Shown here piece after piece: positions 1-64,000 of a stretch of DNA of 64,000 nucleotides. Both the position numbers and the translations under genes were made by a program. Numbering within the stretch: the stretch's first letter is position 1; each line of letters starts with the position of its first letter. Location of the stretch: NCBI GenBank assembly GCA_963778025.1, contig CAVZTA010000003.1, positions 225,544 through 289,543 on the forward strand, in the 5' to 3' direction. The notes below the pieces were generated by a model. The model saw nothing but the letters and a program-made list of their open reading frames with translations, was not told the origin of the DNA and ran no database searches. Source of the stretch: an uncultured Chloroflexia bacterium (GTDB taxonomy: Bacteria; Chloroflexota; Limnocylindria; Limnocylindrales; CSP1-4).

Positions 1-1
1 C

Positions 2-1233
2 GGCGGCGAGGTCCACATCTCCGCGCCGACCCCGCCGCCCACCCCCGAACCCACGCCCAAGCCGACCCCGAAACCGACGCCGAGGCCGACGCCCGATCCG
101 ACGCCCGATCCGACGCCGCGCCCGACACCGGACCCGACACCGCGGCCCACGCCTGCCCCGACCCCCACGGCGCAGCCCCATCCGACCGCGACGCCCGCGC
201 CCACGGCCACGCCCGGGGTCGACCCGCGTGGGATCGGGACCCCCGACCCCACGCCGAGCGCGGATCCGACGTCGACGTCGACCCCGTCGGGCGAGCCGCG
301 CACGACGGACGACCCGAGCGCTTCGGTGGATCCTGTCGCGGGCCCCGGCGACATCCGAGCCGTCATCCGACCCGACGAGCTCCGCCTCGCCGTCGGCCTC
401 CCCGGAGGCCACCGACACCGCGACCGCGATCGGCGGCACGGGCTCGAACGGCACCGGCAACGGCGGCAGCGGCAGCGGGTCCGGTCGGCTCCGGCGGGTC
501 AGGCTCGGACCCGAATGCGCCTGCGCCCGGCGATCCCGCCGCGGGTGCTCCGCTGGGCAGCCTGGCCTGGTGGACGAACGACCGGCTGATCCGGCAGCTG
601 CCGGCGGTCGTCGGGTCGACCGGTGCGGTGACCCTCACGATGGCCTTCCTGATGTTCGGCAAGCGCCGCCGCGACGAGGAGCAGCCCGCTCCGGATGGCG
701 TGCTCTCGGCCGCCGCCGGGACGGGATCCGCGGTCGCGACCGCGACGCTCGTCCCCATGGGCTACGGCGTGGGCCTGCCGGTCGACGTCGACGGGCACAT
801 GCCGCGCTGGCGTCGCCCCTCACTGCTCGAGGCGCGCAAGGCCGACCCGCTCCGCTCGGCCTCCACGAGCATGCGCCTGACCTTCGAGCGGGCCGACTCG
901 AGCTCCCTCGAAGGCCGCGAGCGCCGTCGCATCCGCTACCGCCTCGTCTCGCTGCTCGACGCGCCGGATGAGCTCCGTGGCAACGAGATCGGCTCCCTCG
1001 ACGAGGGCGACGAGGTCCTTCTCGTCGAGCGCAAGGGCGTCTACTGGCGGGTGCTGTGCCCCGACGGCCGCGAAGGCTGGCTGCACAAGATGACGCTCGG
1101 CGACGTGGTCATCGACGGCCCCTCGGACGACGGCCCGTCGACGTGGACGAGCGCCGACGGTGGCCGGAACGAGGACATCGACGACGACGTGCTCCAGGCG
1201 TTCCTGGACGCGCGCCGGCGGGGCGACGTCTAG
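2..1233 (+). CDS. 5'-truncated membrane-anchored protein: Pro/Thr-rich stalk, one TM helix, C-terminal SH3b-like domain (reading frame changes twice)
   Basis: Frame 2 from nt 2 reads [31 protein letters not shown]. The best-GC3 frame moves to frame 3 near 340-357 ([42 protein letters not shown]) and to frame 1 near 480-490 ([42 protein letters not shown]). Listed ORF 628..1233 carries [31 protein letters not shown]. Confidence 0.55.
25..215 (+). repeat. degenerate in-frame tandem repeat encoding a PTPxPTP linker
   Basis: Reiterated ccgacgcc(c/g)gatccg-type units read directly in the DNA; they translate as [39 protein letters not shown]. Confidence 0.8.
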
Positions 1234-2169
1234 CGGCTCCCCGCTCTCGTGCCGCGACGCGGGGGCTCGTGGCGCAGCACCACCAGGTGCTGGTGCGCGA
1301 TGTTCGGGACGAAGACCCGCGGATAGCCGTACGGCCGCAGGCGCGTCCCGGCCTGGTACCACACGACATCGCCCTTGGGCACCCAGCCGACGCCCGATGC
1401 GCGTGCCGCCAGGTCCGCCGCCGGTGAACACGTAGCGGCCGTCCTGGTAGGCGTCGCGGACGATGAGGACCGCATAGCGGCCGACCTTCGTGACCCGCCG
1501 GAGCTCGGCGAGGACCTCGGTCATCGCGTCGAGGAACGCGGCGTAGTCGGGCAGGTTCGCGAGATCGCGTGCGTCGTCGCTGACCATCGCGTAGTCCGTG
1601 CGGCGGTTCGCGTGCGCCTCGGCGAGGCGGCCGCCGGCCATCGTCATCGGCAGCTGGACGTTGTACGGCGGATCGGTCGCCACGAAGTCCACGGACGCGT
1701 CCGGGAGGGCGCGCAGGAGCTCGCGCGCGTCGCCGATGCGAAGCTCGGCACCGCCCGGGTCGAACGTCCGACGACCGCCCGGATCGGTGGGGCCCAGGTC
1801 GACGAGCTCGGGACCGCGGCCGTCCCGCTCGGCGCACAGCACGTCGACGACCTCGCGGTACACGGCGGCCCAGCGTGGATCCAGCTCGAGGCCGATCGCC
1901 CGTCGTGGGCCGCGGGCGATGGCCGCACCGAGCAGCGTCCCGCCGACACCCGCGAACGGGTCCAGGACGAGCTCACCGGTCCGTGAGAAGAACTCGATCA
2001 GCTTCGCCATCAGGCGCGGTGGCTTGTTCGCCCCGTGCGCCTTGCGACGGTCGTGGCCCAGCTCGGAGGGATAGGCGGTCGTCCAGACCGACTTGGTGAA
2101 GTACAGCCACTCCTCGCCCGAGAGCTCGTTGAGCTCGTTGGCGGGGTGCGGCGGCCGGCGGGTCGACAC
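1230..2169 (-). CDS. orphan DPPY-type (N6-adenine/N4-cytosine class) nucleic-acid methyltransferase, interrupted by a 1-nt frame change near 1413-1424
   Basis: Inside ORF 820..3438(-): motif I VLDPFAGVGGT, GLELD, motif IV FVATDPPY, RDAYQDGRYVFTG. The conserved C-terminus DLAARASGVGWVPKGDVVWYQAGTRLRPYGYPRVFVPNIAHQHLVVLR lies in ORF 1230..1475(-), another frame. In-frame GTG at 2169. No restriction gene nearby. Confidence 0.8.
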
Positions 2170-2307
2170 CTCCCGAGGGTACCGGTCAGGGACGGCCCGA
2201 CCGCGGTCAGTCGGACGTCGGCGCCGGCGTGGATGAGCGCCGTATCCGGTGAAGCCGAGCACCGTGGTGCGCCCACGCACGGTTCGGCGCGTTGCAACGG
2301 CGTTACG

Positions 2308-5300
2308 ATGGCCGCCATGCCGGCGAAGGTCACGAGCGCGCGCTACGTCGGGCGGGACCGGGAGTTCGGGCGGCTCGCGGCGGTCCTGGACCGTGCTGCC
2401 GCCGGCCGGGCGACGACCCTGCTCCTCACGGGCCCGGCCGGCATCGGCGTCAGCCGGTTCCTCGACGAGGCGACGACCCGGCTCACCGACACCGAGGGTG
2501 GCTTCACGGTGCTGCGCGGCCGGGCGTATGGACCGGCGGACCCGCCGTATGCCGCGGTCATCGGCGCCATCGGGCCGGCCCTCGCCGCGCTCGACGACAC
2601 GCAGCTGCTCGAGGTCCTCGGTCCGTCCACCGGTGACGCCGTCCGGCTCTTCCCGGACATCGCGCGCCGGCTCGCTGCCGCTGAGGTCACGGTCGCGCCG
2701 CCGGCGATCACCAGCCCGGAGCGCCGGCAGCCACGAGTGATCGAGGCGCTCACCGGGATCATCGATCGGCTGGCCATGACACGCCCCGTGCTCCTCGCGC
2801 TCGAGGACCTGCACGTCGCCGATGCCGCGACCAACGCGTCCGTCGCGTTCCTCTCGCGGATCGCCCGGGACGTGCGCCTTGCCCTGGTCGTCACCTACCA
2901 GGCGGACCGCATGACGCGCGACCACCCGTTCGCGGCCACGCTCGGCCGGATCTCGACCGGCGCCCGTGCGCCGATGCGGCTGGACATGCCCGGCCTCGAG
3001 CGCCGCGAGGTCGCGGCGCTGGTCGAGGGGATCGAGGGCGAGCGGCCGTCCGCGTCGATCGTCGTCCTCGTGGCCGAGCGGTCGGACGGCATCCCGTTGC
3101 TGGTCGAGGAGCTGACCGCCGCCCGTCGCGAGCTGTCGAGCGCCTCGCTCACCGGGTCGCTCGCCGAGATCGTCGCGGCGCGGCTGGCGCGCCGCACGCC
3201 GGAGTGCCGCCGCGTGCTCCGCCTGCTGTCCCTCGCGGAACGGCCGATCACGCGCCAGAACCTCGCCGAGGCGGCTGCCGCGTTCGAGGTGGGGGCGCAG
3301 CGGCCGCCGCCACGCTCCACGACCGCGCCACGGCGCGCGGAAGGCGCCCTGGACGCCGATCTCGCCGCCGGTGTCACCGAAGCGCTCGAGCAGGGGTTCC
3401 TCGTCCCCATCGGCCAGGACGGCATCGCGTTCCGCCACGAGCTCGTGGGCCGCGCGGTCGCCGCCGACCTCCTACCGCACCAGCGCCCGCGCTACCACGC
3501 CGCGCTGGCCGTCGCGTGGGCCGCGGAGCCGGTCATCGCCGCGGCGCACTGGCTCGCGGCCCTCCGGCCCGCCGACGCCCGGGCGTGTGCGCTCGAGGCG
3601 GCCGACCGCGCCGACGCCCTGGAGGCGCCCGAGGATGCACTGGCCGCCCTGGAGCTCGCCCTCGAGCTGGAAGGCGCGATGAGCGTCAACGCGCCGAGCA
3701 TGGACGCCGCGGCGCAGGCGGCGACGGACGGCTCGAACGGCGCGGGCGACGGTCCCGCGCCCGGGGCGACGCAGCCGGTCGCGACACGCATCCCGACGGG
3801 GGCGCGCGAGCCGGCGCTCCGGCCCAGCAGCGCCAGCAGCACGGCCCTGCTCGACCCGCGGGCGGCCGCCATCCGCGGCCGCTTCGATCCACGCCCGCTC
3901 GGCGAGCTCCAGGTCCGCGCCGCCGAGGCCGCGTTCGCGTCACACCGTCCGGGCCGGGCGGTGGCCTTCGCGGCGGCCGCGCTGGGCTCCTCCGAGGATC
4001 GCAGCGACCGGACGGAGATCGCCCTGCTCCACGAGCGGCTTGGCCGGTACCGGTTGGCCAGCGGCGACGTCGACGGCGCCCTGTCCAACCTGCGCAAGGC
4101 GATGGACCTCGTGCCGCGCGAGCCATCGGTCGCCCGGACCACCGTCCTCGCCTCGTTCGCGCAGCACCGCATGCTCGCCGCGCAGTTCCGGGAAGCGGAG
4201 CGCGCCGCCGTGGAGGCGATGGCCATCGGCGACACCTGCGGTCCCGAAGCCGCGCCGGGGGTCCTCCACGCGACGATCACCCTCGGCGTCGTGTACGGCT
4301 GGGGCGACGATCCGGAGCGCGGTGTGGCGCTGCTGCGCGGGGCGCGGGACCAGGCGGGCGAGCTCGGCCGCTTCGACGACCGGTTCCGGGCGACGGCGAA
4401 CCTCACGACGGTCCTGGACCTCCTCGGGCGGCGCCAGGAAGCCGTCGATCTCGCGTACCTCGCCATCGCCGAAGCGCGGGATTCGGGGCTTGCCGCGGTC
4501 TACGGCAATACGCTCGGCGGGAACGTCGCGGATTTGCTGTTCGCGCTGGGGCGCTGGGACGAGTCGCGCGAGCTGAGCCGCCGGGCACTCGACTGGAGCC
4601 CGCCCGGCGCCGCGTTCGTGAACGCCATCGTCAACCTCGTCACGGTCGAGATCGAGACATCGGGCGGCGAAGAGGCCGGCCGCCTGCTCGGCCGGATCCT
4701 CGTCGAGCTCGAGACGGGGCGCGACGTCCAGTTCGCCGTCCCGGCCTATCGCGCCACCGCGTCGCTCGCCCTGTGGAGCGGCGACGTCCCCGATGCCGTG
4801 CGGGCCATCGAGCGCGGCTGGAGCCGCGTCCGCTCGACCGACGACTGGGTGCTCATCGCGCGGATGGCCGCGTCGGCCCTCGAGGTCGACGCCGCGGTCG
4901 TCGTCGAAGCGCTGGACCGTCGCCGGATCGCCGACGTGGCCACGGCGCGCGAACGCTCCGCGCGGATCCTCGCCGAGGCCGAGAAGGCGGTCGCGCGCTC
5001 GGCGGTACCCGACTCGTTCGGCTCGCGCCAGGAGGCGGACGCGCTGCTCGCCACGGCGCGGGCGTTCCGCCGGCGGATCGACGGCCGCGACGACCCCGCG
5101 GCGTGGGACGGCGTCGCCCGGGCGTGGGGCGCGCTCGGCGACCGATACCGTGTCGCACGGGCACGCTGGCGCCAGGCCGAGGCGCTGCTCGCGACCGCGG
5201 GCGCGGGCTCTGACGGGCACGTGCGGGCCGATGCCCGGGCGGTGCGCGCGGACGCTCGGGAGCCGCTGGCCGAGGCTGTCGCGATCGGGCTGGAACTGCA

Positions 5301-5727
5301 GGCACGGCCACTGCTGCGCGAGCTTCGCGAGCTCGCACGCCGGGCGCTGATCCCGCTGCCGTCGGTCGTCGATGAGCTGATCGACGCGCCGCTGGTGCCG
5401 GTGATGGAGGTCGTGCCGGATCCCGATCCCACGCCCATCGTCCCGGCCGGCGCGATCGGCGCGGCGCTGACCCCGGAGGCGAGCGGCTCCCGCGACGCCG
5501 ACACCTTCGGGCTGTCGCACCGTGAGCGCGAGGTCCTCGCGCTGATCGCCCAGGGCCGGACCAACCGCGAGATCGGCGACCGGCTGTTCATCAGCCAGAA
5601 GACGGTCGGCGTGCATGTCGGCAACATCCTGTCCAAGCTCGGCGTATCGGGGCGCGTGGAGGCGGCGGCGGTGGCCATCCGGCTGGGCCTGACCGAGAAG
5701 CGCGAGGTCGTCGGCGCGCGTCGTTGA
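2308..5727 (+). CDS. large ATP-binding LuxR-family (LAL-type) transcriptional regulator
   Basis: ORF 2035..5727. ATG at 2308 gives [24 protein letters not shown]-loop [14 protein letters not shown], long helical repeat middle, C-terminal [48 protein letters not shown]. Confidence 0.9.
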
Positions 5728-5824
5728 GGGTGGGCGGCGGCGTGGCAGCGCATCCGCGAGGTCGGCGCGCTAGATTCCGCGCATTCCACCGGTCATCCGA
5801 TCGACCGTGCGCCCTGAGGTTCCC

Positions 5825-6355
5825 ATGCGTCGTCGACTCGTCTCCCTGCCCGTCCTGGCCGCCATCGCCGTCCTGAGCGCCGCCTGCAGCGGCGGATCCG
5901 CCCCGGGCTGGACGCTCGGTCCGTCGCCCTCGTCGGCGCCGCCGGCTTCGGCATCGGCGTCGGCCGGCGCCTCGGGCTCGGCCGCGCCGTCGGCTGCGCC
6001 CAGTGGGACGACCGCGCCGTCCGCGTCCGTGCCGGCATCGACCGCGCCGTCGCCCGCCACGTCACCGTCGGCCGGTGGGACCGCGGTCGACATCACGGCT
6101 TCGGGCATCGCGTTCACCACGCCCACCGTCACGGCACCTGCCGGGACGCCGTTCACGATCCACTTCGACAACCAGGATGCGAACGTCCCGCACAACGTCC
6201 AGGTCAAGGACGCGAGCGGCCAGTCGGTGTTCAAGGGCGAGGTGTTCAGCGGCGTCGCGGCCAAGGACTACCAGGTGAACGCCCTGCCGGCCGGCACGTA
6301 CTCGTTCGTGTGCGACGTCCACCCGAACATGATGGGCACGCTGACCGCGAGCTGA
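5825..6355 (+). CDS. cupredoxin (plastocyanin/amicyanin-like) copper lipoprotein
   Basis: ORF 5807..6355. GAGG RBS then ATG 5825. Signal plus lipobox LSAAC, Ser/Ala/Pro linker, type-1 Cu ligands in HNVQV and FVCDVHPNMMG. Confidence 0.85.
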   Translation: MRRRLVSLPVLAAIAVLSAACSGGSAPGWTLGPSPSSAPPASASASAGASGSAAPSAAPSGTTAPSASVPASTAPSPATSPSAGGTAVDITASGIAFTTPTVTAPAGTPFTIHFDNQDANVPHNVQVKDASGQSVFKGEVFSGVAAKDYQVNALPAGTYSFVCDVHPNMMGTLTAS

Positions 6356-6380
6356 GGTTCGCGCGAGGGAGGACGTGCCG

Positions 6381-7139
6381 ATGACGCCACACGGCGACCA
6401 GGTCTGCTACCGCGACGCGTATGCGCGGGAGCTCGAGGCCCGCGTCGTCGAGGTGGCCGCGGCCGACGGCGGCCCGCCGCAGGTCGTGCTCGATGCCACG
6501 GTGTTCTACCCGGGCGGAGGCGGCCAGCCCTCGGACGTCGGCGCGCTGCTCCGGACCGCCGACGGCCGGCGCTGGACGGTCCGCGCGGCGCGGAAGCTGG
6601 GTGGCGAGATCGCGCACGAGCTGGAGGTCCCGGACGGCGAGGCGCCTCCCGAGCGTGGCGACATCGTCCGGGTCGACCTGGACTGGGCGCGGCGCTATGC
6701 GCTGATGCGGACCCACACCGCGCTGCATGCGCTGTGCGGCGTCGTGTGGCGCGACTACGGGGCGCTCGTGACCGGGGGCAACATGGAGCCCGGTGGCGGC
6801 CGCATGGACTTCGAGTTCGAGCGGATGACGGGCGACCTGGTCGACGAGATCGAGGCGCGCGTCAACACCGAGCTGGCGGCGGCACGCGAGGTGCGGGTCG
6901 ACGTCAAGCCCCGCGACGTCGCGTTCGCGATCCCCGATCTCATCAGGACGAAGATCAACCTCCTGCCCGAGGGGATCGAGGAGATCCGGACGATCGAGAT
7001 CGTGGGGCTGGACCTCCAGGCCGATGGCGGGACGCACGTGGCGAACACGCGCGAGGTCGGCGGCATCAGGGTGACCGGCTACGAATCGAAGGGCCGCATC
7101 AACAAACGGATCCGCCTCGCGCTCGTCGATCCAGCCTGA
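6381..7139 (+). CDS. alaX: AlaX-type Ser/Gly-tRNA(Ala) editing deacylase
   Basis: ORF 6375..7139. RBS GAGGGAGGA 7 nt before ATG 6381. HxxxH (HTALHAL) and GGTHV motifs of the AlaRS editing-domain family; FYPGGGGQPSD. Confidence 0.85.
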   Translation: MTPHGDQVCYRDAYARELEARVVEVAAADGGPPQVVLDATVFYPGGGGQPSDVGALLRTADGRRWTVRAARKLGGEIAHELEVPDGEAPPERGDIVRVDLDWARRYALMRTHTALHALCGVVWRDYGALVTGGNMEPGGGRMDFEFERMTGDLVDEIEARVNTELAAAREVRVDVKPRDVAFAIPDLIRTKINLLPEGIEEIRTIEIVGLDLQADGGTHVANTREVGGIRVTGYESKGRINKRIRLALVDPA

Positions 7140-7355
7140 TCGCGGCGCCGCGTCGGGCCCCATCGACCTGGTCTGACCCTCCGCTCGTCGGTCTCAACCC
7201 CAGTCGACGACCCGTTCGACCATCCTTCTGACGCCGTCACCCGTCCAGACGACGACGCGCGCGACGCCTCCTGCCCCGCCCGTTCATGGAACGTTGACCC
7301 AGCGCCGCCTCCGCGCAGTACGCTCGCGGCACCAGGCGCGCTGAGGGAGGTCCGC

Positions 7356-8054
7356 GTGTTCAGCGACGGGCTGCAGCAGGTGCTCCAGCAGTTCGACTTC
7401 GCGCTCCGGCTGCTGCTGGCCGCCATCCTCGGCGGCGCGATCGGCGTGGAGCGGGAGATCCACGATCACCCGGCGGGCATCCGCACCCACATGCTCGTGT
7501 CCCTCGGCGCCGCGATCTTCACGCTCCTGGGCATCGTCGGCTTCGAGGAGGTCCAGAGCGCCCCGGGTGTCGTGGTCCCGGTCGATCCGACCCGCATCGC
7601 GGCCCAGGTGGTGTCGGGCATCGGCTTCCTGGGCGCCGGCGCGATCATCAAGTACGGGACGACGGTCCGGGGTCTGACCACCGCCGCGTCACTGTGGGCG
7701 ACGGCGTCGATCGGGATGGCCGCCGCGGCCGGTGCCTGGCTCATCGCGTCGGTGGGGACGGTGATCATGATCGCGTCGCTGTGGCCGCTGGCCCGGATCG
7801 TGGCCCGCGTGCGGCCCGCCGACGGCCGCGCGCTCCGGCTCCAGCTCGGTCTCCACGACCTGGCCGACCTCAATCCCGTCATGGCCGAGATCCACCGACG
7901 CCGGCTGGACATCACCGCGATGGAGACGGACAAGGTCGGCAAGGGCCAGTACGAGGTGCTGCTCCAGCTCGCGTTGCCGCCCGGCGCCGTCCGGGCCGAG
8001 GTCATCCAGGCGGTCGGCAACCTCCATGGCATCGTCATCGTCCAGGCCGACTGA
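7356..8054 (+). CDS. mgtC: MgtC/SapB family membrane protein
   Basis: RBS GAGGGAGG before GTG 7356. LLLAAILGGAIGVEREIHDHPAGIRTHMLVSLGAAIF and AAQVVSGIGFLGAGAII are family hallmarks. ACT-like C-terminus. Confidence 0.85.
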   Translation: MFSDGLQQVLQQFDFALRLLLAAILGGAIGVEREIHDHPAGIRTHMLVSLGAAIFTLLGIVGFEEVQSAPGVVVPVDPTRIAAQVVSGIGFLGAGAIIKYGTTVRGLTTAASLWATASIGMAAAAGAWLIASVGTVIMIASLWPLARIVARVRPADGRALRLQLGLHDLADLNPVMAEIHRRRLDITAMETDKVGKGQYEVLLQLALPPGAVRAEVIQAVGNLHGIVIVQAD

Positions 8055-8075
8055 GTTCGCCGGGGCAGGGGCCGA

Positions 8076-9200
8076 TCAGGTCGTCCGGCGGACGCCCGCT
8101 TTCGTGACCGCCACCACCCCCAGCCCCTCGTCGAGCTCCACGAGATCCGCCCGCTGACCCGGCGCCAGGCGCCCGCGGTCCGTGACGCCGACCACCGCCA
8201 GCGGATCGCGCGAGGCCGCGGCGACGGCCCGCGGCAGCGACACGCCCAGCGCGACCAGGTTGCGGACGGCGCTGTCCAGCGCGATGACCGAGCCCGCGAG
8301 CGTCGTGGTCCCCGCGACGGTGCAGCGGTCCCACAGGATCTCGATCGGGACACCACCGACCTCGGCGCGTGTGGCGCCCGTCCCGGAGATCGACAACGCG
8401 TCGCTCACGAGGACCATCCGGCCCGCGGGCTTCGCCCGGAGGATGAGCGGCCAGACGTCGCGATGGACGTGCTGCCCATCGGCGATGAGCTCCACGGCGG
8501 CGTCGTCCGTGAGGAGCGCGGCGACCGCCAGCCCGGGCGTCCGGTGGTCGACGCCGGTCATCGCGTTGAACAGATGGGTCGTGGTGCCTGCCCCCGCCGC
8601 GTAGCCCGCCCGCGCCTCCTCGGCGGTCGCGGCGGAGTGGCCGAGCGACGGCACGACCCCGTGCTCGCGGAGCCACGCGATGAGCTCGAGCCCGCCCTCG
8701 ATCTCGGGTGCGACCGTGGTGATCCGCCAGCCGTCGAGCCAGCCCTCGATGCGGGAGCGCGGCACGTCGACCGGCGAGGCGATGTGGGCCTGGTTCTGCG
8801 CCCCCGGACGGCGGGGCGAGATGAACGGGCCCTCGAGGTTGAAGCCCAGGGGATCGGCCCCGTCGTCGGGCGCCGAAGGGGTCCAGCCGCGGACGTCCGC
8901 CACGAACCGGTCGAGCGTGTCGAGCGCCGCCGTCACCGCGGTCGGCAGGAACGAGGTGACGCCCCGTCGAAGCAGGGCGCGGGCCATGCCGTCGAGTGCG
9001 TCCGCGCCGCCCATCGCGTCGTGGCCGCCATACCCGTGGACGTGGAGGTCGACGAACCCGGGGGCGATGAACGGACCCGCCACCGCGTCTTCAGCGGACG
9101 GGTCGGGCTCCACGGCCGCGATCGTCGCGCCGTCGAGGATGAGCCGACCCGCGACGACCTCCTCGTCGAGGACGAGGCGACCGGCGAGCGACGTGGTCAC
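8076..9200 (-). CDS. nagA: N-acetylglucosamine-6-phosphate deacetylase
   Basis: ORF 8076..9314(-): FIAPGFVDLHVHGYGGHD, LGHSAATAEEA, THLFNAMTGVDHR. GTG at 9200 overlaps the upstream GntR stop (GTGA). Confidence 0.85.
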   Translation of the reverse strand: MTTSLAGRLVLDEEVVAGRLILDGATIAAVEPDPSAEDAVAGPFIAPGFVDLHVHGYGGHDAMGGADALDGMARALLRRGVTSFLPTAVTAALDTLDRFVADVRGWTPSAPDDGADPLGFNLEGPFISPRRPGAQNQAHIASPVDVPRSRIEGWLDGWRITTVAPEIEGGLELIAWLREHGVVPSLGHSAATAEEARAGYAAGAGTTTHLFNAMTGVDHRTPGLAVAALLTDDAAVELIADGQHVHRDVWPLILRAKPAGRMVLVSDALSISGTGATRAEVGGVPIEILWDRCTVAGTTTLAGSVIALDSAVRNLVALGVSLPRAVAAASRDPLAVVGVTDRGRLAPGQRADLVELDEGLGVVAVTKAGVRRTT

Positions 9201-9982
9201 CGTCCCGTCGCGGCGACGACGCCCGCCGGGCCGGTCGCGCCCGTCGCCTGCTCCTCGACCTCGAACACGACATCGAGCGCGTAGCGGGTGCCTGGATAGC
9301 GCGACTCCGTCCACTCCATCGGCCGGCCGTGCTGGTCGACGATCAGCCGCCGCTCCACGAGCAGTGGCTCGCCCCGCCGCACGCCCAGCCGGGTCGCGTC
9401 CTCGTCGGTCGCCGGCTCGGAACAGACCGTCCCATGGCCGCGCGTCGGGACGAGCGCGGCCCGCGCCAGTGCCTCGTGCATCGAGCCGCTGGCGAGGTCG
9501 GCCGACGCCAGCACGACGGCGTACGGCTCCGGCACGACCGCCGTCTCGAGCGCCACGGGCTCCCCGTCCGCCAGCCGGATCCGCCGGATGACGACGATCT
9601 CGCGCCGCTCATCGGTCAGGTGGAGCGCCGCCGCCTCCTCGTCCGTCGCGCTGCGCGCAGCGCACCCGAGCACGCACGACGATGGCACCCGTCCGCGCCG
9701 ACGCATCTCGGTCGTGAAGCTCATCAGGCTGTTGGTCCGGCGATGCGCCGGCGGCTCGGCGACGAAGCTCCCACGTCCGGGATCGCGGTGGATCAGCCCC
9801 TCGTCGGCCAGGCGCGCGAATGCATTGCGCGCCGTCATCCGCGACACACCGAACTCCGCCGACAGCGTCGCGTCGGACGGGAGACGGTCGCCCGGTCGGA
9901 GGGTCGCGACGCGCTCGCGCAGGGCGAGCTCGATGGCGCGGTAGCGCGGCCGCCGGGCGTCGTCGGCGATCGCGACGCCCAT
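9197..9982 (-). CDS. GntR/HutC-family transcriptional regulator (wHTH + UTRA)
   Basis: Within ORF 9197..10309(-), ATG at 9982: MGVAIADD..RLPSDATLSAEFGVSRMTARNAFARLADEGLIHRDPGRGSFV, then a UTRA-like effector domain. Its start overlaps the permease stop (TGATG). Confidence 0.85.
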   Translation of the reverse strand: MGVAIADDARRPRYRAIELALRERVATLRPGDRLPSDATLSAEFGVSRMTARNAFARLADEGLIHRDPGRGSFVAEPPAHRRTNSLMSFTTEMRRRGRVPSSCVLGCAARSATDEEAAALHLTDERREIVVIRRIRLADGEPVALETAVVPEPYAVVLASADLASGSMHEALARAALVPTRGHGTVCSEPATDEDATRLGVRRGEPLLVERRLIVDQHGRPMEWTESRYPGTRYALDVVFEVEEQATGATGPAGVVAATGR

Positions 9983-10965
9983 CAGGACTCGCTGGTGACG
10001 CGGGTGTAGGCGGCGGCGACCGCGAGGATGATCGAGCCGTAGATGATCTGGCGGATCGCCTCGGGCGCGTCGAGGACGGTCAGGAGCGACACGAGGACCG
10101 TCAGGATGATCGCGCCGATGATGCTCCCGGTGTAGCCGCCCCGTCCGCCGAAGATCGAGGTCCCGCCGATGACCACGGCCGCGACGGATGGCAGCAGGTA
10201 GGAGTCGGCGAGCCCCAGCGTCGAGGCGTTCGCCAGGGACGACACGAGCATCCCGGCCAGTGCCGCGAGGATGCCCGAGAGCGTGTACACCGCGAGGTGG
10301 ACCTGCCACACGCGCACGCCGGCGAGTCGCGCGGCCGTGGCGTTGTCGCCGATCGCGAACAGCAGCCGTCCGAACCCGGACCGCCGCAGCCCCAGGATGA
10401 TGACGGCTGCGAGGGGCACGATGAGGAACAGGCAGTTGGGCAGGAACCCGAACGACGTCCCGGCGCCGATGAACGCGATCGGGGCGGGCACGACCGTGGC
10501 GGTCGCCCGAAGGGCGGTCTGGTAGACCGTCAGCAGGCCGTTCACCACGAGCCCCGTGCCGAGCGTCATGACCAGCGGCTGCACCCGGAAGACGCCGACG
10601 CCGACGCCGTTGAGCGCCCCGACCAGCCCGCCCGCGACGAGCCCCAGGAGGATGGCGACGACGTCGCCCTGGTTCGCCGATTGCGTCGCCGCGAGGTAGG
10701 CGCCCATCGTCGCGACCTGTGCCACGGACAGGTCGATGCCGCCGGTCAGCATGACCAGCGTCTGGCTGGCCGCGAGGATCGCGAGCGGGGTCGCGAACTT
10801 GATGGTGTTCGCGATCCAGGTCCCGGACACGATGCCCGGCTGGACCAGCTGGAGCAGCAGGATCAGCGCTGCGAGCAGGATCAGCAGCGGGATCGTCGGC
10901 TGCTCGCGCAGGCGCCGCCGCCAGTCCCGGGCCGGTCGAGCGGCGATCGCCGCGCCGGCCGTCAC
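9982..10965 (-). CDS. sugar ABC transporter permease (CUT2/RbsC-like), second of two
   Basis: C-terminal part of ORF 9982..11913(-): polytopic, LVMLTGGIDLSVAQVATMGAY, GDNATAARLAGVRV. GTG 10965 overlaps the upstream stop (GTGA). Confidence 0.85.
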   Translation of the reverse strand: MTAGAAIAARPARDWRRRLREQPTIPLLILLAALILLLQLVQPGIVSGTWIANTIKFATPLAILAASQTLVMLTGGIDLSVAQVATMGAYLAATQSANQGDVVAILLGLVAGGLVGALNGVGVGVFRVQPLVMTLGTGLVVNGLLTVYQTALRATATVVPAPIAFIGAGTSFGFLPNCLFLIVPLAAVIILGLRRSGFGRLLFAIGDNATAARLAGVRVWQVHLAVYTLSGILAALAGMLVSSLANASTLGLADSYLLPSVAAVVIGGTSIFGGRGGYTGSIIGAIILTVLVSLLTVLDAPEAIRQIIYGSIILAVAAAYTRVTSES

Positions 10966-11972
10966 GTCTGCTGCCGCCGCAGGATGAGCCAGCCGCCGAC
11001 CATGACGACGATGACCATGATCCCGCCGCGGATGACGACGCTGAAGTTGGCGTCGACGCCGAGGAAGATCAGGTCCTGGCGGATGAGCGCGAGGATGAAC
11101 GCGGCGGCGAGCGGGCCGAGCAGCCCGCCCTGGCCCCCCGCGAGGCTCACGCCGCCGAGCACGATGGCGGCGACGGCGGCGAGCGTGTAGTCCGCGGGGA
11201 CCGGCGAGCCGATGCCGGTCGTCATCGTCAGGGCGAGGCCGCCACCCGCCGCGAACAGCCCGGCCAGCACGTACGACGCGACCTTCGTCCGCTCGACCTG
11301 GACGCCGCTTCGGAACGCCGCCAGCCGGTCGCTCCCGACCGAGTACAGCGACAGGCCCAGGCGCGAGCGGCGGAGCGGCAGCCAGACCACCGCGACGACG
11401 ACGATGAGGACGACGAGCACCTTGGGCAGGAGGTCGATGAGCACGCCGCCGGAGGCGAGCGACGTGAACCAGCTCGCGCCCTTGCCGCCGGGCTTGGACA
11501 GCACCAGCAGCGCCGCCCCGGCCCACACGAACGACGTGGCGAGGGTCACGATGATGTCCGGGACGCGCGTGATGACGACGAGCCCGCCATTGACGAAGCC
11601 GACGCCCAACCCGAGCAGCAGGATGAACACGACGACGCCGAACGACGCCGGATCCCCGAGCCGCTCCATGAGGACGGCCGCGGTGATGCTGGCGAACGCC
11701 ATGACGGCGCCGACCGAGAGGTCGATGCCGCCCGCGATGACGACGATCGCCTGGGCGACCGCGGCGAGGCCGATGGGCAGGGACGCGCGGGCCAGCGTCT
11801 CGAGGTCGAACGCCCCGAAGGTCGGGTGGATGACCTTCGTGACGACGAGCAGGACGATCAGCACGCCCAGCAGGCCCAGGCCCCAGGCGTTCCGCCGCAG
11901 GAAGTGACGCCACGCGCCCTCGGCGGGGGCGATGGCCGTGGGCGTGGACGGCGACGCGGTGACGGCCGTCAT
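10962..11972 (-). CDS. sugar ABC transporter permease (CUT2/RbsC-like), first of two
   Basis: ORF 10962..11972(-): IVVIAGGIDLSVGAVMAFASI, SVGSDRLAAFRSGVQV, about 9-10 hydrophobic spans. Confidence 0.85.
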   Translation of the reverse strand: MTAVTASPSTPTAIAPAEGAWRHFLRRNAWGLGLLGVLIVLLVVTKVIHPTFGAFDLETLARASLPIGLAAVAQAIVVIAGGIDLSVGAVMAFASITAAVLMERLGDPASFGVVVFILLLGLGVGFVNGGLVVITRVPDIIVTLATSFVWAGAALLVLSKPGGKGASWFTSLASGGVLIDLLPKVLVVLIVVVAVVWLPLRRSRLGLSLYSVGSDRLAAFRSGVQVERTKVASYVLAGLFAAGGGLALTMTTGIGSPVPADYTLAAVAAIVLGGVSLAGGQGGLLGPLAAAFILALIRQDLIFLGVDANFSVVIRGGIMVIVVMVGGWLILRRQQT

Positions 11973-13567
11973 GAGACCGCGCCCTCTGTCAAGGCCGCCT
12001 CTTCGGGGATGACCGCACCCGGCGGCAGCCCGTACGCGGCGCGGAGGAGCGTCGGCTCATCGGCCTCGGCGGCGGGCAGCTCATCGACGACCTTGCCGCC
12101 GAAGATGACCACCGCCCGGTCGCACGCGAGCTGGATCTCCTCCAGCTCCGAGGTGTACAGCAGGACCGCCGCGCCACCCGCCGCAAGGTCCCGCAGCAGC
12201 TGGTAGATCTCGCGCTTGGTGCGGATATCGATGCCGCGCGTCGGGTCGAAGCACAGCAGCGTCTTCACGCCCGCCGCGATCCACCGGGCGATCGTCACCT
12301 TCTGCTGGTTGCCACCGGACAGCCGCCGCACCTCCGACTGGGCACGGGTGTCGATCTGCAGCCGCTGGATGGCGGCGCCGACTCGACGTGCCTCGGCGGG
12401 CATGCGGATGGGCCCCCAGCGCTTCACGCGCGCGACGGAGGGCAGGGCGATGTTCTCGCGCACGGAGCGCTGCGGCAGGAGCGCCTCGGCGCGGTTCGCG
12501 GGCACGTACACGAGGCCGGCCCGGATGGCGTCGGCGGGATGGCTGAACTTCACGGCGGTGCCATCGACGACGAGGGTTCCCGCGGCCGGTGTGCGAGCGC
12601 CGGCGAGCACTTCGAACAGCTCGTCCTGACCCTGCCCCTCGAGCGCCACGATGCCCAGGACCTCGCCGGCGCTGAGCTCGAACGAGACGTCGTGGAGCTT
12701 CGTGCCGGCCTGCAGCCCCTCGACCCGCAGCCGGGGCGCGGAGGATCGCGCCGCCGCGGCGGCCGCCTCGCGATCCACGCCGACCTGGTCCTCGGGTGCG
12801 CTCCCGGACGCGGACTCCGCGGCCGCGCTGGCGGCCGCCGCGATCGTCGCGCCGCCTTCGGCGACATCGGCCGCGACGGGCCCGAGCATCAGCCCGACGA
12901 TCCGCTCCTCGGCGCCCTTGGTCACATCGAGCACACCCACGGTCTCACCGTCGCGGAGGACCGTCGCCCGGTCGCACAGCGACGCGATCTCGAGCATCCG
13001 GTGGGAGATGAAGATCACCGACCGGCCCAATTCGCGGACCTTGCCCACGACGTCCAGCACCCGTTCGGTGAGGTCCGCTGGGAGCGCCGCGGTCATCTCG
13101 TCGAGCAGCAGCAGGTCGGGCTCCGCGGCGAGGGCGCGCGCAAGGTCGATGACCCGCAGCGTCGGCAGCGGCAGCTCGCGCACGTACGCCCGCAGGTCGA
13201 GCTCGCTGATGCCCAGGTCGCCCAGCAGGCGCCGGAACGCCGGGATGGGGGTCTCGGTGAGGCGCAGGTTCTCCGCGACCTCCAGGTCGGGGACCAGCGA
13301 CGGCTCCTGGTAGACGGAGACGATGCCCGCGCGACGCGCCTCGGCGGGCGAGCGGACGAGGCGATCCGTGCCGCGCACCCGGATGGTGCCGGCATCGGGG
13401 TGGATCGCGCCGGTGAGGATCTTGACGAAGGTGCTCTTGCCCGCGCCGTTGGCGCCGAGCAGCGCATGGACCTCGCCCGGCGCGACGCTCAGCGAGGCGT
13501 CGCGCAGCGCGGCGACCGCGCCGTATCGCTTGGCGACGCCGGTGGCCTCGAGCAGCAGGTCGGTCAT
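11969..13567 (-). CDS. sugar ABC transporter ATP-binding protein (duplicated ABC domains, RbsA-like)
   Basis: ORF 11969..13618(-), ATG 13567 (MTDLLLEATGV). Walker A GANGAGKST, second signature LSGGNQQK. Ala-rich linker between the two ABC halves. Confidence 0.9.
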   Translation of the reverse strand: MTDLLLEATGVAKRYGAVAALRDASLSVAPGEVHALLGANGAGKSTFVKILTGAIHPDAGTIRVRGTDRLVRSPAEARRAGIVSVYQEPSLVPDLEVAENLRLTETPIPAFRRLLGDLGISELDLRAYVRELPLPTLRVIDLARALAAEPDLLLLDEMTAALPADLTERVLDVVGKVRELGRSVIFISHRMLEIASLCDRATVLRDGETVGVLDVTKGAEERIVGLMLGPVAADVAEGGATIAAAASAAAESASGSAPEDQVGVDREAAAAAARSSAPRLRVEGLQAGTKLHDVSFELSAGEVLGIVALEGQGQDELFEVLAGARTPAAGTLVVDGTAVKFSHPADAIRAGLVYVPANRAEALLPQRSVRENIALPSVARVKRWGPIRMPAEARRVGAAIQRLQIDTRAQSEVRRLSGGNQQKVTIARWIAAGVKTLLCFDPTRGIDIRTKREIYQLLRDLAAGGAAVLLYTSELEEIQLACDRAVVIFGGKVVDELPAAEADEPTLLRAAYGLPPGAVIPEEAALTEGAVS

Positions 13568-13634
13568 GGTCCCTGTGATGGGTGGGGATCGGGGCGCCGG
13601 CGACGGCCGGCGCCCCATGGATCACGAGCTCCGG

Positions 13635-14714
13635 TTACTCGCCCGGGCCCTTGCAGGCCACGAGCTGTGCCTTGTCGTACGTGGTCCAGTCCGGGATCGT
13701 GTAGTTGACCCCGTAGTACGGATCGAGCGTCTTGTCGTAGGCGCCCTTCAGCGTCTGCAGCCCCGCGTCCGTCGTGTTGTCCCACACCGCCGGCGTGAGC
13801 TTCACGACGTGGTCGGTCGGCGCCTGGCCGTTGAGCACCTTCAGCGCCAGCGCGACGCCCGCGCCGCCCACCGGGGGCGGGTTGGTGACGGCGGCGCCGA
13901 CAAGGCCGTTGGCCTTCTCGCTGTCGAGGTAGCCGACGAACGCGTTGTTGTCCGCGCCGACGATCGGCTTGAACTGCTGCTTGGCGGTCTTGAACGCGTC
14001 GATGACGCTGGCGTCGATGCCCGACGTCCAGACGCCGTCGAACTGCGTCCCGGCCGAGAAGATGTCCTGGATCTGCTGGGCACCCTTGGTGATGTCCCAG
14101 CCGGTGAACGTCTCCTTGGCGACCTTGATGTTCGGGTACTCGGTGAGCGCCCGCTTGAAGCCCTTGTCGCGGTCGGTGTCCGCGGGGACGCCCTCGATGC
14201 CGCGCATGTAGATGATGTTGCCCTTGCCGCCGAGCTTGTCGAACAGCCACTTGGCGCCCAGGTAGCCGTAGTTCTCCTGGTCGTTCGACAGGACGTAGGC
14301 GGTCGGGGCGGTCACGCCCTGGTCGACGGCGACCACGGCGATGCCCTTGTCGGTCGCTTCCTTGATCACGTCATTGAGCGCCGTGTCCGACGTCGGGTTG
14401 ACGATGATCGCGTTGACACCCGCGGAGATGAGGCCACGAAGGTCCTCGATCTGGCCGGCGGTGTCCGTGTTGCGGTTGGCGACGACGACCTTGCTGACCT
14501 GGCCGGAGGCGAGCGCCTGGGCCTTGATCGAGCAGATCATCTCCTCGCGCCAGCCGTTGCCCTGGAGCGTGTTCGACACGCCCACGACGTACTGCTTGCC
14601 GGCGGCGGACCCGGACGGCGCCGCGCTCCCGGACGTGCCCGAGCACGCCCCCACGAGCACGACGACGGCGGCAGCCGCCGCGAGCGTCCGTGCGATCTTC
14701 AGGGATCGGATCAT
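13635..14714 (-). CDS. periplasmic-binding-protein type I sugar-binding lipoprotein
   Basis: ORF 13635..14939(-). ATG 14714 preceded by GGAGGAG. MIRSLKIARTLAAAAAVVVLVGAC lipobox. VGVSNTLQGNGWREE and AVVAVDQGV are typical of ribose/xylose-type binding proteins. Confidence 0.85.
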   Translation of the reverse strand: MIRSLKIARTLAAAAAVVVLVGACSGTSGSAAPSGSAAGKQYVVGVSNTLQGNGWREEMICSIKAQALASGQVSKVVVANRNTDTAGQIEDLRGLISAGVNAIIVNPTSDTALNDVIKEATDKGIAVVAVDQGVTAPTAYVLSNDQENYGYLGAKWLFDKLGGKGNIIYMRGIEGVPADTDRDKGFKRALTEYPNIKVAKETFTGWDITKGAQQIQDIFSAGTQFDGVWTSGIDASVIDAFKTAKQQFKPIVGADNNAFVGYLDSEKANGLVGAAVTNPPPVGGAGVALALKVLNGQAPTDHVVKLTPAVWDNTTDAGLQTLKGAYDKTLDPYYGVNYTIPDWTTYDKAQLVACKGPGE

Positions 14715-14805
14715 GTGGTCTGTGCTCCTCCTTCCGCGACGGTCGGCCCTGCGGGCCCGAGGTTCCGTCGCCTGCCCCTTCGCAGCGCGCAAAGCGATCT
14801 CCGTG

Positions 14806-15603
14806 TCACCCACCTCCTCGTGACTGGTCGATGGCGCGAGCGATCCGCCGCGCATGCTCTCGGTAGGCCTGATCGAACAGGGCCCGTGATCGTTCCTCGC
14901 CGACCACGGAGGACCGGGTGATGACGGGGAGCATCGCATCCCGCTGCACGAGCAGCTCGGCGATCCGGACCTTCAGCGAATTCACGACCGCGACGGCGGC
15001 GATGGTCGAGCCCGGGCCGACGGGCGTGTCGAGGCCGTCGAGCGTGACCATGGCGTCCGCGTGCGGTGTGCCGAGATCGATGACGAGGTCGGCCTCGTCG
15101 ACGAGCCGTGCCCCGGCAGCCGGATCGACATCGGAGGCCATCGTCTGGGCGACGCTGGTCACGGCGATGACCTTGAGGCCGCGCCGGCGCCCGCCGCGTG
15201 CCATCTCCACGGGCACGGCGGTGGTCCCGCCCGCCGAGAAGACGATGAGCACGTCCTTCGGGCCGAACGTGAAGTTGGACAGGATGACCTCCGCGAGGCC
15301 GGGCGTGCGCTCGATGGCCATCGCCTGGCGCTGGCCGTTGGCCCCGACCACCTGGGTGTGGAACGTCATCGACAGCTCGACGATCGGGTCGAAGCCGGGG
15401 TACGAGCCGTAGCGCGGGAACATCTCCTCCACGGGGATCCGCGAGTGACCGGTCCCGAACAGATGCACCAGGCCGTCGGCCGCGATCGCGTCGGCACACC
15501 ACCGGGCCGCCTGCTCCATCGCGTCGGCCTGGGTCGCGGCGAGGCGCTCCAGGAGGCCCGTCGCCTCGGTCATCCAGCGCAGGACGGGCGGCGCCTCGGT
15601 CAT
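14806..15603 (-). CDS. SIS (sugar isomerase/phosphosugar-binding) domain protein
   Basis: C-terminal part of ORF 14806..16485(-), ATG 15603: LVHLFGTGHSRIPVEEMFPRYGSYPGF, DVLIVFSAGGTTAVPVEMA. Its start overlaps the oxidoreductase stop (TGATG). Confidence 0.75.
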   Translation of the reverse strand: MTEAPPVLRWMTEATGLLERLAATQADAMEQAARWCADAIAADGLVHLFGTGHSRIPVEEMFPRYGSYPGFDPIVELSMTFHTQVVGANGQRQAMAIERTPGLAEVILSNFTFGPKDVLIVFSAGGTTAVPVEMARGGRRRGLKVIAVTSVAQTMASDVDPAAGARLVDEADLVIDLGTPHADAMVTLDGLDTPVGPGSTIAAVAVVNSLKVRIAELLVQRDAMLPVITRSSVVGEERSRALFDQAYREHARRIARAIDQSRGGG

Positions 15604-16676
15604 CACGCGGGTGTCAGCGTGGCGGGGCGGTCGAGGACGGGCTCCCACGACCCGCTGTGCATGGAGCGGTACGCGGCATCGAGGACGGCGTTGACCACGA
15701 ACCCGTCGTGGAACGTCTCGCGCGGCTCGCGTCCGGCGCGGAACGCCTCGACCATGTGACCCATCATCGCGTCGTGCCCGTGGACGTAGGTCTCGTTGGG
15801 CACCGGGAAGACCCAGCCGGTGTCGGCGTCGGTCTTCTCGCCGAGGTAGCCGGCGGGCTGCTCGATGAACGCCCGGAGCGGGGTCGATGCCATGTCGGAG
15901 ATGATCCGGCCGCCGCTGCCGGCCAGCTCGAAGCGGCCCTCGAGGCCGCCTTTGCTGGACCAGCTCACGTCCATCGTGGCCGCGCGGCCGTCCTCGAAGC
16001 GCGCGATGACGATCGCGTTGTCCTCGCCCGAGGTCCTCGCCTGGTGCACGAGGGTCGCGCCCCACGCGAACGCCGCCTCGATCCGGACGTCCTTGCCGAA
16101 CACGTAGCGCGCGGCCTCGATGCCGTGGGACGCCATGTCGAGCATCGCGCCGCCGCCGGCGAGCTCGGCATCCCAGAAGTGCGCGGCATGCGGCCCGGAG
16201 TGCGCCTCGCGGGCACGGAACGTGACCGGCCGACCGACGGCACCCGACTCCACCATCTCGCGCATCCGCACGAGCTCGGCGCTGAAGACGACGTTCTCGA
16301 GGTAGCCGCTCCAGACGCCGGCCGACGCCACGGCCCGGAGCATCTGCGCGGCCTCGTCCGCGGTTCGGGCGAGTGGCTTGGTGCACACGACGCCCTTCCC
16401 GTGGCGGGCGGCCGCCGCCACGGCCTCCACGTGGAGGTGGTTCGGCAGCGAGACGACGACCAGATCGACGTCCTCGTCGGCGCACACGGCGTCGATGGTG
16501 TCGTAGGCGTTCGCGTAGCCCAGCTGTTCGGCGAACCGGCGGCGGCGCGCCTCGTCGCGGCCGTAGCAGGCCGCCAATCGGACGTCGCGCACGTAGCGCA
16601 GGCCCCAGGTGTGGAACTCGCCGATGAAGCCGGTGCCGAGCATGCCGATGCCGACCGCGCGGCTGGTCACGCCCAC
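15603..16676 (-). CDS. Gfo/Idh/MocA-family NAD(P)-dependent sugar oxidoreductase
   Basis: ORF 15603..16676(-): Rossmann GIGMLGTGFIGEFH, VVVSLPNHLHVEAVAAAARHGKGVVCTKPLA. Confidence 0.85.
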   Translation of the reverse strand: MGVTSRAVGIGMLGTGFIGEFHTWGLRYVRDVRLAACYGRDEARRRRFAEQLGYANAYDTIDAVCADEDVDLVVVSLPNHLHVEAVAAAARHGKGVVCTKPLARTADEAAQMLRAVASAGVWSGYLENVVFSAELVRMREMVESGAVGRPVTFRAREAHSGPHAAHFWDAELAGGGAMLDMASHGIEAARYVFGKDVRIEAAFAWGATLVHQARTSGEDNAIVIARFEDGRAATMDVSWSSKGGLEGRFELAGSGGRIISDMASTPLRAFIEQPAGYLGEKTDADTGWVFPVPNETYVHGHDAMMGHMVEAFRAGREPRETFHDGFVVNAVLDAAYRSMHSGSWEPVLDRPATLTPA

Positions 16677-16725
16677 TCCGTGACGGGAAGCATCCGGTCC
16701 GTCGCCCTCCTCGCGGCTCGACCGA

Positions 16726-16746
16726 TGTCTAGTCGTCTAGACAGCT
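16726..16746. promoter_or_regulatory. palindromic GntR/HutC (DasR/NagR dre-like) operator candidate upstream of the amino-sugar operon
   Basis: TGTCTAGtcgtCTAGACA is a 7-bp inverted repeat (16726-16743). AGTCGTCTAGACAGCT (16731-16746) matches 12 of 16 positions of the dre consensus ACTGGTCTAGACCACT. It lies 50-70 nt upstream of start 16676. Three CTAG tetramers occur within 20 nt. Confidence 0.45.
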
Positions 16747-16836
16747 AGATGACGATGGCCGCGGCGATGGTAGCAGGGCGCCCGGTCCGCACAGCCGGGC
16801 GACTTCGGTGGCCGCGCGTAGCCCCGTGCGGCAGCC

Positions 16837-18258
16837 CTAGAGGGCCTTCACCGCCGCGACGAGATCGGCCAGGCCCTGCTTCGCGTCGGCGAAGAGCATG
16901 CCCGTCTTGGGGTTCGTGTAGAGCTCGTTGTCGATGCCCGCGTACCCGCGGCCCATCGAGCGCTTCATCACGATGATCGCCTTGGCGTGATCGACGTCGA
17001 GGATCGGCATCCCCGACACCGGCGAGCCTGGCTTCCGGGCCGCCGGATTGGTCACGTCGTTCGCGCCGACGACCAGCGCCACGTCCGCCCGCTCGAACTC
17101 GGGGTTGATGTCCTCCATCTCCTTGAGCTGGGGATACGGGACGTTCGCCTCCGCGAGCAGGACGTTCATGTGCCCGGGCATCCGGCCGGCGACGGGGTGG
17201 ATCGCGTACTTCACGTCGACCCCGCGCGCCTCGAGGAGCTCGGCGAGCTCGCGGACGCCGTGCTGTGCCTGGGCGACGGCCAGGCCGTAGCCCGGGACGA
17301 CGATGACCGACGAGGCGTAGGCAAGCTGGATCGCAGCGTCGTCGACGCCGATCTCCCGCACGCTGGCCCCTTCGATCCCCGTCGCGACGGTCCCCTCGCC
17401 GCCACCGAATCCGCCGATCATGATGTTGATCACGGAGCGGTTCATCGCGTCGGCCATCAGCTTGGTCAGGATCGCGCCCGACGCGCCGACGAGGGCACCC
17501 GCGACGATCAGGACCGGGTTCGCGAGCACGAAGCCGGCCATCGCGACCGCCGTGCCGGTGAACGAGTTCAGGAGCGAGATGACGACCGGCATGTCCGCGC
17601 CGCCGATCGGCAGCGTCATCGTCACGCCGAAGATCAGCGCCGCCGCGAGGATCACGAACATGACCGCGACGTTGTAGTTGCCGAGCCACAGGTAGACCGC
17701 GCCGACCACGACGATCAGCGCGAGGAGCGCCGTCGTCAGCTGGCCGCCGGGCACCCTGACCGGCCGTGACGGGGTGAACCTGAGGCCCATCAGCTTGCCG
17801 GACGCGATCAGCGAGCCGGTGAACGTGATCGAGCCGATCACGATGTCGAGCACGACGGCCACGTTCTCGACCAGACCGGGTGCGCCCGAGCGCCGGAGAT
17901 AGTCATCGATCGCGATCAGGGCTGCCGCGCCGCCGCCCACCGCGTTGAACAGCGACACCAGCTGCGGCATCGCGGTCATCTTCACGGTGCGGGCGGTGTA
18001 CAGGCCGAGCCCACCGCCGATGGCGATGCCGATCAGGATGATCGCCCAGCCGACGGCACCGGCCGGGTTCATGTCGGCCGGCCGAAGCAGGAGGTACACC
18101 GCCGTCGCGACGACGGCGACGATCATGCCGCCCGCCGAGACGAGGTTGCCGTTGCGGGCGGTGGCCGGCGAGTTCATGCGGATCAGGCCGAGCACGAATG
18201 CGACGGCGCCGATGATCCACGCGATCTGGGCCAGCGCGCGAAGGAGCAGTTCGTCCAT
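16837..18258 (-). CDS. pntB: NAD(P) transhydrogenase subunit beta
   Basis: ORF 16837..18348(-), ATG 18258 (MDELLLRALAQIAWII). Polytopic N-terminus and NADP(H)-binding dIII C-terminus (VIVVPGYGLAVAQAQH, YAIHPVAGRMPGHMNVLLAEANVPY). Confidence 0.9.
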   Translation of the reverse strand: MDELLLRALAQIAWIIGAVAFVLGLIRMNSPATARNGNLVSAGGMIVAVVATAVYLLLRPADMNPAGAVGWAIILIGIAIGGGLGLYTARTVKMTAMPQLVSLFNAVGGGAAALIAIDDYLRRSGAPGLVENVAVVLDIVIGSITFTGSLIASGKLMGLRFTPSRPVRVPGGQLTTALLALIVVVGAVYLWLGNYNVAVMFVILAAALIFGVTMTLPIGGADMPVVISLLNSFTGTAVAMAGFVLANPVLIVAGALVGASGAILTKLMADAMNRSVINIMIGGFGGGEGTVATGIEGASVREIGVDDAAIQLAYASSVIVVPGYGLAVAQAQHGVRELAELLEARGVDVKYAIHPVAGRMPGHMNVLLAEANVPYPQLKEMEDINPEFERADVALVVGANDVTNPAARKPGSPVSGMPILDVDHAKAIIVMKRSMGRGYAGIDNELYTNPKTGMLFADAKQGLADLVAAVKAL

Positions 18259-18262
18259 CGCC

Positions 18263-18592
18263 CTAGTCCTCGGCCTGCTCGGGCTTCGGCCTGGCGGCGG
18301 GCTTGCGCCGGAACATCTGGAGCATCCGGTCGGTGACCACGTAGCCACCGACCACGTTCATCGTCGCGAACGCGACCGCGATGAGCGACAGGACCTGCGA
18401 CAGGATGTCGTTCGCGGTGACGGCGATGAACATCGCGCCCACGAGGACGATGCCGTGGATCGAGTTGGCGCCCGACATCAGGGGCGTGTGGAGCGTCGCC
18501 GGCACCTTCGAGATGACCGCGAACCCGCACAGGATCGCGAGGCTGAAGATCGTCAGGTACGGCAGGAACGCGAGCAGCTCTTCCGCGCTCAC
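18263..18592 (-). CDS. pntAB: NAD(P) transhydrogenase subunit alpha part 2 (membrane)
   Basis: C-terminal 109 codons of ORF 18263..19651(-): VSAEELLAFLPYLTIFSLAILCGFAVISKVPATLHTPLMSGANSIHGIVLVGA. GTG 18592 overlaps the pntAA stop (GTGA). Confidence 0.8.
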   Translation of the reverse strand: MSAEELLAFLPYLTIFSLAILCGFAVISKVPATLHTPLMSGANSIHGIVLVGAMFIAVTANDILSQVLSLIAVAFATMNVVGGYVVTDRMLQMFRRKPAARPKPEQAED

Positions 18593-19740
18593 GCGGCACC
18601 TCCGGCGGGCTGCAGCAGCTTCTGGACGGGCTCGGCGATGACCGCGCCGTCGTGGGTGATGACCGTGGCCTTCGTCACCTCGTCCTCGAAGTCGAGGTTC
18701 AGGTTCCCGTCCTTCACCATCCCCAGCACCAGCGCCGAGATGTTGCGGGCGTAGAAGGCGCTGGAGCCGGCGGGCATCGAGGCCGGCAGGTTCTCGGGCG
18801 CCGCGATCGTCACGCCGTTGGGCGTCTCGACGGTCTCGCCGGCCTTCGACAGCTCGCAGTTGCCACCGAGCGGCCCGGCCGCCATGTCGACGATGACCGA
18901 GCCCGATTTCATCTTCTCGACCGCCGCGGCCGTCACGAGCACCGGCGGCTTGCGACCCGGCACCTGGGCCGTGGTGATGACCACGTCCATGCCCCCGATC
19001 GCCTCGTTGAGCTCCGCCTGCTGGGCGGCGCGTTCCTCCGCGGTCAGCTCGCGCGCGTAGCCGCCCGCGCCGGTCGCGTCGATCTGCGTCTTGAGCTTCA
19101 CGAACTTCGCGCCAAGGCTCTCGGCCTGCTCGCGGGTCTCGGGGCGCACGTCGTACGCCGACACGACCGCGCCCAGGCGGCGTGCCGTGCCGATCGCCTG
19201 GAGCCCCGCCACGCCGATGCCCAGGATCAGCACGTTGGCGGGCTTCGCCGTACCGGCGGCCGTGGTCAGGAGCGGGAAGTAGCGACCGTACGTGGTCGCG
19301 GCGATGAGCACCGCCTTGTAGCCACCGACGTTCGCCTGGCTCGACAGCGCGTCCATCGTCTGCGCCCGCGACAGCGTCCGCGGGATCGCGTCCAGGCTGA
19401 TCGCGGTCACGCCGCGCTCGGCGAGCTTGCCCATCAGCTGCGGGTCGAGCAGCGGCTGGAGCAGCCCGACGACCGCCTGACCCTTGCGCAGCCGGGACGA
19501 CTCCTCCGCGGTGGGCTTGGCGACGCGAAGGACGACGTCGGACTGTGCGTACAGCTCGTCGGTGGACACGACCTTGGCGCCCGCATCCGCGTACGCCTGG
19601 TCGGGGATCGCGGCACCGGCACCCGCGCCGGTCTCCACGAGCACCTCGCACCCGGCCGCCTGCAGCTTGCCGAGCACCTCGGGCACCAGAGCGACGCGCC
19701 GTTCGCCGGCGACGGTCTCCCTGGCGACGCCGACCTTCAT
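18589..19740 (-). CDS. pntAA: NAD(P) transhydrogenase subunit alpha part 1 (alanine dehydrogenase-like dI)
   Basis: ORF 18589..20019(-): MKVGVARETVAGERRVALVPE, ILGIGVAGLQAIGTARRLGAVV. AAGGTG 6 nt before ATG 19740. Alternative starts at 19746 and 19761. Confidence 0.85.
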   Translation of the reverse strand: MKVGVARETVAGERRVALVPEVLGKLQAAGCEVLVETGAGAGAAIPDQAYADAGAKVVSTDELYAQSDVVLRVAKPTAEESSRLRKGQAVVGLLQPLLDPQLMGKLAERGVTAISLDAIPRTLSRAQTMDALSSQANVGGYKAVLIAATTYGRYFPLLTTAAGTAKPANVLILGIGVAGLQAIGTARRLGAVVSAYDVRPETREQAESLGAKFVKLKTQIDATGAGGYARELTAEERAAQQAELNEAIGGMDVVITTAQVPGRKPPVLVTAAAVEKMKSGSVIVDMAAGPLGGNCELSKAGETVETPNGVTIAAPENLPASMPAGSSAFYARNISALVLGMVKDGNLNLDFEDEVTKATVITHDGAVIAEPVQKLLQPAGGAA

Positions 19741-19900
19741 GGGCATCACCTTGTGGGTCATGGCGAACGAGGGCAGGCCGCTCGCCGGAAGAGGACTGGG
19801 ATGTCGCGCGACAGGATAGCGGAGCAGGTCGGGGCGGGCCGCTCGTTCGACCACGTCGTCGCTCTTGCCACCTGGCGAGCCCGCGGCGCAGGATGGGCGC

Positions 19901-20080
19901 ATGCAGCTCGTGCCCACGCGGCTCATCGAGGCGGTCCAGCGTCGGCTGGCCGGTGCGCCGATGTCACCGGAGGAGGCGCTGCGTCGGCGGGGCGAGCGGC
20001 TCGAAGCCGAGGCGCGCATGCGCGGCGAGATCGATCGCGCCGTGAGGCTCTGGGGTCGGACGAACCGCTACGTCCGCTGA
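19901..20080 (+). CDS. small hypothetical protein (59 aa)
   Basis: Part of ORF 19865..20080. ATG 19901 (MQLVPTRLIEAVQRRLAG..) after AGGA. GC3-rich frame; no recognisable domain. Confidence 0.3.
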   Translation: MQLVPTRLIEAVQRRLAGAPMSPEEALRRRGERLEAEARMRGEIDRAVRLWGRTNRYVR

Positions 20081-20093
20081 GCGGCACGACCGC

Positions 20094-20753
20094 TCAGTCC
20101 TGGGTGTCGCGCTCCGCGCCCTTGATCTCCAGGAGGTAGGGCGCCTCGACGAGCAGGCCGACGAACCGGTCCCAGAACGCCCGGCCGTCGGCGGGCGTGA
20201 GGCGCTGCTCCAGGCGCAGGTAGTACGGCCGCGTGACGCCCTCCAGCCGGAGCGTCGGCACGCCGAACACGAGGAAGTCCCGGCGGGCATCCTCCCAGTC
20301 CGTGGCGATCCGGACCCGGGCCGCGACATCGGCAGCCGCGTCGTCGAACCGCTCCTTCAGCCGATGCCCGTCGCCGCCCGCTTCGTTCAGGACGTGCGCC
20401 AGGCGCCCGATGTCGGTGATGTCCTCGTGTTCGTCGAAGCGGAGGGCGAAGACCCCCAGCCGGTAGCGCGCCGCGACGTCCGCCGACTCCACCGCTTCGA
20501 CGTGGGTCATCGCCAGGAACGGCGCGAGGGGCCGGCGATCCTGCCGGTCGCGGTAGTGGCGATAGTCGAGCGGCTGCTCCCACAGGCGCCAGCCGTCCGC
20601 CTCCGGATCCCGGTTGACCTGCTCGAGCGCGAACAGCCGGTACTCGGCGTCGACGACGTCCCGACCCAGCCCGCCGATCCAGTCGACGGCCCGATAGCAG
20701 TACGGGCAGTGGAAGTCGTAGAAGAGGTCGAGCTTCGTCGGGCGGTCGATCAC
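20094..20753 (-). CDS. DsbA-like thioredoxin-fold oxidoreductase (CPYC), no signal peptide
   Basis: C-terminal part of ORF 20094..22568(-): VIDRPTKLDLFYDFHCPYCYRAVDWI, FGVPTLRL. GTG 20753 overlaps the amidase stop (GTGA). Confidence 0.75.
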   Translation of the reverse strand: MIDRPTKLDLFYDFHCPYCYRAVDWIGGLGRDVVDAEYRLFALEQVNRDPEADGWRLWEQPLDYRHYRDRQDRRPLAPFLAMTHVEAVESADVAARYRLGVFALRFDEHEDITDIGRLAHVLNEAGGDGHRLKERFDDAAADVAARVRIATDWEDARRDFLVFGVPTLRLEGVTRPYYLRLEQRLTPADGRAFWDRFVGLLVEAPYLLEIKGAERDTQD

Positions 20754-22148
20754 GAGCGGAGAGCATAGGGCGCGATGCGCCACGGCTCGCCGGCGGCAAG
20801 CTCGTACGCCGCGCCGAGCTCCAGGATCGCCTGCTCCGCCCCAGGCCGACCGACCAGCTGGATGCCGACGGGCAGCCGACCCTCCGGCCCCCGGAATCCG
20901 GACGGCACGGCCAGCGCCGGCGCGTCCAGCAGCGACACGGCCCAGCACGAGCGCATCCACTCGACGTAGTCGGGCATCGGGACGCCCTCGATCTCGCGCG
21001 GCCACGTGAGCTCGATCGGGAACGGGAGGACCTGGCTGACCGGCAGGACGAGCGCATCGAACCGGTCCATGAAGCTTCGGAAGCCGTCGCCGAGACGTCG
21101 CTTGGCGGCGGCGGCCGCCGCGAGGTCTTCGGGGCGTGACCTTCGCCCCCTCCTCGACGTGCCAGCGGAGCTCGGGCTTGAGCTCGTCCACCCGGTCGCC
21201 GACCCGCTCGAGGATCGATCGCCGGAACGAGGCGTGGCGTGGGGCCAGGAACGCGAGCCTCGCCTCGCGCATGTCCGGCTCGGCGACCTCGACGATGCAC
21301 CCGAGGCGTTCGAGACGCGCGCCGGCCGCCTCGACCTCGGCGGTGACGTCGGGCTCCATCGGCAGTCCGGCGAACCTCGGCGCGATCGCGATCCGCCGGC
21401 CTCGGACGTCGACATCGTCCGGGATCTCGAACGTGGCCGGAGCGGCCATGACCGACAGCAGGAGCGCGACATCGCGCACGGTCCTCGCCATGGGGCCGTC
21501 GACCGCGAGGCTGAGCCCGTCGCTGGGCTCGTCGTCGGGGATGAGCCCGGGCGTCGTGCGGAAGCCCACGACATCGCAGAACGACGCGGGATTCCTGAGC
21601 GATCCGCCGTAGTCCGAGCCATCGGCAAGGGCGATCATCCGGGCCGCCAGGGCGGCCGCCGCGCCGCCCGACGAGCCGCCCGGTGTCCGGCTGGGATCCC
21701 AGGGATTGCGCGTCGGGCCGAAGACGTCGTTGTAGGTCTGCGAGCCGGCGCCGAATTCGGGGACGTTGGTCTTGCCCAGGCCGATGGCGCCCGCCTCGCG
21801 GATCCGGCGGACCGTGAGCGAGTCCTCGTCCGGGATCCACTCGGCGAGGACGCGCGAGCCCATCGTCGTCCGCACGCCCGCCGTCGGCTGGAGGTCCTTG
21901 AACGCGACCGGCAGTCCCTCGAGCGGTCCGAGCGGCTCGCGGCGAGCGCGTCGCGCGTCGCTCGCCCGCGCCTCGTCCCTCGCGCGGTCGAACGTGCGGG
22001 TGGGGATCGCGTTCAGCACGCGGTCCACGGCCTCGATCCGGGCGATGTGCGCGTCGACGACCTCGAGCGCGCTCGCCTCGCGCCGGTCGAGGACGTCGAG
22101 CAGCTCGAGGGCGGTGCGATCCGTGAGACCGATCCCCTCCGCGGTCAC
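20750..22148 (-). CDS. amidase-signature family amidase (GatA-like), 1-nt frame change near 21129-21135
   Basis: N-terminal two-thirds in ORF 20094..22568(-): GLPVAFKDL, GKTNVPEFGAGSQTYN, PGGSSGGAAAALAA. C-terminal third in ORF 20750..21628(-): FDALVLPVSQVLPFP, LAVPSGFRGPEGRLPVGIQLVGRPG. GTG 22148 overlaps the XRE stop. Confidence 0.85.
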
Positions 22149-22810
22149 GGCCTGGATGCCTTGTCCGGTCGACTGGGCAGCGGCGCGGTGGAGCCGGTGG
22201 GTTCGACCGGCTCGGCGCCGGGCCGGCGGACGCTCACGATGAGCATCGTCCCGGCGTCGGGTCCCACGACCGCCGCGGCGTGCGGCACGGTCCCGTCCCA
22301 GCGGACGTAGTCCCCGGGGCCCACCTCGAACTCGTGATCGCCCTGTCGCATCCGCCACGTCCCACCGATGATCAGGTGGTGCTCCAGGCCCGGGTGCGTG
22401 TGGTCGCCGATCCCGGTCCCGGGCGGCACGACGATCTGGAGCATGGCGAGGTCGCCCGAGGTGCCGCCGTCGACCCGCTCGACCCGGCCGCCCTCCGGGT
22501 CGACCTTGACCGAGCGTTCGGATGCGCGCACGACGACGGGGGCCGCGGCATCGCCGAGCAGGAACCACGCGACCGGGACGTCAAGCGCGTCGCCGACCGC
22601 CGCCAGGGCTTCGAGCGATGGCGAGGCCTTGTCGTTCTCGATCTGGGAGAGGTAGCCGACGTTCAGGCCGCTCCGCTCGGCGACTTGCGCGAGGGTCAGT
22701 CCGCGCTGCCCGCGCCACCGCCGGATCTCCGCTCCGACGAGCGGACGGCGGGGACGTCGCGGCCGGCTGACCACGAGGTCGAACGCCTGATCGCGCTCGG
22801 GGCGGCTCAT
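22145..22810 (-). CDS. XRE-family HTH regulator with C-terminal cupin sensor domain
   Basis: ORF 22145..22810(-): GLTLAQVAERSGLNVGYLSQIENDKASPSLEAL. Cupin motifs GDHTHPGLEHHLIIGG and GDYVRWDGTVPH. Confidence 0.85.
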   Translation of the reverse strand: MSRPERDQAFDLVVSRPRRPRRPLVGAEIRRWRGQRGLTLAQVAERSGLNVGYLSQIENDKASPSLEALAAVGDALDVPVAWFLLGDAAAPVVVRASERSVKVDPEGGRVERVDGGTSGDLAMLQIVVPPGTGIGDHTHPGLEHHLIIGGTWRMRQGDHEFEVGPGDYVRWDGTVPHAAAVVGPDAGTMLIVSVRRPGAEPVEPTGSTAPLPSRPDKASRP

Positions 22811-22931
22811 GGCGTCATTTTGCCCTCAGAAAACAGGTATTGACAAGGGCGAATTCGCGGCGCACGATGTAGGCCATCAGCAACAATCGTTGGTGGTCAG
22901 CAAATGCGCCGACCACAGGGAGATCGCCCAC

Positions 22932-23588
22932 ATGGACATCGCCATCATCGGTACCGGGAACGTCGGTCGCGCGCTCGCCACGTCGCTCACTCGTGCCGGC
23001 CACCATGTGACGCTCGCCGCGCGCGACGCGGCCAGGACGCAGGCGGTCGCCGCCGAGCTCGGCACGGACGTCGCGTCCACCGCGAGTGAGGCGGTCGCCG
23101 GCGCCCGGGCCACGATCATCGCCGTCCCGTTCTCTGCCGCGGCCGACGTCGCCGAGGCGATCGAGGACGCCGCCGCGGGCAAGGTCGTCATCGACGTCAG
23201 CAACCCGCTCAACGCCGACTACAGCGGCCTCGCCACGGAGCCCGGCACCAGCGCCGCGGAGGAGCTCGCCGCGGAGCTTCCCGAGGCACACATCGTGAAG
23301 GCGTTCAACACCCTGTTCGCCAGCGTCCAGGCGGATCCGCAGCGCCACGGCGTGACCGTCGACGGCCTCTACGCGACCGACGATGCCGAGGCGGCCGAGA
23401 CCGTCGCCGAGGTCATCGAGTCGATCGGCCTCCGCCCGGTGAATGCCGGCGGGCTCGCTCGGGCTCGTGAGCTCGAATCGCTCGCGTTCCTGAACATCCA
23501 GCTCCAGCTCCGGAACGGCGGCTCGTGGGACACCGCGGTCACGCTCGTCGCCCCGCCGTCGAAGGCCACGGAGCCGGCCGCCGCCTGA
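22932..23588 (+). CDS. NADP oxidoreductase, coenzyme F420-dependent / NADPH-dependent F420 reductase-like
   Basis: ORF 22809..23588. AGGGAG RBS then ATG 22932: MDIAIIGTGNVGRALATSLTRAGHHVTLAARD, VIDVSNPL, IVKAFNTLF. Confidence 0.8.
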   Translation: MDIAIIGTGNVGRALATSLTRAGHHVTLAARDAARTQAVAAELGTDVASTASEAVAGARATIIAVPFSAAADVAEAIEDAAAGKVVIDVSNPLNADYSGLATEPGTSAAEELAAELPEAHIVKAFNTLFASVQADPQRHGVTVDGLYATDDAEAAETVAEVIESIGLRPVNAGGLARARELESLAFLNIQLQLRNGGSWDTAVTLVAPPSKATEPAAA

Positions 23589-23612
23589 CGGCACCCGCCC
23601 ACCAGATCCATC

Positions 23613-23642
23613 GAGCCCCCCGGACGCGCATCCGGGGGGCTC
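23613..23642 (+). terminator. GC-rich stem-loop downstream of the F420 reductase gene
   Basis: GAGCCCCCCGGA cgcgca TCCGGGGGGCTC: perfect 12-bp stem and 6-nt loop, 25 nt after the stop. No U-tract. Confidence 0.45.
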
Positions 23643-23727
23643 GTGGGCATCCCGGGCCCCACCACACCGAGCCACCGTTTCCGGTGCCCTCGCGCACCGT
23701 CGATAGACGGCCGTCACGAGCTGTGGG

Positions 23728-24129
23728 GTGCACTCCCATGCGGTCCGGTGCGGTTCGCAGGATGATGCGGACATGGCGCGTGGTGAGGGGCCGAGACGGA
23801 TCCAGGTCCACGGTCGCCGGCTGGTCACGCCCCGCCCGATCATCACCGTCCTGGTCGCCGTGACGGCTGCGCAGATGGCCGACCTGATCACCTTCGTCCG
23901 GCTCATGGTCGAGCACGGCGCCCTCGCCGAGGCGAACCCCCTCGTCCACCACGGCGTCGTTGGCATGGGTCCCGAGCCGTTCATCGTGGCCAAGGCCGTC
24001 CTCGTGGTGTTCATCGCGGCGGCGTTCAGCGTCGTGGGCAAGAAACGCGCTCGCATGGCGCACCTCGTCGCGACCGTCGCGGTCCTCGCCGGGCTCATCG
24101 GCGCCTACTCGAACGTGTTCGCCCTCTGA
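23728..24129 (+). CDS. small polytopic membrane protein (DUF5658-like, E-x-NP motif)
   Basis: ORF 23728..24129: ADLITFVRLMVEHGALAEANPLVHH and 3-4 hydrophobic spans. Start uncertain (alternative ATG 23773). Confidence 0.5.
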   Translation: MHSHAVRCGSQDDADMARGEGPRRIQVHGRRLVTPRPIITVLVAVTAAQMADLITFVRLMVEHGALAEANPLVHHGVVGMGPEPFIVAKAVLVVFIAAAFSVVGKKRARMAHLVATVAVLAGLIGAYSNVFAL

Positions 24130-24136
24130 GGGTCCG

Positions 24137-24859
24137 TCAGCCGGCGCGGACGTCCCTGCGCGCCTTGCGGACGATCCGGATGAACTGCCCCAGGTGGTCG
24201 ACCGGCCGGATGTGGCTGGGCTCGCCCGCGTAGATCGTCCGGATGGGCACCCACGCGATGGGCAGCCCGTCGCGGATCGCCAGCGTGAGCATCTCGACCT
24301 CGAACTCGAAGCCGCGCTCGTCGCTCGACAGCGTGCGCTCCATCAGCCGCCGCCCGAGCAGGCGGTACCCGGACTGGTTGTCGGGCACTCGCTGCCCGAC
24401 CGCCCATGAGAACGCCGCGCCGCCCAGGACGTTCGCGAGTCGCCGCGCGGGCGGCATCCGCCGGAAGTCCCGCCGCCCGACCACGAGCTCGGGCCGCGGC
24501 GACGCGTCCGCGAACGCCGTGACGAACGTCGGCAGCTCCGCCGGATCGTGCTGGCCGTCGCCGTCGAGCGTCACGACCGCGTCGAGCCCCTCATCGAGCG
24601 CGAGCCGGAATGCCGCCCGGAGCGCCGCGCCCTTGCCCTGGTTGGGCAGCTGCCGGAGCACGCGCGCACCCGCCGCCTCCGCGCGAGCGGCGGTGTCGTC
24701 GCTCGATCCGTCGTCGACCACGAGCACCGGCAGGTGCCGGCTCGCCCCTCGCACGACCGCCTCGATCCGCGGTCCCTCGTCGTGTGCCGGCACGATCGCG
24801 AGGATCCGCGGCGGGGCGTCGGTCATCGCGTCAGGGTAGGGCGCGGTGACCCCTTGCAT
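24137..24859 (-). CDS. family 2 glycosyltransferase (polyprenyl-phosphate sugar synthase-like)
   Basis: ORF 24137..24859(-): ILAIVPAHDEGPRIEAVV, VLVVDDGSSDDT, NQGKGAALRAAF, VVTLDGDGQHDP. Alternative start ATG 24826. Confidence 0.85.
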   Translation of the reverse strand: MQGVTAPYPDAMTDAPPRILAIVPAHDEGPRIEAVVRGASRHLPVLVVDDGSSDDTAARAEAAGARVLRQLPNQGKGAALRAAFRLALDEGLDAVVTLDGDGQHDPAELPTFVTAFADASPRPELVVGRRDFRRMPPARRLANVLGGAAFSWAVGQRVPDNQSGYRLLGRRLMERTLSSDERGFEFEVEMLTLAIRDGLPIAWVPIRTIYAGEPSHIRPVDHLGQFIRIVRKARRDVRAG

Positions 24860-24867
24860 GGGGTGCG

Positions 24868-25090
24868 ATGATCGGCGCGATGGTCGAGTACGGGAACGGC
24901 GTCAGCCAGGTCTCAGGTCAGGCGGGTGGTGGCGCGGGCGGCGGCGGGCAGACGCGTCGACGTGGGCGCCAGCGTGGTCCACACGATCGGGCACACCGTC
25001 GACCAGATCGCGGCGCTTCCCCCGCACATCCTGATCATCGGCGCGATCGCGATCCTGTTCGGGCTGATGCTCCTGAAGCGCGCCTTCTAG
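24868..25090 (+). CDS. small Gly-rich, C-terminally TM-anchored protein (apparent 1-nt frame change near 24948-24960)
   Basis: GC3 is high in frame 1 for MIGAMVEYGNGVSQVSGQAGGGAGGGGQ, then high in frame 2 for VDVGASVVHTIGHTVDQIAALPPHILIIGAIAILFGLMLLKRAF, with the stop at 25088-25090. Confidence 0.35.
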
Positions 25091-25698
25091 CGCGTCGATC
25101 CGTCGCCGGTCAGCGTCGGCACCGACGCTGCGTCGATCACGGCGAGCTCGCGCCAGCGGCACACGAAGCAGTCGCGCTCCGGATCCCAGGCCGTCCGGTA
25201 CTCGATGACCCGGCGACTGCCATCGGCCCGCGGGAAGTCGAACACCGAATGCGCCGGCGTCTCCTTGAGCTCGCCGAACAGCCAGGTCGCGTCGTCGTCG
25301 CGCACGACCGGTGGCACGAGCTCCCGCCACGGGACGCCCGCCAGCCCGCCCGGGAGCCGGTCGACGAGGGCGCACGCGGCATCGTCCCCGTCGATGAACC
25401 GGTCGTCCTCGCCGAGATACGCCGTGGCGACGCCTGGCTCCTGCCACCACGCCTCGTCGGTGCGGACGCCCGCCTGTCCGTCGCGGTAGATGTACCAGGC
25501 GACACCACCGAACGAGGCGAGCGGATCCTGCGCCCGCACGATCGCGCGCGTATGCCAGCGTCGGAGCGCGCGCTCGAGCGCGGCGGGATCCGTGCGCTCG
25601 GCAGCCGCGAGCTTCTCGATCGTCGCGCGGACGAACGAGGCGAACGCGGCGTCGTCACGCGGGAACGTGACCGGGGTGGGGATGCTGATGACGGCCAT
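25087..25698 (-). CDS. hypothetical protein (203 aa)
   Basis: C-terminal part of ORF 25087..26382(-), ATG 25698: MAVISIPTPVTFPRDDAAFASFVRATIEKL..WYIYRDGQAG..CFVCRWRELAVID. Balanced composition, high GC3, no domain recognised. Confidence 0.6.
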   Translation of the reverse strand: MAVISIPTPVTFPRDDAAFASFVRATIEKLAAAERTDPAALERALRRWHTRAIVRAQDPLASFGGVAWYIYRDGQAGVRTDEAWWQEPGVATAYLGEDDRFIDGDDAACALVDRLPGGLAGVPWRELVPPVVRDDDATWLFGELKETPAHSVFDFPRADGSRRVIEYRTAWDPERDCFVCRWRELAVIDAASVPTLTGDGSTR

Positions 25699-25798
25699 CG
25701 GGGCGCGGATTGTCCGATGGCCCCGGACGGCGCGCAAGCGATCGGCGCGACGGGACGTTGACAACCCGGTGCGCGGGCGCCGACGCTCCGCGCCAGCC

Positions 25799-26290
25799 AT
25801 GGCTCCACTGCGCTTCGAGATCACGATCGCCCGGCCGGTGAACGAGGTGTTCGCCGTCCTGACGGATCCGACGTTGACCCCGCGCTGGTCGGCGAACGCG
25901 GTCTCCGAACGCTGGTTGACGCCACCGCCCCACGGCGTCGGCTCCCGCCGCGAGGCGGTGACGAAGGGGTTGGGCCGGCGGATGACGAACGTCGCCGAGG
26001 TCGTCGCGTTCGATGCCGGTCGCAGCTGGACCTTGCGGAGCGTGTCCGGAGCCGCATTCGAGGCGTCGGCATCGTTCTCGCCCGAGGGTGACGCGACGCG
26101 CGTCGTCTGGACCTGGACGCTCGGACGCTCGCGGTGGCAACGAGCGGCGATGGCGCCGATCGTGCCGATCTTCAGGCGCTCGATCGGAGCCGACCTCGCT
26201 CGCCTGAAGTCGATGATGGAGTCCGGCGAGCTCCAGCCCCGGCTGAGACCGCCCGGTATCCTTCCGCCGACCCGCCGGACGTGGCGGCGA
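25799..26290 (+). CDS. SRPBCC (START/polyketide-cyclase-like) superfamily protein; 3' end unresolved
   Basis: Within ORF 25490..27103, ATG 25799: MAPLRFEITIARPVNEVFAVLTDPTLTPRWSANAV..VVWTWTL..ADLARLKSMMESGE. The domain ends near 26235, but this frame has no stop until 27103, and GC3 collapses after about 26300. Confidence 0.6.
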
Positions 26291-26363
26291 ACCCGAGGTG
26301 ATCCGTGGCCCATCCGTCGAGCGCGCGCGCCGAGCGGACCGCCGCCCAGGACGCGACCCGACG

Positions 26364-29300
26364 ATGAGCCCGTCGCGACCATCCCGGAGCGCGCGGGTCC
26401 GCCGTCTCCTCGGCGATCTCGCGAAGGCCGAGACGCGGGGCGACGCGATCGGGCGGATCCGCCGTCGAGCGGGCAGGGAGCTGGGCACGCGGGTCGGTGG
26501 CGACGCGGGCCCCAGACCGAAGCCCGCGGCCCGGAGCGGGGACGGGAACGGTCGCCGCCAGGACGCGTGGTACGTCGGCGAGTGGCAGAAGCTCGCGGAT
26601 GCGGCCCTCGGAGCGCCGGACGTGGCCTCCGACGACGCCACGCGCTCGAAGGACGCCCAGAAAGCCGCCGCCCGCCAGCGCGCGGAGGCCCTCCTCGCCG
26701 AGGCGATCGGCCGCGGCGAACCCCTCGAGACCGCCGTCCCGCGGACGGTCGGCGTGCTGGCCGACCTCATCGAGCATCACGCCGCCTGGGCGCTCGCCGA
26801 GGGCACGAGCCGGCTGCCGGGCGGCGAGACGGCGTCCACGCTCGCGCTCGCCGTCCTGTGGCATCGCCGCCGACAGCTGCCGCGCGTGTGGAGCGTGCTC
26901 CAAGGGCTCGACGACGCGACCCTCGCGCGGTACGTCCCGATCGAGGCGGTCGACGGCGCGCTGGCCACCGGCACCGACGACGCCCGGCGGCGCGCGCATC
27001 GCCATCGCCGCGCCGACCGACTCGATGGACGCCCCGACGCTCATCGATCTCGCCGGCCGGTTCATCGCGTTCGGCGAGCGTGACGCCGCAGCCGCGCTGC
27101 TGAGCGAGCTGCGCCGTCGGCCGTCCGTCGAGCTGGATGCCCGGCGCCGCGCCGTCTGGCCGCGCCTCGAACGATGGCTGGACCCGCCGACGCCGACCAT
27201 CCCCGAGGGCGCCGTCCCGATCGCCGTCTTCGACTACCAATCACCGGACCACGTGCTGACGTCCGGCAACCTCGGCGACTACGTCCAGACGCTGTCGATG
27301 CTCGGCAACCTCGTCCGCCTGAGCGACGTGACGTTCACCGGCGAGGACGGCCTCGGCGACCTCGCGAACGAGCTGCAGGGCCGCGTTCACGAAGAGCTCC
27401 GTGTCCCAGGCGTGCGAGGCCGGGCCCACCTGATCCCGGTCGACCGCGACGTCTCGACGCTCGAGCCGGTCCCGCCCGGCACGTGGGCCTTCGCGTTCGG
27501 CTGGCACATGCACCCGCTGTTCGACCTCCGGTACGACTTCCCATACCACCCGAACCTGCGCCCGCTGTTCCTCTCGTTCCACGTCAACCGGCTCGAGATC
27601 CTCTCCGACGAGGCACTCGCCTACCTGCGCGACCACGGCCCGATCGGCTGCCGCGACTGGACGACGGTGTTCCTGCTGCTGAGCGCCGGGGTCGACGCGT
27701 TCTTCTCGGGCTGCTTCACCACCAGCGTCGATGCGCTGTTCCCACGGCGCGCCGAGGCGTACCGGGGCGGGGGAGCGGTCGGCGTGATCGACCTGCCGCC
27801 GCACGTCGCCGGCCAGGACGTGGCGAACGTCCGGACCTACAGCCACCAGGCCGACGGATACCAGGCGATGGGGCTGGCGCAGGGCCTCCGCGCCGCCGAC
27901 CGTGCGCTGGCGGGCTATCAGCGCGACCTCGACCGCGCCGTCACCGGCCGGCTCCACGCGTTCCTGCCGCTGACGGCGCTCGGCGTGCCGGTCGAGTTCC
28001 GGACCGGAAGCCCCGGCGACATCCGCTTCGCGGGGCTGACCGACCTCACGCCCGACGACCCCCGCCTCGTCGAGCTGCGGAGCGGGATCCGTGACCTGAC
28101 CGCGCCGATGCTCGAGCTGATCCTCGCCGGCGCCGCACCTGCGGACGTCTACGCGCGGTGGCGCGAGCTCACGCGCGAGCGGGTCGCGGAGGCGCGCCGA
28201 CGGTTCGACGCCCCGGTCGCCGCGCTCCGCACGACGACCATCGACATCGACGGGGCCGTCGCGACGGTCAAGGCCGGCAGCCGCCGCTTCGGCGCGCACG
28301 AGGCCGTCGACCCGGCGTCCGTCAGCGACCTGGTCCTCGCCTTCGACGAGAACCTCACCTGGCCCGCTGCGGTGCTGCTCGAGTCGGTCGTCGCGAACGC
28401 CGGTGGGCCGGTGCGGCTGTGGGTCCTGGCGCGCGGCCTGACCGACCGCTACTACGAGTGGCTCGCGGGCGCGTTCCCGCAGGTGCCGATGACGTTCCTG
28501 CCGTGCGACGGCATCGCCTACGGGCCGAAGGGTCGACCCCGTCGCGTCCCCGCCCGGATCACGGTGTCGACCATGGACCGCCTGCTGCTGCCGGCACTGC
28601 TCGAGGACGTGTCGCGGGTCGTCTATCTCGACGTCGACACGCTGATGCTCGACGACCTGTGCCGGCTCGCACGCACGGATCTGGGCGGGCGCCCGATCGC
28701 GGCGCGCGACTCGGTGGTGTCCGAGGCCAGCGAGTGGCAGCGCTCCGGGCGCGCCCTGCCCGAGCCGCAGGCCACGGAGCTCCGGCGGGCCATGGGTCGG
28801 CGGCATGGCTTCGGCCATCGCGGCGCTGAACGCCGGCGTCCTCGTGATGGACCTCGACCGGATGCGCGCCGACGACTTCACGGCCACGTACCTCGGCTGG
28901 GTCGAGACGTACGGGCTGCACGACCAGGACACGATGCTCGCGTACGTCGGACCGGACCGGGCGGTCCTGGATCCGCGCTGGAACGCGATCCCGACCCTCG
29001 AGGAGGTCCGCGACCCGTTCCTCATCCACTGGGCGAGCTTCAACAAGCCGTGGGACCCTGCCGTCAGCTTCCGCAAGGACGTCTGGGCGTCGTACGCGGC
29101 GCGTGTCCGCGAACGGGCGGGTGATCCGCCACGGGACGATGACTCGCCGAGTGGCCCTGAAGGCTCGTTGCGCAACCCCGTGCCCATCGACATCGCCGGC
29201 GAGCGGTCGCCGAAGGTCGAGGCGGTCATCGAGGCCGTCCGGGCGGAGCATCTGAGCTACCTCGACGAGCCCAGCCTGCGGACGCTCGCCGCGACGGTCG

Positions 29301-29866
29301 AGCAGCTCGAGGCCGACGGCATCCCGGGGCTGATCGTCGAAGCCGGCACCGCCCTCGGCGGCTCGGCGATCACCCTCGCATCGGCGAAATCGCCCGAGCG
29401 GCCGATGCGCGTGTACGACGTGTTCGGCATGATCCCGCCGCCGTCGGATCGTGACGGCGCCGACGTCCATCGCCGCTACGCGACGATCAAGGCCGGCGGC
29501 TCGAAGGGCATCGCTGGCGACACGTACTACGGCTATCGCGACGATCTGCTGGGTGAGGTCACGCGCTCGTTCGCTCGCCATGGCGTGCCGGTGGACGTCA
29601 ACCATGTCGAGCTGATCCAGGGCCTCTTCCAGGACACCATCGAGGGCGACGAGCCGGTGGCGCTCGCCCATCTCGACGGTGACTGGTACGCGTCGACCAT
29701 GACCTGTCTCACGCGCCTCGCGCCGCGCCTGTCGAAGGGTGGCCGGATCGTCGTCGATGACTACGACACGTGGTCGGGCTGCCGGACCGCCGTCCACGAG
29801 TACTTCACGGGCCGCCCGGGCTACCGCTTCGAGCGCCGGGGTCGCCTCCACATCGTCCGCGAGTAG
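26364..29866 (+). CDS. multidomain glycan-modifying enzyme: helical N-region + polysaccharide pyruvyltransferase-like + GT8 glycosyltransferase + TylF/macrocin-O-methyltransferase-like (two 1-nt frame changes)
   Basis: Parts lie in ORFs 26298..27083, 26497..29124 and 28805..29866. Motifs: SGNLGDYVQTLSMLG and PIGCRDWTTVFLLLSAGVDAFFSGCFTT; GT8 VVYLDVDTLMLDD, then in the next frame LNAGVLVMDL, DQD, HWASFNKPW; MTase LIVEAGTALGGSAI, HLDGDWYASTMTCL, IVVDDY. Frame switches near 26985-27000 and 28816-28822. Confidence 0.75.
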
Positions 29867-29976
29867 CCGCGAGCGACGGTGGCCCGGTTCGCCGGCCCCC
29901 TCGTCCTCGCGCTTTGCGTGGTCGGCCTCGCCGGCGGCGCTCGACATCGTGGGCTCGAAGGCCAGAATGGGCCTTC

Positions 29977-30840
29977 ATGCCGCGCCTGCAGACCAAGTCG
30001 TTCACGAAGCCCGATCGCACGAGAGAGCTTGGCGAGGGGCGGCTCGAGCTCGTGGACCTCGACGAGACCACGGTCGGCCGGATCACGCTGCCAGCTGGCT
30101 GGCGTTGGTCGAGGATGTCCGACCGGCGGTCGGGACGTCGAGTTGCCAGACCCGGCATGTCTCCTATGCGATCAAGGGTGTCCTGCACGTCGTGATGGAC
30201 GACGGGACGGAGCTCGATGTCCGGGCCGGCGAAGCGCATGAGATCCCGCCCGGACATGACGCCTGGGTCGTGGGCGACGAGGCGTACGTCGCGGTCGAGT
30301 GGGCGAGCTCCGGGGTGTACGGCCAGACCAGCGACGAGCTCGGCGACCGCCTGCTCGCCACGATCCTGTTCACCGACATCGTCGAGTCGACGGCTGCCCT
30401 CGCTCGCCTCGGCGATGCGGCATGGCATCGGCTGCTTCGCGAGCACAACGTTCGGCTTCGCGCCCAGCTCGACCGGTTCCGCGGTCGCGAGATCGAGACG
30501 ACGGGCGACGGGATCATGGCGATGTTCGACACGCCCGTTCGGGCCGTCCGCTGCGCGGCCGCCATGGGGCCCGCGGTCGCCGAGCTGGGGATCCGCATCC
30601 GAGCCGGGCTGCACACCGGTGAGATCGAGTTGGCGGCCGGCCACCCCCGCGGCGTGGCGGTCCATGCGGCCGCCCGCATCGCCGCACTGGCCGGTCCGGA
30701 CGAGGTGCTCGTGCTCGGCCACGACGCGCGATCTCCTCGAGGGCTCGGGGCTGACGTTCGAGGACCGCGGCGCCCACGAGCTGAAGGGCTTCACCATGCG
30801 TCGCCACGTCTTCGCGCTCGTGCGGACGCCTCCAGCGTGA
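29977..30840 (+). CDS. cupin-domain + class III adenylate/guanylate cyclase (two opposite 1-nt frame changes)
   Basis: MPRLQTKSFTKPDRTRELGEGRLELVDL..LPAGWRWS (frame 1); EDVRPAVGTSSCQTRHVSYAIKGVLHVVMDDG..ATILFTDIVESTA..ETTGDGIMAMF..GLHTGEIE (frame 3, ORF 29739..30923); ATTRDLLEGSGLTFEDRGAHELKGF (frame 1, ORF 30217..30840). Switches near 30108-30112 and 30711-30717. Confidence 0.8.
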
Positions 30841-30998
30841 GGTCCCGCGCCGTCGGCCCGCGAGAGCGCGCGCTGGTGAACGGGACGACCGGCGAGGTGA
30901 TCGAGACCCTCCAAGGCGGTTGACGTCACACGACGGTCATCGCCATGTCATCGGCGCGAGGCACGGTGCTCCGGTTCGACACCATCAGGAGGATGCCC

Positions 30999-31235
30999 AT
31001 GATCCGCCCGTTGCCTCGTCGCGCCGCGTTCAGCCTCCGTGCCGCCGTGCTGGGCGCCGCTGTGACCGTTGCCGCGTGCTCCAGCCCCGGGGCCGGCGCA
31101 TCCGCGGTGCCCAGCGACTCCGGGATGATGGAGCATCCCAGCGACTCCGGGATGATGGAGCATCCCAGCGACTCCGGGATGATGGAGCAGCCCAGCGACT
31201 CCGGGATGATGGAGAGCCCCTCACCTTCTTCGTGA
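30999..31235 (+). CDS. lipoprotein with four Met/His-rich tandem repeats (PSDSGMMEH), probable metal (Cu) binding
   Basis: ORF 30945..31235. AGGAGG 6 nt before ATG 30999. MIRPLPRRAAFSLRAAVLGAAVTVAAC lipobox, then PSDSGMMEH x3 + PSDSGMMES. Its stop overlaps the next start (TGATG). Confidence 0.7.
   Translation: MIRPLPRRAAFSLRAAVLGAAVTVAACSSPGAGASAVPSDSGMMEHPSDSGMMEHPSDSGMMEQPSDSGMMESPSPSS
31110..31217 (+). repeat. 4 x 27-bp near-perfect tandem repeat (cccagcgactccgggatgatggagcat)
   Basis: Units at 31110-31136, 31137-31163, 31164-31190 and 31191-31217. Units 1 and 2 are identical; units 3 and 4 differ only in the last codon(s). Confidence 0.95.
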
Positions 31236-31970
31236 TGGCGATCCTGCTCCTCGTGCCGTTCGCCTTCGCGGGCGGTGTGCTGACGATGCTCGCGCCCTGC
31301 AGCCTGCCGGTCCTGCCGTTCATCCTCGGGAGCGCGGCGGGCGACCGACGCCGGACCATCGGCGTCGCCCTGGGCTTCGCGGCAGCCTTCCTCGCGATCA
31401 CCATCGTCCTGGCCTCCACGCTGGCCGAGATCGGGATCACGACATCGGTCGCCCGCTCGGTCGTCGTGCTGGCGCTCGGGGTCTTCGGCCTGGCGCTCAT
31501 CGTGCCGCCCCTGGCCAGGCAGTTCGAGCGCAGCCTGAGCCGCTTGCCCGTGCGGTATGCCTCGACGTCCGGGAGTGCCGCCCTCACCCAGCCGCGGGCC
31601 GGCCTCGCGGCGGGCTTGGTGGTCGGGGCCGCTCTGGGCCTCGTTTGGGCGCCGTGCGTGGGGCCCATCATGGGCGCGGTCATCGGGATCGCCGTCCTGC
31701 AAGGGCCCACACCCGGGGCGGTCGCCATCGGCGCGGCCTTCGCGAGCGGAGCGGCGCTCTCGATGCTGGTCGTGGCGCGGGTCGGGCGTGCGGTCGTCGA
31801 GCGCGTCGCGTCGCCCCGGATCCGGCTGGGAGGCCGGCGGGTGTACGGGCTCGTCGTGGTCGTCACGGCGCTGCTCGTTGCGTCGGGCCAGGACATCGTC
31901 CTGGCGTCCCGACTGACGGCCATCCTCCCTGCCGGGACGAGCGCAGCGCTGCTCGGCCCCGCGCCCGGAT
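31235..31970 (+). CDS. CcdA/DsbD-type thiol-disulfide transporter membrane domain (probably the N-terminal half of a DipZ-like fusion)
   Basis: In ORF 30920..32332: MAILLLVPFAFAGGVLTMLAPCSLPVLPFILG and GLVWAPCVGPIMGAVIG (the two conserved Cys-in-TM motifs). GC3 in this frame decays after about 31965. Confidence 0.8.
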
Positions 31971-32027
31971 GGTCTGGCGGACCTGACGGACAGGCCGGCG
32001 AGCGCCCCGGCTGGAACGGAGGCAGCG

Positions 32028-32483
32028 ATGCCGCTCGAGGATCTCGGCGCCGCCCCGGAGGTCCGTGGGATCACGGCCTGGCTCAACACCGCGCCGACGA
32101 CGTTGGCCGCGTTGCGAGGTCAGGTCGTCGTCGTGCACTTCTGGACCTTCGGCTGCATCAACTGCGTGCACGTCCAGCCGTATGTCAAGGCGTGGTACGA
32201 GACCTACGCCGACCAGGGGTTCACCGTCCTCGGCGTGCACACGCCGGAGCTCTCATTCGAACGCGACGTCGACAACGTTCGCGCCGCTGTGCGCGACGCG
32301 GACGTCCGGTTCCCCGTGGCGTTCGATCCTGACTTCGCGACGTGGCGGGCCTACGACAACCACTACTGGCCGGCGTTCTACTTCGTCGACAAGCGGGGCC
32401 ACATCCGCCACGTCCACTTCGGCGAGGGGGACTACGACGGCTCCGAGGCGGTGATCAAGGCCCTGCTGGCTGAACCCGCCTGA
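32028..32483 (+). CDS. TlpA/ResA-like thioredoxin domain (WTFGCINC), probably fused to the preceding CcdA domain
   Basis: ORF 32028..32483: ITAWLNTAPTTLAALRGQVVVVHFWTFGCINCVHVQPYV, GVHTPELSFE, YWPAFYFVDKRGHIRHVHFGEGDY. The frame is already GC3-rich from about 31965 (PDGLADLTDRPASAPAGTEAA), which implies a frame change rather than a separate start. Confidence 0.85.
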   Translation: MPLEDLGAAPEVRGITAWLNTAPTTLAALRGQVVVVHFWTFGCINCVHVQPYVKAWYETYADQGFTVLGVHTPELSFERDVDNVRAAVRDADVRFPVAFDPDFATWRAYDNHYWPAFYFVDKRGHIRHVHFGEGDYDGSEAVIKALLAEPA

Positions 32484-32572
32484 CGCCTGGTCGCTCGTCC
32501 CATCTCCAGCGCGGCCAGACGGGGAATCGCGCGAGGCATGTCACCTTTTGACCCGAAACGGTCCCTAGGTGG

Positions 32573-33058
32573 GTGATGGAAAGCGCGGCTGCCGTCCTGC
32601 ACCAGGAGTCCAGCGTCGAGGCGCTGTACCGCGCCGATGCGGATCGGCTCTGGCGCGCCGTCTACGCGTTCGCCGCCGACCCGGAGATCGCGAGCGACGC
32701 GGTCGCGGAGGCGTACGCGCAGGTGCTGCACCGCGGCTCGGCGGTCCGCGACCCGCAGGCGTGGACATGGCGAGCGGCGTTCCGCATCGCCTCGGGCGCG
32801 CTCAAGGCGCGCCGCGACGCCGACGCGATGCCCTCGCACCCCTCGGATGTCAGCGACCGATACGCGGACACCGACCTGCTCGATGCCTTGCGACGGCTCC
32901 CGGAGGGCCAGCGGGCGGCGGTCGTCCTCTTCTACTACGCCGACCTGCCGGTCGGCCGGATCGCCGAGCGCCTGGGCTCGAACAGCCTTGCCGTCCGCGC
33001 GAACCTCAGCCGTGGCCGGCGCCGACTCCGCGATCTGTTGGGTGATGACGATGCGTAG
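32573..33058 (+). CDS. ECF-type RNA polymerase sigma-70 family factor
   Basis: ORF 32573..33058: region 2 LYRADADRLWRAVYAFAADPEIASDAVAEAY; region 4 LPEGQRAAVVLFYYADLPVGRIAERLGSNSLAVRANLSRGRRRLR. Confidence 0.85.
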   Translation: MMESAAAVLHQESSVEALYRADADRLWRAVYAFAADPEIASDAVAEAYAQVLHRGSAVRDPQAWTWRAAFRIASGALKARRDADAMPSHPSDVSDRYADTDLLDALRRLPEGQRAAVVLFYYADLPVGRIAERLGSNSLAVRANLSRGRRRLRDLLGDDDA

Positions 33059-34443
33059 CCTCCGAGACCGTTTCGCGACGCTCGATCGCCTGCCCGCCCC
33101 CGACCTGTGGTCCGATGTCGAGCAGCGCGCCGCCGCACTGACGTCCGCCGATCCGGTGACCTCGGTGACGGTTCGAGCTCCCGTTGGTTCGCGTGGCTCC
33201 AGGCGACCGGAACGTCGTCATGCTCATCGCGGCGGCGCTCCTGGTCACCCTCGCGGCGGTCATCGCGGTCGGTTCCGGCGTCGTCAAGCTTCCGGCGCCC
33301 GTGCAGCCACTCGTGGTCGACGCGTCACCCCCGCCGCCGGCTGCGACGCCGCTCGCGGTCGCGCCGACGCCGGATGTCGCAGCGACGTCGCCGTCGCCGT
33401 CGATCACCCCCGATCGACCCAGCCCGTGGATCGTCTTCGAGCGCAGCGTGCCGAGTGACGGGCAACGCTACGGCAGCCACTCCTGGGCGATGCGCGCCGA
33501 CGGGACGGGGGCACACGAGATCCTGGGCGGTGCGACCGCCGCATGGTCGCCCGACGGCAGCCGCCTGCTCGTGAACGACGGGCATATCCGGGTCGCCGAG
33601 GTCGGCGAGGACATCGGCGCCTTCGTCGATACCGGGGTCGCGGTGCCCGAGCGCGAGCAGTGGGAGGCATTCGACTTCGCGCCGGACGGCGAGCACGTGG
33701 TGTTCGTCCGGAAGTCGAAGTGCGCGGCGGCGCCCACGGCGCTGGGCCTCGGGTTCCTCGCAGTGGTCCCGGATGTGCTCGTCGCGGAGACGGCGGGAGC
33801 GAACTGCATGGTCCTCAGCATCCTCGATCTCGGCACGGGCACGCTGACCGACCTCGGCCACACGCTCGTCAAGGACCAGACCGGCGGTCGGAACCTCGCG
33901 CTCGAGCTGCCGGCCTGGTCGCCGGACGGCACGCGCATCGCCTACACGCGCCTCGACGAGACCCTCGACACGCGCGAGCTGTGGCTGGTCGACGCCGACG
34001 GGACGCATCCAGCCAGGGTCGCGATCCCCGCCGACGTCTCGGTCCGGGAGCCTCGTTGGTCACCGGACGGCACGCGGATCTCGTTCACCTCGCAGACGTG
34101 GCTGACCGAGAGCACCTCCGAGTCGGTCGTCTACGTGGTCGACCTCGCGACGGGGCGTCTGGATCGGGTCTCGATCGCGTCAGGTCCCGACGATCGCCAA
34201 CTCTGTTGCGCCGCATGGCTGGACGACACGCATCTGCGCGTCCAGGAAGCGACGGGCGACGGCGACCGAGCCTGGCTCATCAGCCTGGACGCGGCCGCGC
34301 ACGAGCCGGAGCTGCTCGTCGACCTGACCGATGCGCTCGAGGCGATCGACCCGCCCGGCCGGGTCGTGATTCGCTCGGCACCGGGCGATCCCGGTCGGAC
34401 GTTCCAGTGGCAACCGGTCGCGGAGCCCGCGTCCGGAAGCTAG
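33051..34443 (+). CDS. sigma-coupled membrane protein with TolB-like (PD40) beta-propeller ectodomain; putative anti-sigma (1-nt frame change near 33200-33220)
   Basis: ATG 33051 overlaps the sigma stop by 8 nt: MRSLRDRFATLDRLPAPDLWSDVEQRA (frame 3). Then TM MLIAAALLVTLAAVIAVG and repeats WSPDGSRLLV, FAPDGEHVVF, WSPDGTRIAY, WSPDGTRISF (ORF 33184..34443, frame 1). Confidence 0.65.
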
Positions 34444-34498
34444 GTGACGCGGCGAGCCATCCGTCCGCGCGCCCGCAGCGATCGGGCCGGCGTCGGGA

Positions 34499-35155
34499 CT
34501 ACGCCACCACCCACGACTGGCCGTCTTCGACCGCGAACCGCCGGAGGGTGTCCAGGCGACCACGGGCATCCTTGGCGGTGGCGGCGGCCGCGGACGGGAC
34601 GCCCCGTCCAAGCCGGACATCCTCGGCCATCGCGCCCTCGAGCTGGCCGGTCGCTTCGTCGAGCGCATCCCACGCGCCGCGGAACCCTTCCCGGTCGACC
34701 TGGTCCCGGAAGCCCATGCCCCTCGGGAAGACGGCGTTGGTCCGGTCGACGAGCGCCAAGATCGCGGCGAGACGCGGCGTCACGGGCGGGTTGAACGGCA
34801 TGTCGTAGGGATCGCCTTCGTTCGCCACGAGCGCGAGCAGGAGGAGGCGTCGCAGCCGCCTCGGTGCGATGGCCTCGACGATGACCGCGGCGATCCGCAT
34901 CACGACCATCAGCCCGACCAGCATGATCGCGTACACCGGGACCCACGTGAGGCTGGTGAGCGCGCCCGATCCTCCGCCCGGATCGGTCAGCGCACCGAGC
35001 GCGATCGGCGGTAGCGCGACGAACGCGACAGGGAACAGGAGCCCGGCCTTGCCCGAAGGGTGCGGTGTCCGACCGGTCTGCACTCGGACGATCCGCAGCA
35101 CGGCCAGGAAGACCATGCCGGCGATGGCGAGGACGAAGAGTTGCTGGAACGGCAT
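34499..35155 (-). CDS. hypothetical membrane protein (3 TM + helical cytoplasmic tail)
   Basis: ORF 34499..35248(-), ATG 35155: MPFQQLFVLAIAGMVFLAVLRIV, LLFPVAFVALPPIALGAL, WVPVYAIMLVGLMVVMRIAAVIV. Confidence 0.6.
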   Translation of the reverse strand: MPFQQLFVLAIAGMVFLAVLRIVRVQTGRTPHPSGKAGLLFPVAFVALPPIALGALTDPGGGSGALTSLTWVPVYAIMLVGLMVVMRIAAVIVEAIAPRRLRRLLLLALVANEGDPYDMPFNPPVTPRLAAILALVDRTNAVFPRGMGFRDQVDREGFRGAWDALDEATGQLEGAMAEDVRLGRGVPSAAAATAKDARGRLDTLRRFAVEDGQSWVVA

Positions 35156-35260
35156 CCGGGACGACCTTTCGAGCGGCGAGCGCTCCGTTGGTCGGCACCC
35201 GAGCCGGGCATCGAGACCACCGGTCACGGCGTGGTTGCAGTGAACCACGAGACGGTGCTA

Positions 35261-35292
35261 TTGTCAACTGTAGTTATCGACATCTACTGTAG
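35261..35292 (+). promoter_or_regulatory. candidate promoter plus direct-repeat operator for the XRE gene
   Basis: TTGTCA (35261-66), 18-nt spacer, TACTGT (35285-90, TAnnnT). ACTGTAG occurs twice, 19 nt apart (35267-73, 35286-92). Locally AT-rich. ATG at 35306. Confidence 0.35.
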
Positions 35293-35305
35293 GAAACAGC
35301 AGCCG

Positions 35306-35671
35306 ATGGCCATGACGCTAGGAGCCGTCCTGAAGCAGGCGCGCGAGGTCCGCGGGTCGTCCGCGGTGGATGCCGCCAGGGCGGCGGGGATCTCCGCGGC
35401 CTATCTCAGCAAGCTCGAGAACGACGCCGTCAAACGGCCGTCGCCGCACGTCCTGCACCAGCTGAGCGAGGCGCTGGCGGTGCCGTACGCAGAGCTCATG
35501 CGGTTGTCGGGCTATCGAGTGCCGGACGTGAGCGAGGCCAGCGTCACGCCGACCGTCAGTGCCGCACTCTTCTCGGATCTCACGGACGACGAGCGGGATG
35601 AGCTGCTCGAATATCTCGCCTGGTACCGCGCCCGACGTCGATCGAGCCGCGGCGTCGAGAGGGCCGGCTGA
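35306..35671 (+). CDS. XRE-family helix-turn-helix protein
   Basis: Within ORF 35060..35671: MAMTLGAVLKQAREVRGSSAVDAARAAGISAAYLSKLENDAVKRPSPHVLHQLSEAL. Confidence 0.8.
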   Translation: MAMTLGAVLKQAREVRGSSAVDAARAAGISAAYLSKLENDAVKRPSPHVLHQLSEALAVPYAELMRLSGYRVPDVSEASVTPTVSAALFSDLTDDERDELLEYLAWYRARRRSSRGVERAG

Positions 35672-35939
35672 CACCGGCCCTCGCTCGCGCGGGGCACGCC
35701 TGTCCATGGAAGGCGGGTCGATGACCCCCCATGGACATCGACCCGCTGGTGGAATTCAAGCCATGTTCCGACGCTGGCCTTGCAGCGGGCCTAACGGGGT
35801 GACCCTGCATCCGCGTTTCGCATGACGATGCTTATCGGACGTTTGACACGAGACTGTGGCCGTCGCTGATTCCCACGTCGCCGGAGTGGAGCACGCTGTG
35901 CTGTCTCCGTCCAACGTCGCCACCTGAGAGGCCAGTCAC

Positions 35940-36284
35940 GTGCACGATCGCGACCACGCGGACTGGGAGCCGCACCTCGTGAACGCCTTGGACCCCGATG
36001 AGCCCATCGCGCTGCGCGCGCGGGCGCGCGACGCTGTGATCGCGGTCACCGACCGGCGGATGCTCGTCGCCACCGACACGCGACTCGCCATGGATGTCCC
36101 GTTCCCGCGGCTTCGGCGGATCCAGTTCGACATCGAGCGCGGGCGACCGGCGACCCTGGTCGTGGTCCCGGAGTTTTCAGACGCCGAGCCGCAAGTCCTC
36201 GCCATCCCCGCCGAGGAATACCGCGCGGTCGCGGACGCCCTCGTGGAGATCGGGCTGCGCTTGAACGACACGAGCGACACCTAG
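35940..36284 (+). CDS. hypothetical protein, bacterial PH-like fold suspected
   Basis: ORF 35940..36284 (GTG start): DAVIAVTDRRMLVATDTRLAMDVPFPRLRRIQFDIERGRPATLVVVP. High GC3. The domain call is tentative. Confidence 0.45.
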   Translation: MHDRDHADWEPHLVNALDPDEPIALRARARDAVIAVTDRRMLVATDTRLAMDVPFPRLRRIQFDIERGRPATLVVVPEFSDAEPQVLAIPAEEYRAVADALVEIGLRLNDTSDT

Positions 36285-36754
36285 CGCCCACGCGATCTCG
36301 ATCGTCCCGGGCGCCGAGGACGGTGGCCCTACGCGGAGGCTTGCAGTCGCGTCAAGCCGGAAGACGAAGGGCGCCCTCGCCGGCCAGGTCAGAGCATGGC
36401 CTTGATCGCCTCGGTGATATGCACGTATTCACTGCTGGTCGCGACGAAGAGCACGTCGGCTCGTGCGCCGACGCAACTGTTCATCGGGGACGCAGGGCTG
36501 AGTGCGAAACACACCGCGTGCTTGCCACCGAAGTCGCGCGCCTGGACGTGAAGGTCGCGGACGGCTCGGGCGGCCACCGCCAGATACGCTCCGACCAGGC
36601 GAGTCACGCGTTCACGACGCGCACGCGGACGGCGAGGACACGCAGGTCGGGGAATCTCGGGGTCGCATGGACGTGGCGCGTACGGCGCGGACTCACGGGG
36701 TCGCGCCTGTGCTCCGGTCGCACAGGCCGCGACGGTGGCGACCAGGACGATCCC

Positions 36755-36970
36755 GAACCCTCAGGTCTTCTGCTGATCGCAGCGGGGCAGTCGGATGGCG
36801 AGATCGCTGAAACCCTCTTCATCAGCAAGAAGACGGCCTCCGTTCACGTGGCCCACATCAAGAGCAAGCTCGGCGCCAGGAGCAGGGTCGAGATCGCCAC
36901 GCAGGCGTTGGCCCTTGGCTTCCTTCCGGGGCAGGCTCGGGAACCGCGCGGATCCGTCGATCGGCCGTGA
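36755..36970 (+). pseudogene. orphan LuxR-type HTH fragment (remnant of a NarL/LuxR-family regulator)
   Basis: Tail of ORF 36323..36970: LLLIAAGQSDGEIAETLFISKKTASVHVAHIKSKLGARSRVEIATQALALGF. The upstream 140 codons look non-coding, with no receiver or other domain. Confidence 0.5.
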
Positions 36971-37181
36971 CGCATCCGGATGACGACACCGGCTCGGTGA
37001 TGCCCAAGCTGACGCGGGTGCCGGACGCACGCTGACCACGGGCTGACCGTCGAGCGGTCGGTCGACGAACTCGCTCCCGGGGGTCGGCATGTGTTCGCCA
37101 ACAGGCCTCCTCGGCTATGGAGCGCGGATGCAATGCGCAGTCTCCGAGCGTCGCAGCTTCAACCCACTCGAGGAGCCACCC

Positions 37182-38081
37182 ATGCGCCTTCGCGTGCTCG
37201 CAGCAACCCTCATCGCCCTGGCGATGCTTGCATCCGCCGGCCCGGCCGCGGCGGTGACGAATGGGACGCCCGACGGGACGAACCACCCCTACGTCGGCTA
37301 CGCGGACAACCTGGTCTTCGCGTGCTCCGGGACCCTGCTGTCGCCGACCGTGATGCTGACGGCGGCGCATTGCTTCAGCGACAGCACCTCTGGCTTCGGC
37401 ACCAACACGACGACGGGAGCCCCGTTGGTTCGAGTCTCATTCGACCCGAACCTCATCAACACCCCCGCGGCGCAGCGGACCTGGTATGTCGGGACGTACT
37501 ACTTCGACCCGCAGTTCGCCATCGGAGGCGGCGGCGGGCTTCCGGGTTTCGACACCCACGACGTCGCGCTGGTCATCTTCGGTGAACCGGGCTGCACGAT
37601 CCCGACGAACACCGTCAGCACCTACGTGTGTGGCCAAGTGCCTCAGGCGGCGACGCTCGGTCAGTACGGGTCGCTGCCAAGTCTGGACCTCGTCAATTCG
37701 CTCGCGATGAATACCCGGGTGGACATCGTCGGTTACGGGGTCCAGGACTTCATCAACGGCGGCGGTCCGTGTGACCCGAACTGCAGGAAGAGCCCGGGTG
37801 CGTCGGCGACGAGATTCTTCGCGCCGACCCGCCTGGTGGCCAGCAACAACTCCATCAGCGACGAGTTCATCAAGCTCCACGCCAACAAGGGCGGCACGTG
37901 CTTCGGAGACTCCGGTGGACCCGACCTCGTCGGTGGCACGAATGTCGTGATCGGCGTCAACTCGTTCGTCGCGAACAGCGTCTGCTCGGGCAACACGTAC
38001 TCCTACCGCGTCGACACCGCCGAGGCGTTGACGTGGATCACGACCACGGTCGCGGCTCATGGAGCGTCGCTTACTAGGTAG
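37182..38081 (+). CDS. secreted trypsin-like (S1 family) serine protease
   Basis: ORF 37089..38081. GAGGAG 6 nt before ATG 37182. Signal MRLRVLAATLIALAMLASAGPAAA. Catalytic triad contexts LTAAHC, HDVALV, CFGDSGGP. Confidence 0.85.
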   Translation: MRLRVLAATLIALAMLASAGPAAAVTNGTPDGTNHPYVGYADNLVFACSGTLLSPTVMLTAAHCFSDSTSGFGTNTTTGAPLVRVSFDPNLINTPAAQRTWYVGTYYFDPQFAIGGGGGLPGFDTHDVALVIFGEPGCTIPTNTVSTYVCGQVPQAATLGQYGSLPSLDLVNSLAMNTRVDIVGYGVQDFINGGGPCDPNCRKSPGASATRFFAPTRLVASNNSISDEFIKLHANKGGTCFGDSGGPDLVGGTNVVIGVNSFVANSVCSGNTYSYRVDTAEALTWITTTVAAHGASLTR

Positions 38082-38146
38082 ATACCGCTCTGGCCGCTTC
38101 GACGGCTGGGATCGCATCGGGCAGCGGTCCGGATCCCGCGACTGAC

Positions 38147-38173
38147 GAGGCTCCCGGTCTCACCGGGAGCCTC
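38147..38173 (+). terminator. stem-loop downstream of the protease gene
   Basis: GAGGCTCCCGG tctca CCGGGAGCCTC: perfect 11-bp stem and 5-nt loop. No U-tract. Confidence 0.4.
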
Positions 38174-38275
38174 GATCATGTCGCCCTGCGGGTGTCGAGG
38201 ATCGACCGGACCGCACCGCGCCAACGGGTCCGGCGAGGGCCTGCTTCGCCAAGCAGATGGCTGACACTACGAGGC

Positions 38276-39604
38276 GTGACGCCCGAGACGCGATACGCCA
38301 AGAGTGGCGAGGTCCACATCGCGTACCAGGTCGTCGGCGACGGCCCCGTCGACCTCGTGTTCATCCCGGGCCTGTTCACGCATGTCGAGCACCAGTGGGA
38401 TGAGCCGACCTTCGCGCGGTTCCTCGGCCGCCTCGCTTCGTTCTCGCGGCTCATCGTCTTCGACGCACGCGGGGCCGGTCTCTCTGATCAGGCACACGAG
38501 CTACCGCCGATGGAAGACCAGATCGACGATCTGCTCGCCGTTCTGGATGCGATCGGGTCGTCGTCGGCGGCGATCTTCGGGATGTCGCAGGCAGGACCGA
38601 TGGCCATCCTCTTCGCGGCGTCGTATCCCGAGCGCACGCGCGCGATCGTGCTCTATGGGTCATACGCGTCACCCAGGCAGCGCGACGGATATCCCTGGGG
38701 GCGGAGTCCCGAATGGATGGACGCCTACGGTCGGCAGATCGACGATGCGTGGGGGACCGGCATCTTCCTGCCCCAAGTGGCGCCCTCGCGCGTCGGGGAC
38801 GAGCCGTTTCGGCGCTGGTGGGGCAAGTACGAACGGCTGTCGCATGGGCCCGGCAACGCGCTCGCCTACTTCCGCATGAACGCGCAGATCGACGTGCGGG
38901 CGATCCTGCCGACGATCCAGGTGCCGACCCTCGTGCTGCACCGGCAGGACGACATCTACCGCGACATCGGCCATGCCCGGTATCTCGCCGAGCACATCCC
39001 GGGCGCGAAGCTCGTCGAGCTCCAGGGCATCGATCATCTGCCGTACCTGGGCGATGCCGACTCGATCCTCGACGAGGTCGAGGAGTTCCTCACCGGGGTC
39101 CGGCCGCCGCCGGAGCGCGATCGTGTGCTGGCCACGGTGCTGTTCACGGACATCGTCGGGTCGACGGAGCACGCGAGCCAGCTCGGTGACCGCGCCTGGA
39201 AGCAGCTGCTCGAGCGGCACCACGCGCTGGTGCGCGCCGAGCTGAGTCGATACCGGGGCCGGGAGGTCGACACCGCGGGCGATGGGTTCCTCGCGACCTT
39301 CGACGGACCGGCGAGAGCCGTGCGTTGCGCGACCGCGATCGTGGACGCGATGCCGGCGATCGGCCTCGAGGTCCGCGCAGGGGTCCATACCGGCGAGGTC
39401 GAGCTGATGGGCACGAACGTCGGTGGGATCGCGGTCCATATCGGCGCCCGCGTGGCTGCTCTCGCTCGACCGAGCGAGGTGCTCGTCTCAGCGACGGTCG
39501 GCGCGCTCGTCGCTGGGTCCGGCATCGAGTTCGCCGACCGCGGCGAGGTGTCCCTGAAGGGTGTGCCGGGTCTTTGGCGCCTGTACTCGGTCACCGCGAC
39601 CTAG
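38276..39604 (+). CDS. alpha/beta-hydrolase domain + class III adenylate/guanylate cyclase
   Basis: ORF 38192..39604: YAKSGEVHIAYQVVGDGPVDLVFIPG, FGMSQAGPMAI. Cyclase ATVLFTDIVGSTEHA, DTAGDGFLATF, GVHTGEVE, GIAVHIGARVAALA. Start GTG 38276 or 38192. Confidence 0.85.
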   Translation: MTPETRYAKSGEVHIAYQVVGDGPVDLVFIPGLFTHVEHQWDEPTFARFLGRLASFSRLIVFDARGAGLSDQAHELPPMEDQIDDLLAVLDAIGSSSAAIFGMSQAGPMAILFAASYPERTRAIVLYGSYASPRQRDGYPWGRSPEWMDAYGRQIDDAWGTGIFLPQVAPSRVGDEPFRRWWGKYERLSHGPGNALAYFRMNAQIDVRAILPTIQVPTLVLHRQDDIYRDIGHARYLAEHIPGAKLVELQGIDHLPYLGDADSILDEVEEFLTGVRPPPERDRVLATVLFTDIVGSTEHASQLGDRAWKQLLERHHALVRAELSRYRGREVDTAGDGFLATFDGPARAVRCATAIVDAMPAIGLEVRAGVHTGEVELMGTNVGGIAVHIGARVAALARPSEVLVSATVGALVAGSGIEFADRGEVSLKGVPGLWRLYSVTAT

Positions 39605-39649
39605 GGAGTGTTCGTCACGATCGCCTTGAGGCGGCGCTCGAGGCGGTCG

Positions 39650-41101
39650 TCAGGTCGCCGACGGAGGGCCGCCGCGGCGGCGGATCGCGCGCTCGGCGAG
39701 GACCCGCACGGTCCCGCGGAAGATCAGGCCGTGGACCGGGTAGAGCACGTACCAGTAGGCAAGACCCGGGAGGCCCTTGGGCTCGAAGAAGGCCGTCTGG
39801 ACCAGGCGGCTGCCGCCCTCGGCCGGCGTCACGTCGTATTGGAGCCAGGCGCGCCCCGGCACCTTCATCTCCGCCCGCAGGCGCAGCAGGGTCGGCCGGT
39901 GGACCTCCTCGACGCGCCAGAAGTCCAGAGCGTCCCCGACCCGGAGGGTGCCGGGGTCGCGACGGCGGAGCCGCATGCCGACGCCACCGACGGCGCGATC
40001 GATGAGGCCGCGAACGCGCCACAGCACGTTCGCGTACGGCCAGCCGCCGCGGCCGCCCACGCGCTCGATCTCGGCGAACACGGCGTCGGGTGGGGCGGGC
40101 ACGGCTCGCTGCCGGCGCTCCACGATCATCCCCTCGGTGGACGTGAGGGACGAGAGGCTCTCCCGGTCGGGGGCGGCGTACGCGTCGAACCACGTCGACA
40201 CCAGGTCGTCCGGATCGGCGCGGTCCATGGCCCGCCGGAGCGCTTCGATGTAGGGCACCGGCGAAAGGCCGAATGCCCGCGCCGGCCCCGGATCGCGGAC
40301 GACCACCTCGTTGCGCAGACCCTCGATCAGCGGCCGGGCGATGCCAGCCGGCACGGGCGAGATCAGGTTCACCCAGTACGAGGAGAGCCGCGGGGTCAGC
40401 ACCGGGACGGGGATCATCAGGCGGCGAAGGCCGCGCAGGCGCGCGTACGTGCGCATCATGTCGCCGTACGACAGGACGTCCGGGCCGCCGATCTCGACGA
40501 CGCCGGTCGTGGCGGGGTGCTCGAGTGCGCCCATGAGGTAGTCGAGGACGTCGCGGATCCCGATCGGCTGGCACCGGGTGCCCACCCACCGGGGCGTGAT
40601 CATGATCGGCAGCCGCTCCGTCAGGTGGCGCAGGATCTCGAACGACGCGCTGCCGGACCCGATGATCACCGCCGCGCGGAACTCGGTGACCGGCACCCCG
40701 TGGGCGGCGAGCTCGGCGCCCGCCTCATGGCGGCTGGCCAGGTGGTGCGAGAGGTCCGCAGCGTCGTCGCCCAGGCCGCCGAGATAGACGATCCGGGCGA
40801 TCCCCGCCCGTGCCGCCGCCAGCGCGAAGTTGCGGGCTGCCTGCCGATCGCGCTCCGCGAAGCCTCGCTCGCCCGCGCCCATCGAGTGCGCCAGGTAGTA
40901 CGCGACCGCCACGCCGTCCAGGGCGGGCGCGAGGGTCGCGGGCTCCAGGAGGTCGGCGGCCACGACGCGTGCACCCGGGAACCGGTCGGCGAGCGGGCGG
41001 GCGTCGCGGCTCATGAGGACGAGGTCGTGGCCCATCGCCTCGAGCAGTGGGACGAGGCGACCGCCGATGTACCCGCTGGCGCCGACGATGAGGATCCGCA
41101 T
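39650..41101 (-). CDS. NAD(P)-binding atypical SDR (NmrA-like) fused to a DUF2867-like domain
   Basis: ORF 39650..41308(-), ATG 41101: MRILIVGASGYIGGRLVPLL. C-terminal GGWPYANVLWRVRGLIDRAVGGVGMRL, WRVEEV, AWLQYDV. Confidence 0.85.
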   Translation of the reverse strand: MRILIVGASGYIGGRLVPLLEAMGHDLVLMSRDARPLADRFPGARVVAADLLEPATLAPALDGVAVAYYLAHSMGAGERGFAERDRQAARNFALAAARAGIARIVYLGGLGDDAADLSHHLASRHEAGAELAAHGVPVTEFRAAVIIGSGSASFEILRHLTERLPIMITPRWVGTRCQPIGIRDVLDYLMGALEHPATTGVVEIGGPDVLSYGDMMRTYARLRGLRRLMIPVPVLTPRLSSYWVNLISPVPAGIARPLIEGLRNEVVVRDPGPARAFGLSPVPYIEALRRAMDRADPDDLVSTWFDAYAAPDRESLSSLTSTEGMIVERRQRAVPAPPDAVFAEIERVGGRGGWPYANVLWRVRGLIDRAVGGVGMRLRRRDPGTLRVGDALDFWRVEEVHRPTLLRLRAEMKVPGRAWLQYDVTPAEGGSRLVQTAFFEPKGLPGLAYWYVLYPVHGLIFRGTVRVLAERAIRRRGGPPSAT

Positions 41102-41225
41102 GGCACGAGTATGGGTGGCGGCGTCGCGGGGGCGCTCTGCCGGTGGGTGACGAATGCGGCGACAGCCTCGGGGATCGGTCAGTCGATCGGCAGATCCTCT
41201 ACGCGGACTTTCCCTGGATGGCTGA

Positions 41226-41438
41226 TCATGGGCGGTGGATGATGGTGTTCCCTGCGGTGAATACGTCCTCGATCCTGCAACCAAACGTCTGTGCGATAAG
41301 GAACGCAAGGGGCAGCGACGGGTCGAACCGCCCGCGTTCGATCGAGATGACCGTCTGGCGCGAGACGCCGAGCACGTGTGCGAGGTCGGCCTGAGTCCAT
41401 CCGCGACCGAGCCGTCGTTCGGCGAGGTCGTTCCTCAT
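41226..41438 (-). CDS. small XRE/Cro-type HTH regulator (70 aa)
   Basis: ORF 41226..41438(-): RLGRGWTQADLAHVLGVSRQTVISIERGRFDPSLPLAFLIAQTFGCRIEDVF. Confidence 0.8.
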   Translation of the reverse strand: MRNDLAERRLGRGWTQADLAHVLGVSRQTVISIERGRFDPSLPLAFLIAQTFGCRIEDVFTAGNTIIHRP

Positions 41439-41617
41439 CCCAGCGCACGGTGGCGGTTCACGAGGTAGCGCAGACCTGCGTCGACCACACTCAGGCCGAT
41501 CAACGCCAGCAACACTGGCAACGCGTCGACGTCGTTTCTGCCGAACATCAGTACAACGGTCACGACGAGCGTCGCGATGAGGACGTCGAGGAACGCTCCG
41601 GATGCCGCCTGCTTCAT
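41435..41617 (-). CDS. small membrane protein partnered with the HTH gene; N-terminus apparently truncated at the island junction
   Basis: ORF 41435..41617(-), 4-nt overlap with the HTH gene. The frame stays open upstream to 41734 (SALALTAAYPSVSLGVWIFVSNHTVTRDPLGEESVELSW) without any start codon, and is closed by the recombinase-fragment TAG at 41735-41737. Confidence 0.5.
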   Translation of the reverse strand: MKQAASGAFLDVLIATLVVTVVLMFGRNDVDALPVLLALIGLSVVDAGLRYLVNRHRALG

Positions 41618-41734
41618 CCAGGACAGCTCGACACTCTCCTCGCCGAGAGGGTCACGGGTGACCGTGTGGTTGGAAACGAAGATCCAGACGCCGAGAGAAA
41701 CGGAGGGATAGGCCGCGGTCAGGGCGAGGGCGGA

Positions 41735-42250
41735 CTACACGCCGATCGCGTCAGCCACTCGCGCCCAACCCATGTCCTCCTCCCCTCCAGGCGCCGCAGG
41801 CAGACCGTCGTCACGCCAAGGCTCGAGTCGATCGAGGAACGCGCTGACCGCTTCGATTGACTCGCCGGCATCACGGCCGAGCTTGGCGGCCGCGTGGCGG
41901 GTCACATGGACGCCCGAGGCGGCTAAGCCAGTGGCTCGCAGATAGCGCCGGAACCGCAAGTAGAGCGTGTCACTGGACAGACCTCCGCACGCGTACCCGC
42001 CTGCCAACGGCGCAACGGCTCGCGGCTCGTGCTCGCGACGCGCTCGGGCTGACGGGGTCAACCTCCTGAACTTCAGCGGCCGCGCTCCGTACGTATATCG
42101 TCCACGGCCGAGATCCATCAACCCCGGAGGGCGCCTGGACCGCGCCCAGTTCATGCTCGAAGGAGGGAGGCTTCGCGGGTGGTTTACGAGTGTTTGCGGG
42201 GCTCCGTTCGGGTCGCGTCGAGGTCGTCGACCGCGTGGTCCGATAGAGCT
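41735..42250 (-). pseudogene. decayed C-terminal fragment of a tyrosine recombinase (older copy)
   Basis: ORF 41735..42154(-): LSSDTLYLRFRRYLRATGLAASGVHVTRHAAAKLGRDAGESIEAVSAFLD, about three-quarters identical by eye in DNA to 44173-44400. The region after FLD is frame-shifted, and the homologous frame reads TTVCL where the intact copy has TTVYL. N-terminal half missing. Confidence 0.6.
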
Positions 42251-42413
42251 GAGGGCAGATCACACGCAGCGACCATTGCGCTGCCAAGACGATTGACGGC
42301 CCGCGGGTCCGCTTTGGTGACGCGCGCGACAGGAGCTGACGCTCGGCCAGACGGAACCGGCGCACCATAAGGGTCGGCGAAGGAACCGGACCCCCGGATC
42401 TGGAGGAACTGCG

Positions 42414-42707
42414 ATGAGCGACTCGCGTACGCCCTACGGCAACGGCAACTTCCCGATGCTCCAGGAAGGCGACACCCTGACCGCCGCGCAGGTGCGCTTG
42501 ATCGCGAGCGCGATCAGCCAAGCCGGCAGCCAGCGGACGCTCGCTCGCTCAAGCGACGCCCCCGCCTTTGCATGTGACGAGAGTTCTTGCGTGTGCGTCG
42601 GTGACGACGACTGCAACGACATGTTCACGGGCCAGAGCTGCGGCCCCGAGGCCGTCTGCCTCTCAGACGGAGCCGGCAGCGTCGTCTGCATCTGTATCCC
42701 CGCGTAG
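42414..42707 (+). CDS. 97-aa protein with Cys-free N-terminal half and 8-Cys C-terminal module
   Basis: GGAGGA RBS 9 nt before ATG 42414; GC3-rich frame. C-terminus AFACDESSCVCVGDDDCNDMFTGQSCGPEAVCLSDGAGSVVCICIPA (C-x4-C-x-C-x5-C-x8-C-x5-C-x9-C-x-C). Confidence 0.6.
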   Translation: MSDSRTPYGNGNFPMLQEGDTLTAAQVRLIASAISQAGSQRTLARSSDAPAFACDESSCVCVGDDDCNDMFTGQSCGPEAVCLSDGAGSVVCICIPA

Positions 42708-42779
42708 GGATCGCCGGTGCGGTCCCGGCCGCGCGCACACCATGACCTCTTCGCGGTCCACGCCGTGACTGATCGGCCG

Positions 42780-43941
42780 TCACGGTTCCCGACCGCTGGC
42801 TCCAAGCGCCCGCAAGCCTTCGTCCATCGACTCGAGAGCACGTTTGCCCGCGTGCTGCTCCGCCGCAACGTCGGACTCAAGGAACTCCCGGACGCTCGCG
42901 AGCGCGCTTTCGCCTTCGTCCGTGAAGGCCTTCAGGGCATCGTCGAACTCGCGCAGCGTCTTCTCATGCTCCTGGTCGAGTCGGAATTCCTCCGCCGAGG
43001 CGCGATCCTCCTCTGACGCCGCGACCCTTTGTCGATCCAGTTCCAACCGCAGCTCGCTGTCCTTAGCGCCATCTTCGAGAACGCTGAATGCCGCGCTCAT
43101 CTCGGAACAAATATCTGGGGCTTGGTCGAGCACCCCCTTTGCGGTCGCCATGATGAACATCGCTCTGAACGCATCGCCATAGGCAACGCCTGGCATCGGA
43201 TCGATGAGGCGGACAACCCTCTCATGTACATTCACGACGCCGTACCGAAGTCTTCTCGCTTCATCGTGGTCGAGAAATGGCGTCAGGTCCGCCGCTAGCC
43301 TAACCAAGCGGTCGGCCGCGATCTTCCAGTTCTCGGGCGCGCTCGCGAAGCCGTAGAGCCGCCACTCGCTGCGATTCCGAACCATGTTCACCAAGGCTAG
43401 GGACGGTCGGGCCGAACATCGCGTCCACGTGGCCCCGAAGGCTCAACGCCACCGCCTTGATTCGGCGCTCGCGTTCGTCAGACCAGGGCAGGCCAATCGC
43501 CTCGGCAACTTCGCTCGACTCGGGCCCCGGTCCCACGAGGATCTCGACGGAGTTCGCCGCGAGGAGTTTGAGTTGGCGCGTCATCTGCTGTAGCGCGTGG
43601 AACGCAAGGCGCTCGTTCCGGCTACGCCATGCTCGTCGTTGCCACCGCTCGAGAGTGTTGGCGCCGATAACGACCGCGCCGATGCCGGCGGCGCCGGCCG
43701 CGAGGAGGTCGCGGACCACATCAAGCCACCAGACGTCGCCGGCGACCTTGGTCAACGCACCTGCGACGAGTAGCGCCAGCCAGACGAGAGCCGCGGCGAT
43801 GTAGAGGGATCGCGGGACTCGCGGCGGCTCGTCACTCGCGCCAGTACATCTTCTCTCTGCATGGTGTCGAGCCGCGTCGATGTCTCCCGCGCCGGCCAAT
43901 GGCCCGGTCGGTAGAGGGACGTTTCCGTGGCAGTGCGCCAC
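42780..43941 (-). CDS. hypothetical 2-TM N-terminal / long helical C-terminal protein (either one gene with a frame change near 43395-43410 or two genes overlapping by 95 nt)
   Basis: ORF 43300..43941(-): SLYIAAALVWLALLVAGAL, LLAAGAAGIGAVVIGA, then a helical region. ORF 42780..43394(-) continues with NRSEWRLYGFASAPENWKIAADRLVRLA. The GC3 signal passes from the first frame to the second exactly at the junction. Confidence 0.5.
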
Positions 43942-44172
43942 GCGTTATCCAATCCGACAGGATGAGGATAGGCTGCGTGCGTCTGTTTGATTGGCACCAT
44001 CCGCACGTCGGACGTTCTTCGAAACTGGGGTACCCAACCTCCGCGCTGGTGGCGTCTCCGTATGTTGTCCCTCCGGTCACCACGGCCCGCGCGGCAGCCT
44101 AGGAAGTTCCTGAGTCTCATGCCTAGGGGTTCGCGGAGCCGTTCGGCCCTGTTGCAATGTGGCCCTTACAGC

Positions 44173-45103
44173 TCAAATCCCGAGCGACTCTGCTACGCGC
44201 GCCCAGCTGCCGTCACGTTCACCCTCCAACCGCCTTAGGTAGACAGTCGTGACGGCGAGGCTCGAGTGATCGAGGAACGCGCTGACCGCCTCGACGGAGT
44301 CGCCCGCGTCACGGCGCAGCTTGGCCGCGGTGTGGCGGGTGATGTGCACGCCCGATACTCGGAGGCCGGCTGAGCGCGCAAGTAACGGCGGAACCGCAGG
44401 TAGAAGGTGTGGCTCGATAGGCCGACATCTCGCGTACCCGCCTGCCACAGTGACTCACTTGGCTCCATGGCCGCGAGATCCTTGCCCAGGTCGCCGAAGA
44501 CTCGCGACGATCGCCTCGAATGCCGGTCGCGGCAGCTCGCGACGTCCACGCTTGCCGCCCTTGCCGCGGTACGAGTATTGGGCCACGTCCCCGTCGACCG
44601 TGAGGTCCTTCGCCTGGAGGCCCATGACCTCGGCGCGGCGCCGGCCGGTCAGGAGAAGCGTCAGGACGATCGCGCGGTCGCGGCGCCCAGCGACGGTGTG
44701 AGGGACGACCGCGAGGAGGCGCTTCACCTCCTCCGCGGAGTAGCCGCGCGCCGGAGCGACCACGGTGCGCGGCCGCTCGACGGCGTCGCACGGGTTCGAC
44801 GCGACGAGACCCATCCGGATGAGGAAGCGGTAGAAGGAGCTGACGCAGGCGATCCGCGCGCCGATCGTGGCGGCCGCCGGCGGCCGTCCTGACGCGCCGA
44901 TTCCATGTGCGTACGCCAGCACGTCCGCCGGCTTGATGGTGTCAGGCGTCCGGCCGGCAAAGAATGGCCAGAGCATGCGGGAGTAGCTCTCGACCGTCCG
45001 GTCGAGAGCCCGATCGGTTGCCCTTCTCGACGAGGAACGCGTACAGCGCCTGCTCCCATTTGGAGCCATCGACTGGTCGGGCGAGCGACTGGTGCTCGGA
45101 CAT
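44173..45103 (-). CDS. tyrosine recombinase / phage-type integrase (full length but spread over four frame segments)
   Basis: GGAGG RBS before ATG 45103 (MSEHQSLARPVDGSKWEQALYAFLVEKGN). Then RTVESYSRMLWPFF..LLLTGRRRAEV (ORF 44455..45129), GLSSHTFYLRFRRYLRA (ORF 44235..44549), GVHITRHTAAKL..LAVTTVYLRRL (ORF 44173..44448). Frame changes near 45015, 44500 and 44375. Confidence 0.8.
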
Positions 45104-45557
45104 GTATCCACCTCCATCGGGTGGCACATGACTCACTCGCCGCGCCCAGGAAAGTAACCACTCTGGCCCGTTGTGGCAGCCTCGAGACCAGCGGGCCGCG
45201 GTGGCGGGCGCGGAGCGAGGCCACGCGGGGCTGATCCAAGGCGACCGGTCGCTGTGCCTGCACATCGGCCACCACCCGCGCCATGCCTCAGAGGGTCGGT
45301 TCGTTCGGTCCCGCGTCTCGCCCGGTGTCGCCGTAACCGAGCTTCGACTGGCTCTCTGCTTATCGACGGCCGAAGAAGTGCGGACGTCCACTACATGACA
45401 GTGGCGAAAGCAGGACCGCCGAGGACTCGAGACGAAGCTGGTCCACCAGCGCGACTAACGCGTCGAGGTTCAGTTAGACGCCAGCCGACGCGGGCGTCGT
45501 AGTGTGGCCGCCTCGCTGAACTGCCGCTGTCGTGGGAGATCAGGAGAGCTCTGGCGG

Positions 45558-45571
45558 CGTGGCTAGCCACG
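45558..45571. promoter_or_regulatory. 14-bp perfect palindrome upstream of the SGNH gene (operator candidate)
   Basis: CGTGGCTAGCCACG, 85 nt upstream of ATG 45656, inside a 550-nt non-coding stretch. An AGAGCTCT palindrome lies at 45544-45551. Confidence 0.3.
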
Positions 45572-45655
45572 TCGCTAAGCCCTAGCAGTCAACGGGCTTC
45601 GCGGGGGAAGTGCGGAGTCGCCCGTCCCTCGGTAACTCGGTGAAGGAGGCATGTG

Positions 45656-47596
45656 ATGGCGACTCCGCGTATTCGCCCTCCGCGACCCGACGCGGTCGCC
45701 ACGAGCGCGACAGCCCTGGGGACGCCAGGAGCGGAGTTCCGAGTCGCGGCCTTCGGCGACTCCCTCATGTGGGGTCAGGGGCTGCGGCGCGCCGACCAAT
45801 TCTCGTGGCTCATCAAGGAACAGCTAGGGATCGCTGCCAAGAAGACACCGGTGCTGGTGGCGGACCGCTCGCGATCAGGAGCGCAGATCGACGAACGCGC
45901 TGTCCAGCGCCAAGAGTTCGTCAGCCGCTTCCCGGAAGTCTTCAAGAGTCGGACTGAACGAACACGCTTCATCGACGGGACCCTGCCAGGCGCCCAGATC
46001 CCTGCCGAGCGACTCTACGGCGAGATACCGGCGACATTCCCGACGGTTCGCGCCCAAGTCGCTGCGGTATCTGACGAGGTCGGAAAGACCGTTCGTGTCG
46101 CGCTGGTAAGTGGTGGGGCGAATGACATCGGCTTCGATGAAGTCATCAATCCGACCGAATTCCCCGGTGCGTTCATCGAGCGATGGGATGGCAGGATCAA
46201 GGAGATCGCCTACGAGCTCGTCCTTGACTTGATCGCCCGCGTTCGGCGCAAGTGCCCCAAGGCCGTCATCCTCCAGTTCGGCTACTACATGCCGCTCTCG
46301 TACCGATCGAGCCGATCGGACATCGAGGCATTCTTCAAGCACGAGCTCGACAACGATGTCGGTTGGTGGCTCAACAAGCACGTTCCAGGAGTCCTGGACC
46401 TGCTCCCGGGCGTTGACAGCGTGAGCGTTGAGCAGATGGTCCTCGAGGCCCGCATCCGTGGCGTCTGGGCTGCCGGTCGTGCCCAGTACTGGATGCGCAA
46501 GGCCGTCGCCGACGCCAACGCCGACGACGCCGCCCGGGGGCCAGGTGTCGTCTACGTGCCCGCGCCCTTCACCGACGACATGGCTGCCTTCGGCGCACAG
46601 CCGATGCTCCATGAGGACTATTCGCACCCGACGACCGACCCGGCCCGCCAGCTCCGCGAGGCCCGATGTCCTCGAGCCGCCCACTTGGGTGCGCTGCGCG
46701 ACTTGTGGCCGAAGCTGATCCTCGGGACGCCATCGGCCGCGACCGTGAAGGCCCTCCGCAGCTCCCTGACAGGACCCCAACCCCTGCTCGATGGCCTCGC
46801 CGGCGACTTGTCCGGCCGTGAGCGTTTGCGCCTCATCCCGATCATCACAGCGGAGATCCGGCGCATCCAGCGCGCGCTGATCGCGTCGTTCCTGCATCCC
46901 AACACCGAGGGCGCGCGACGCTATGCGGCTGAGGCGGTCCGGCGCTACAACGTGCACACCCAGCGGATTGCCGCGATCGGAACGGTCGTAAAGCCCACAT
47001 CCCCGGCTCAGTTGCCGGGTGGATCAGAGACGCTCGAGGAACGGCTTGAGCGTTTCGGGCTGCGGGGGACTGGCCCCTTGTCGGCGGACGTTGGCCACGA
47101 GGAAGTGGACTCGCTCGCGGTCACGGTCGTGACTGAGCGCGCCTCGGAGCGGTTGTTGGCGCCCGACATGACGCTCGTGGTCACCAACCGATTGGTCGGG
47201 GGCGCCGCGGCGGGGCGCGTGGTGACCCGCGAGTTCTTGCTCAACTTCCCGTATCGCATCACGAACGTACTGGGCGCGCAGCTGGTGCGGAAGTTCTATC
47301 CACACTTCGAACCGGCGGTGACCAACTTCTTCACACTCAACACGTCTGGTGAGCTTCGCCTAGAGCAGATCACCGGGTTCGCCATCGCCATGGGACCCGA
47401 TCCCGTCGGCGGCAAGTTCGGGAACGTGTGGCGTCCTCGTCGCGTCCAGCTTGAGATCAATGGGCGCGTCGTTCACGATCAGACATTTCGAAACCGCGAG
47501 CTCCGCCCTGGCCAGTCGTTGACGCTGGACTATCCGCCTCCCGCTCGGCGGCCGGGTGGAACCGGGACGGTCGCGACCGCGCGAGCCGGAGGCTGA
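45656..47596 (+). CDS. SGNH/GDSL-family hydrolase (lipase/esterase) with C-terminal PLAT/LH2-like beta-sandwich; no signal peptide
   Basis: ORF 45653..47596. GAAGGAGG RBS. Block I FGDSLMWGQG, block III LVSGGANDIG, block V SFLHPNTEGARRYA. C-terminal roughly 170 aa beta-rich (SLAVTVVTERASE..MTLVVTN..GNVWRPRRVQLEINGRVV). Confidence 0.75.
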   Translation: MATPRIRPPRPDAVATSATALGTPGAEFRVAAFGDSLMWGQGLRRADQFSWLIKEQLGIAAKKTPVLVADRSRSGAQIDERAVQRQEFVSRFPEVFKSRTERTRFIDGTLPGAQIPAERLYGEIPATFPTVRAQVAAVSDEVGKTVRVALVSGGANDIGFDEVINPTEFPGAFIERWDGRIKEIAYELVLDLIARVRRKCPKAVILQFGYYMPLSYRSSRSDIEAFFKHELDNDVGWWLNKHVPGVLDLLPGVDSVSVEQMVLEARIRGVWAAGRAQYWMRKAVADANADDAARGPGVVYVPAPFTDDMAAFGAQPMLHEDYSHPTTDPARQLREARCPRAAHLGALRDLWPKLILGTPSAATVKALRSSLTGPQPLLDGLAGDLSGRERLRLIPIITAEIRRIQRALIASFLHPNTEGARRYAAEAVRRYNVHTQRIAAIGTVVKPTSPAQLPGGSETLEERLERFGLRGTGPLSADVGHEEVDSLAVTVVTERASERLLAPDMTLVVTNRLVGGAAAGRVVTREFLLNFPYRITNVLGAQLVRKFYPHFEPAVTNFFTLNTSGELRLEQITGFAIAMGPDPVGGKFGNVWRPRRVQLEINGRVVHDQTFRNRELRPGQSLTLDYPPPARRPGGTGTVATARAGG

Positions 47597-47646
47597 CAAA
47601 CCGCGACAAAGGCTTTCTTGACAACGCCGGCTGGGGAGCGCAGGAC

Positions 47647-48108
47647 ATGGAGCCATTCAGCACCGGGATCGCATTGATGGCGCTATTCGTTTCCGCAATT
47701 TCGCTCATTCTGTCGTGGCGGTCGGAAGTGCAACGGCGAAAGGCCGAAGATTTGCGAGATCTACTCGGCGAGAAGGAGACAGTCGGTTTCGCCGCACTCA
47801 GGCTGTTGAGGGAAGGCCTGCCGACGAGTGACAAGAGGGCCCGAGCTCTCGTCATAGATGCAGTGATGCAAGCGTGCGTCCTTGAGGGCTCTGACCGATC
47901 GCGGGCGCTGCTGTTTCGCGTTCTGGAGATAAATTGCGCCGTATACGGGAAGGAGCTGACGGCCACCCTCGACGGGATTGAACACGCCTATACATCGATG
48001 GCCGCCTACCGATTTGACGCTAAGGAGCTGGATCTCGCGAACGGTCGGCTTCGACTTGGGGCCGCGCGAAAGATCCTTGATGCCTGCGGCGCTGCGTCCC
48101 GTACCTAG
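47647..48108 (+). CDS. hypothetical N-terminally TM-anchored helical protein (153 aa)
   Basis: GGGGAG RBS 8 nt before ATG 47647. MEPFSTGIALMALFVSAISLILSW TM helix, then a helical region. The lowest-GC gene of the window by eye. Confidence 0.55.
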   Translation: MEPFSTGIALMALFVSAISLILSWRSEVQRRKAEDLRDLLGEKETVGFAALRLLREGLPTSDKRARALVIDAVMQACVLEGSDRSRALLFRVLEINCAVYGKELTATLDGIEHAYTSMAAYRFDAKELDLANGRLRLGAARKILDACGAASRT

Positions 48109-48336
48109 CAGTGGTCAGTCTGGCGGCTTCACCACTATCACCAGTTCGTGTTCAGCCGCGCGGCTGATGGCGCGCGTGTCGTTCCCAGGCTGGCATTCGC
48201 GTTCGTAGACTGCCGCGACGCGCCCGGACGGCGAGGCGACCGCTAAGTAGCTCCACAGGACCGGAGATCGTGTCGGCCCACGTGACGCCAGCCGCCGAGG
48301 CGAACGGTCTGGCGCTCGCGCTTCCCGAGGTGGTTA

Positions 48337-48414
48337 TGGCGCGCCCGGAGGGATTTCGAACCCCCGACCCCGTGGTCCGAAGCCACGTGCTCTGGTCCGC
48401 TGAGCTACGGGCGC
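48337..48414 (-). tRNA. tRNA-Arg (anticodon UCG), CCA encoded, 8-nt T-loop as assembled
   Basis: Reverse complement folds as GCGCCCG TA GCTC AGCGGACCA GAGC A CGTGG CTTCGGA CCACG GGGTC GGGGG TTCGAAAT CCCTC CGGGCGC G CCA. The anticodon loop CTTCGGA gives UCG. Confidence 0.9.
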
Positions 48415-48499
48415 GCGGACCGCGGATGATACAGGCTCGTTCCGCAGCACCCGGTCGGAACCATGGCCAACGGCGCGCTCGATGCGCGAGACTGTCGCC

Positions 48500-50146
48500 A
48501 TGGCCATCGATCCGCGGGCCGGGAAGCCCGCTGACCCGTCGATGCTGGTCGACGTCGACCGGCTGATCGCCGCCTACTACGACGCGAAGCCCGATCCCTC
48601 GATCCCGGAACAGCGCGTGGCATTCGGGACGAGCGGGCATCGTGGGTCGTCACTGAAGACCTCGTTCAACGAGGGCCACATCCTCGCCGCGAGTGCGGCC
48701 GTCGCGCGATATCGGCGGAGCCACGGGATCGACGGGCCCTTGTTCATGGCCCTGGACACCCACGCCCTGTCGATGCCGGCCTATCGGACGGCGCTCGAGG
48801 TCCTCGCGGCGGCCGGGGTCGACGTCCTGCTCCAGCCGGACGACGAGGTGGCACCGACCCCGGCGCTGAGCCACGCGATCCTGACCTATAACCGCGACCG
48901 GTCGACCGGTCTCGCCGACGGCATCGTCGTGACCCCGTCGCACAACCCGCCCGAGGACGGTGGCTTCAAGTACAACCCGCCGACGGGCGGCCCGGCCGAC
49001 ACCGACATCACCGGCTGGATCCAGGACGAGGCGAATGAACTTCTCAAGTCCGGACTTGCAGAAGTCAAGCGAACACGATGGGAGCAGGCTCGGCCGAGTG
49101 CCGGGAGCTACGACTTCCGTGCGAACTACGTCAACGACCTCGGCTCGGTCATCGACCTCGAGGCCATCGCGTCGTCCGGCCTGCGTATCGGCGTGGATCC
49201 CATGGGCGGGGCGTCGGTCGACTACTGGCCGCTCATCGCCGAGCGCTACCGGCTCGACCTGACGGTCACCAACTCGACGGTCGACCCGCAGTTCGGCTTC
49301 ATGACGGTCGACTGGGACGGCCGCATCCGGATGGACCCGTCATCGCCGTCCGCGATGGCACGGCTCGTGGAGCTGCGCGACCGGTTCGATGTCGCGTTCG
49401 GCAACGACACGGACGCTGACCGGCACGGCATCGTCACCCCGTCGGCCGGCCTGATGAACCCGAACCACTTCCTCGCGGTGTGCATCGCCTACCTGTTCGG
49501 CGGGGCGCGCGGGTGGAGCACCGAGGTGGCGGTCGGCAAGACGCTCGTCTCGTCCGCGATGATCGACCGCGTGACGGCTGACCTCGGGCGGCGGCTGCTC
49601 GAGGTGCCAGTCGGGTTCAAGTGGTTCGTCGCCGGGTTGATCGACGGCTCGGTCGGGTTCGGCGGCGAGGAGAGCGCCGGCGCGAGCTTCCTGCGGCGCG
49701 ACGGGACGGTCTGGACGACCGACAAGGACGGACTCATCCCGGCGCTCCTTGCCGCGGAGATGACGGCGCGAACCGGCGGTGACCCCGGCGTCACGTACGA
49801 CGAGCTGACGAAGCGCTTCGGCGCGCCCGCCTACAGGCGCGTGGACGCGCCCGCGTCGCCGGCCGAGAAGGCGATCCTCGCGAAGCTCTCGCCCGACGCC
49901 GTTCGGGCGGAATCGCTCGCCGGCGACCCGATCACCGCGATCCTCACCACGGCGCCAGGCAACGGCGCGCCCATCGGCGGCCTCAAGGTCCAGACCGGTC
50001 AGGGCTGGTTCGCCGCCCGGCCGTCGGGCACGGAGAACGTCTACAAGGTCTACGCGGAGAGCTTTCGCGGCGAGGAGCATCTCGCCCGGCTCATCGAGGA
50101 GGCCCAGGGTGTCGTGAGCGCGGCACTCGGCGCGGCAGTGGCGTAG
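48500..50146 (+). CDS. pgm: phosphoglucomutase, alpha-D-glucose phosphate-specific
   Basis: ORF 48482..50146, ATG 48500: [77 protein letters not shown]. Confidence 0.95.
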
Positions 50147-50150
50147 CGAG

Positions 50151-51355
50151 GTGGAGGCGCTGCTGCTCACGAACGAGTACCCGCCGAACGTCTACGGCGG
50201 GGCCGGCGTCCACGTCGAGTACCTCGCGCGCGAGCTCGCGAAGCTCATCGAGGTCGACGTGCGCTCGTTCGGCGAGCAGGACGAGAAGTCGGGGTCGCTG
50301 CGCGTTCGGGGCTACGGCGTGCCGCTCGACCTCTCGACGACGGCCGACAACCTGAAGCCGGTGTTCGGCGCGTTCGGGCGCGACCTCGCGTGGGTCGCCG
50401 ACCCCGTCACCGCCGACCTCGTGCACGTGCACACGTGGTACGCGCATCTGGGCGGGATCCTCGCGAAGCTGGCGTACGGGATCCGCTCGTGCTCACCGTG
50501 CACTCGCTCGAGCCGCTGCGGCCGTGGAAGCGCGAGCAGCTCGGCGGCGGGTACGACGCATCGGCGTGGGTCGAGCGGACGGCGATCGAGCTGGCCGACG
50601 CGGTCATCGCGGTGTCCAAGGAGACGCGCGAGGACGTGCTGCGGCTGTTCTCGGTCGACGAGGCCAAGGTCCACGTGATCCACAACGGCATCGATACCGA
50701 GGAGTACCGACCGCAGACGGCGACCGACGCGCTCGAGCGGTTCGGGGTCGGGCTCGATCGGCCGTACGCGTTGTTCGTGGGCCGGATCACGCGCCAGAAG
50801 GGGATCATCCACCTGGTCCGGGCGATCCGGCATCTGCCGACCGAGACCGCCGTGGTGCTGGTGGCCGGCGCGCCGGACACCAAGGAGATCGCGGCCGAGA
50901 TGGCGGCGGCGGTCGAGGAGGCGCGGACGACCCACCCGCACATCACGTGGATCGCGGAGATGGTCGACAAGCCGTCGATGCGGCAGCTCTATTCGCACGC
51001 GGCGGTGTTCGTGTGCCCGTCGGTGTACGAGCCGTTCGGGATCATCAACCTCGAGGCGATGGCGTGCGAGACGGCGGTCGTGGCCAGCGCGGTCGGCGGT
51101 ATCCCGGAGGTCGTCGTGCCCGGCGAGACGGGGCTGCTCGTGCCGTTCGAGGCGGCGGGTGGGACGTCGTTCGAGCCGAGCGATCCGGATCGGTTCGAGC
51201 GCGACCTGGCGGCCGCGATCGAGGAGCTGATGGACGACCCGGCGCGCCGCGAGGCGATGGGTCGCGCGGGTCGCCAGCGGGCGGTCGAGCACTTCGGCTG
51301 GGATGCGATCGCGCGTCGGACGGTCGACCTGTACCGGACGCTCGTCCCGGGTTGA
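50151..51355 (+). CDS. glgM: GT4 alpha-glucan synthase of the actinobacterial GlgM/GlgA type (1-nt deletion-like frame change near 50481-50485)
   Basis: ORF 50151..50678: LLLTNEYPPNVYGGAGVHVEYLA..VHVHTWYAHLGGILAKLAYGI. It continues in ORF 50390..51355: LVLTVHSLEPLRPWKREQLGGGY..FVGRITRQKG..VCPSVYEPFGIINLEAMA..VGGIPEVV. Confidence 0.85.
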
Positions 51356-51438
51356 CCCCGCGCCGGGTGGTAGGCGAGCGATGCGGGGCGCCGGCACCAC
51401 CCCGGGTGGTGCGCCCGCGCGCGCGCCGCGTGCGATCG

Positions 51439-52863
51439 CTAGTGGCGGGCCATCCAGCGGGCGAGGCTCGGGCCTGACGGCGGCTTCTGCGAGCGGTCCG
51501 CCGCGGCGTCGATCCGGCCGAGGGCCCATTGCGCGTAGCGAACACCGATCCAGCGGAACGGCTCGGGCTCCCACGAGCGCGAGCGATGGCCGACCAGCGG
51601 CAAGTCCGTCCGTTCCGACTGCTGGTCCGTCAGCAGCTCGGCCAGCGTCCGCCCAGCGAGGTTCGCCGTCGATACGCCGTGGCCGATGTACCCGCGCGCC
51701 GACGCGACACCGGACGCACGGTCGAACGTGATCGACGGGTGCCAGTCCCGCGGCATCCCCAGCGGCCCGCCCCAGGCATGGGTGAAGCGCACATCGCGGA
51801 GTGTCGGGAACCAGGCACGCACGAAGCCGCGCAGCATCTCGTGGGTCGGGGCGTGACGGTCGTACGCGTCGCGGATCGGCGACCCGAAGCGGTACGGCGC
51901 ACCGCGCCCGCCGAACAGGATCCGACCGTCCTCGGTCCGCGACAGGTAATCGACCGACAGCCGCGTCGACGCCAGCGTCTCGCGCTCCGTCCAGCCGATC
52001 TCCTGCCACTGGGCGTCCGACAACGGCTCGGTCAGGACGATCAGCGAGTACACCGGGATGAGCTGCCGATGCAGTCGCGGGAAGCGCGTGAGATAGGCCT
52101 CGCCCGCCAGCACGATCGCCGAGGCGCGCACATCGCCGCGGTTCGTCCGCAACACGGCCCGCCCGCCGGTCGCGGGTGAGGACGGCGACCAGTCGACCAC
52201 CGGCGTTCCTTCGACGATCCGGCCGCCAAGCCGCTCGACCAGCCGTGCCAGCCCGCGTGCCAGCCGCCCGGGATGGATGACCGACGAGTCCGGCGTGTAG
52301 ATGCCGCGCACGACGCCGGCGACGCGCACCCGCTCGGAGACCTCCGGCCCGCTCAGCAGCTGGTAGCGCTCGCCGAAGCCGTACCGGACGTACTCCTCGT
52401 AGCTCTCCTCGATCGCCGGCACCTGGTGCGCTCCGCGGGCGACGACCAGCGCGCCGCCGCGATGCCAGCCCGAGTCGAGCCCTTCCTCGCGCGACACCCG
52501 TCCGACCTCGTCGACCGCGGCGTAGGTCGCCGCCTGCGTCCGAGCCGCGGCCTCCCGGCCGTGGAGTCTCGCGAGCCGATCCATCGAGATGTTGAGGTCG
52601 GGCGCGCACCACGCCCCGTTCCGCCCGGACGCCCCGAACCCGGCGGTCTCGGCCTCGACGACCAGCACCCGCAGCGACGGGTCGTGGCGGAGCAGGTAGT
52701 ACGCGGTCCACAGCCCGGTGTAGCCCGCTCCGAGGATCGCGATGTCGACGTCGACCGATCCATCGAGCGGCGGGCGCGGCGTCAGGTCGTCGCCGGAGGT
52801 CTCGAGCCAGAACGAGACCTCGCTCGGCTTCAGCGTCGACGGCTGGACATCCACGACGGGCAC
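51439..52863 (-). CDS. FAD-dependent oxidoreductase (DAO family)
   Basis: ORF 51439..53283(-): VDIAILGAGYTGLWTAYYLL, ETAGFGASGRNGAW. Start uncertain (GTG 52863 or 52854, or ATG 53001). Confidence 0.8.
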   Translation of the reverse strand: MPVVDVQPSTLKPSEVSFWLETSGDDLTPRPPLDGSVDVDIAILGAGYTGLWTAYYLLRHDPSLRVLVVEAETAGFGASGRNGAWCAPDLNISMDRLARLHGREAAARTQAATYAAVDEVGRVSREEGLDSGWHRGGALVVARGAHQVPAIEESYEEYVRYGFGERYQLLSGPEVSERVRVAGVVRGIYTPDSSVIHPGRLARGLARLVERLGGRIVEGTPVVDWSPSSPATGGRAVLRTNRGDVRASAIVLAGEAYLTRFPRLHRQLIPVYSLIVLTEPLSDAQWQEIGWTERETLASTRLSVDYLSRTEDGRILFGGRGAPYRFGSPIRDAYDRHAPTHEMLRGFVRAWFPTLRDVRFTHAWGGPLGMPRDWHPSITFDRASGVASARGYIGHGVSTANLAGRTLAELLTDQQSERTDLPLVGHRSRSWEPEPFRWIGVRYAQWALGRIDAAADRSQKPPSGPSLARWMARH

Positions 52864-52932
52864 GCTAGCCGGGATCCGACCGTCCGTGTGGGCTGGTTGC
52901 GAGAAGCAGCGGACGACGGCACACTCCCCGCC

Positions 52933-53871
52933 GTGCCCCGTCCCGCACGTCGTCGATCGGCGACGCGTCTCCGGACGCTCCCGTGGTCCGGCCGCGCTCA
53001 TCGGCGTCCTCGGCTTCGCGTCCGTGGCCCGCTCCTGGCCGCGCTCATCAGTGCGGTCGTCCTCGCGTTCGTCATCCCGTTCCTCGGGCAGCGCGCGCAC
53101 GTCGACGATCCGCTCGTCGGTCCGGGGGAGGCCGTCGGGTTCCAGGCAACGCCCACGCCGATCGCGACCGCTCCGCCCGCGCAGCCGGCCGCGCCACCGA
53201 CGGCCCCGCCGCCGACGGCCGCGCCGCGGGTCGCCTCGGTGGACCCGGGCCCGGACGATGTCCGGAACGCGCGGGCGGTCCACCTCGCGATGGCGCCGCT
53301 GCCCCCGTCGGTCCTCATCGGCTATGTCTGGCCGATCCCGAAGAGCCGCCTGACGCAGCCGTTCGGCGTGTCACCGTTCGGCGGCGGCGTCTACGAGGGG
53401 AAGCCGTTCCACGACGGCCTCGACCTCGCCACGTTCTGCGGCGACAAGGTCGTCGCGGCGCATGCCGGGACGGTGATCGCGGTCGGCCGACGGTTCGACG
53501 AGTGGATCGGCTGGCGGGGCAGCCTCGAGCGGTACCAGCTGCGCCTCACGAAGCTGCACCTCTGGAGGACGCTGCCGATCGTCGTCGTCATCGACGATGG
53601 CAACGGCTACCGCAGCATCTATGCGCACTTCGAGCGAACGACCGTGAAGCGCGGTCAGGTGGTGGAAGCGGGCCAGCTGATCGGCTACGAAGGGGCGTCA
53701 GGGCACGCGAGCGGCTGCCATCTCCACTACGGCCTGTTCTCGCCGGCGGAGAGCCGCACGTTCACCGTCGACCCCAAGGCCGTGAAGAAGATGCTGCTGC
53801 CGCATCACCAGACGATGCGCATCGACCCGCTGCTCGTCCTGCCGCAGCGGAACGACCTCGACCTCGACTGA
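52933..53871 (+). CDS. membrane-anchored M23-family metallopeptidase
   Basis: C-terminal part of ORF 52273..53871: TM LLAALISAVVLAFVIPFL, Pro/Ala linker, HDGLDLA, YRSIYAHF, GASGHASGCHLHYGLF. Start GTG 52933 (alternative 52888). Confidence 0.85.
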   Translation: MPRPARRRSATRLRTLPWSGRAHRRPRLRVRGPLLAALISAVVLAFVIPFLGQRAHVDDPLVGPGEAVGFQATPTPIATAPPAQPAAPPTAPPPTAAPRVASVDPGPDDVRNARAVHLAMAPLPPSVLIGYVWPIPKSRLTQPFGVSPFGGGVYEGKPFHDGLDLATFCGDKVVAAHAGTVIAVGRRFDEWIGWRGSLERYQLRLTKLHLWRTLPIVVVIDDGNGYRSIYAHFERTTVKRGQVVEAGQLIGYEGASGHASGCHLHYGLFSPAESRTFTVDPKAVKKMLLPHHQTMRIDPLLVLPQRNDLDLD

Positions 53872-53929
53872 GGGGTCGTCCGCCGGTCCACCGCTGGGTG
53901 GTGGCCGACCTGACCGAGGACCGACGAGC

Positions 53930-55384
53930 TCAGGCGATCCGTCGATAGCGCCGCGCGACCAGCGCGTATTTCGGGACCCGTGCCAGGGCCTCCGCGGCGG
54001 TCGGCCCCGGCGAGCCATCGCGCCGCTCGATCGCCAGCCGCGGATCCACGCCTGGCCGCGCTCGCCGCGCATCGACCGTGGCGAGGTCGCGGACCGTTCC
54101 CGGCTGGTCCGCCGGCCCCAGCTGCGCCAGCACCGACTCGTCCCAGACCCCGGTCTCGGACGTCGCGCGGACCACCGCCTCGGCGCGCCACGCCGGCCGG
54201 CGAAGGAGGATCCGCCGCCACGCCTCGCCCATCGGCGGCTCGACCGTCCCATCGCCCGGCCTCGGTGTCGCCGAGAGATGCTCGCCGCGCGCCCACAGCG
54301 CGGCCTGGTGGAGCAGCGCGTACTCGTCGAGGTCGGCGTAGTCGGCCAGTCGATCGGCCGGCGAGCCCTCGCCGAACAGCGCCCGGATCGACGGCCCGAA
54401 GACGTCCGCGAGGTCGAGGTCGATGGCCCGGACCGTCCGATGGAGGTACACGTGCTCGTACAGGAACAGGCGCGCCATGAGGAACTGCTCCAGCGCGCCC
54501 AGGCCCGACTCGTGGAGCGTGAGCCCGGTCGCGCCGATGAACGCGTAGCGCCGCAGCCGTTCGGGGTCGACGGGCCCGGTCGCGACGCCGGTCAGGTACG
54601 CGTCCCGTCGGACGTAGTCGAGGTTGTCGGCCGTGAACACGCCCGACAGCAGTGGCTGGAGCCAGCGCACCCAGGGCGGCATCGACGCGTCGTCGAGGGC
54701 GGGTTTCGAGATGAGGAACGCCACCCAGCGCGGGTCGATCGCCTCACCGTCCGCGAAGCGGTCGCGCTCCGCGACGGCGCCGGGCGCACGTCGCAGCCCG
54801 CGGATGAGCGCGCCCAGCTCGCGCTCGATGATGAGCTGGCTGAGGTCCTCGTGGGTGAGCGCCTTGGCACCCGTTCGCCGAGCGTCGACCGGGGCGGGGA
54901 AGGCGGCCAGCACGTGCTCGTCGAAGAAGTGGGCGAACGGCCCGTGGCCCACGTCGTGGAGCAGGCCGGCGACCCGCAGCGTTTCGACGACCAGCCCCTC
55001 GGTCGGGACACGGTCGCCGCCGGCACGCAGGGACGCAGCCAGCGAGGGATACAGCGTCCGCGCCCACAGCCCCGCCTCGTGCATCACGCCCAGACCGTGC
55101 GTGAACCGGGAGTGCTCGGCGGTCGGGAAGACCCAGCGCGCCGACTGCAGCTGGCTGACCCGGCGGAGCCGCTGCAGCCAAGCGGTGTCGAGCAGGTCCT
55201 CCTCGGCGACGTCCTCGTCGAGCAGCCCCGCGGCGCGGGTCTCGACCGGCGTCAGCCGCTTGGTGAGCTCGAGGTAGCCGTGGATGGGATCGGAGATGAG
55301 ATTGACGGCGGCGAACGGGTGCCGCCGCGGGGGACGTCCGGCCAGCCCGCTCAGGGCACCGCGATCCGGATCTCCTGCGACCAC
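53930..55384 (-). CDS. SAMHD1-like HD-domain (d)NTP triphosphohydrolase
   Basis: ORF 53930..55537(-), GTG 55384: ISDPIHGYLELT, WLQRLRRVSQLQSARWVFPTAEHSRFTHGLGVMH, LLHDVGHGPFAHFFD. Confidence 0.85.
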   Translation of the reverse strand: MVAGDPDRGALSGLAGRPPRRHPFAAVNLISDPIHGYLELTKRLTPVETRAAGLLDEDVAEEDLLDTAWLQRLRRVSQLQSARWVFPTAEHSRFTHGLGVMHEAGLWARTLYPSLAASLRAGGDRVPTEGLVVETLRVAGLLHDVGHGPFAHFFDEHVLAAFPAPVDARRTGAKALTHEDLSQLIIERELGALIRGLRRAPGAVAERDRFADGEAIDPRWVAFLISKPALDDASMPPWVRWLQPLLSGVFTADNLDYVRRDAYLTGVATGPVDPERLRRYAFIGATGLTLHESGLGALEQFLMARLFLYEHVYLHRTVRAIDLDLADVFGPSIRALFGEGSPADRLADYADLDEYALLHQAALWARGEHLSATPRPGDGTVEPPMGEAWRRILLRRPAWRAEAVVRATSETGVWDESVLAQLGPADQPGTVRDLATVDARRARPGVDPRLAIERRDGSPGPTAAEALARVPKYALVARRYRRIA

Positions 55385-55451
55385 GCCGAGACGGTACCGC
55401 CTCGGTCGCGCGGCCGTGGGTGGCGGTGTGTCCCCGCATCCACCCCGATGC

Positions 55452-56549
55452 TCAGGCCTCGTACCGGGACAGGGCTCTCCGCAGCCGGGCCGTGACGTCG
55501 TCGCGGAGCTCCGTGGGCTCCAGGACCTCGACCTCATCGCCCCACGAGAGGACCCACAGTCGGACCTCGATCGTGCCGGCGACGCGTGCCGTCCAGCGGA
55601 GCGAGCCGTCCGCCTCCTCGCGGACCGCCTGCGTCGGATGCCAGGTCGCCTCCTGCACCCGGGCGGCGACCGACGGCGCGAACCGCAGCACCACGGTCAC
55701 CTCGTCCTGGTCGCCGATGATGTCCCAGGCGCGGCGCAGGACGCGCTCCAGGTCGCCCGCGTCCGGCGCGTCGAAGCGGTCGTTCGTGACGCGCAGGTCG
55801 ACGATCCGTTCGATCTTGAAGGTGCGCATCGCGTCGCGGGTCTCGTCGAGGCCCATCAGGTACAGCGCATGGGTCGTGAGCGACGGCTGGAGCAGGTACG
55901 GCCGAACGCGAGCGAGCCGTGGCTCGCGGTCGACACCGTCGTACGTGGCCGGGGTGTAGCGGAACTCGACGACGCGGCGGTCGGCCCACGCCTGGGTCAG
56001 GTCGGCCAACCGACGGTTGAACGCCGCGTCCACGCCCCGTTCCGAGAGCACCGCCACCGCCCGCTCGACGTGCTCCCGGAGCGCCTCGGGCAGGCCCGCC
56101 TCCAGCTTCTGGAACGCCGAGGCGAGGTTCGGGTCGTACCGGTCGGCATAGCGCGTCATGAGCCGTGCCGACAGGACGACCGCCATCGCCTCCTGGGTCG
56201 TCAGCCGGAGCGGCGGCAGGAATGCGCCCGCCTCGACCCCCCAGCGACCGTCCTCGCTCCACACCGGGATGCCGAGCTCGCCCTCGATCGCCCGGAGGTC
56301 GCGATAGACGGTGCGCACGGCCATGTCGGTCTGGCGCGCGATCTCCTGCGGCTTGACGCCCTGCTCGCCGTACGCCTCCAGGATGTGGACGACCCGCAGC
56401 AGGCGAGCGGTCTTGTCGCGCTTCGCGCGGACGCGGTCGCTCGGGTCCGCCGGCTCGAGCTCCGGTTCGGCGTCGGGATCGGTGTCGGAATCGGTGTCGA
56501 AGTCGTCGGGGTCGTCGAGTCCTGCGAGGTCGGCGGGCTGGTCGCGCAT
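55452..56549 (-). CDS. HTH-WYL-WCX transcriptional regulator (PafBC-like) with acidic N-terminal tail
   Basis: ORF 55452..56549(-): DDPDDFDTDSDTDPDAEPELEP, RLLRVVHILEAYGEQGVKPQEIARQTDMAVRTVYRDLRAIE. WYL region VEFRYTP..RVRPYLLQPSLTTHALYLMG. Confidence 0.85.
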   Translation of the reverse strand: MRDQPADLAGLDDPDDFDTDSDTDPDAEPELEPADPSDRVRAKRDKTARLLRVVHILEAYGEQGVKPQEIARQTDMAVRTVYRDLRAIEGELGIPVWSEDGRWGVEAGAFLPPLRLTTQEAMAVVLSARLMTRYADRYDPNLASAFQKLEAGLPEALREHVERAVAVLSERGVDAAFNRRLADLTQAWADRRVVEFRYTPATYDGVDREPRLARVRPYLLQPSLTTHALYLMGLDETRDAMRTFKIERIVDLRVTNDRFDAPDAGDLERVLRRAWDIIGDQDEVTVVLRFAPSVAARVQEATWHPTQAVREEADGSLRWTARVAGTIEVRLWVLSWGDEVEVLEPTELRDDVTARLRRALSRYEA

Positions 56550-56567
56550 CGACCCGAGCCTACCCGT

Positions 56568-57753
56568 CTACGACCGCGGGTTGGCGATCGTGACGGGCGA
56601 ATCGCGATCGACGGCGGTCATGTGCAGGCGCAGCGTGGCCTGGAGCGCGTCGTCGGCCAGGTCACCCGCGGAGCCGTTCACATGCGCGTCGACGCGGCCG
56701 AGCTGCCCGTCCTGGAAGACCCAGAAGTCGAGCTCGCCGAGCCATCGGCTGATGTCGGTGTCCCCGACGAGGAGCGCGACCTCGGGCGCCATCCGCCGGA
56801 AGGTGTCGCCCGTGACGATGACCCGGCAATGCCGCGCTCGGGCGCCCTCGATGACGTCGATGCCATGCAGCTCGGCGACCGCGCGTGCGGCGGGCGTGAG
56901 CGCGGTGTCGACGACCGAGCCGTCGAGGTCACCGCCGGTCGCGCGCTGCAGGGGCGTCGGGACCCAGGTGCTGCCGGGCGCCAGCGACCAGGCCTGGTCG
57001 CCGCAGACGGACGAGGCCGACGCGCCCGAGCGCTTCCTCGGATGCGACGTAGCCCTCCCACTGGACGTCGTTCCCCGAGCGCGTCCCGTTCAGCGACAGG
57101 GAGCCCACCCGACGGCCGTCGATATCCAGGCTGAGATCCGCGTCGACGCGCGCCGTGGCGCCGGCCATGAGCGCCTGGTCGCAGAGCGGCGGGTCCTCGC
57201 TCGGATCGGTCGGCCCGAACCGGGAGCCGAAGACCACGCGGTCGCGCAGGGCGAGCTCGTTCGCGAGTGCGGCGCCGCCGAACACTCCGGCCGCGATCAC
57301 CGCGGCCGCGATCCCGAGGAGCGTCCCGCGCGTCAGCCGTCGCCGGCGCACGGCCGTCTCCCCGAGTTGCCGCCTCGCGATGCCCAATCCGGCGAACACG
57401 GCCGTGCCCACGAGCGCGAGGATCCACGGGTACGCCGCCTCGGGCGAGGGCAGGAGCGTCTGGGGCCCGCGCGTCTCGAGCTGGATCACCAGCCCCGCGA
57501 GCGACGGGATCAGCAGGAGCACGGCCCCGAGCCCCAGCCACACGATGCTCGCGAACGCACGCTCGCCGCGGGCGGCGGGTGGCCAGCGCAGAGCGGCGAG
57601 GGCAACGAGCAGCGGCAGCACCGCCGCGAACCCGACGACGATGTCCACCGGTCCGCCAGGCCGGTAGCCCACCAGCACGAGCACGAAGGCGAGCGCCCAG
57701 AGCGCGGTCAGGATGCCGGCGAGGATCCGCAGCTGGATGATCCGGACGCGCAC
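56568..57753 (-). CDS. polytopic membrane protein with extracytoplasmic C-terminal domain (1-nt frame change near 57033-57042)
   Basis: ORF 56929..57906(-) from GTG 57753: about 6 TM (ILAGILTALWALAFVLVLVG..). The C-terminus continues in the frame of ORF 56568..56792(-): WVPTPLQRATGGDLDGSVVDTAL..LLVGDTDISRWLGELDFWVFQDGQLGRVD. Confidence 0.6.
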
Positions 57754-57998
57754 GGCGGCGAGTCTAGCGGCGGGCCGCTGCAGGTGTGGCCGGGGCCCCT
57801 GACTCGGATCGCAGGACCGTGTTCCAGGACGCACCACCGCAAGTACCGCCACCCCTAGGACCAGCGGGCCATCGTGTGCGACGGAGCCCCGCCCGAAACT
57901 CCCCACACCACACCGGACGCAGGTTCGGGGTGGGAAGACAGGACCACCGCCGCGGGGGGACCGCGGTCGATGCTGGAGTCAGGGACAAGGCGTGATCC

Positions 57999-58346
57999 AT
58001 GGCAGGTCAGGCGCGATCTCGAGGCACGCGGGGATCCGGGCGAACGGCCCGGGGCGCCTCGTCGTGGCCGGCGGTCGCGGCGGCCTCCGCGGTCGCGTCT
58101 GGGTCCTCCACCGCCAGCCCGACCGCCTCGAACCCGGCAACGGATCCGCGCACCCGGGCGACGTATCGGATGCTCATCCTCCGGGGTCTGGCGCCGACTG
58201 AGGCCGCGAACCTCACGGCGTTCCTGTGCGGCATCCCCGTCGGGGAGGCCACCTGGTCGATCCACGAGGTCAATCGACTGCTCTTCCTCCGGGAGCTCAA
58301 CCGCACCGGACGGTTCGGATCCGAGGACGGCACGCCGACCCACTGA
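57999..58346 (+). CDS. small hypothetical protein (conserved-looking C-terminal 57 aa; start uncertain, alternative ATG 58170)
   Basis: ORF 57999..58346: MLILRGLAPTEAANLTAFLCGIPVGEATWSIHEVNRLLFLRELNRTGRFG. GC3-rich. Followed by a canonical intrinsic terminator. Confidence 0.45.
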   Translation: MAGQARSRGTRGSGRTARGASSWPAVAAASAVASGSSTASPTASNPATDPRTRATYRMLILRGLAPTEAANLTAFLCGIPVGEATWSIHEVNRLLFLRELNRTGRFGSEDGTPTH

Positions 58347-58412
58347 TCCGGGCCCGCACAACCGCATATCGGCGCGGGGACGTCCTCCCTCCTCCCGTCC
58401 TCGCGTGAACTA

Positions 58413-58458
58413 CCCGAAACGGCGCCGTACCTCCTCCCGGCGCCGTTTCGGGTTTCTT
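58413..58458 (+). terminator. rho-independent terminator
   Basis: CCCGAAACGGCGCCG tacctcctcc CGGCGCCGTTTCGGG TTTCTT: perfect 15-bp stem, 10-nt loop, T-rich tail. Confidence 0.7.
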
Positions 58459-58466
58459 CGCGTCCG

Positions 58467-58850
58467 TCACCGCCCGCCCCGGCGGGCCTCCGCCGCGGCC
58501 GCGTTCTCGGCCCAGCGGATGCGGACGATGCGACCGATGAGCTCGAGCGGGAGCGGCTCCGACGCCTTGAAGCTGATCGTCCCCTTGCCCGTCAGATACG
58601 GCTCGATCTCGCCGGCGAGCTGCGTCACGACGCCTTCGCTTGCCGGGAACAGGCTGAAGTGCTGCTTGAACGCGGCGTACGAGACCAGGAAGCGCTCGCC
58701 GTGGCTGCGCAGTGCGGGCATGGCGTACGCGATCCCCTCGGTCGCCCCGGGTGCCGCCGCGTTGACCGCCCCGCGCATCGCCTCGATCCCCGCGCGCTGG
58801 TCGTCGTTCAGGGTCGCGAGGTAGGCGTCGACGCTGGTCGGTCCGGCCAT
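58467..58850 (-). CDS. DUF1801 (YdhG-like) domain protein
   Basis: ORF 58467..58850(-): SVDAYLATLNDDQRAGIEAMRGAV, AYAMPALRSHGERFLVSYAAFKQHFSLFP, GKGTISFK. Confidence 0.75.
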   Translation of the reverse strand: MAGPTSVDAYLATLNDDQRAGIEAMRGAVNAAAPGATEGIAYAMPALRSHGERFLVSYAAFKQHFSLFPASEGVVTQLAGEIEPYLTGKGTISFKASEPLPLELIGRIVRIRWAENAAAAEARRGGR

Positions 58851-58916
58851 CGGGCGTTCCTCCTGCGGTGCGGGCGGCCGCCGGCATCATCCCACGCGCC
58901 CTACCATCGCTCGGCC

Positions 58917-59732
58917 ATGCCCCGACCCGTGATCTCGCTGCTCACCGACTTCGGCGCGCGCGACCCGTCCGCCGGCATCCTCCACGGGGTCATCCGGACG
59001 ATCGCACCCGACGCCGACGTCATCGACATCAGCCACGAGGTCCGCAAGTTCCGGATCCGCGACGGCGCGCTGCTCCTGTGGTGTGCGCTGCCGTACCTCC
59101 CGGTCGGCGTCCACGTGGCTGTCGTCGACCCGGGCGTCGGGACGGCACGCCGGCCGGTGGCCGTGCGCATGGCGCGCGGCGACATCCTGGTCGGGCCGGA
59201 CAACGGACTGCTGCTGGGACCGGCGGATCGCCTGGGCGGGGTCGCCGAGGCGGTCGAGCTGACGGCGGCCCAGTACCGCCTGCCGGTCATCTCGTCGAGC
59301 TTCCACGGACGCGACATCTTCGCCCCGGCGGCCGCGCATCTGACCACGGGCGTCGCGCTCGAGGCGCTGGGTCCGGCGCTCGACCCTGCGACCCTGGTGC
59401 CATCGCCCCTCGCCGCCCCGACGCTGGGCAACGGCGCGCTCGTCACCGAGATCGTCTATGTCGACACCTTCGGCAACGTGAAGCTGGGCGCGCTGGCGAG
59501 TGACCTCGAACGGACGCTCGGGCGACTTGCCGCCGGGACGGCCGTCGAGGCGACGATCGCCGGGACGCCGCGTGCCCTGCCGTGGGCGGTGACCTTCGGC
59601 GATGTCGGCGCCGGTGAGCCGCTGCTCTACGAGGACTCCTACGGCCGCCTGTGCATCGCGGTCAACCAGGGCGACGCCGCCCGATCCCTGGGCCTGGTCG
59701 AGGACCAGCCGGTCGTCCTGCGGGCGGGCTGA
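58917..59732 (+). CDS. SAM hydrolase / SAM-dependent halogenase family protein (DUF62, adenosyl-transfer fold)
   Basis: Within ORF 58659..59732, ATG 58917: MPRPVISLLTDFGARDPSAGILHGVI, VHVAVVDPGVGTARR, LVGPDNGLL, SSSFHGRDIFAPAAAHL, VDTFGNV. Confidence 0.85.
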   Translation: MPRPVISLLTDFGARDPSAGILHGVIRTIAPDADVIDISHEVRKFRIRDGALLLWCALPYLPVGVHVAVVDPGVGTARRPVAVRMARGDILVGPDNGLLLGPADRLGGVAEAVELTAAQYRLPVISSSFHGRDIFAPAAAHLTTGVALEALGPALDPATLVPSPLAAPTLGNGALVTEIVYVDTFGNVKLGALASDLERTLGRLAAGTAVEATIAGTPRALPWAVTFGDVGAGEPLLYEDSYGRLCIAVNQGDAARSLGLVEDQPVVLRAG

Positions 59733-59803
59733 CGCGCGCGGCCGGGGATCGGGAGGCCGCATGTACACTCCGCGGGTCCTGTCACCCGTGGAGAACGTCT
59801 CTC

Positions 59804-60778
59804 ATGCGCACGACCCGCATCCCCCTCATCGCAGCCGCCGCTCTGCTCGTGGCCGCGTGTTCGGGTGGCGCCGGCGCGAGCCCGTCTGCTGCCCCGTCGT
59901 CCGCGGCTCCGTCATCGGCCGCCCCGTCCGCCTCGGCGTCCGCGTCCGCGTCCGTGGCGCCCAGCACGTCCCCGTCGGCGGATGCGTGTGCCAAGGACTC
60001 CCTGGCGACCAAGACCGCGGGCAAGCTGACGATCGGGACCGACAACCCCGCGTACCCGCCGTACTACCTGCCGCGCGAGGGCGGCAACACCGAGCCGTGG
60101 GACAAGGACCAGGGCGATCCGACGACCGGCAAGGGCTTCGAGAGCGCGATCGCCTTCGCCGTGGCCGACAAGCTCGGGTTCACGCCCGACGAGGTCACCT
60201 GGATCGTCGTCCCGTTCGCCAACTCGTTCAAGCCGGGTCCCAAGGAGTTCGACTACTTCATCAACCAGGTCGCCAACAAGCCCGAGCGCGCCCAGACCGC
60301 GGACCTCTCCGAGAGCTACTACGACGGCAATCAGGCGGTCATCGTCGCCCAGACCTCGAAGTTCGTCAGCGCGAAGACGATCGCCGAGCTCAAGGACGCG
60401 AAGCTGGGTGCGCAGGTCGGCACGACCAGCCTCGATGCGATCGAGAACGTCATCAAGCCCACGAACGAGGCGTCCATCTACGACACCAACGACGCTGCCC
60501 TCACGGCGCTCAAGGCGAAGCAGATCGACGGCATCGTCGTCGACCTCCCGACCTCGTTCTACATGACCGAGGTCCAGACCACGGGGAACACGATCATCGG
60601 GCAGCTTGGCCAGGCGACCGGGGCGACGCCCGAGCACTGGAGCCTGGTCCTCGAGAAGGACAGCCCGCTCACGGCATGCGTCGACCAGGCGGTCACGGCG
60701 CTTCGTGATGCGGGCACGCTGACGACGATCCGCGACCAGTGGCTCCAGGACAAGACCATCCCCGAGCTGCAGCCCTAG
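59804..60778 (+). CDS. amino-acid ABC transporter substrate-binding lipoprotein
   Basis: Within ORF 59651..60778, ATG 59804: MRTTRIPLIAAAALLVAAC lipobox, Ser/Ala/Pro linker, KLTIGTDNPAYPPYY, IDGIVVDLPTSFY. Confidence 0.85.
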   Translation: MRTTRIPLIAAAALLVAACSGGAGASPSAAPSSAAPSSAAPSASASASASVAPSTSPSADACAKDSLATKTAGKLTIGTDNPAYPPYYLPREGGNTEPWDKDQGDPTTGKGFESAIAFAVADKLGFTPDEVTWIVVPFANSFKPGPKEFDYFINQVANKPERAQTADLSESYYDGNQAVIVAQTSKFVSAKTIAELKDAKLGAQVGTTSLDAIENVIKPTNEASIYDTNDAALTALKAKQIDGIVVDLPTSFYMTEVQTTGNTIIGQLGQATGATPEHWSLVLEKDSPLTACVDQAVTALRDAGTLTTIRDQWLQDKTIPELQP

Positions 60779-60802
60779 GGCGCGTCGAACCGACGTACCC
60801 CG

Positions 60803-61702
60803 ATGGCAGCGGGACCGCCGGACCCCCGGTCGGTCCCGCCCGCGCGCGCGTTCCGGGAGCTGTCGCTGGGTGACCCGCGCACGCGCGCGACGCTCATCGC
60901 GATCGTCTCCACCGTCGTCGTGTTCGGCGCCCTCGCGCTGCTCGTCACCAACTCGCCCGGCTGGGACGACGTGCGGGAGTCGTTCTTCAACGGCCGGGTC
61001 TTCGCCGACTCGTGGCCCCGGATCCTCAACGCCTTCTGGGTCAACGTCCGGCTGTTCCTCATCGCCGAGGTCCTGGTCCTCATCCTCGGACTGGCGATCG
61101 CGATCCTGCGGAGCGCGCCCGGCCCCGCGATGTTCCCCGTCCGCCTCCTCGCGACCATCTATGTCGACGTGTTCCGCGCCCTGCCCGGCGTGCTCGTGAT
61201 CTTCATCCTCGGCTTCGGTGTCCCGGCGCTTGGCCTGCCGGGCCTGCCCATCGACCCGTTCTTCTGGGCGGTCGTCGCGCTCACGCTGCTGTATTCCGCG
61301 TACGTCTCCGAGGTCTACCGCGCGGGCATCGATTCGGTCCACCCGTCGCAGATGGCCGCCGCGCGATCGCTGGGCCTCAGCCAGTGGCAGGGGATGCGCT
61401 ACGTCGTCCTGCCGCAGGCCGTCCGCCGGGTCGTGCCGCCGCTGCTCAACGACTTCATCGGGCTCCAGAAGGACACGGTGCTCGTGTCGTTCGTCGGCGT
61501 GGTCGAGGTGTTCCGCCAATCGCAGATCCGGCAGGCGGGCTCGTTCAACTTCACGCCGTACCTCGCGACCGCGCTGATCTTCCTCGCCCTCACGATCCCG
61601 CTCGCCCGGCTGGTCGACTGGCTGATCGCCCGTGACCGGTCACCCGGCGCGCCGCTGCGGACGGTGCAGACCGGCTCGACGAACGCCGGGGTCCGCACGT
61701 GA
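60803..61702 (+). CDS. amino-acid ABC transporter permease (HisM/GlnP family)
   Basis: ORF 60803..61702: YSAYVSEVYRAGIDSVHPSQMAAARSLGLSQWQGMRYVVLPQAVRRVVPPLLNDFIGLQKDT (EAA loop region). Confidence 0.9.
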   Translation: MAAGPPDPRSVPPARAFRELSLGDPRTRATLIAIVSTVVVFGALALLVTNSPGWDDVRESFFNGRVFADSWPRILNAFWVNVRLFLIAEVLVLILGLAIAILRSAPGPAMFPVRLLATIYVDVFRALPGVLVIFILGFGVPALGLPGLPIDPFFWAVVALTLLYSAYVSEVYRAGIDSVHPSQMAAARSLGLSQWQGMRYVVLPQAVRRVVPPLLNDFIGLQKDTVLVSFVGVVEVFRQSQIRQAGSFNFTPYLATALIFLALTIPLARLVDWLIARDRSPGAPLRTVQTGSTNAGVRT

Positions 61703-62475
61703 GCGGGGCGACGGTGGACCACGGTCCGGCGGGCGAGGCGCTGCGCATCGAGGGCCTTCGGAAGGCCTACGGGAAGGCCGAGATCCTGCGCGGCATCGAC
61801 CTCACGGTCCACGAGCACGAGGTCGTGTGCCTCATCGGGGCGTCGGGCAGCGGCAAGTCGACGCTGCTGCGGTGCATCAACCTGCTCGAGCCGATCGACG
61901 CCGGCCGGATCGTCGTGGAGGGCGACGAGATCACCGCGAAGGGGGTCGAGGTGAACCGCATCCGGCGACGCATCGGCATCGTGTTCCAGGCGTTCAACCT
62001 GTTCCCGCACATGACGGTGCTGGGGAACGTGACCCTGGGGCCACGCAAGGTCCTGAAGCGGAGCGCCCGGACGGCCGAGAGCGAGGCGACCTCGCTCCTC
62101 GAGCGGTTCGGCCTCGCCGACAAGGCACACGAGCGGCCCGACCGACTCTCGGGCGGCCAGCAGCAGCGTGTCGCGATCGTCCGGGCGCTCGCGATGCAGC
62201 CCGACCTGCTGCTGCTCGACGAGATCACCAGCTCGCTCGATCCGGAGCTCGTCGCGGAGGTGCTGGAGGTCATCCGCGAGCTCGCCGCGGGCGGCATGAC
62301 GATGGTCATCGCGACCCACGAGATGGGCTTCGCGCGCGACATCGCCGACCGGGTGTGCTTCCTCGACGAGGGCCGGATCCTCGAGGAGGGACCACCCGCC
62401 GAGATGTTCAGGGCGCCGCGCGAAGCGCGGACGCAGCGATTCCTGCAGCGGGTGATCGAAGCCGGGCGGTTGTGA
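61699..62475 (+). CDS. amino-acid ABC transporter ATP-binding protein (GlnQ-like)
   Basis: ORF 61699..62475: Walker A GASGSGKST, signature LSGGQQQRVAIVRAL, Walker B LLLLDE. 4-nt overlap with the permease gene. Confidence 0.9.
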   Translation: MSGATVDHGPAGEALRIEGLRKAYGKAEILRGIDLTVHEHEVVCLIGASGSGKSTLLRCINLLEPIDAGRIVVEGDEITAKGVEVNRIRRRIGIVFQAFNLFPHMTVLGNVTLGPRKVLKRSARTAESEATSLLERFGLADKAHERPDRLSGGQQQRVAIVRALAMQPDLLLLDEITSSLDPELVAEVLEVIRELAAGGMTMVIATHEMGFARDIADRVCFLDEGRILEEGPPAEMFRAPREARTQRFLQRVIEAGRL

Positions 62476-62515
62476 GCGGCTCGGGCAGCCGGTCGCCCGC
62501 GCGTCACCGCCCCGG

Positions 62516-63637
62516 TCAGGCCGGGCGCTGCACGCCCAGCAGGCGGTCGAGTGTCACCGGCTGGAGACCCGCCGCGGCCAGTCCGTCGATGACGCCTGGC
62601 ATCGCGGCGAGCGTCGACTCGCCGCCCGCGTGCAGCAGCACGATCGACCCGCCCTGGGCGCGCGACACGACCCGCGAGACGATGTCGTCGGGGGTCGGTC
62701 CGCCGGCCGCCGCGCGCTTCCAGTCCGAGGTGTCGACGTCCCACATGACGAGGTAGCCGAACCCGGCGTCGCTCATCGCCCGGCGCACCGTGCGGTCATA
62801 GGCCCCGAACGGCGGCCGCGCGAAGGGCTTCGACGTCGTCCCGGTCGCGTCGCGGATCGCGGTCTCCGCGCGGGTGAGCTCGTCGCGCACCTGGTTCTTC
62901 GTGGATCCCACGAGGGAGCGGTGATCGAACGTCAGGTTGCCGAGCGTCAGCAGGTCGGGATGCGCGGCAGCCAGCGCGAGCACGCGACGACCGGCGTCCG
63001 TCGCCGCCGCATCGCCCGTCACGAACAGCGTCGCCGGGACCCGGTGGTCGACCAGCCAGGCGACGACCGCGTCATCGGGCGCCGTTCGGCCGCCGACCTC
63101 GACGGTCAGCGCCACCGCGTTCCCGCCACGCGCGCCCGAGGAGACGACCAGTGCGTCGCCCGAGGTGGGCACCGCCGCGGGCGGGATGACGAGCGACGGA
63201 AGCGGCGTGGGCGACAGCGATGGCGCCTCCGTCTCGGCCGATTCGTCGTACACGGTGTTCGGCATGACCTGGAGCCGCCACCCGGCAGCGATGCGATCCG
63301 GCTTGTAGCCCGGGAGCGTCGGATCGAGCGACGGATACGCGGTCCGGTTCCAGAAGGCGATGCTGCGCGCCGTCGTGTGGTAGCGGCGGGCGATCGAGGT
63401 GAGGGTCTCGCCCCGGGCGACGACGTGGAGGCGGAACGTGGGCGCGGGGGTGGGCGTCGGTCCGGCCGGCGTCGGGGCGGGCGTCGGCCTCGGCGGGCTG
63501 GTGATCACGGGCGACGGCGAGGCGAGGGGCGTCGGCGTGGGCCCGAGCGCGCTCGGGAGGCAGGCGCTCGCGATGACGATGACCGCGAGACCGAAGGCGA
63601 GGGGCACGAACGGGCGGGCGGGACGCGGGACGCTCAC
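62516..63637 (-). CDS. LysM-domain polysaccharide deacetylase (NodB homology) lipoprotein
   Basis: ORF 62516..63895(-), GTG 63637: LAFGLAVIVIASAC lipobox. LysM HVVARGETLTSIARRYHTTARSIAFWN. NodB ATLFVTGD, FDHRS, RPPFGAY, VMWDVDTSDW, IVLLHAGG. Confidence 0.85.
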   Translation of the reverse strand: MSVPRPARPFVPLAFGLAVIVIASACLPSALGPTPTPLASPSPVITSPPRPTPAPTPAGPTPTPAPTFRLHVVARGETLTSIARRYHTTARSIAFWNRTAYPSLDPTLPGYKPDRIAAGWRLQVMPNTVYDESAETEAPSLSPTPLPSLVIPPAAVPTSGDALVVSSGARGGNAVALTVEVGGRTAPDDAVVAWLVDHRVPATLFVTGDAAATDAGRRVLALAAAHPDLLTLGNLTFDHRSLVGSTKNQVRDELTRAETAIRDATGTTSKPFARPPFGAYDRTVRRAMSDAGFGYLVMWDVDTSDWKRAAAGGPTPDDIVSRVVSRAQGGSIVLLHAGGESTLAAMPGVIDGLAAAGLQPVTLDRLLGVQRPA

Positions 63638-63725
63638 GGCTCGGGGATGACGCGGCGGGGACGGCGACCGTGACGCGACGCGAGGACCCGGCACCGACTG
63701 ACCCAACGACGGGGGCCGGCTCGCC

Positions 63726-64000
63726 TCAGGCCAGCGTGACCGTCGGCGGATCGACCGGCGTCGGCAGCTGGAGGGTGAACTCGCCGGCCAGCGCGAGCCC
63801 TTCGTCGGCCGTGGCGATCCTGCCGCGCCCGCTGCGCTTGGCGACGAAGCACGCCCGGTCGGCGGCGAGGAGCAGCCCCGACGCCGTGGCGGCATCGGTC
63901 GGATAGGACGCGACGCCGATGGACGCCGACACGGAGACCCCCTCGCGAGCCCAGTGCGAGCCGTCGCGGCCGACCTCGTCGATGGCCACCCGGATGCGTT
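63726..64000 (-). CDS. GGDEF-domain diguanylate cyclase, C-terminal part only (gene continues past the window end)
   Basis: ORF 63726..63989(-): VSVSASIGVASYPTDAATASGLLLAADRACFVAKRSGRGRI, the typical end of a GGDEF domain. The frame stays open to nt 64000. Confidence 0.7.
   Translation of the reverse strand, partial: RIRVAIDEVGRDGSHWAREGVSVSASIGVASYPTDAATASGLLLAADRACFVAKRSGRGRIATADEGLALAGEFTLQLPTPVDPPTVTLA

Follow-up and report, generated by a model that had tools for sequence, protein, structure and literature searches.

The window analyzed here, a stretch of 64,000 nucleotides from an uncultured Chloroflexia bacterium, contains a tRNA-Arg(TCG) gene on the minus strand (48337–48414; ARAGORN; Rfam tRNA, 60.3 bits), whose 3′ end faces lower coordinates and is thus directed, as the earlier note had stated, toward an adjoining strain-specific island of ~6.5 kb with lower GC content (41727 to ~48299). 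The T-loop of this integration target comprises 8 nt (UUCGAAAU), as opposed to 7 nt in the close relative L088, whose tRNA scores 65.9 bits. Composition statistics were computed on the comparatively defined island (41727–48262), which has a GC content of 0.659 (65.9%) compared with 0.720 (72.0%) for the remainder of the window, lower than that of all 444 same-size windows outside the island (mean 0.720, sd 0.013), and a tetranucleotide distance of 0.027, with a maximum of 0.017 elsewhere. The GC content amounts to 0.63–0.69 over 41–48 kb and to 0.70–0.75 in the flanks, and GC3 to 0.67–0.86 for island genes and 0.89–0.93 for flank genes, so that the lower GC and GC3 proposed previously relative to both flanks are borne out. 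L088 shares both flanks with the window (95% and 97.8% identity), but the DNA between them differs, with ~0.5 kb of different sequence replacing the island rather than a clean insertion distinguishing the two. BLAST similarity to L088 ends at 41726/41727 on the left and at 48262/48263 on the right, where the edge could be refined to ~48299/48300, the position at which identity jumps from 65% to 92%; L088 carries an additional 2.8-kb indel at 41149. A truly empty tRNA-Arg site was not found among the relatives checked: L088 has different DNA there, and a relative with a 90% identical PGM has no tRNA at all. The different DNA in a relative with a 97.8% identical flank supports the view that the island is horizontally acquired and strain-variable at tRNA-Arg.

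On its left side the island abuts a low-GC segment common to the window and L088 (41149–41726, minus strand; GC3 0.81; 92% nt identity to L088 8614–9191), which includes the 3′ part of a gene for a 4-TM membrane protein (41435–41726, minus strand). In L088 this gene has ~145 codons and is full-span apart from a 1-nt indel that was read across, and alignment with it reveals that the first ~45 codons are gone from the window copy. The TM-rich open frame without a start codon, which had been taken as the sign of a junction at ~41735, is indeed a junction product: the end of similarity to L088 cuts the 4-TM gene 8 bp beyond the stop codon of intA, the first of two tyrosine recombinase (YR) pseudogenes.

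Both YR homologues, intA and intB, lie on the minus strand, as reported earlier. intB (44173–45103) spans the full gene and retains the R, HxxR and Y motifs (LLLTGRRRAEV, HITRHTAAK and VTTVYL), with matches to the PHROG_1 integrase (E 3.6e-21) and to Xer-type NCBIfam families. Its earlier description as full length does not extend to an intact gene, since comparison with intact relatives shows three frameshifts, at ~45001, ~44487 and ~44375, none of them at a homopolymer. By contrast, the ORFs in the rest of the window are intact, the longest reaching 1246 aa. At least 461 relatives of intB with 60–76% aa identity over residues 12–308 are present in metagenomes, and the ORFs inspected (five of five) are intact. 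intA (41738–41986) consists of the last 82 codons, detected by tblastn with intact relatives as queries (57% identity, residues 239–320 only); its frames are scrambled, and Cys stands in place of the catalytic Tyr (TTVCL). The truncated, scrambled homologue previously placed at 41735–42250 is thus a frame-scrambled 3′ fragment, but its homology does not extend to 42250. Judged by their sequences, both recombinase genes are dead. The nearest YR relative of the window copies is the int gene of contig L084 (80% nt identity); intA is ~77% nt identical to both intB and the L084 gene, the three are mutually 77–80% identical, and their homology ends at the stop codon. Because each is equally distant from the third copy, intA and intB are diverged paralogues and did not arise by local duplication, which fits an origin from separate elements.

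The plus-strand gene at 45653–47596 encodes a 647-aa protein predicted to comprise an SGNH hydrolase, a helical domain and a C-terminal PLAT β-sandwich. It reaches 30.8 bits with PF13472, under the Pfam gathering score of 32.9, and S37, G76, N157 and H415 are conserved across 39 homologues. Its AF2 model (pLDDT 88.6) was matched by Foldseek to Streptomyces SGNH esterases and lipases, with which it shares the fold and the conserved Ser/Gly/Asn/His blocks (S. scabies esterase, 1ESC; lipase, 5MAL; PLA1, 4HYQ), and to PLAT lipid enzymes, with which it shares the C-terminal PLAT-like β-sandwich (C. perfringens α-toxin, 1KHO; lipoxygenases; lipoprotein lipase). However, its order of an SGNH domain with long helical inserts, a helical domain and PLAT matched none of the solved structures, and, unlike these enzymes, the family is rare (only 74 homologues, the next best 53% identical) and sub-threshold in Pfam, with no signal peptide visible in the sequence. 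The protein is therefore best described as a predicted, lipase/esterase-like cargo enzyme, so that the earlier statement that the cargo is functionally unassignable does not hold for it. The cargo also includes three ORFans. The first of these, p153 (47647–48108, plus strand; 153 aa, one N-terminal TM helix), follows the SGNH gene at a distance of 51 bp; it forms a singleton cluster, has no family matches in Pfam, NCBIfam, PHROGs, PADLOC and further searches, and shows no homology to the genes that follow SGNH homologues at four other loci, two of which have a STAND/cyclase-TPR gene adjoining the homologue. The second (42780–43385, minus strand; 201 aa) would be soluble and acidic/helical, with coding-like GC1/2/3 of 0.70/0.44/0.73, and is likewise a singleton without a family in Pfam, NCBIfam, PHROGs, PADLOC or PDB. 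For the third (43300–43941, minus strand; 213 aa) a hydrophobicity scan predicts two TM helices and, after them, a helical tail; no homologue was found among 5.8 billion proteins, and its single match, to the PADLOC 2TM-effector, is non-significant (E 0.0099).

A further component is a ~520-bp module (42243–42758, plus strand) that carries the gene for a 97-aa Cys-rich protein (42414–42707) with a GGAGG ribosome-binding site. The module recurs with 95–97.6% nt identity in five metagenome contigs, in at least four different left and at least four different right contexts, and is ~96–98% identical across unrelated contexts, whereas identity in the adjacent int is no more than 80%; contig L084 repeats the island order of the Cys-rich gene followed by int. 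The protein has seven members in its 90%-identity cluster and retrieves 90 representative proteins at E ≤ 1e-3, mostly over the ~45-residue Cys-rich C-terminal part, but no match in Pfam, PDB or by fold. This domain is found in proteins with signal peptides, although none is visible on the 97-aa protein itself. The searches support the view that each cargo gene is either an ORFan or of sporadic occurrence.

Directly at the 3′ end of the tRNA lies a remnant of a large serine recombinase (LSR) gene comprising its last ~26 codons (48258–48336, plus strand), with 70.6% identity over 34 aa to residues 470–503 of the 517-aa LSR of L142 (tblastn, E 3.8e-7) and 70–77% nt identity to L108, L142, L099 and L172. 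Over 48258–48299 the stub shares only 65% identity with its L088 counterpart, and the two resemble each other no more than either resembles the peat elements, while from 48300 on the two sequences are 92–99% identical, indicating that each strain carries its own element allele. Intact relatives in metagenomes are elements of 5–7 kb that consist of a ~100 bp leader, a YR gene, variable genes, which sometimes include a Prim-Pol/D5 primase, and then an LSR gene. All genes read toward the tRNA, with the 3′ end of the LSR gene antisense into the tRNA 3′ half; in L142, L099 and L108 the LSR ORF overlaps a tRNA-Arg(CCG). Of the 22 loci for which 7 kb or more of downstream sequence exists, 11 have YR and LSR on one strand, and in none does the LSR lie upstream. 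In the IMG/VR contigs L172 and L173, both Prim-Pol/D5 and a serine recombinase lie beyond the YR on its downstream side, the L173 homologue having Resolvase N-terminal, Recombinase and Zn-ribbon domains; no Prim-Pol or further LSR sequence was found in the island. By sequence, the stub is the end of an integrative element nearest the tRNA, and since it abuts the tRNA 3′ end in the element layout of the relatives, tRNA-Arg was demonstrably once a genuine integration site. A direct repeat of the tRNA 3′ half is absent from the island, including 41690–41740 and 44100–44172, where the earlier note had suggested searching, and the best match (15/16 nt) is equalled elsewhere. Att-type direct repeats were found neither in the window nor at the left ends of related elements, so that element ends are placed by homology limits only; the strain-specific DNA starts outside the tRNA, at a distance of ~37 bp.

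The region from 41727 to ~48299 is probably what remains, in mosaic and immobile form, of small integrative elements with attachment at the tRNA-Arg(TCG) 3′ end, where such elements would have entered a high-GC Chloroflexota chromosome. The tRNA-proximal element would retain the family layout, with SGNH-lipase gene, 153-aa gene, LSR stub and tRNA, its LSR having been deleted to 26 codons; because this gene order is kept, the SGNH gene and p153 are most likely its cargo. intA, intB, the other two ORFans and the Cys-rich module would be leftovers of one or two additional elements from this family, although L084, where the YR belongs to another, larger array of genes that has no LSR, implies that the window YR copies may derive from another element type than the stub. 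Wherever a tRNA follows the YR among the related loci (nine cases), that YR is directed toward the tRNA, which lies 3–9 kb downstream on the opposite strand, while intA and intB are directed away from theirs. This orientation requires an inversion, itself unobserved; the distal part would thus have undergone deletion and at least one inversion, the deletion also taking the 5′ end of the chromosomal 4-TM gene. The deviant composition, the strain specificity, the lesions of the pseudogenes, the LSR stub and the architecture of the family in relatives are observed directly; from these we infer the order of events, the recombinase that catalysed integration and the expression of surviving cargo.

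The same reversal leaves unsupported the simple tandem array suggested earlier, in which two YR elements, each ending directly after its int gene, integrated successively at the tRNA-Arg att site and the older, intA, was pushed outward. The real integration site, the shared orientation of two diverged paralogues, the end of homology at the stop codon and the chromosomal junction 8 bp from that of intA agree with such a history, and tycheposons show successive integrations with decaying remnants (bioRxiv 10.1101/2020.12.28.424599). It is nevertheless unlikely given the missing tRNA-derived repeats, the element body lying downstream rather than upstream of the YR in relatives, the YR-free 3.2 kb with the SGNH gene and p153 between tRNA and intB, and the fact that intB itself is dead. 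Somewhat more plausible, if still doubtful, is that the present strain obtained the entire variable segment from another strain through homologous recombination between the conserved flanks and not through site-specific integration, with the integrase relics as passengers of an old allele, as suggested by the replacement relative to L088 with its sharp identity step within homologous sequence at ~48300, by the left side being 92% rather than 95–98% identical to L088, by the 2.8-kb indel and by the contrast between the Cys-rich module and its adjacent int. A swap, however, accounts for strain-to-strain transfer and not for the origin of the island, is compatible with the remnant reading, and the comparison rests on one close relative.

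The island had also been put forward as a place to look for a conflict or fitness module. Such a module could take the form of a toxin/immunity or abortive-infection pair of SGNH-PLAT protein and p153, or of a Cys-rich bacteriocin. The conserved catalytic SGNH residues, the use of PLAT domains by membrane-attacking toxins, the intact cargo ORFs beside dead recombinases, the STAND/cyclase-TPR neighbors and the signal-peptide proteins with the Cys-rich domain would suit a working module. It is nonetheless improbable: searches of PADLOC, Pfam, NCBIfam and PHROGs found no known defence system or conflict module in the island, the gene that follows the lipase is not conserved at the four other loci, neither the 647-aa nor the 97-aa protein has a visible signal peptide, and modification or transport genes are absent nearby. 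A chimeric join mimicking an island is conceivable in an apparently MAG-type contig (609 kb; NCBI/ENA), but is hardly credible, since both flanks align collinearly with a separate, independent contig of 1.58 Mb, the junctions lie within a gene on the left and within the element stub on the right with graded similarity at each, and L084 has the Cys-rich gene and int in the same order.

Classical tRNA-linked islands and elements with tyrosine integrases include P4-type islands and actinomycete AICEs such as pSAM2. The window shares with them the location at a tRNA 3′ end, the deviant composition, an integrase gene and the absence from close relatives, but has no flanking att direct repeats and no replication or transfer genes, its integrases are pseudogenes, and the gene abutting the tRNA is a serine- rather than a tyrosine-recombinase remnant. 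LSR integrative elements, such as those with phiC31/Bxb1-type integrases and ccr-type cassettes, usually interrupt protein genes, and long att repeats are not expected at their sites. The ~517-aa LSR with a Resolvase N-terminal domain related to the window stub likewise adjoins the attachment site, and its family likewise lacks long att repeats; by contrast, the LSR ORF of the relatives runs antisense into a complete tRNA, LSR catalysis is putative, and the window retains just 26 codons. Prochlorococcus tycheposons are small integrative elements aimed at tRNA 3′ ends, with a YR (in a minority an LSR), primase/helicase modules and variable cargo, whose repeated integration at one tRNA displaces older copies outward and builds islands strewn with integrase fragments and further relics (Hackl et al., bioRxiv 10.1101/2020.12.28.424599). 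Compared by architecture, the window resembles these islands in its tRNA 3′ end, recombinase remnants and variable cargo, but belongs to the Chloroflexota, lacks partial tRNAs, and its intact relatives have YR and LSR at opposite ends. The island thus belongs to an ordinary, well-understood kind, a decayed genomic island resembling those built by tycheposons.

Next to the only tRNA gene of the window, a tRNA-Arg(TCG) at 48337-48414 on the minus strand whose 3' end is directed toward lower coordinates (ARAGORN), lies a real, ordinary, decayed and immobile remnant of a genomic island. Between 41 and 48 kb the GC content is 0.63-0.69, compared with 0.70-0.75 around it, and the frame-specific GC3 is weaker. 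The region 41727-48262 has a GC content of 0.659, as against 0.720 for the remaining window, and thereby lies below all 444 windows of the same size outside the island. The tetranucleotide distance between the island and the rest is 0.027 (maximum elsewhere, 0.017), and GC3 ranges from 0.67 to 0.86 for island genes compared with 0.89-0.93 for flank genes, so that the compositional shift pointed out in an earlier note is confirmed. Megablast and tblastn searches against phage and plasmid collections returned nothing close that would indicate a phage or plasmid origin. A second, milder low-GC stretch (0.66-0.69) at 35000-39000 may be a further acquired segment; it encodes an HTH protein, an alpha/beta-hydrolase-adenylate-cyclase fusion and a trypsin-like protease whose GC1 is unusually low (0.57).

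The boundaries of the island were determined by comparison with L088, a 1.58-Mb metagenome contig of a close relative, in which the homologue of the right-flank PGM protein is 99% identical. Among the PGM matches, those with names come from Chloroflexi and Ca. Limnocylindrales MAGs and thus assign the lineage to the Chloroflexota. Positions 4313-5828 of L088 correspond to 39634-41149 of the window (common left flank, 95% identity), 8614-9191 to 41149-41726 (common low-GC segment, 92%) and 9697-21579 to 48263-60091 (common right flank including the tRNA, 97.8%). In between, 505 bp of L088 (9192-9696) and 41727-48262 of the window show no match and each strain carries its own DNA, a difference that represents a replacement rather than a clean insertion. 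Since L088 shares a 97.8% identical flank and lacks the island, the island is strain-specific. The left junction is located 8 bp past the stop codon of intA, the shorter of two tyrosine recombinase (YR) pseudogenes, and truncates a gene of ~145 codons with four TM segments (the L088 copy being read through an indel of 1 nt), of which the last ~97 codons are left, without a start. The earlier guess that a startless, TM-rich frame marks a junction is thus borne out by the comparison. No direct repeat is common to both island junctions, and a pristine empty site was not found: a relative whose PGM is 90% identical lacks a tRNA upstream of that gene, and the best PGM match in GTDB genomes is 72% identical, without synteny or tRNA, leaving L088 as the sole usable relative. 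Another 2.8 kb is found in L088 alone (5829-8613, inserted at window position 41149) and encodes a 392-aa STAND-type NTPase (nSTAND1/NB-ARC/NACHT matches) and a 157-aa ORFan. This separate insertion indicates that the whole interval from DUF2867 to the tRNA is a multi-site variable region. The glycosyltransferase beside PGM (50390-51355) matches PF20706 (GT4-conflict, 71 bits) as well as further GT4 models; as it is kept in all relatives examined, it is a core gene.

Three recombinase relics are present in the island, two YR sequences and the stub of a large serine recombinase (LSR), and all of them are non-functional, owing to three frameshifts in intB and to reduction to 82 codons in intA and to 26 codons in the LSR stub. 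The YR copies match the PHROG_1 integrase family (E 3.6e-21) as well as Xer-type NCBIfam models, while the recombinase fragment scores 26.4 bits with PF00589 (gathering score 27.1). The copy intB (44173-45103, minus strand) spans the whole gene and retains the R, HxxR and Y motifs (TGRRRAE, HITRHTAA, VTTVYL), and together with the PHROG_1 match and its relatives these catalytic residues place it in the tyrosine recombinase (Phage_integrase) family. Compared with intact relatives, its frame shifts at ~45001, 44487 and 44375, and no uninterrupted ORF is left. Sequencing error was ruled out as the source of these shifts, since the sites are non-homopolymer and the other ORFs of the window, of up to 1246 codons, are intact; the lesions are therefore real. 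The reconstructed protein has more than 460 relatives in metagenome contigs (60-76% identity over residues 12-308) and two in IMG/VR contigs, and all five ORFs inspected are intact. Of intA (minus strand) the last 82 codons remain (41738-41986), with ~77% nucleotide identity to intB over ~227 bp; codons 1-238 are gone, the reading frame changes internally and the catalytic Tyr is replaced by Cys. No integrase-like sequence is detectable in 41987-42250.

The LSR stub (48258-48336, plus strand) directly adjoins the tRNA 3' end (48336/48337). Its peptide is 70.6% identical to residues 470-503 of the 517-aa LSR of L142 (E 3.8e-7), and its nucleotide identity to the L142, L099, L108 and L172 loci is 70-77%. 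These loci, together with L143, form a family with a YR at one end and a 517-aa LSR at the other, some members of which lie beside tRNA-Glu or tRNA-Asn. In L142, L099 and L108 the LSR ORF overlaps a tRNA-Arg(CCG), whose 3' half it enters in antisense orientation. Homology among the elements extends from ~100 bp upstream of the YR to the tRNA, which gives elements of 5-7 kb, and in some loci Prim-Pol/D5 primases are located between YR and LSR. Direct repeats were not found at the ends of the elements in the five loci. More generally, of 22 loci with sufficient flanking sequence, 11 have an LSR downstream of the YR on the same strand and none has it upstream. A tRNA (Arg-CCG, Glu or Asn) is found 3-9 kb downstream of the YR on the opposite strand in nine loci, but none of 47 loci has one less than 1 kb away from the YR. 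When the window is compared with this arrangement, the LSR stub and the tRNA are in the canonical position, the two YR pseudogenes are on the opposite strand and Prim-Pol is absent. On sequence grounds, the stub shows that the tRNA has served the YR-LSR element family as an integration site, and such use was probably repeated. L088 carries an LSR stub as well, which is longer than that of the window. Within 48258-48299 the two stubs share 65% identity and are no closer to each other than either is to elements from peat, while from 48300 on the identity rises to 92-99%. This step indicates that the element alleles whose ends remain differ between the two strains and that the strain-specific DNA ends at ~48299, ~37 bp from the tRNA.

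The tRNA 3' half was compared with the island, the junctions and the regions following the integrase stop codons by pattern search, blastn-short and local alignment, which yielded chance-level matches only. No direct repeat of at least 23/26 nt is present in the island, and the best local match (15/16 nt at 42228-42243) is equalled by matches outside it. T-arm-like partial tRNAs were not found upon scanning the island, and the tRNA was the sole RNA element recovered by the Rfam search. The T-loop of the tRNA-Arg(TCG) comprises 8 nt (UUCGAAAU), compared with the canonical 7 nt (UUCGAAU) in L088, and the Rfam tRNA scores are 60.3 and 65.9 bits, respectively; the additional nucleotide may reflect either a genuine lesion close to the recombination core or an assembly error of 1 nt. 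The 505-bp counterpart of the island in L088 includes a 3' tRNA-like fragment of a different tRNA (GGAGGTTCAAATCCTCTCGCCCCGACCA, ~9594-9660, minus strand), which directly adjoins the LSR stub. This fragment is called by neither ARAGORN nor Rfam, and looks from its sequence like the partial-tRNA att relic of yet another element.

Read outward from the tRNA, the island consists of the LSR stub (+), a 153-aa single-TM ORFan (+), a 647-aa SGNH protein (+, 45653-47596), a 550-bp spacer, the intB pseudogene (-), a 213-aa ORFan with two TM segments (-), a 201-aa ORFan (-), a 97-aa Cys-rich gene (+), the intA fragment (-) and the truncated chromosomal TM gene. Since the plus-strand run of the SGNH gene, the 153-aa gene, the LSR stub and the tRNA follows the canonical layout, the two genes would have been carried as cargo by the element next to the tRNA. 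The YR relics, by contrast, are opposite to the canonical orientation, so that at least one inversion is needed. One deletion and one inversion of 41727-~45200 would convert a canonical tandem of two elements into the present order. L084, an 8.5-kb contig, has the same local order, with the Cys-rich gene, ~2 kb of different genes and an integrase 80% identical to intB, and hence this pairing is not unique to the window. The earlier note had proposed two successive YR integrations at a tRNA-Arg att site, forming a tandem array with the older copy decaying. The kind of feature was recognized correctly, but the recombinase at 44173-45103 is not the full-length gene assumed there, the expected att-type repeats are missing and the strand of the YR relics does not fit a simple tandem.

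The 647-aa protein has 74 homologues among 5.8 billion proteins, the next best being 53% identical, and these are scattered over Rhizobium, Mesorhizobium and metagenomes. Blocks I, II, III and V of SGNH/GDSL enzymes are present with their Ser, Gly, Asn and His: the GDS motif with S37 is at least 90% conserved, and G76, N157 and H415 do not vary among 39 sequences, while PF13472 stays below its gathering score (30.8 versus 32.9 bits). The AlphaFold model (pLDDT 88.6) predicts an SGNH domain, a helical domain and a C-terminal PLAT sandwich. In Foldseek searches the modelled SGNH domain resembles the Streptomyces esterases/lipases 1ESC (E 3.5e-6), 5MAL and 4HYQ. The predicted sandwich, with strands in 484-624 at pLDDT >90, matches the PLAT-bearing structures 1kho, 4nre, 3v98 and 6u7m and resembles those of alpha-toxin, lipoxygenases and lipoprotein lipase; a Pfam sequence search gave no PLAT match. 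Four other loci with homologues share no conserved neighbours. A toxin/immunity pair of the lipase and the 153-aa protein was rejected, since the downstream genes in these loci are unrelated. In two of the four, the homologue lies beside large signalling proteins, namely a 1094-aa AAA_16+TPR protein (L081/L082) and several guanylate-cyclase/TPR proteins (L174, Rhizobium).

The 97-aa gene resides on a module of ~520 bp (42243-42758) that is 95-97.6% identical in five other contigs, where no fewer than four distinct contexts occur to its left and four to its right; the adjacent integrase, by contrast, is only 80% identical. The C-terminal 45 residues form a Cys-rich domain. At E<=1e-3, 90 representative proteins match the query, mostly over the Cys-rich part, and the domain often forms the C-terminal end of a protein that has a signal peptide. 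Searches of Pfam, PDB and folds gave no match for it; the protein was modelled at a pLDDT of 65 and Foldseek returned nothing below E 0.6. An integron cassette was rejected as the attC cores RYYYAAC/GTTRRRY are absent in 42150-42900, and so was a MITE, since inverted repeats are at chance level and not kept in the other copies, which have no conserved terminal repeats. Upstream of the gene, the copies differ by an indel of 54-55 bp (42279-42333), which the window shares with L085 and L086 and which L083 and L084 lack. The 201-, 213- and 153-aa ORFs are coding-like and have no relatives or family matches. The homologue search with the 213-aa ORF returned nothing, and PDB sequence searches with the 201- and 153-aa ORFs and both family profiles gave nothing significant. 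Inside the 213-aa ORF (43787-43852, minus strand) a sub-threshold Rfam match to the mycobacterial sRNA Ms_IGR-8 (28.5 bits, gathering score 44, E 0.005) is probably due to chance. The earlier note had regarded the cargo as the best place in the window to look for an undescribed conflict or fitness module. None of the five cargo proteins matches a defence-system component in PADLOC-DB 2.0, the 213-aa ORF giving one non-significant 2TM-effector match (E 0.0099) with no domain passing. The cargo is uncharacterised and not demonstrably a conflict module. We consider it unlikely that the surviving cargo is kept by selection and is not junk, be it as a self-contained ~520-bp module that moves among the variable regions of related Chloroflexota and encodes a new family of disulfide-rich secreted peptides (motif F-x-C-x4-C-x-C-x-G-D-x-D-C-N-D-M-F...C-x-C), or as an SGNH-helical-PLAT protein acting as a new effector against membrane lipids, with the YR-LSR elements representing in parallel a hitherto undescribed class of mini-elements of soil bacteria that target tRNAs and carry two recombinases.

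The decayed remnant shares location, composition and strain-specificity with tRNA-associated islands, and lacks att repeats and a working recombinase. The process resembles that of tRNA-linked genomic islands generally, and the closest match are the islands of Prochlorococcus built by tycheposons, small elements that carry a YR or, rarely, an LSR as well as primase modules and cargo, and whose repeated integration at tRNAs leaves integrase fragments in place (bioRxiv 10.1101/2020.12.28.424599). The island reveals no new mechanism. In practical terms, the analysis provides exact island boundaries and corrected gene models (two pseudogenes and one serine-recombinase stub), and flags two uncharacterised families, the SGNH-PLAT enzyme and the Cys-rich 45-residue domain. 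Moreover, island formation at a tRNA as known from tycheposons, in which one tRNA is reused, the recombinases decay and a few cargo genes are retained, is thereby documented for a little-studied soil lineage of uncultured Chloroflexota.

Follow-up and report, generated by a model that had tools for sequence, protein, structure and literature searches.

We found that one gene of the window (the whole 64,000-nucleotide stretch of DNA that was analysed), here called gene A, encodes an SGNH hydrolase that has no export signal and that ends in a domain predicted to adopt a PLAT-like fold. Its active site is conserved, it lies on a genomic island, and no neighbouring gene is conserved across its family. 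We consider it somewhat probable that the product is a standalone acyl-esterase or (phospho)lipase acting at a lipid interface. The features of the locus are listed in Table 1.

Table 1 Features of the gene A locus (positions are those of the window).
Feature	Position	Strand	Size, parts or residues	Basis
Strain-specific 6.5-kb genomic island, at 3' side of tRNA-Arg	41727..48262	.		blastn vs L171, GC
Tyrosine-integrase C-terminus remnant, older copy	41735..42154	-		similarity to second integrase copy
Frameshifted tyrosine integrase	44173..45129	-	N-terminal part 44455-45129, C-terminal part 44173-44448	
Divergent intergenic region upstream of gene A	45130..45655	+	526 nt, between frameshifted integrase and gene A	
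Perfect 14-bp palindrome CGTGGCTAGCCACG	45558..45571	.		exact position verified
Gene A, signal-less SGNH hydrolase with C-terminal PLAT-like domain	45656..47596	+	646 aa	AF2 model
SGNH catalytic domain	45734..46990	+	residues ~27-445	conserved residues, Foldseek, Pfam
PLAT/LH2-like beta-sandwich (predicted)	47102..47530	+	residues ~483-625	domain model, Foldseek
Gene B, one N-terminal TM helix	47647..48108	+	153 aa, TM residues 3-26	
tRNA-Arg (TCG), island integration site	48337..48414	-		ARAGORN, Rfam

Catalytic domain of gene A

The earlier note on this DNA had recognised the SGNH blocks FGDSLMWGQG, SGGANDIG and FLHPNTEG in gene A; all three are present and the active site appears intact. 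The reading frame opens with the ATG at 45656 (an in-frame GTG is found at 45653), the ribosome-binding site AAGGAGG lies 6 nt upstream, and the GC content of the gene is 0.659. Across an alignment of 30 family sequences, Ser36 of block I (codon 45761-45763) is kept in at least 90% of members and the neighbouring M38-W39-G40-Q41-G42 are invariant, as are G75 of block II (SRSG(75)A), Asn156 of block III (GG(A)N(156)D), and both S411 and His414 (codon 46895-46897) of the candidate block V stretch S411-F-L-H414-P-N. The invariant Ser411 occupies the position at which the DxxH motif of block V usually carries Asp.

The full-length AF2 model (pLDDT 83.9, pTM 0.86) shows the three-layer alpha/beta/alpha SGNH fold, matched in Foldseek by 1esc, 8ik1, 7e16, 5mal and 4hyq (E 2.5e-5 to 5e-3, TMt 0.49-0.61), with a helical insert of ~200 aa between blocks III and V. 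Pfam Lipase_GDSL_2 (PF13472) was detected at E 5e-7 with 30.8 bits, which is below its gathering threshold of 32.9, and its alignment placed block V on the non-conserved D321-x-x-H324 rather than on S411-x-x-H414. Many homologues of gene A are flagged with PF13472 in precomputed data. The Streptomyces enzymes among the structural matches (S. scabies esterase, 1esc; S. rimosus lipase, 5mal; S. albidoflavus PLA1, 4hyq) resemble gene A in their SGNH fold, in blocks I-III and putatively in block V, but they are secreted proteins of ~230-300 aa that have neither a PLAT domain nor the ~200-aa helical insert, and their sequence relation to gene A is marginal (profile vs PDB, E ~0.7). The esterase 1esc has no acidic member in its catalytic triad; gene A apparently does without one too and has the invariant Ser in place of Asp.

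No hydrophobic, transmembrane (TM) or signal segment was found anywhere in gene A, and the catalytic Ser36, at 36 residues from the start, is too near the N-terminus for a signal peptide to precede it. The earlier reading of gene A as a protein without a signal peptide is thus borne out.

C-terminal PLAT-like domain

A beta-rich C-terminal module, likened earlier to PLAT/LH2 domains, is indeed present, and the likeness holds at the level of the predicted fold. When the module was modelled as a separate domain (pLDDT 88.4) and compared with the PDB using Foldseek, ranks 1-48 were all PLAT-bearing proteins. The best match was clostridial alpha-toxin (E 1e-6, TMq 0.56, ~145-159 aligned columns), and further matches were to pancreatic lipase-related proteins, lipoprotein lipase and lipoxygenases (probability 0.97-1.00, TM 0.36-0.47). 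Membership of the PLAT family at the sequence level was rejected, since Pfam gave no PLAT (PF01477) match to gene A at E up to 1 and the family profile found no PLAT protein among PDB sequences. Structure prediction therefore supports a PLAT fold, with a relation to known PLAT domains at fold level only. The domain is confined to the gene A family, always in the same C-terminal position; the long repeat proteins that the C-terminal query also matched are Ig-like CARDB/Cna_B proteins and not PLAT proteins.

PLAT domains bind membranes and other lipid interfaces, often in a calcium-dependent manner. Among known proteins, Clostridium perfringens alpha-toxin (1ca1, 1qm6, 1kho, 1olp) has the same domain order as gene A: the N-terminal part is lipolytic and a PLAT-like beta-sandwich forms the C-terminus. 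However, the toxin uses an all-helical zinc phospholipase C (PLC) for catalysis, leaves the cell by means of a signal peptide, and has no detectable sequence similarity to gene A. The same principle of a lipid-acting enzyme joined to PLAT is seen in pancreatic lipase-related proteins and lipoprotein lipase (alpha/beta-hydrolase plus C-terminal PLAT) and in lipoxygenases, where the PLAT docking domain is N-terminal, although all of these are eukaryotic and built on other catalytic scaffolds.

Genomic island at tRNA-Arg

Gene A came in a 6.5-kb island at tRNA-Arg with a now-decayed integrase, and the acquisition is recent. The island context proposed earlier was upheld by blastn: the whole island segment has no counterpart in the relative L171, while the flanks (39634-41726 and 48263-56000) align with it at 92-97% identity, and the tRNA-Arg (TCG) is also found in that relative. 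Insertion at a tRNA, an integrase and a close relative without the island are all found here, as in tRNA-associated islands. The GC content of the island (0.63-0.69) compares with 0.71 (0.714) for the window. The frameshifted integrase matches Pfam Phage_int_SAM_1 and Phage_integrase across two ORFs, under the gathering score. The older remnant, which has no Pfam match of its own, is ~80% identical to this second copy over 88 nt at a spacing of 2438 nt. Clear att repeats of the island were not found; a weak 16-nt match to the tRNA at 42228-42243 was the only candidate.

Upstream of gene A, the earlier note had described a 550-nt non-coding leader bearing a perfect 14-bp palindrome. The perfect palindrome exists, whereas the leader proved to be a divergent intergenic region of 526 nt. 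This region contains only short, low-confidence ORFs, and no sigma-70-like promoter was found in it. A structured RNA in the leader was rejected, as the tRNA was the sole Rfam match. Promoter or terminator signals did not stand out either. A role of CGTGGCTAGCCACG as an operator or other regulatory feature was rejected, as its presence is compatible with chance and it lacks conservation: perfect 14-bp palindromes number 19 in the window and 13.5 in shuffles, at least one occurs in 6.4% of the shuffled leaders, and the palindrome is absent from 170/170 fetched loci.

Distribution and neighbourhoods of the gene A family

To describe the family, we drew on the best 80 of 179 genome matches and the best 80 of 289 metagenome matches. 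Full-length relatives form 79 clusters at 38-55% identity, almost all of them singletons, and ~10 full-length members occur among 185,579 species genomes. All-against-all comparison of the flanking ORFs of ~30 distinct full-length loci (40 fetched) yielded no conserved neighbour of any kind; apparent conserved-neighbour clusters were antisense shadows of gene A or duplicate contigs. Gene A was not matched by tblastn in PLSDB or INPHARED, and IMG/VR gave one prophage match.

Gene A moves without a companion gene, and its carriers are islands, a predicted prophage and, in some cases, defence islands. Its homologues were found near an integrase, Abi_C and DUF4411/M78 (L086), near SIR2, TIR, Nmad2 and MazG_C (L090), near a complete CBASS system (L096), near M78 (L087), in a predicted prophage with a gpA terminase and a HipA-like kinase (L175), and near transposases (L083, L088 and L089). 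Defence genes within 6-8 kb (those of L086, L087, L090 and L096) occur, as a raw count, at a minority of ~4-5 of ~26 distinct loci. STAND NTPases lie directly upstream of, and co-directional with, the homologues in L006 and L084. A role for them as a sensor partner is unproven, considering that the two NTPases are not homologues of one another, that a gap of 177-350 nt (containing a hairpin in L084) parts them from the gene A homologue, and that no terminal motif is obviously common to them and gene A.

These contexts bear on whether gene A takes part in genetic conflict. That it is a conflict effector (in defence, abortive infection or as a toxin) is a serious possibility, to which we give somewhat less than an even chance. 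By analogy, killing lipases on defence islands or mobile DNA, such as the patatin-like CBASS effector CapV and the T6SS Tle lipases with their Tli proteins, may offer a parallel, but these have patatin, GXSXG or PLD folds and need a conserved cyclase signal or immunity gene, neither of which accompanies gene A. We regard it as rather unlikely that gene A is instead an ordinary accessory esterase of lipid metabolism, which would act at the inner face of the membrane on, for example, storage lipids or lipid-linked intermediates and hitch-hike on mobile DNA with no role in conflict. Such an enzyme would fit the housekeeping or unrelated genes that alone make up many gene A neighbourhoods, the family's want of a conserved sensor or partner, and the empty searches for a defence signature: PADLOC-DB v2 (E up to 1) and NCBIfam returned no match for either gene A or gene B, so that a known defence system or named family was rejected for both. 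It fits poorly with the very patchy spread of the family, with its repeated residence in islands and defence islands and on a prophage, and with the fact that no metabolic operon context recurs.

The membrane protein encoded downstream

Gene B, whose product is a small TM-anchored protein, was described correctly in the earlier note as starting 50 nt past the stop of gene A with its own ribosome-binding site (GGGGAG) and as the most AT-rich gene (its GC content of 0.593 is the lowest among the island genes). However, the suggestion that genes A and B form a two-gene module of the toxin/immunity or abortive-infection type did not survive the co-occurrence comparison. Searching with gene B by tblastn returned no relative in 170 loci, including the 80 genome loci and the ~30 distinct loci with full-length gene A homologues, and most gene A loci have no co-directional downstream gene. 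Gene B has no Pfam match and belongs to an independent family of at least 111 clusters with the motif LLGEKETVGFAA. On the reading that we favour, gene B is not a dedicated partner of gene A; it represents a separate small-membrane-protein family and would stand downstream here by happenstance.

The two genes are probably co-transcribed, because the gap is short, gene B has its own ribosome-binding site and no terminator lies between them. Both sit between the frameshifted integrase and the tRNA. At five loci, the window included, an N-terminally TM-anchored protein is encoded directly downstream of the gene A homologue. Four of these proteins are small (153-195 aa) and one has 488 aa; those outside the window (L002, 189 aa; L089, 192 aa; L104, 195 aa; L001, 488 aa) lie 24-39 nt downstream or overlap the homologue. 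Relatives of gene B were found in four other contexts, two of which adjoin toxin genes: in L172 (Streptomyces) directly after an eCIS_core/glycine-zipper toxin, and in L082 inside a Tc-toxin cluster. The C-terminal toxin domain of the eCIS_core protein is unrelated to gene A.

Together, the five TM-anchored neighbours and the gene B relatives beside toxins hint that a membrane partner could matter after all, and a local functional link between genes A and B is possible because relatives of gene B adjoin other toxin genes in 2/4 contexts. Still, we hold it unlikely that the two are a true local pair of toxin and protective or accessory protein, in which gene B would neutralise or position a membrane-attacking lipase and analogous, non-homologous TM proteins would do so elsewhere. 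The lack of such a downstream gene at ~three quarters of gene A loci argues against this pairing, as do the absence of detectable similarity among the TM-anchored proteins of the five loci and the occurrence of gene B relatives in unrelated contexts as well (L081 and L174). In addition, it would be unusual for one family of immunity proteins to counter unrelated toxins.

The toxin loci also touch on the possibility, very unlikely in our estimation, that the product of gene A leaves the cell non-classically as a toxin or competition factor (by lysis, a holin-like route or contractile injection), with its PLAT domain binding the target-cell membrane as in alpha-toxin. Its architecture resembles that of the secreted alpha-toxin, distant Bacteroidota homologues, alone in the family, carry canonical Tat signals (P0078, SRRQFLK; L010, SRRSFVK), an eCIS_core protein is encoded 4.6 kb from the homologue in L088, a protein with a Zn-phospholipase-C domain adjoins the one in L092, and gene B relatives reside in eCIS and Tc-toxin loci. 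Because those distant members carry Tat signals, an ancestral or alternative site of action outside the cytoplasm may apply to the family. Against export of gene A itself, the signal-less architecture extends across Actinomycetota, Alphaproteobacteria and Chloroflexota with no common secretion system nearby, and genes for secretion or injection were not regularly linked to it. Among 2.9 million viral contigs there was no member of the gene B family, and a typical phage holin was rejected as its function.

Proposed mode of action

The reading that we favour, a standalone lipid-interface esterase or lipase, would work as follows. The SGNH domain would supply the chemistry, with Ser36 as nucleophile, Gly75 and Asn156 forming the oxyanion hole and His414 as base, and with the invariant Ser411 standing where Asp is usual. 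This catalytic domain, which contains the large helical insert, would be joined through a rigid junction to the C-terminal PLAT-like beta-sandwich. From the example of alpha-toxin, pancreatic and lipoprotein lipases and lipoxygenases, we infer that the PLAT-like module docks the enzyme on a membrane or other lipid surface and that the substrate is a lipid; the docked SGNH site would then cleave acyl esters there. Since export signals are missing from the main clade, the enzyme would by default act on the membrane of its own cell, from the cytoplasmic side. Horizontal transfer would carry gene A by itself, on integrative islands, on a prophage and on defence islands.

A more speculative extension, which we think unlikely as a whole, is that the SGNH-PLAT family is a single-gene conflict effector targeting membrane lipids, of the abortive-infection or superinfection-exclusion type and spread by islands and prophages. 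The helical insert would hold the enzyme inactive until triggered, and small N-terminally anchored proteins such as gene B would be optional, interchangeable adaptors or safeguards.

Implications

The locus carries a caution, in that an attractive reading of a single locus as an effector with a small TM partner can fail a simple co-occurrence test. PLAT-docked, lipid-acting enzymes are known on alpha/beta-hydrolase, zinc-PLC and lipoxygenase scaffolds, and the gene A family, if its predicted fold is correct, would add the SGNH scaffold to them. We found no published description of an SGNH-PLAT fusion in the literature. Databases label the family only as 'SGNH/GDSL hydrolase' or 'hypothetical' because the PLAT domain is invisible to sequence profiles. 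As a signal-less and putatively membrane-docking esterase found on islands, on a prophage and on defence islands, gene A is a candidate membrane-attacking effector.

Gene A is an SGNH hydrolase with a cryptic PLAT-like domain

The earlier note had described gene A as a signal-less SGNH hydrolase ending in a module reminiscent of lipid-binding PLAT/LH2 sandwiches; its coordinates are right, and our analyses bear out the SGNH and PLAT-like architecture. The motifs FGDSLMWGQG, SGGANDIG and FLHPNTEG are present, and a 30-sequence family alignment shows an SGNH active site that is, by sequence, intact: G75, N156 and H414 never vary, and at least 90% of sequences retain the nucleophile S36. Ser411, three residues N-terminal to His414, is also invariant, whereas canonical SGNH block V has Asp at this position. 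Pfam Lipase_GDSL_2 matched slightly below its gathering score (E 5e-7, 30.8 bits) and placed block V at D321-x-x-H324; since that pair is not conserved in the family and His414 is invariant, we took His414 as the catalytic base. No hydrophobic segment was detected by a hydropathy scan of the protein, and a cleavable signal would not fit into the short stretch ahead of Ser36.

The AlphaFold2 model, built with confidence from the same alignment (pLDDT 83.9, pTM 0.86), comprises an SGNH core (residues ~27-445, including ~200 aa of helical insert) followed by a beta domain (483-625) whose PLAT-like fold is rigidly placed against the catalytic domain. Foldseek matched the full model to clostridial alpha-toxins, then to SGNH esterases (1esc, 8ik1, 7e16, 5mal, 4hyq), and then to lipoprotein lipase and lipoxygenases. 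When residues 463-646 were modelled separately (pLDDT 88.4) and searched anew, ranks 1-48 were without exception PLAT/LH2-domain proteins, so the predicted PLAT-like fold is well supported. They included alpha-toxin (E 1e-6, TMq 0.56, rmsd 2.6-3.6 Å over ~145-159 columns), pancreatic lipase-related proteins, lipoprotein lipase, 5-, 8R-, 11R- and 15-lipoxygenases, and Rab6IP1. Pfam PLAT did not match gene A, a profile of the domain recovered no PLAT protein from all PDB sequences, and phmmer against 1.8 billion representatives found the domain solely at the C-terminus of the A family or in family fragments. The domain is cryptic, family-restricted and PLAT-like, and we found no published description of an SGNH-PLAT fusion. 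A subset of homologues carries a semi-conserved tail past this domain (PP-x-L-x4-I/V-x2-V-x-P-L..., A1 alignment columns ~800-840), which the window's protein lacks.

Gene A lies in a recently acquired island

A close relative (L171) was retrieved through the neighbouring phosphoglucomutase and its 90%-identity cluster. It is collinear with window 39634-41726 and 48263-56000 at 92-97% identity but has no counterpart of the intervening 6.5 kb (41727-48262; blastn). This absence indicates that A and B are recent horizontal arrivals and agrees with the island context proposed earlier. The island holds, in order, an integrase remnant, three small ORFs, a frameshifted integrase, a spacer, A and B. 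Its two integrase pieces are ~80% identical and spaced 2438 nt apart, which suggests growth by tandem accretion; no clear att repeats remain. L171 has its own, different 2.8-kb insertion and also a tRNA-like remnant beside tRNA-Arg, which marks this site as a recombination hot spot.

The spacer had been described as a 550-nt leader with a perfect palindrome. The palindrome is there, but the leader measures 526 nt and is a divergent spacer between the frameshifted integrase and A. We rejected the palindrome as a special feature because a palindrome of this kind is not unusual by chance (19 perfect 14-bp palindromes in the window vs a mean of 13.5 in block shuffles; one in 6.4% of shuffled leaders) and its core was found in 0/170 related loci. 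Rfam detected no RNA element in 44900-48500 besides the tRNA.

Features of the window, of the relative L171 and of other loci (L numbers) carrying relatives of A or B
Feature	Location	Strand	Details
XRE-type HTH gene and two-TM ORF	41226-41617	-	70 aa and 60 aa, overlapping; just beyond island edge; kept in L171, 92% identity
Integrase C-terminal remnant	41735-42154
Island ORF	42414-42707	+	97 aa; Cys-rich C-terminal half (CDESSCVCVGDDDCNDMFTGQSCGPEAVCLSDGAGSVVCICIP); GC3 0.86, highest of island ORFs; no family match
Two overlapping island ORFs	42780-43941	-	204 aa and 213 aa; the latter with 2-3 TM segments and a weak PADLOC '2TM effector' match (E 0.0099)
Frameshifted integrase	44173-45129
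Palindrome	45558-45571		CGTGGCTAGCCACG
Gene A	45656-47596	+	646 aa; AAGGAGG ribosome-binding site 6 nt upstream of ATG
Gene B	47647-48108		153 aa; begins 50 nt past A stop; own GGGGAG site
tRNA-Arg(TCG)	48337-48414	-
L171 insertion and tRNA-like remnant	L171:5828-8614 and 9191-9697		2.8-kb insertion with 157-aa ORF and 392-aa nSTAND1/AAA protein
TM-anchored protein after A	L001:11904-13370		488 aa
TM-anchored protein after A	L002:12064-12633		189 aa
TM-anchored protein after A	L089:10073-10651		192 aa
TM-anchored protein after A	L104:3605-4192		195 aa
STAND NTPases (NB-ARC/NACHT or AAA_16 plus TPR)	L006:7185-9620, L084:4326-7610	as A homologue	immediately upstream of A homologue
Large STAND NTPase	L007:4502-7873
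Abi_C and DUF4411/Peptidase_M78	L086:3505-6851		integrase and resolvases also at locus
M78-HTH	L087
SIR2_2, ThsB-type TIR, further TIR_2 genes, Nmad2, MazG_C	L090:638-17263		IS21 also at locus
Zinc-dependent phospholipase C domain protein	L092:1697-4321	-	874 aa; ~1.6 kb upstream of A homologue, divergent
Complete CBASS (cyclase, E2, 1TM effector)	L096:1898-3920		~1.6 kb from A homologue
Transposases	L083, L088, L089
A homologue in predicted 77-kb prophage	L175:5784-7608		flanked by resolvase/HipA-like kinase module and gpA-type large terminase
B relative	L081		amid unrelated genes
B relative in Tc/ABC-toxin cluster (Chitinophagaceae)	L082:1-12501		between TcB/TcC-like and TcA-like genes
B relative	L172:1545-3952 (= L173)		75 nt 3' of eCIS_core (DUF4157-type) protein with glycine-zipper C-terminus
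B relative	L174		amid housekeeping genes

Genes A and B are not a conserved module

Gene B has the features first ascribed to it, namely a single TM helix at the N-terminus (residues 3-26), a ribosome-binding site of its own and the island's lowest GC (0.593; A has 0.659 and the window 0.714). The proposal of a dedicated A+B pair fails: tblastn found no B relative in 80 A-related genome loci, and when all ORFs lying up to 3.5 kb from 40 full-length A loci (~30 non-redundant) were compared all against all, no conserved neighbour family emerged; the clusters were solely duplicate contigs or shadows antisense to A. Most A loci have zero co-directional genes downstream.

At five loci, including the window, an N-terminally TM-anchored protein starts within 24-50 nt of the A stop or overlaps it, and these proteins are non-homologous to each other; the four outside the window (24-39 nt past the stop or overlapping) share B's position without its sequence. 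The B family, with four relatives in the first search and at least 111 clusters by profile search, spans 145-190 aa in Streptomyces, Amycolatopsis, Solirubrobacteraceae, Chitinophagaceae and metagenomes, its members sharing a TM helix at the N-terminus as well as the motif LLGEKETVGFAA. Relatives adjoin membrane-directed toxins in 2/4 other contexts, one being a contractile-injection locus of Streptomyces that has Pvc16_N and an AAA ATPase close by. The B family may be a toxin-associated membrane protein. Together with the five downstream TM-anchored proteins, this makes a local functional link between A and B possible.

Gene A is rare and mobile

Gene A moves horizontally on its own. The database search returned 79 clusters of full-length relatives (38-55% identity), nearly all singletons from soil metagenomes, with few named genomes (Rhizobium leguminosarum, Mesorhizobium, Thermomicrobiales). 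Only ~10 full-length members occurred in 185,579 species genomes scanned, in Solirubrobacter, Conyzicola, Arthrobacter, Lentzea, Amycolatopsis, Saccharothrix, an alphaproteobacterium and a Chitinophagaceae MAG. PADLOC did not recognise A, plasmid and phage reference sets lacked it, and the prophage copy at L175 was the sole IMG/VR match.

The neighbourhoods of A homologues are mutually unrelated, yet rich in mobile and conflict genes, including known defence genes at L086, L090 and L096. Other loci look ordinary. A Pfam census of neighbours added further integrase and transposase domains near the A loci in L001-L010. The STAND NTPases upstream of A homologues in two unrelated actinobacterial loci (L006, L084) may act as sensors, or their position may be coincidental in genomes rich in STAND genes. 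The phospholipase C domain encoded at L092 belongs to the catalytic family of alpha-toxin.

Possible role of gene A

Given what PLAT domains are established to do in alpha-toxin, lipases and lipoxygenases, we infer that the C-terminal sandwich would dock the enzyme on a lipid surface, where the SGNH site may hydrolyse acyl esters. The signal-less protein occurs across phyla whose envelopes differ greatly, so the inner leaflet of the cell's own membrane would be its simplest target; such activity would need control, perhaps via the helical insert. Action solely inside the cell is countered by the most distant homologues (~30% identity, Bacteroidota), in which canonical twin-arginine signals at the N-termini of P0078, a family alignment sequence (SRRQFLK), and L010:9875-11791 (SRRSFVK) indicate that some lineages export the enzyme. 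The main clade lacks this signal, like A itself. Action at the inner leaflet would fit an abortive-infection-like or toxin role, which we put forward tentatively, at somewhat under even chances. It is rather unlikely that A is a single-gene conflict effector of a new kind, directed at membranes and with TM adaptors optional. By its predicted function, gene A would represent a known design, a lipolytic enzyme joined to a PLAT domain, that is new in its SGNH scaffold and in the cryptic nature of its PLAT domain.
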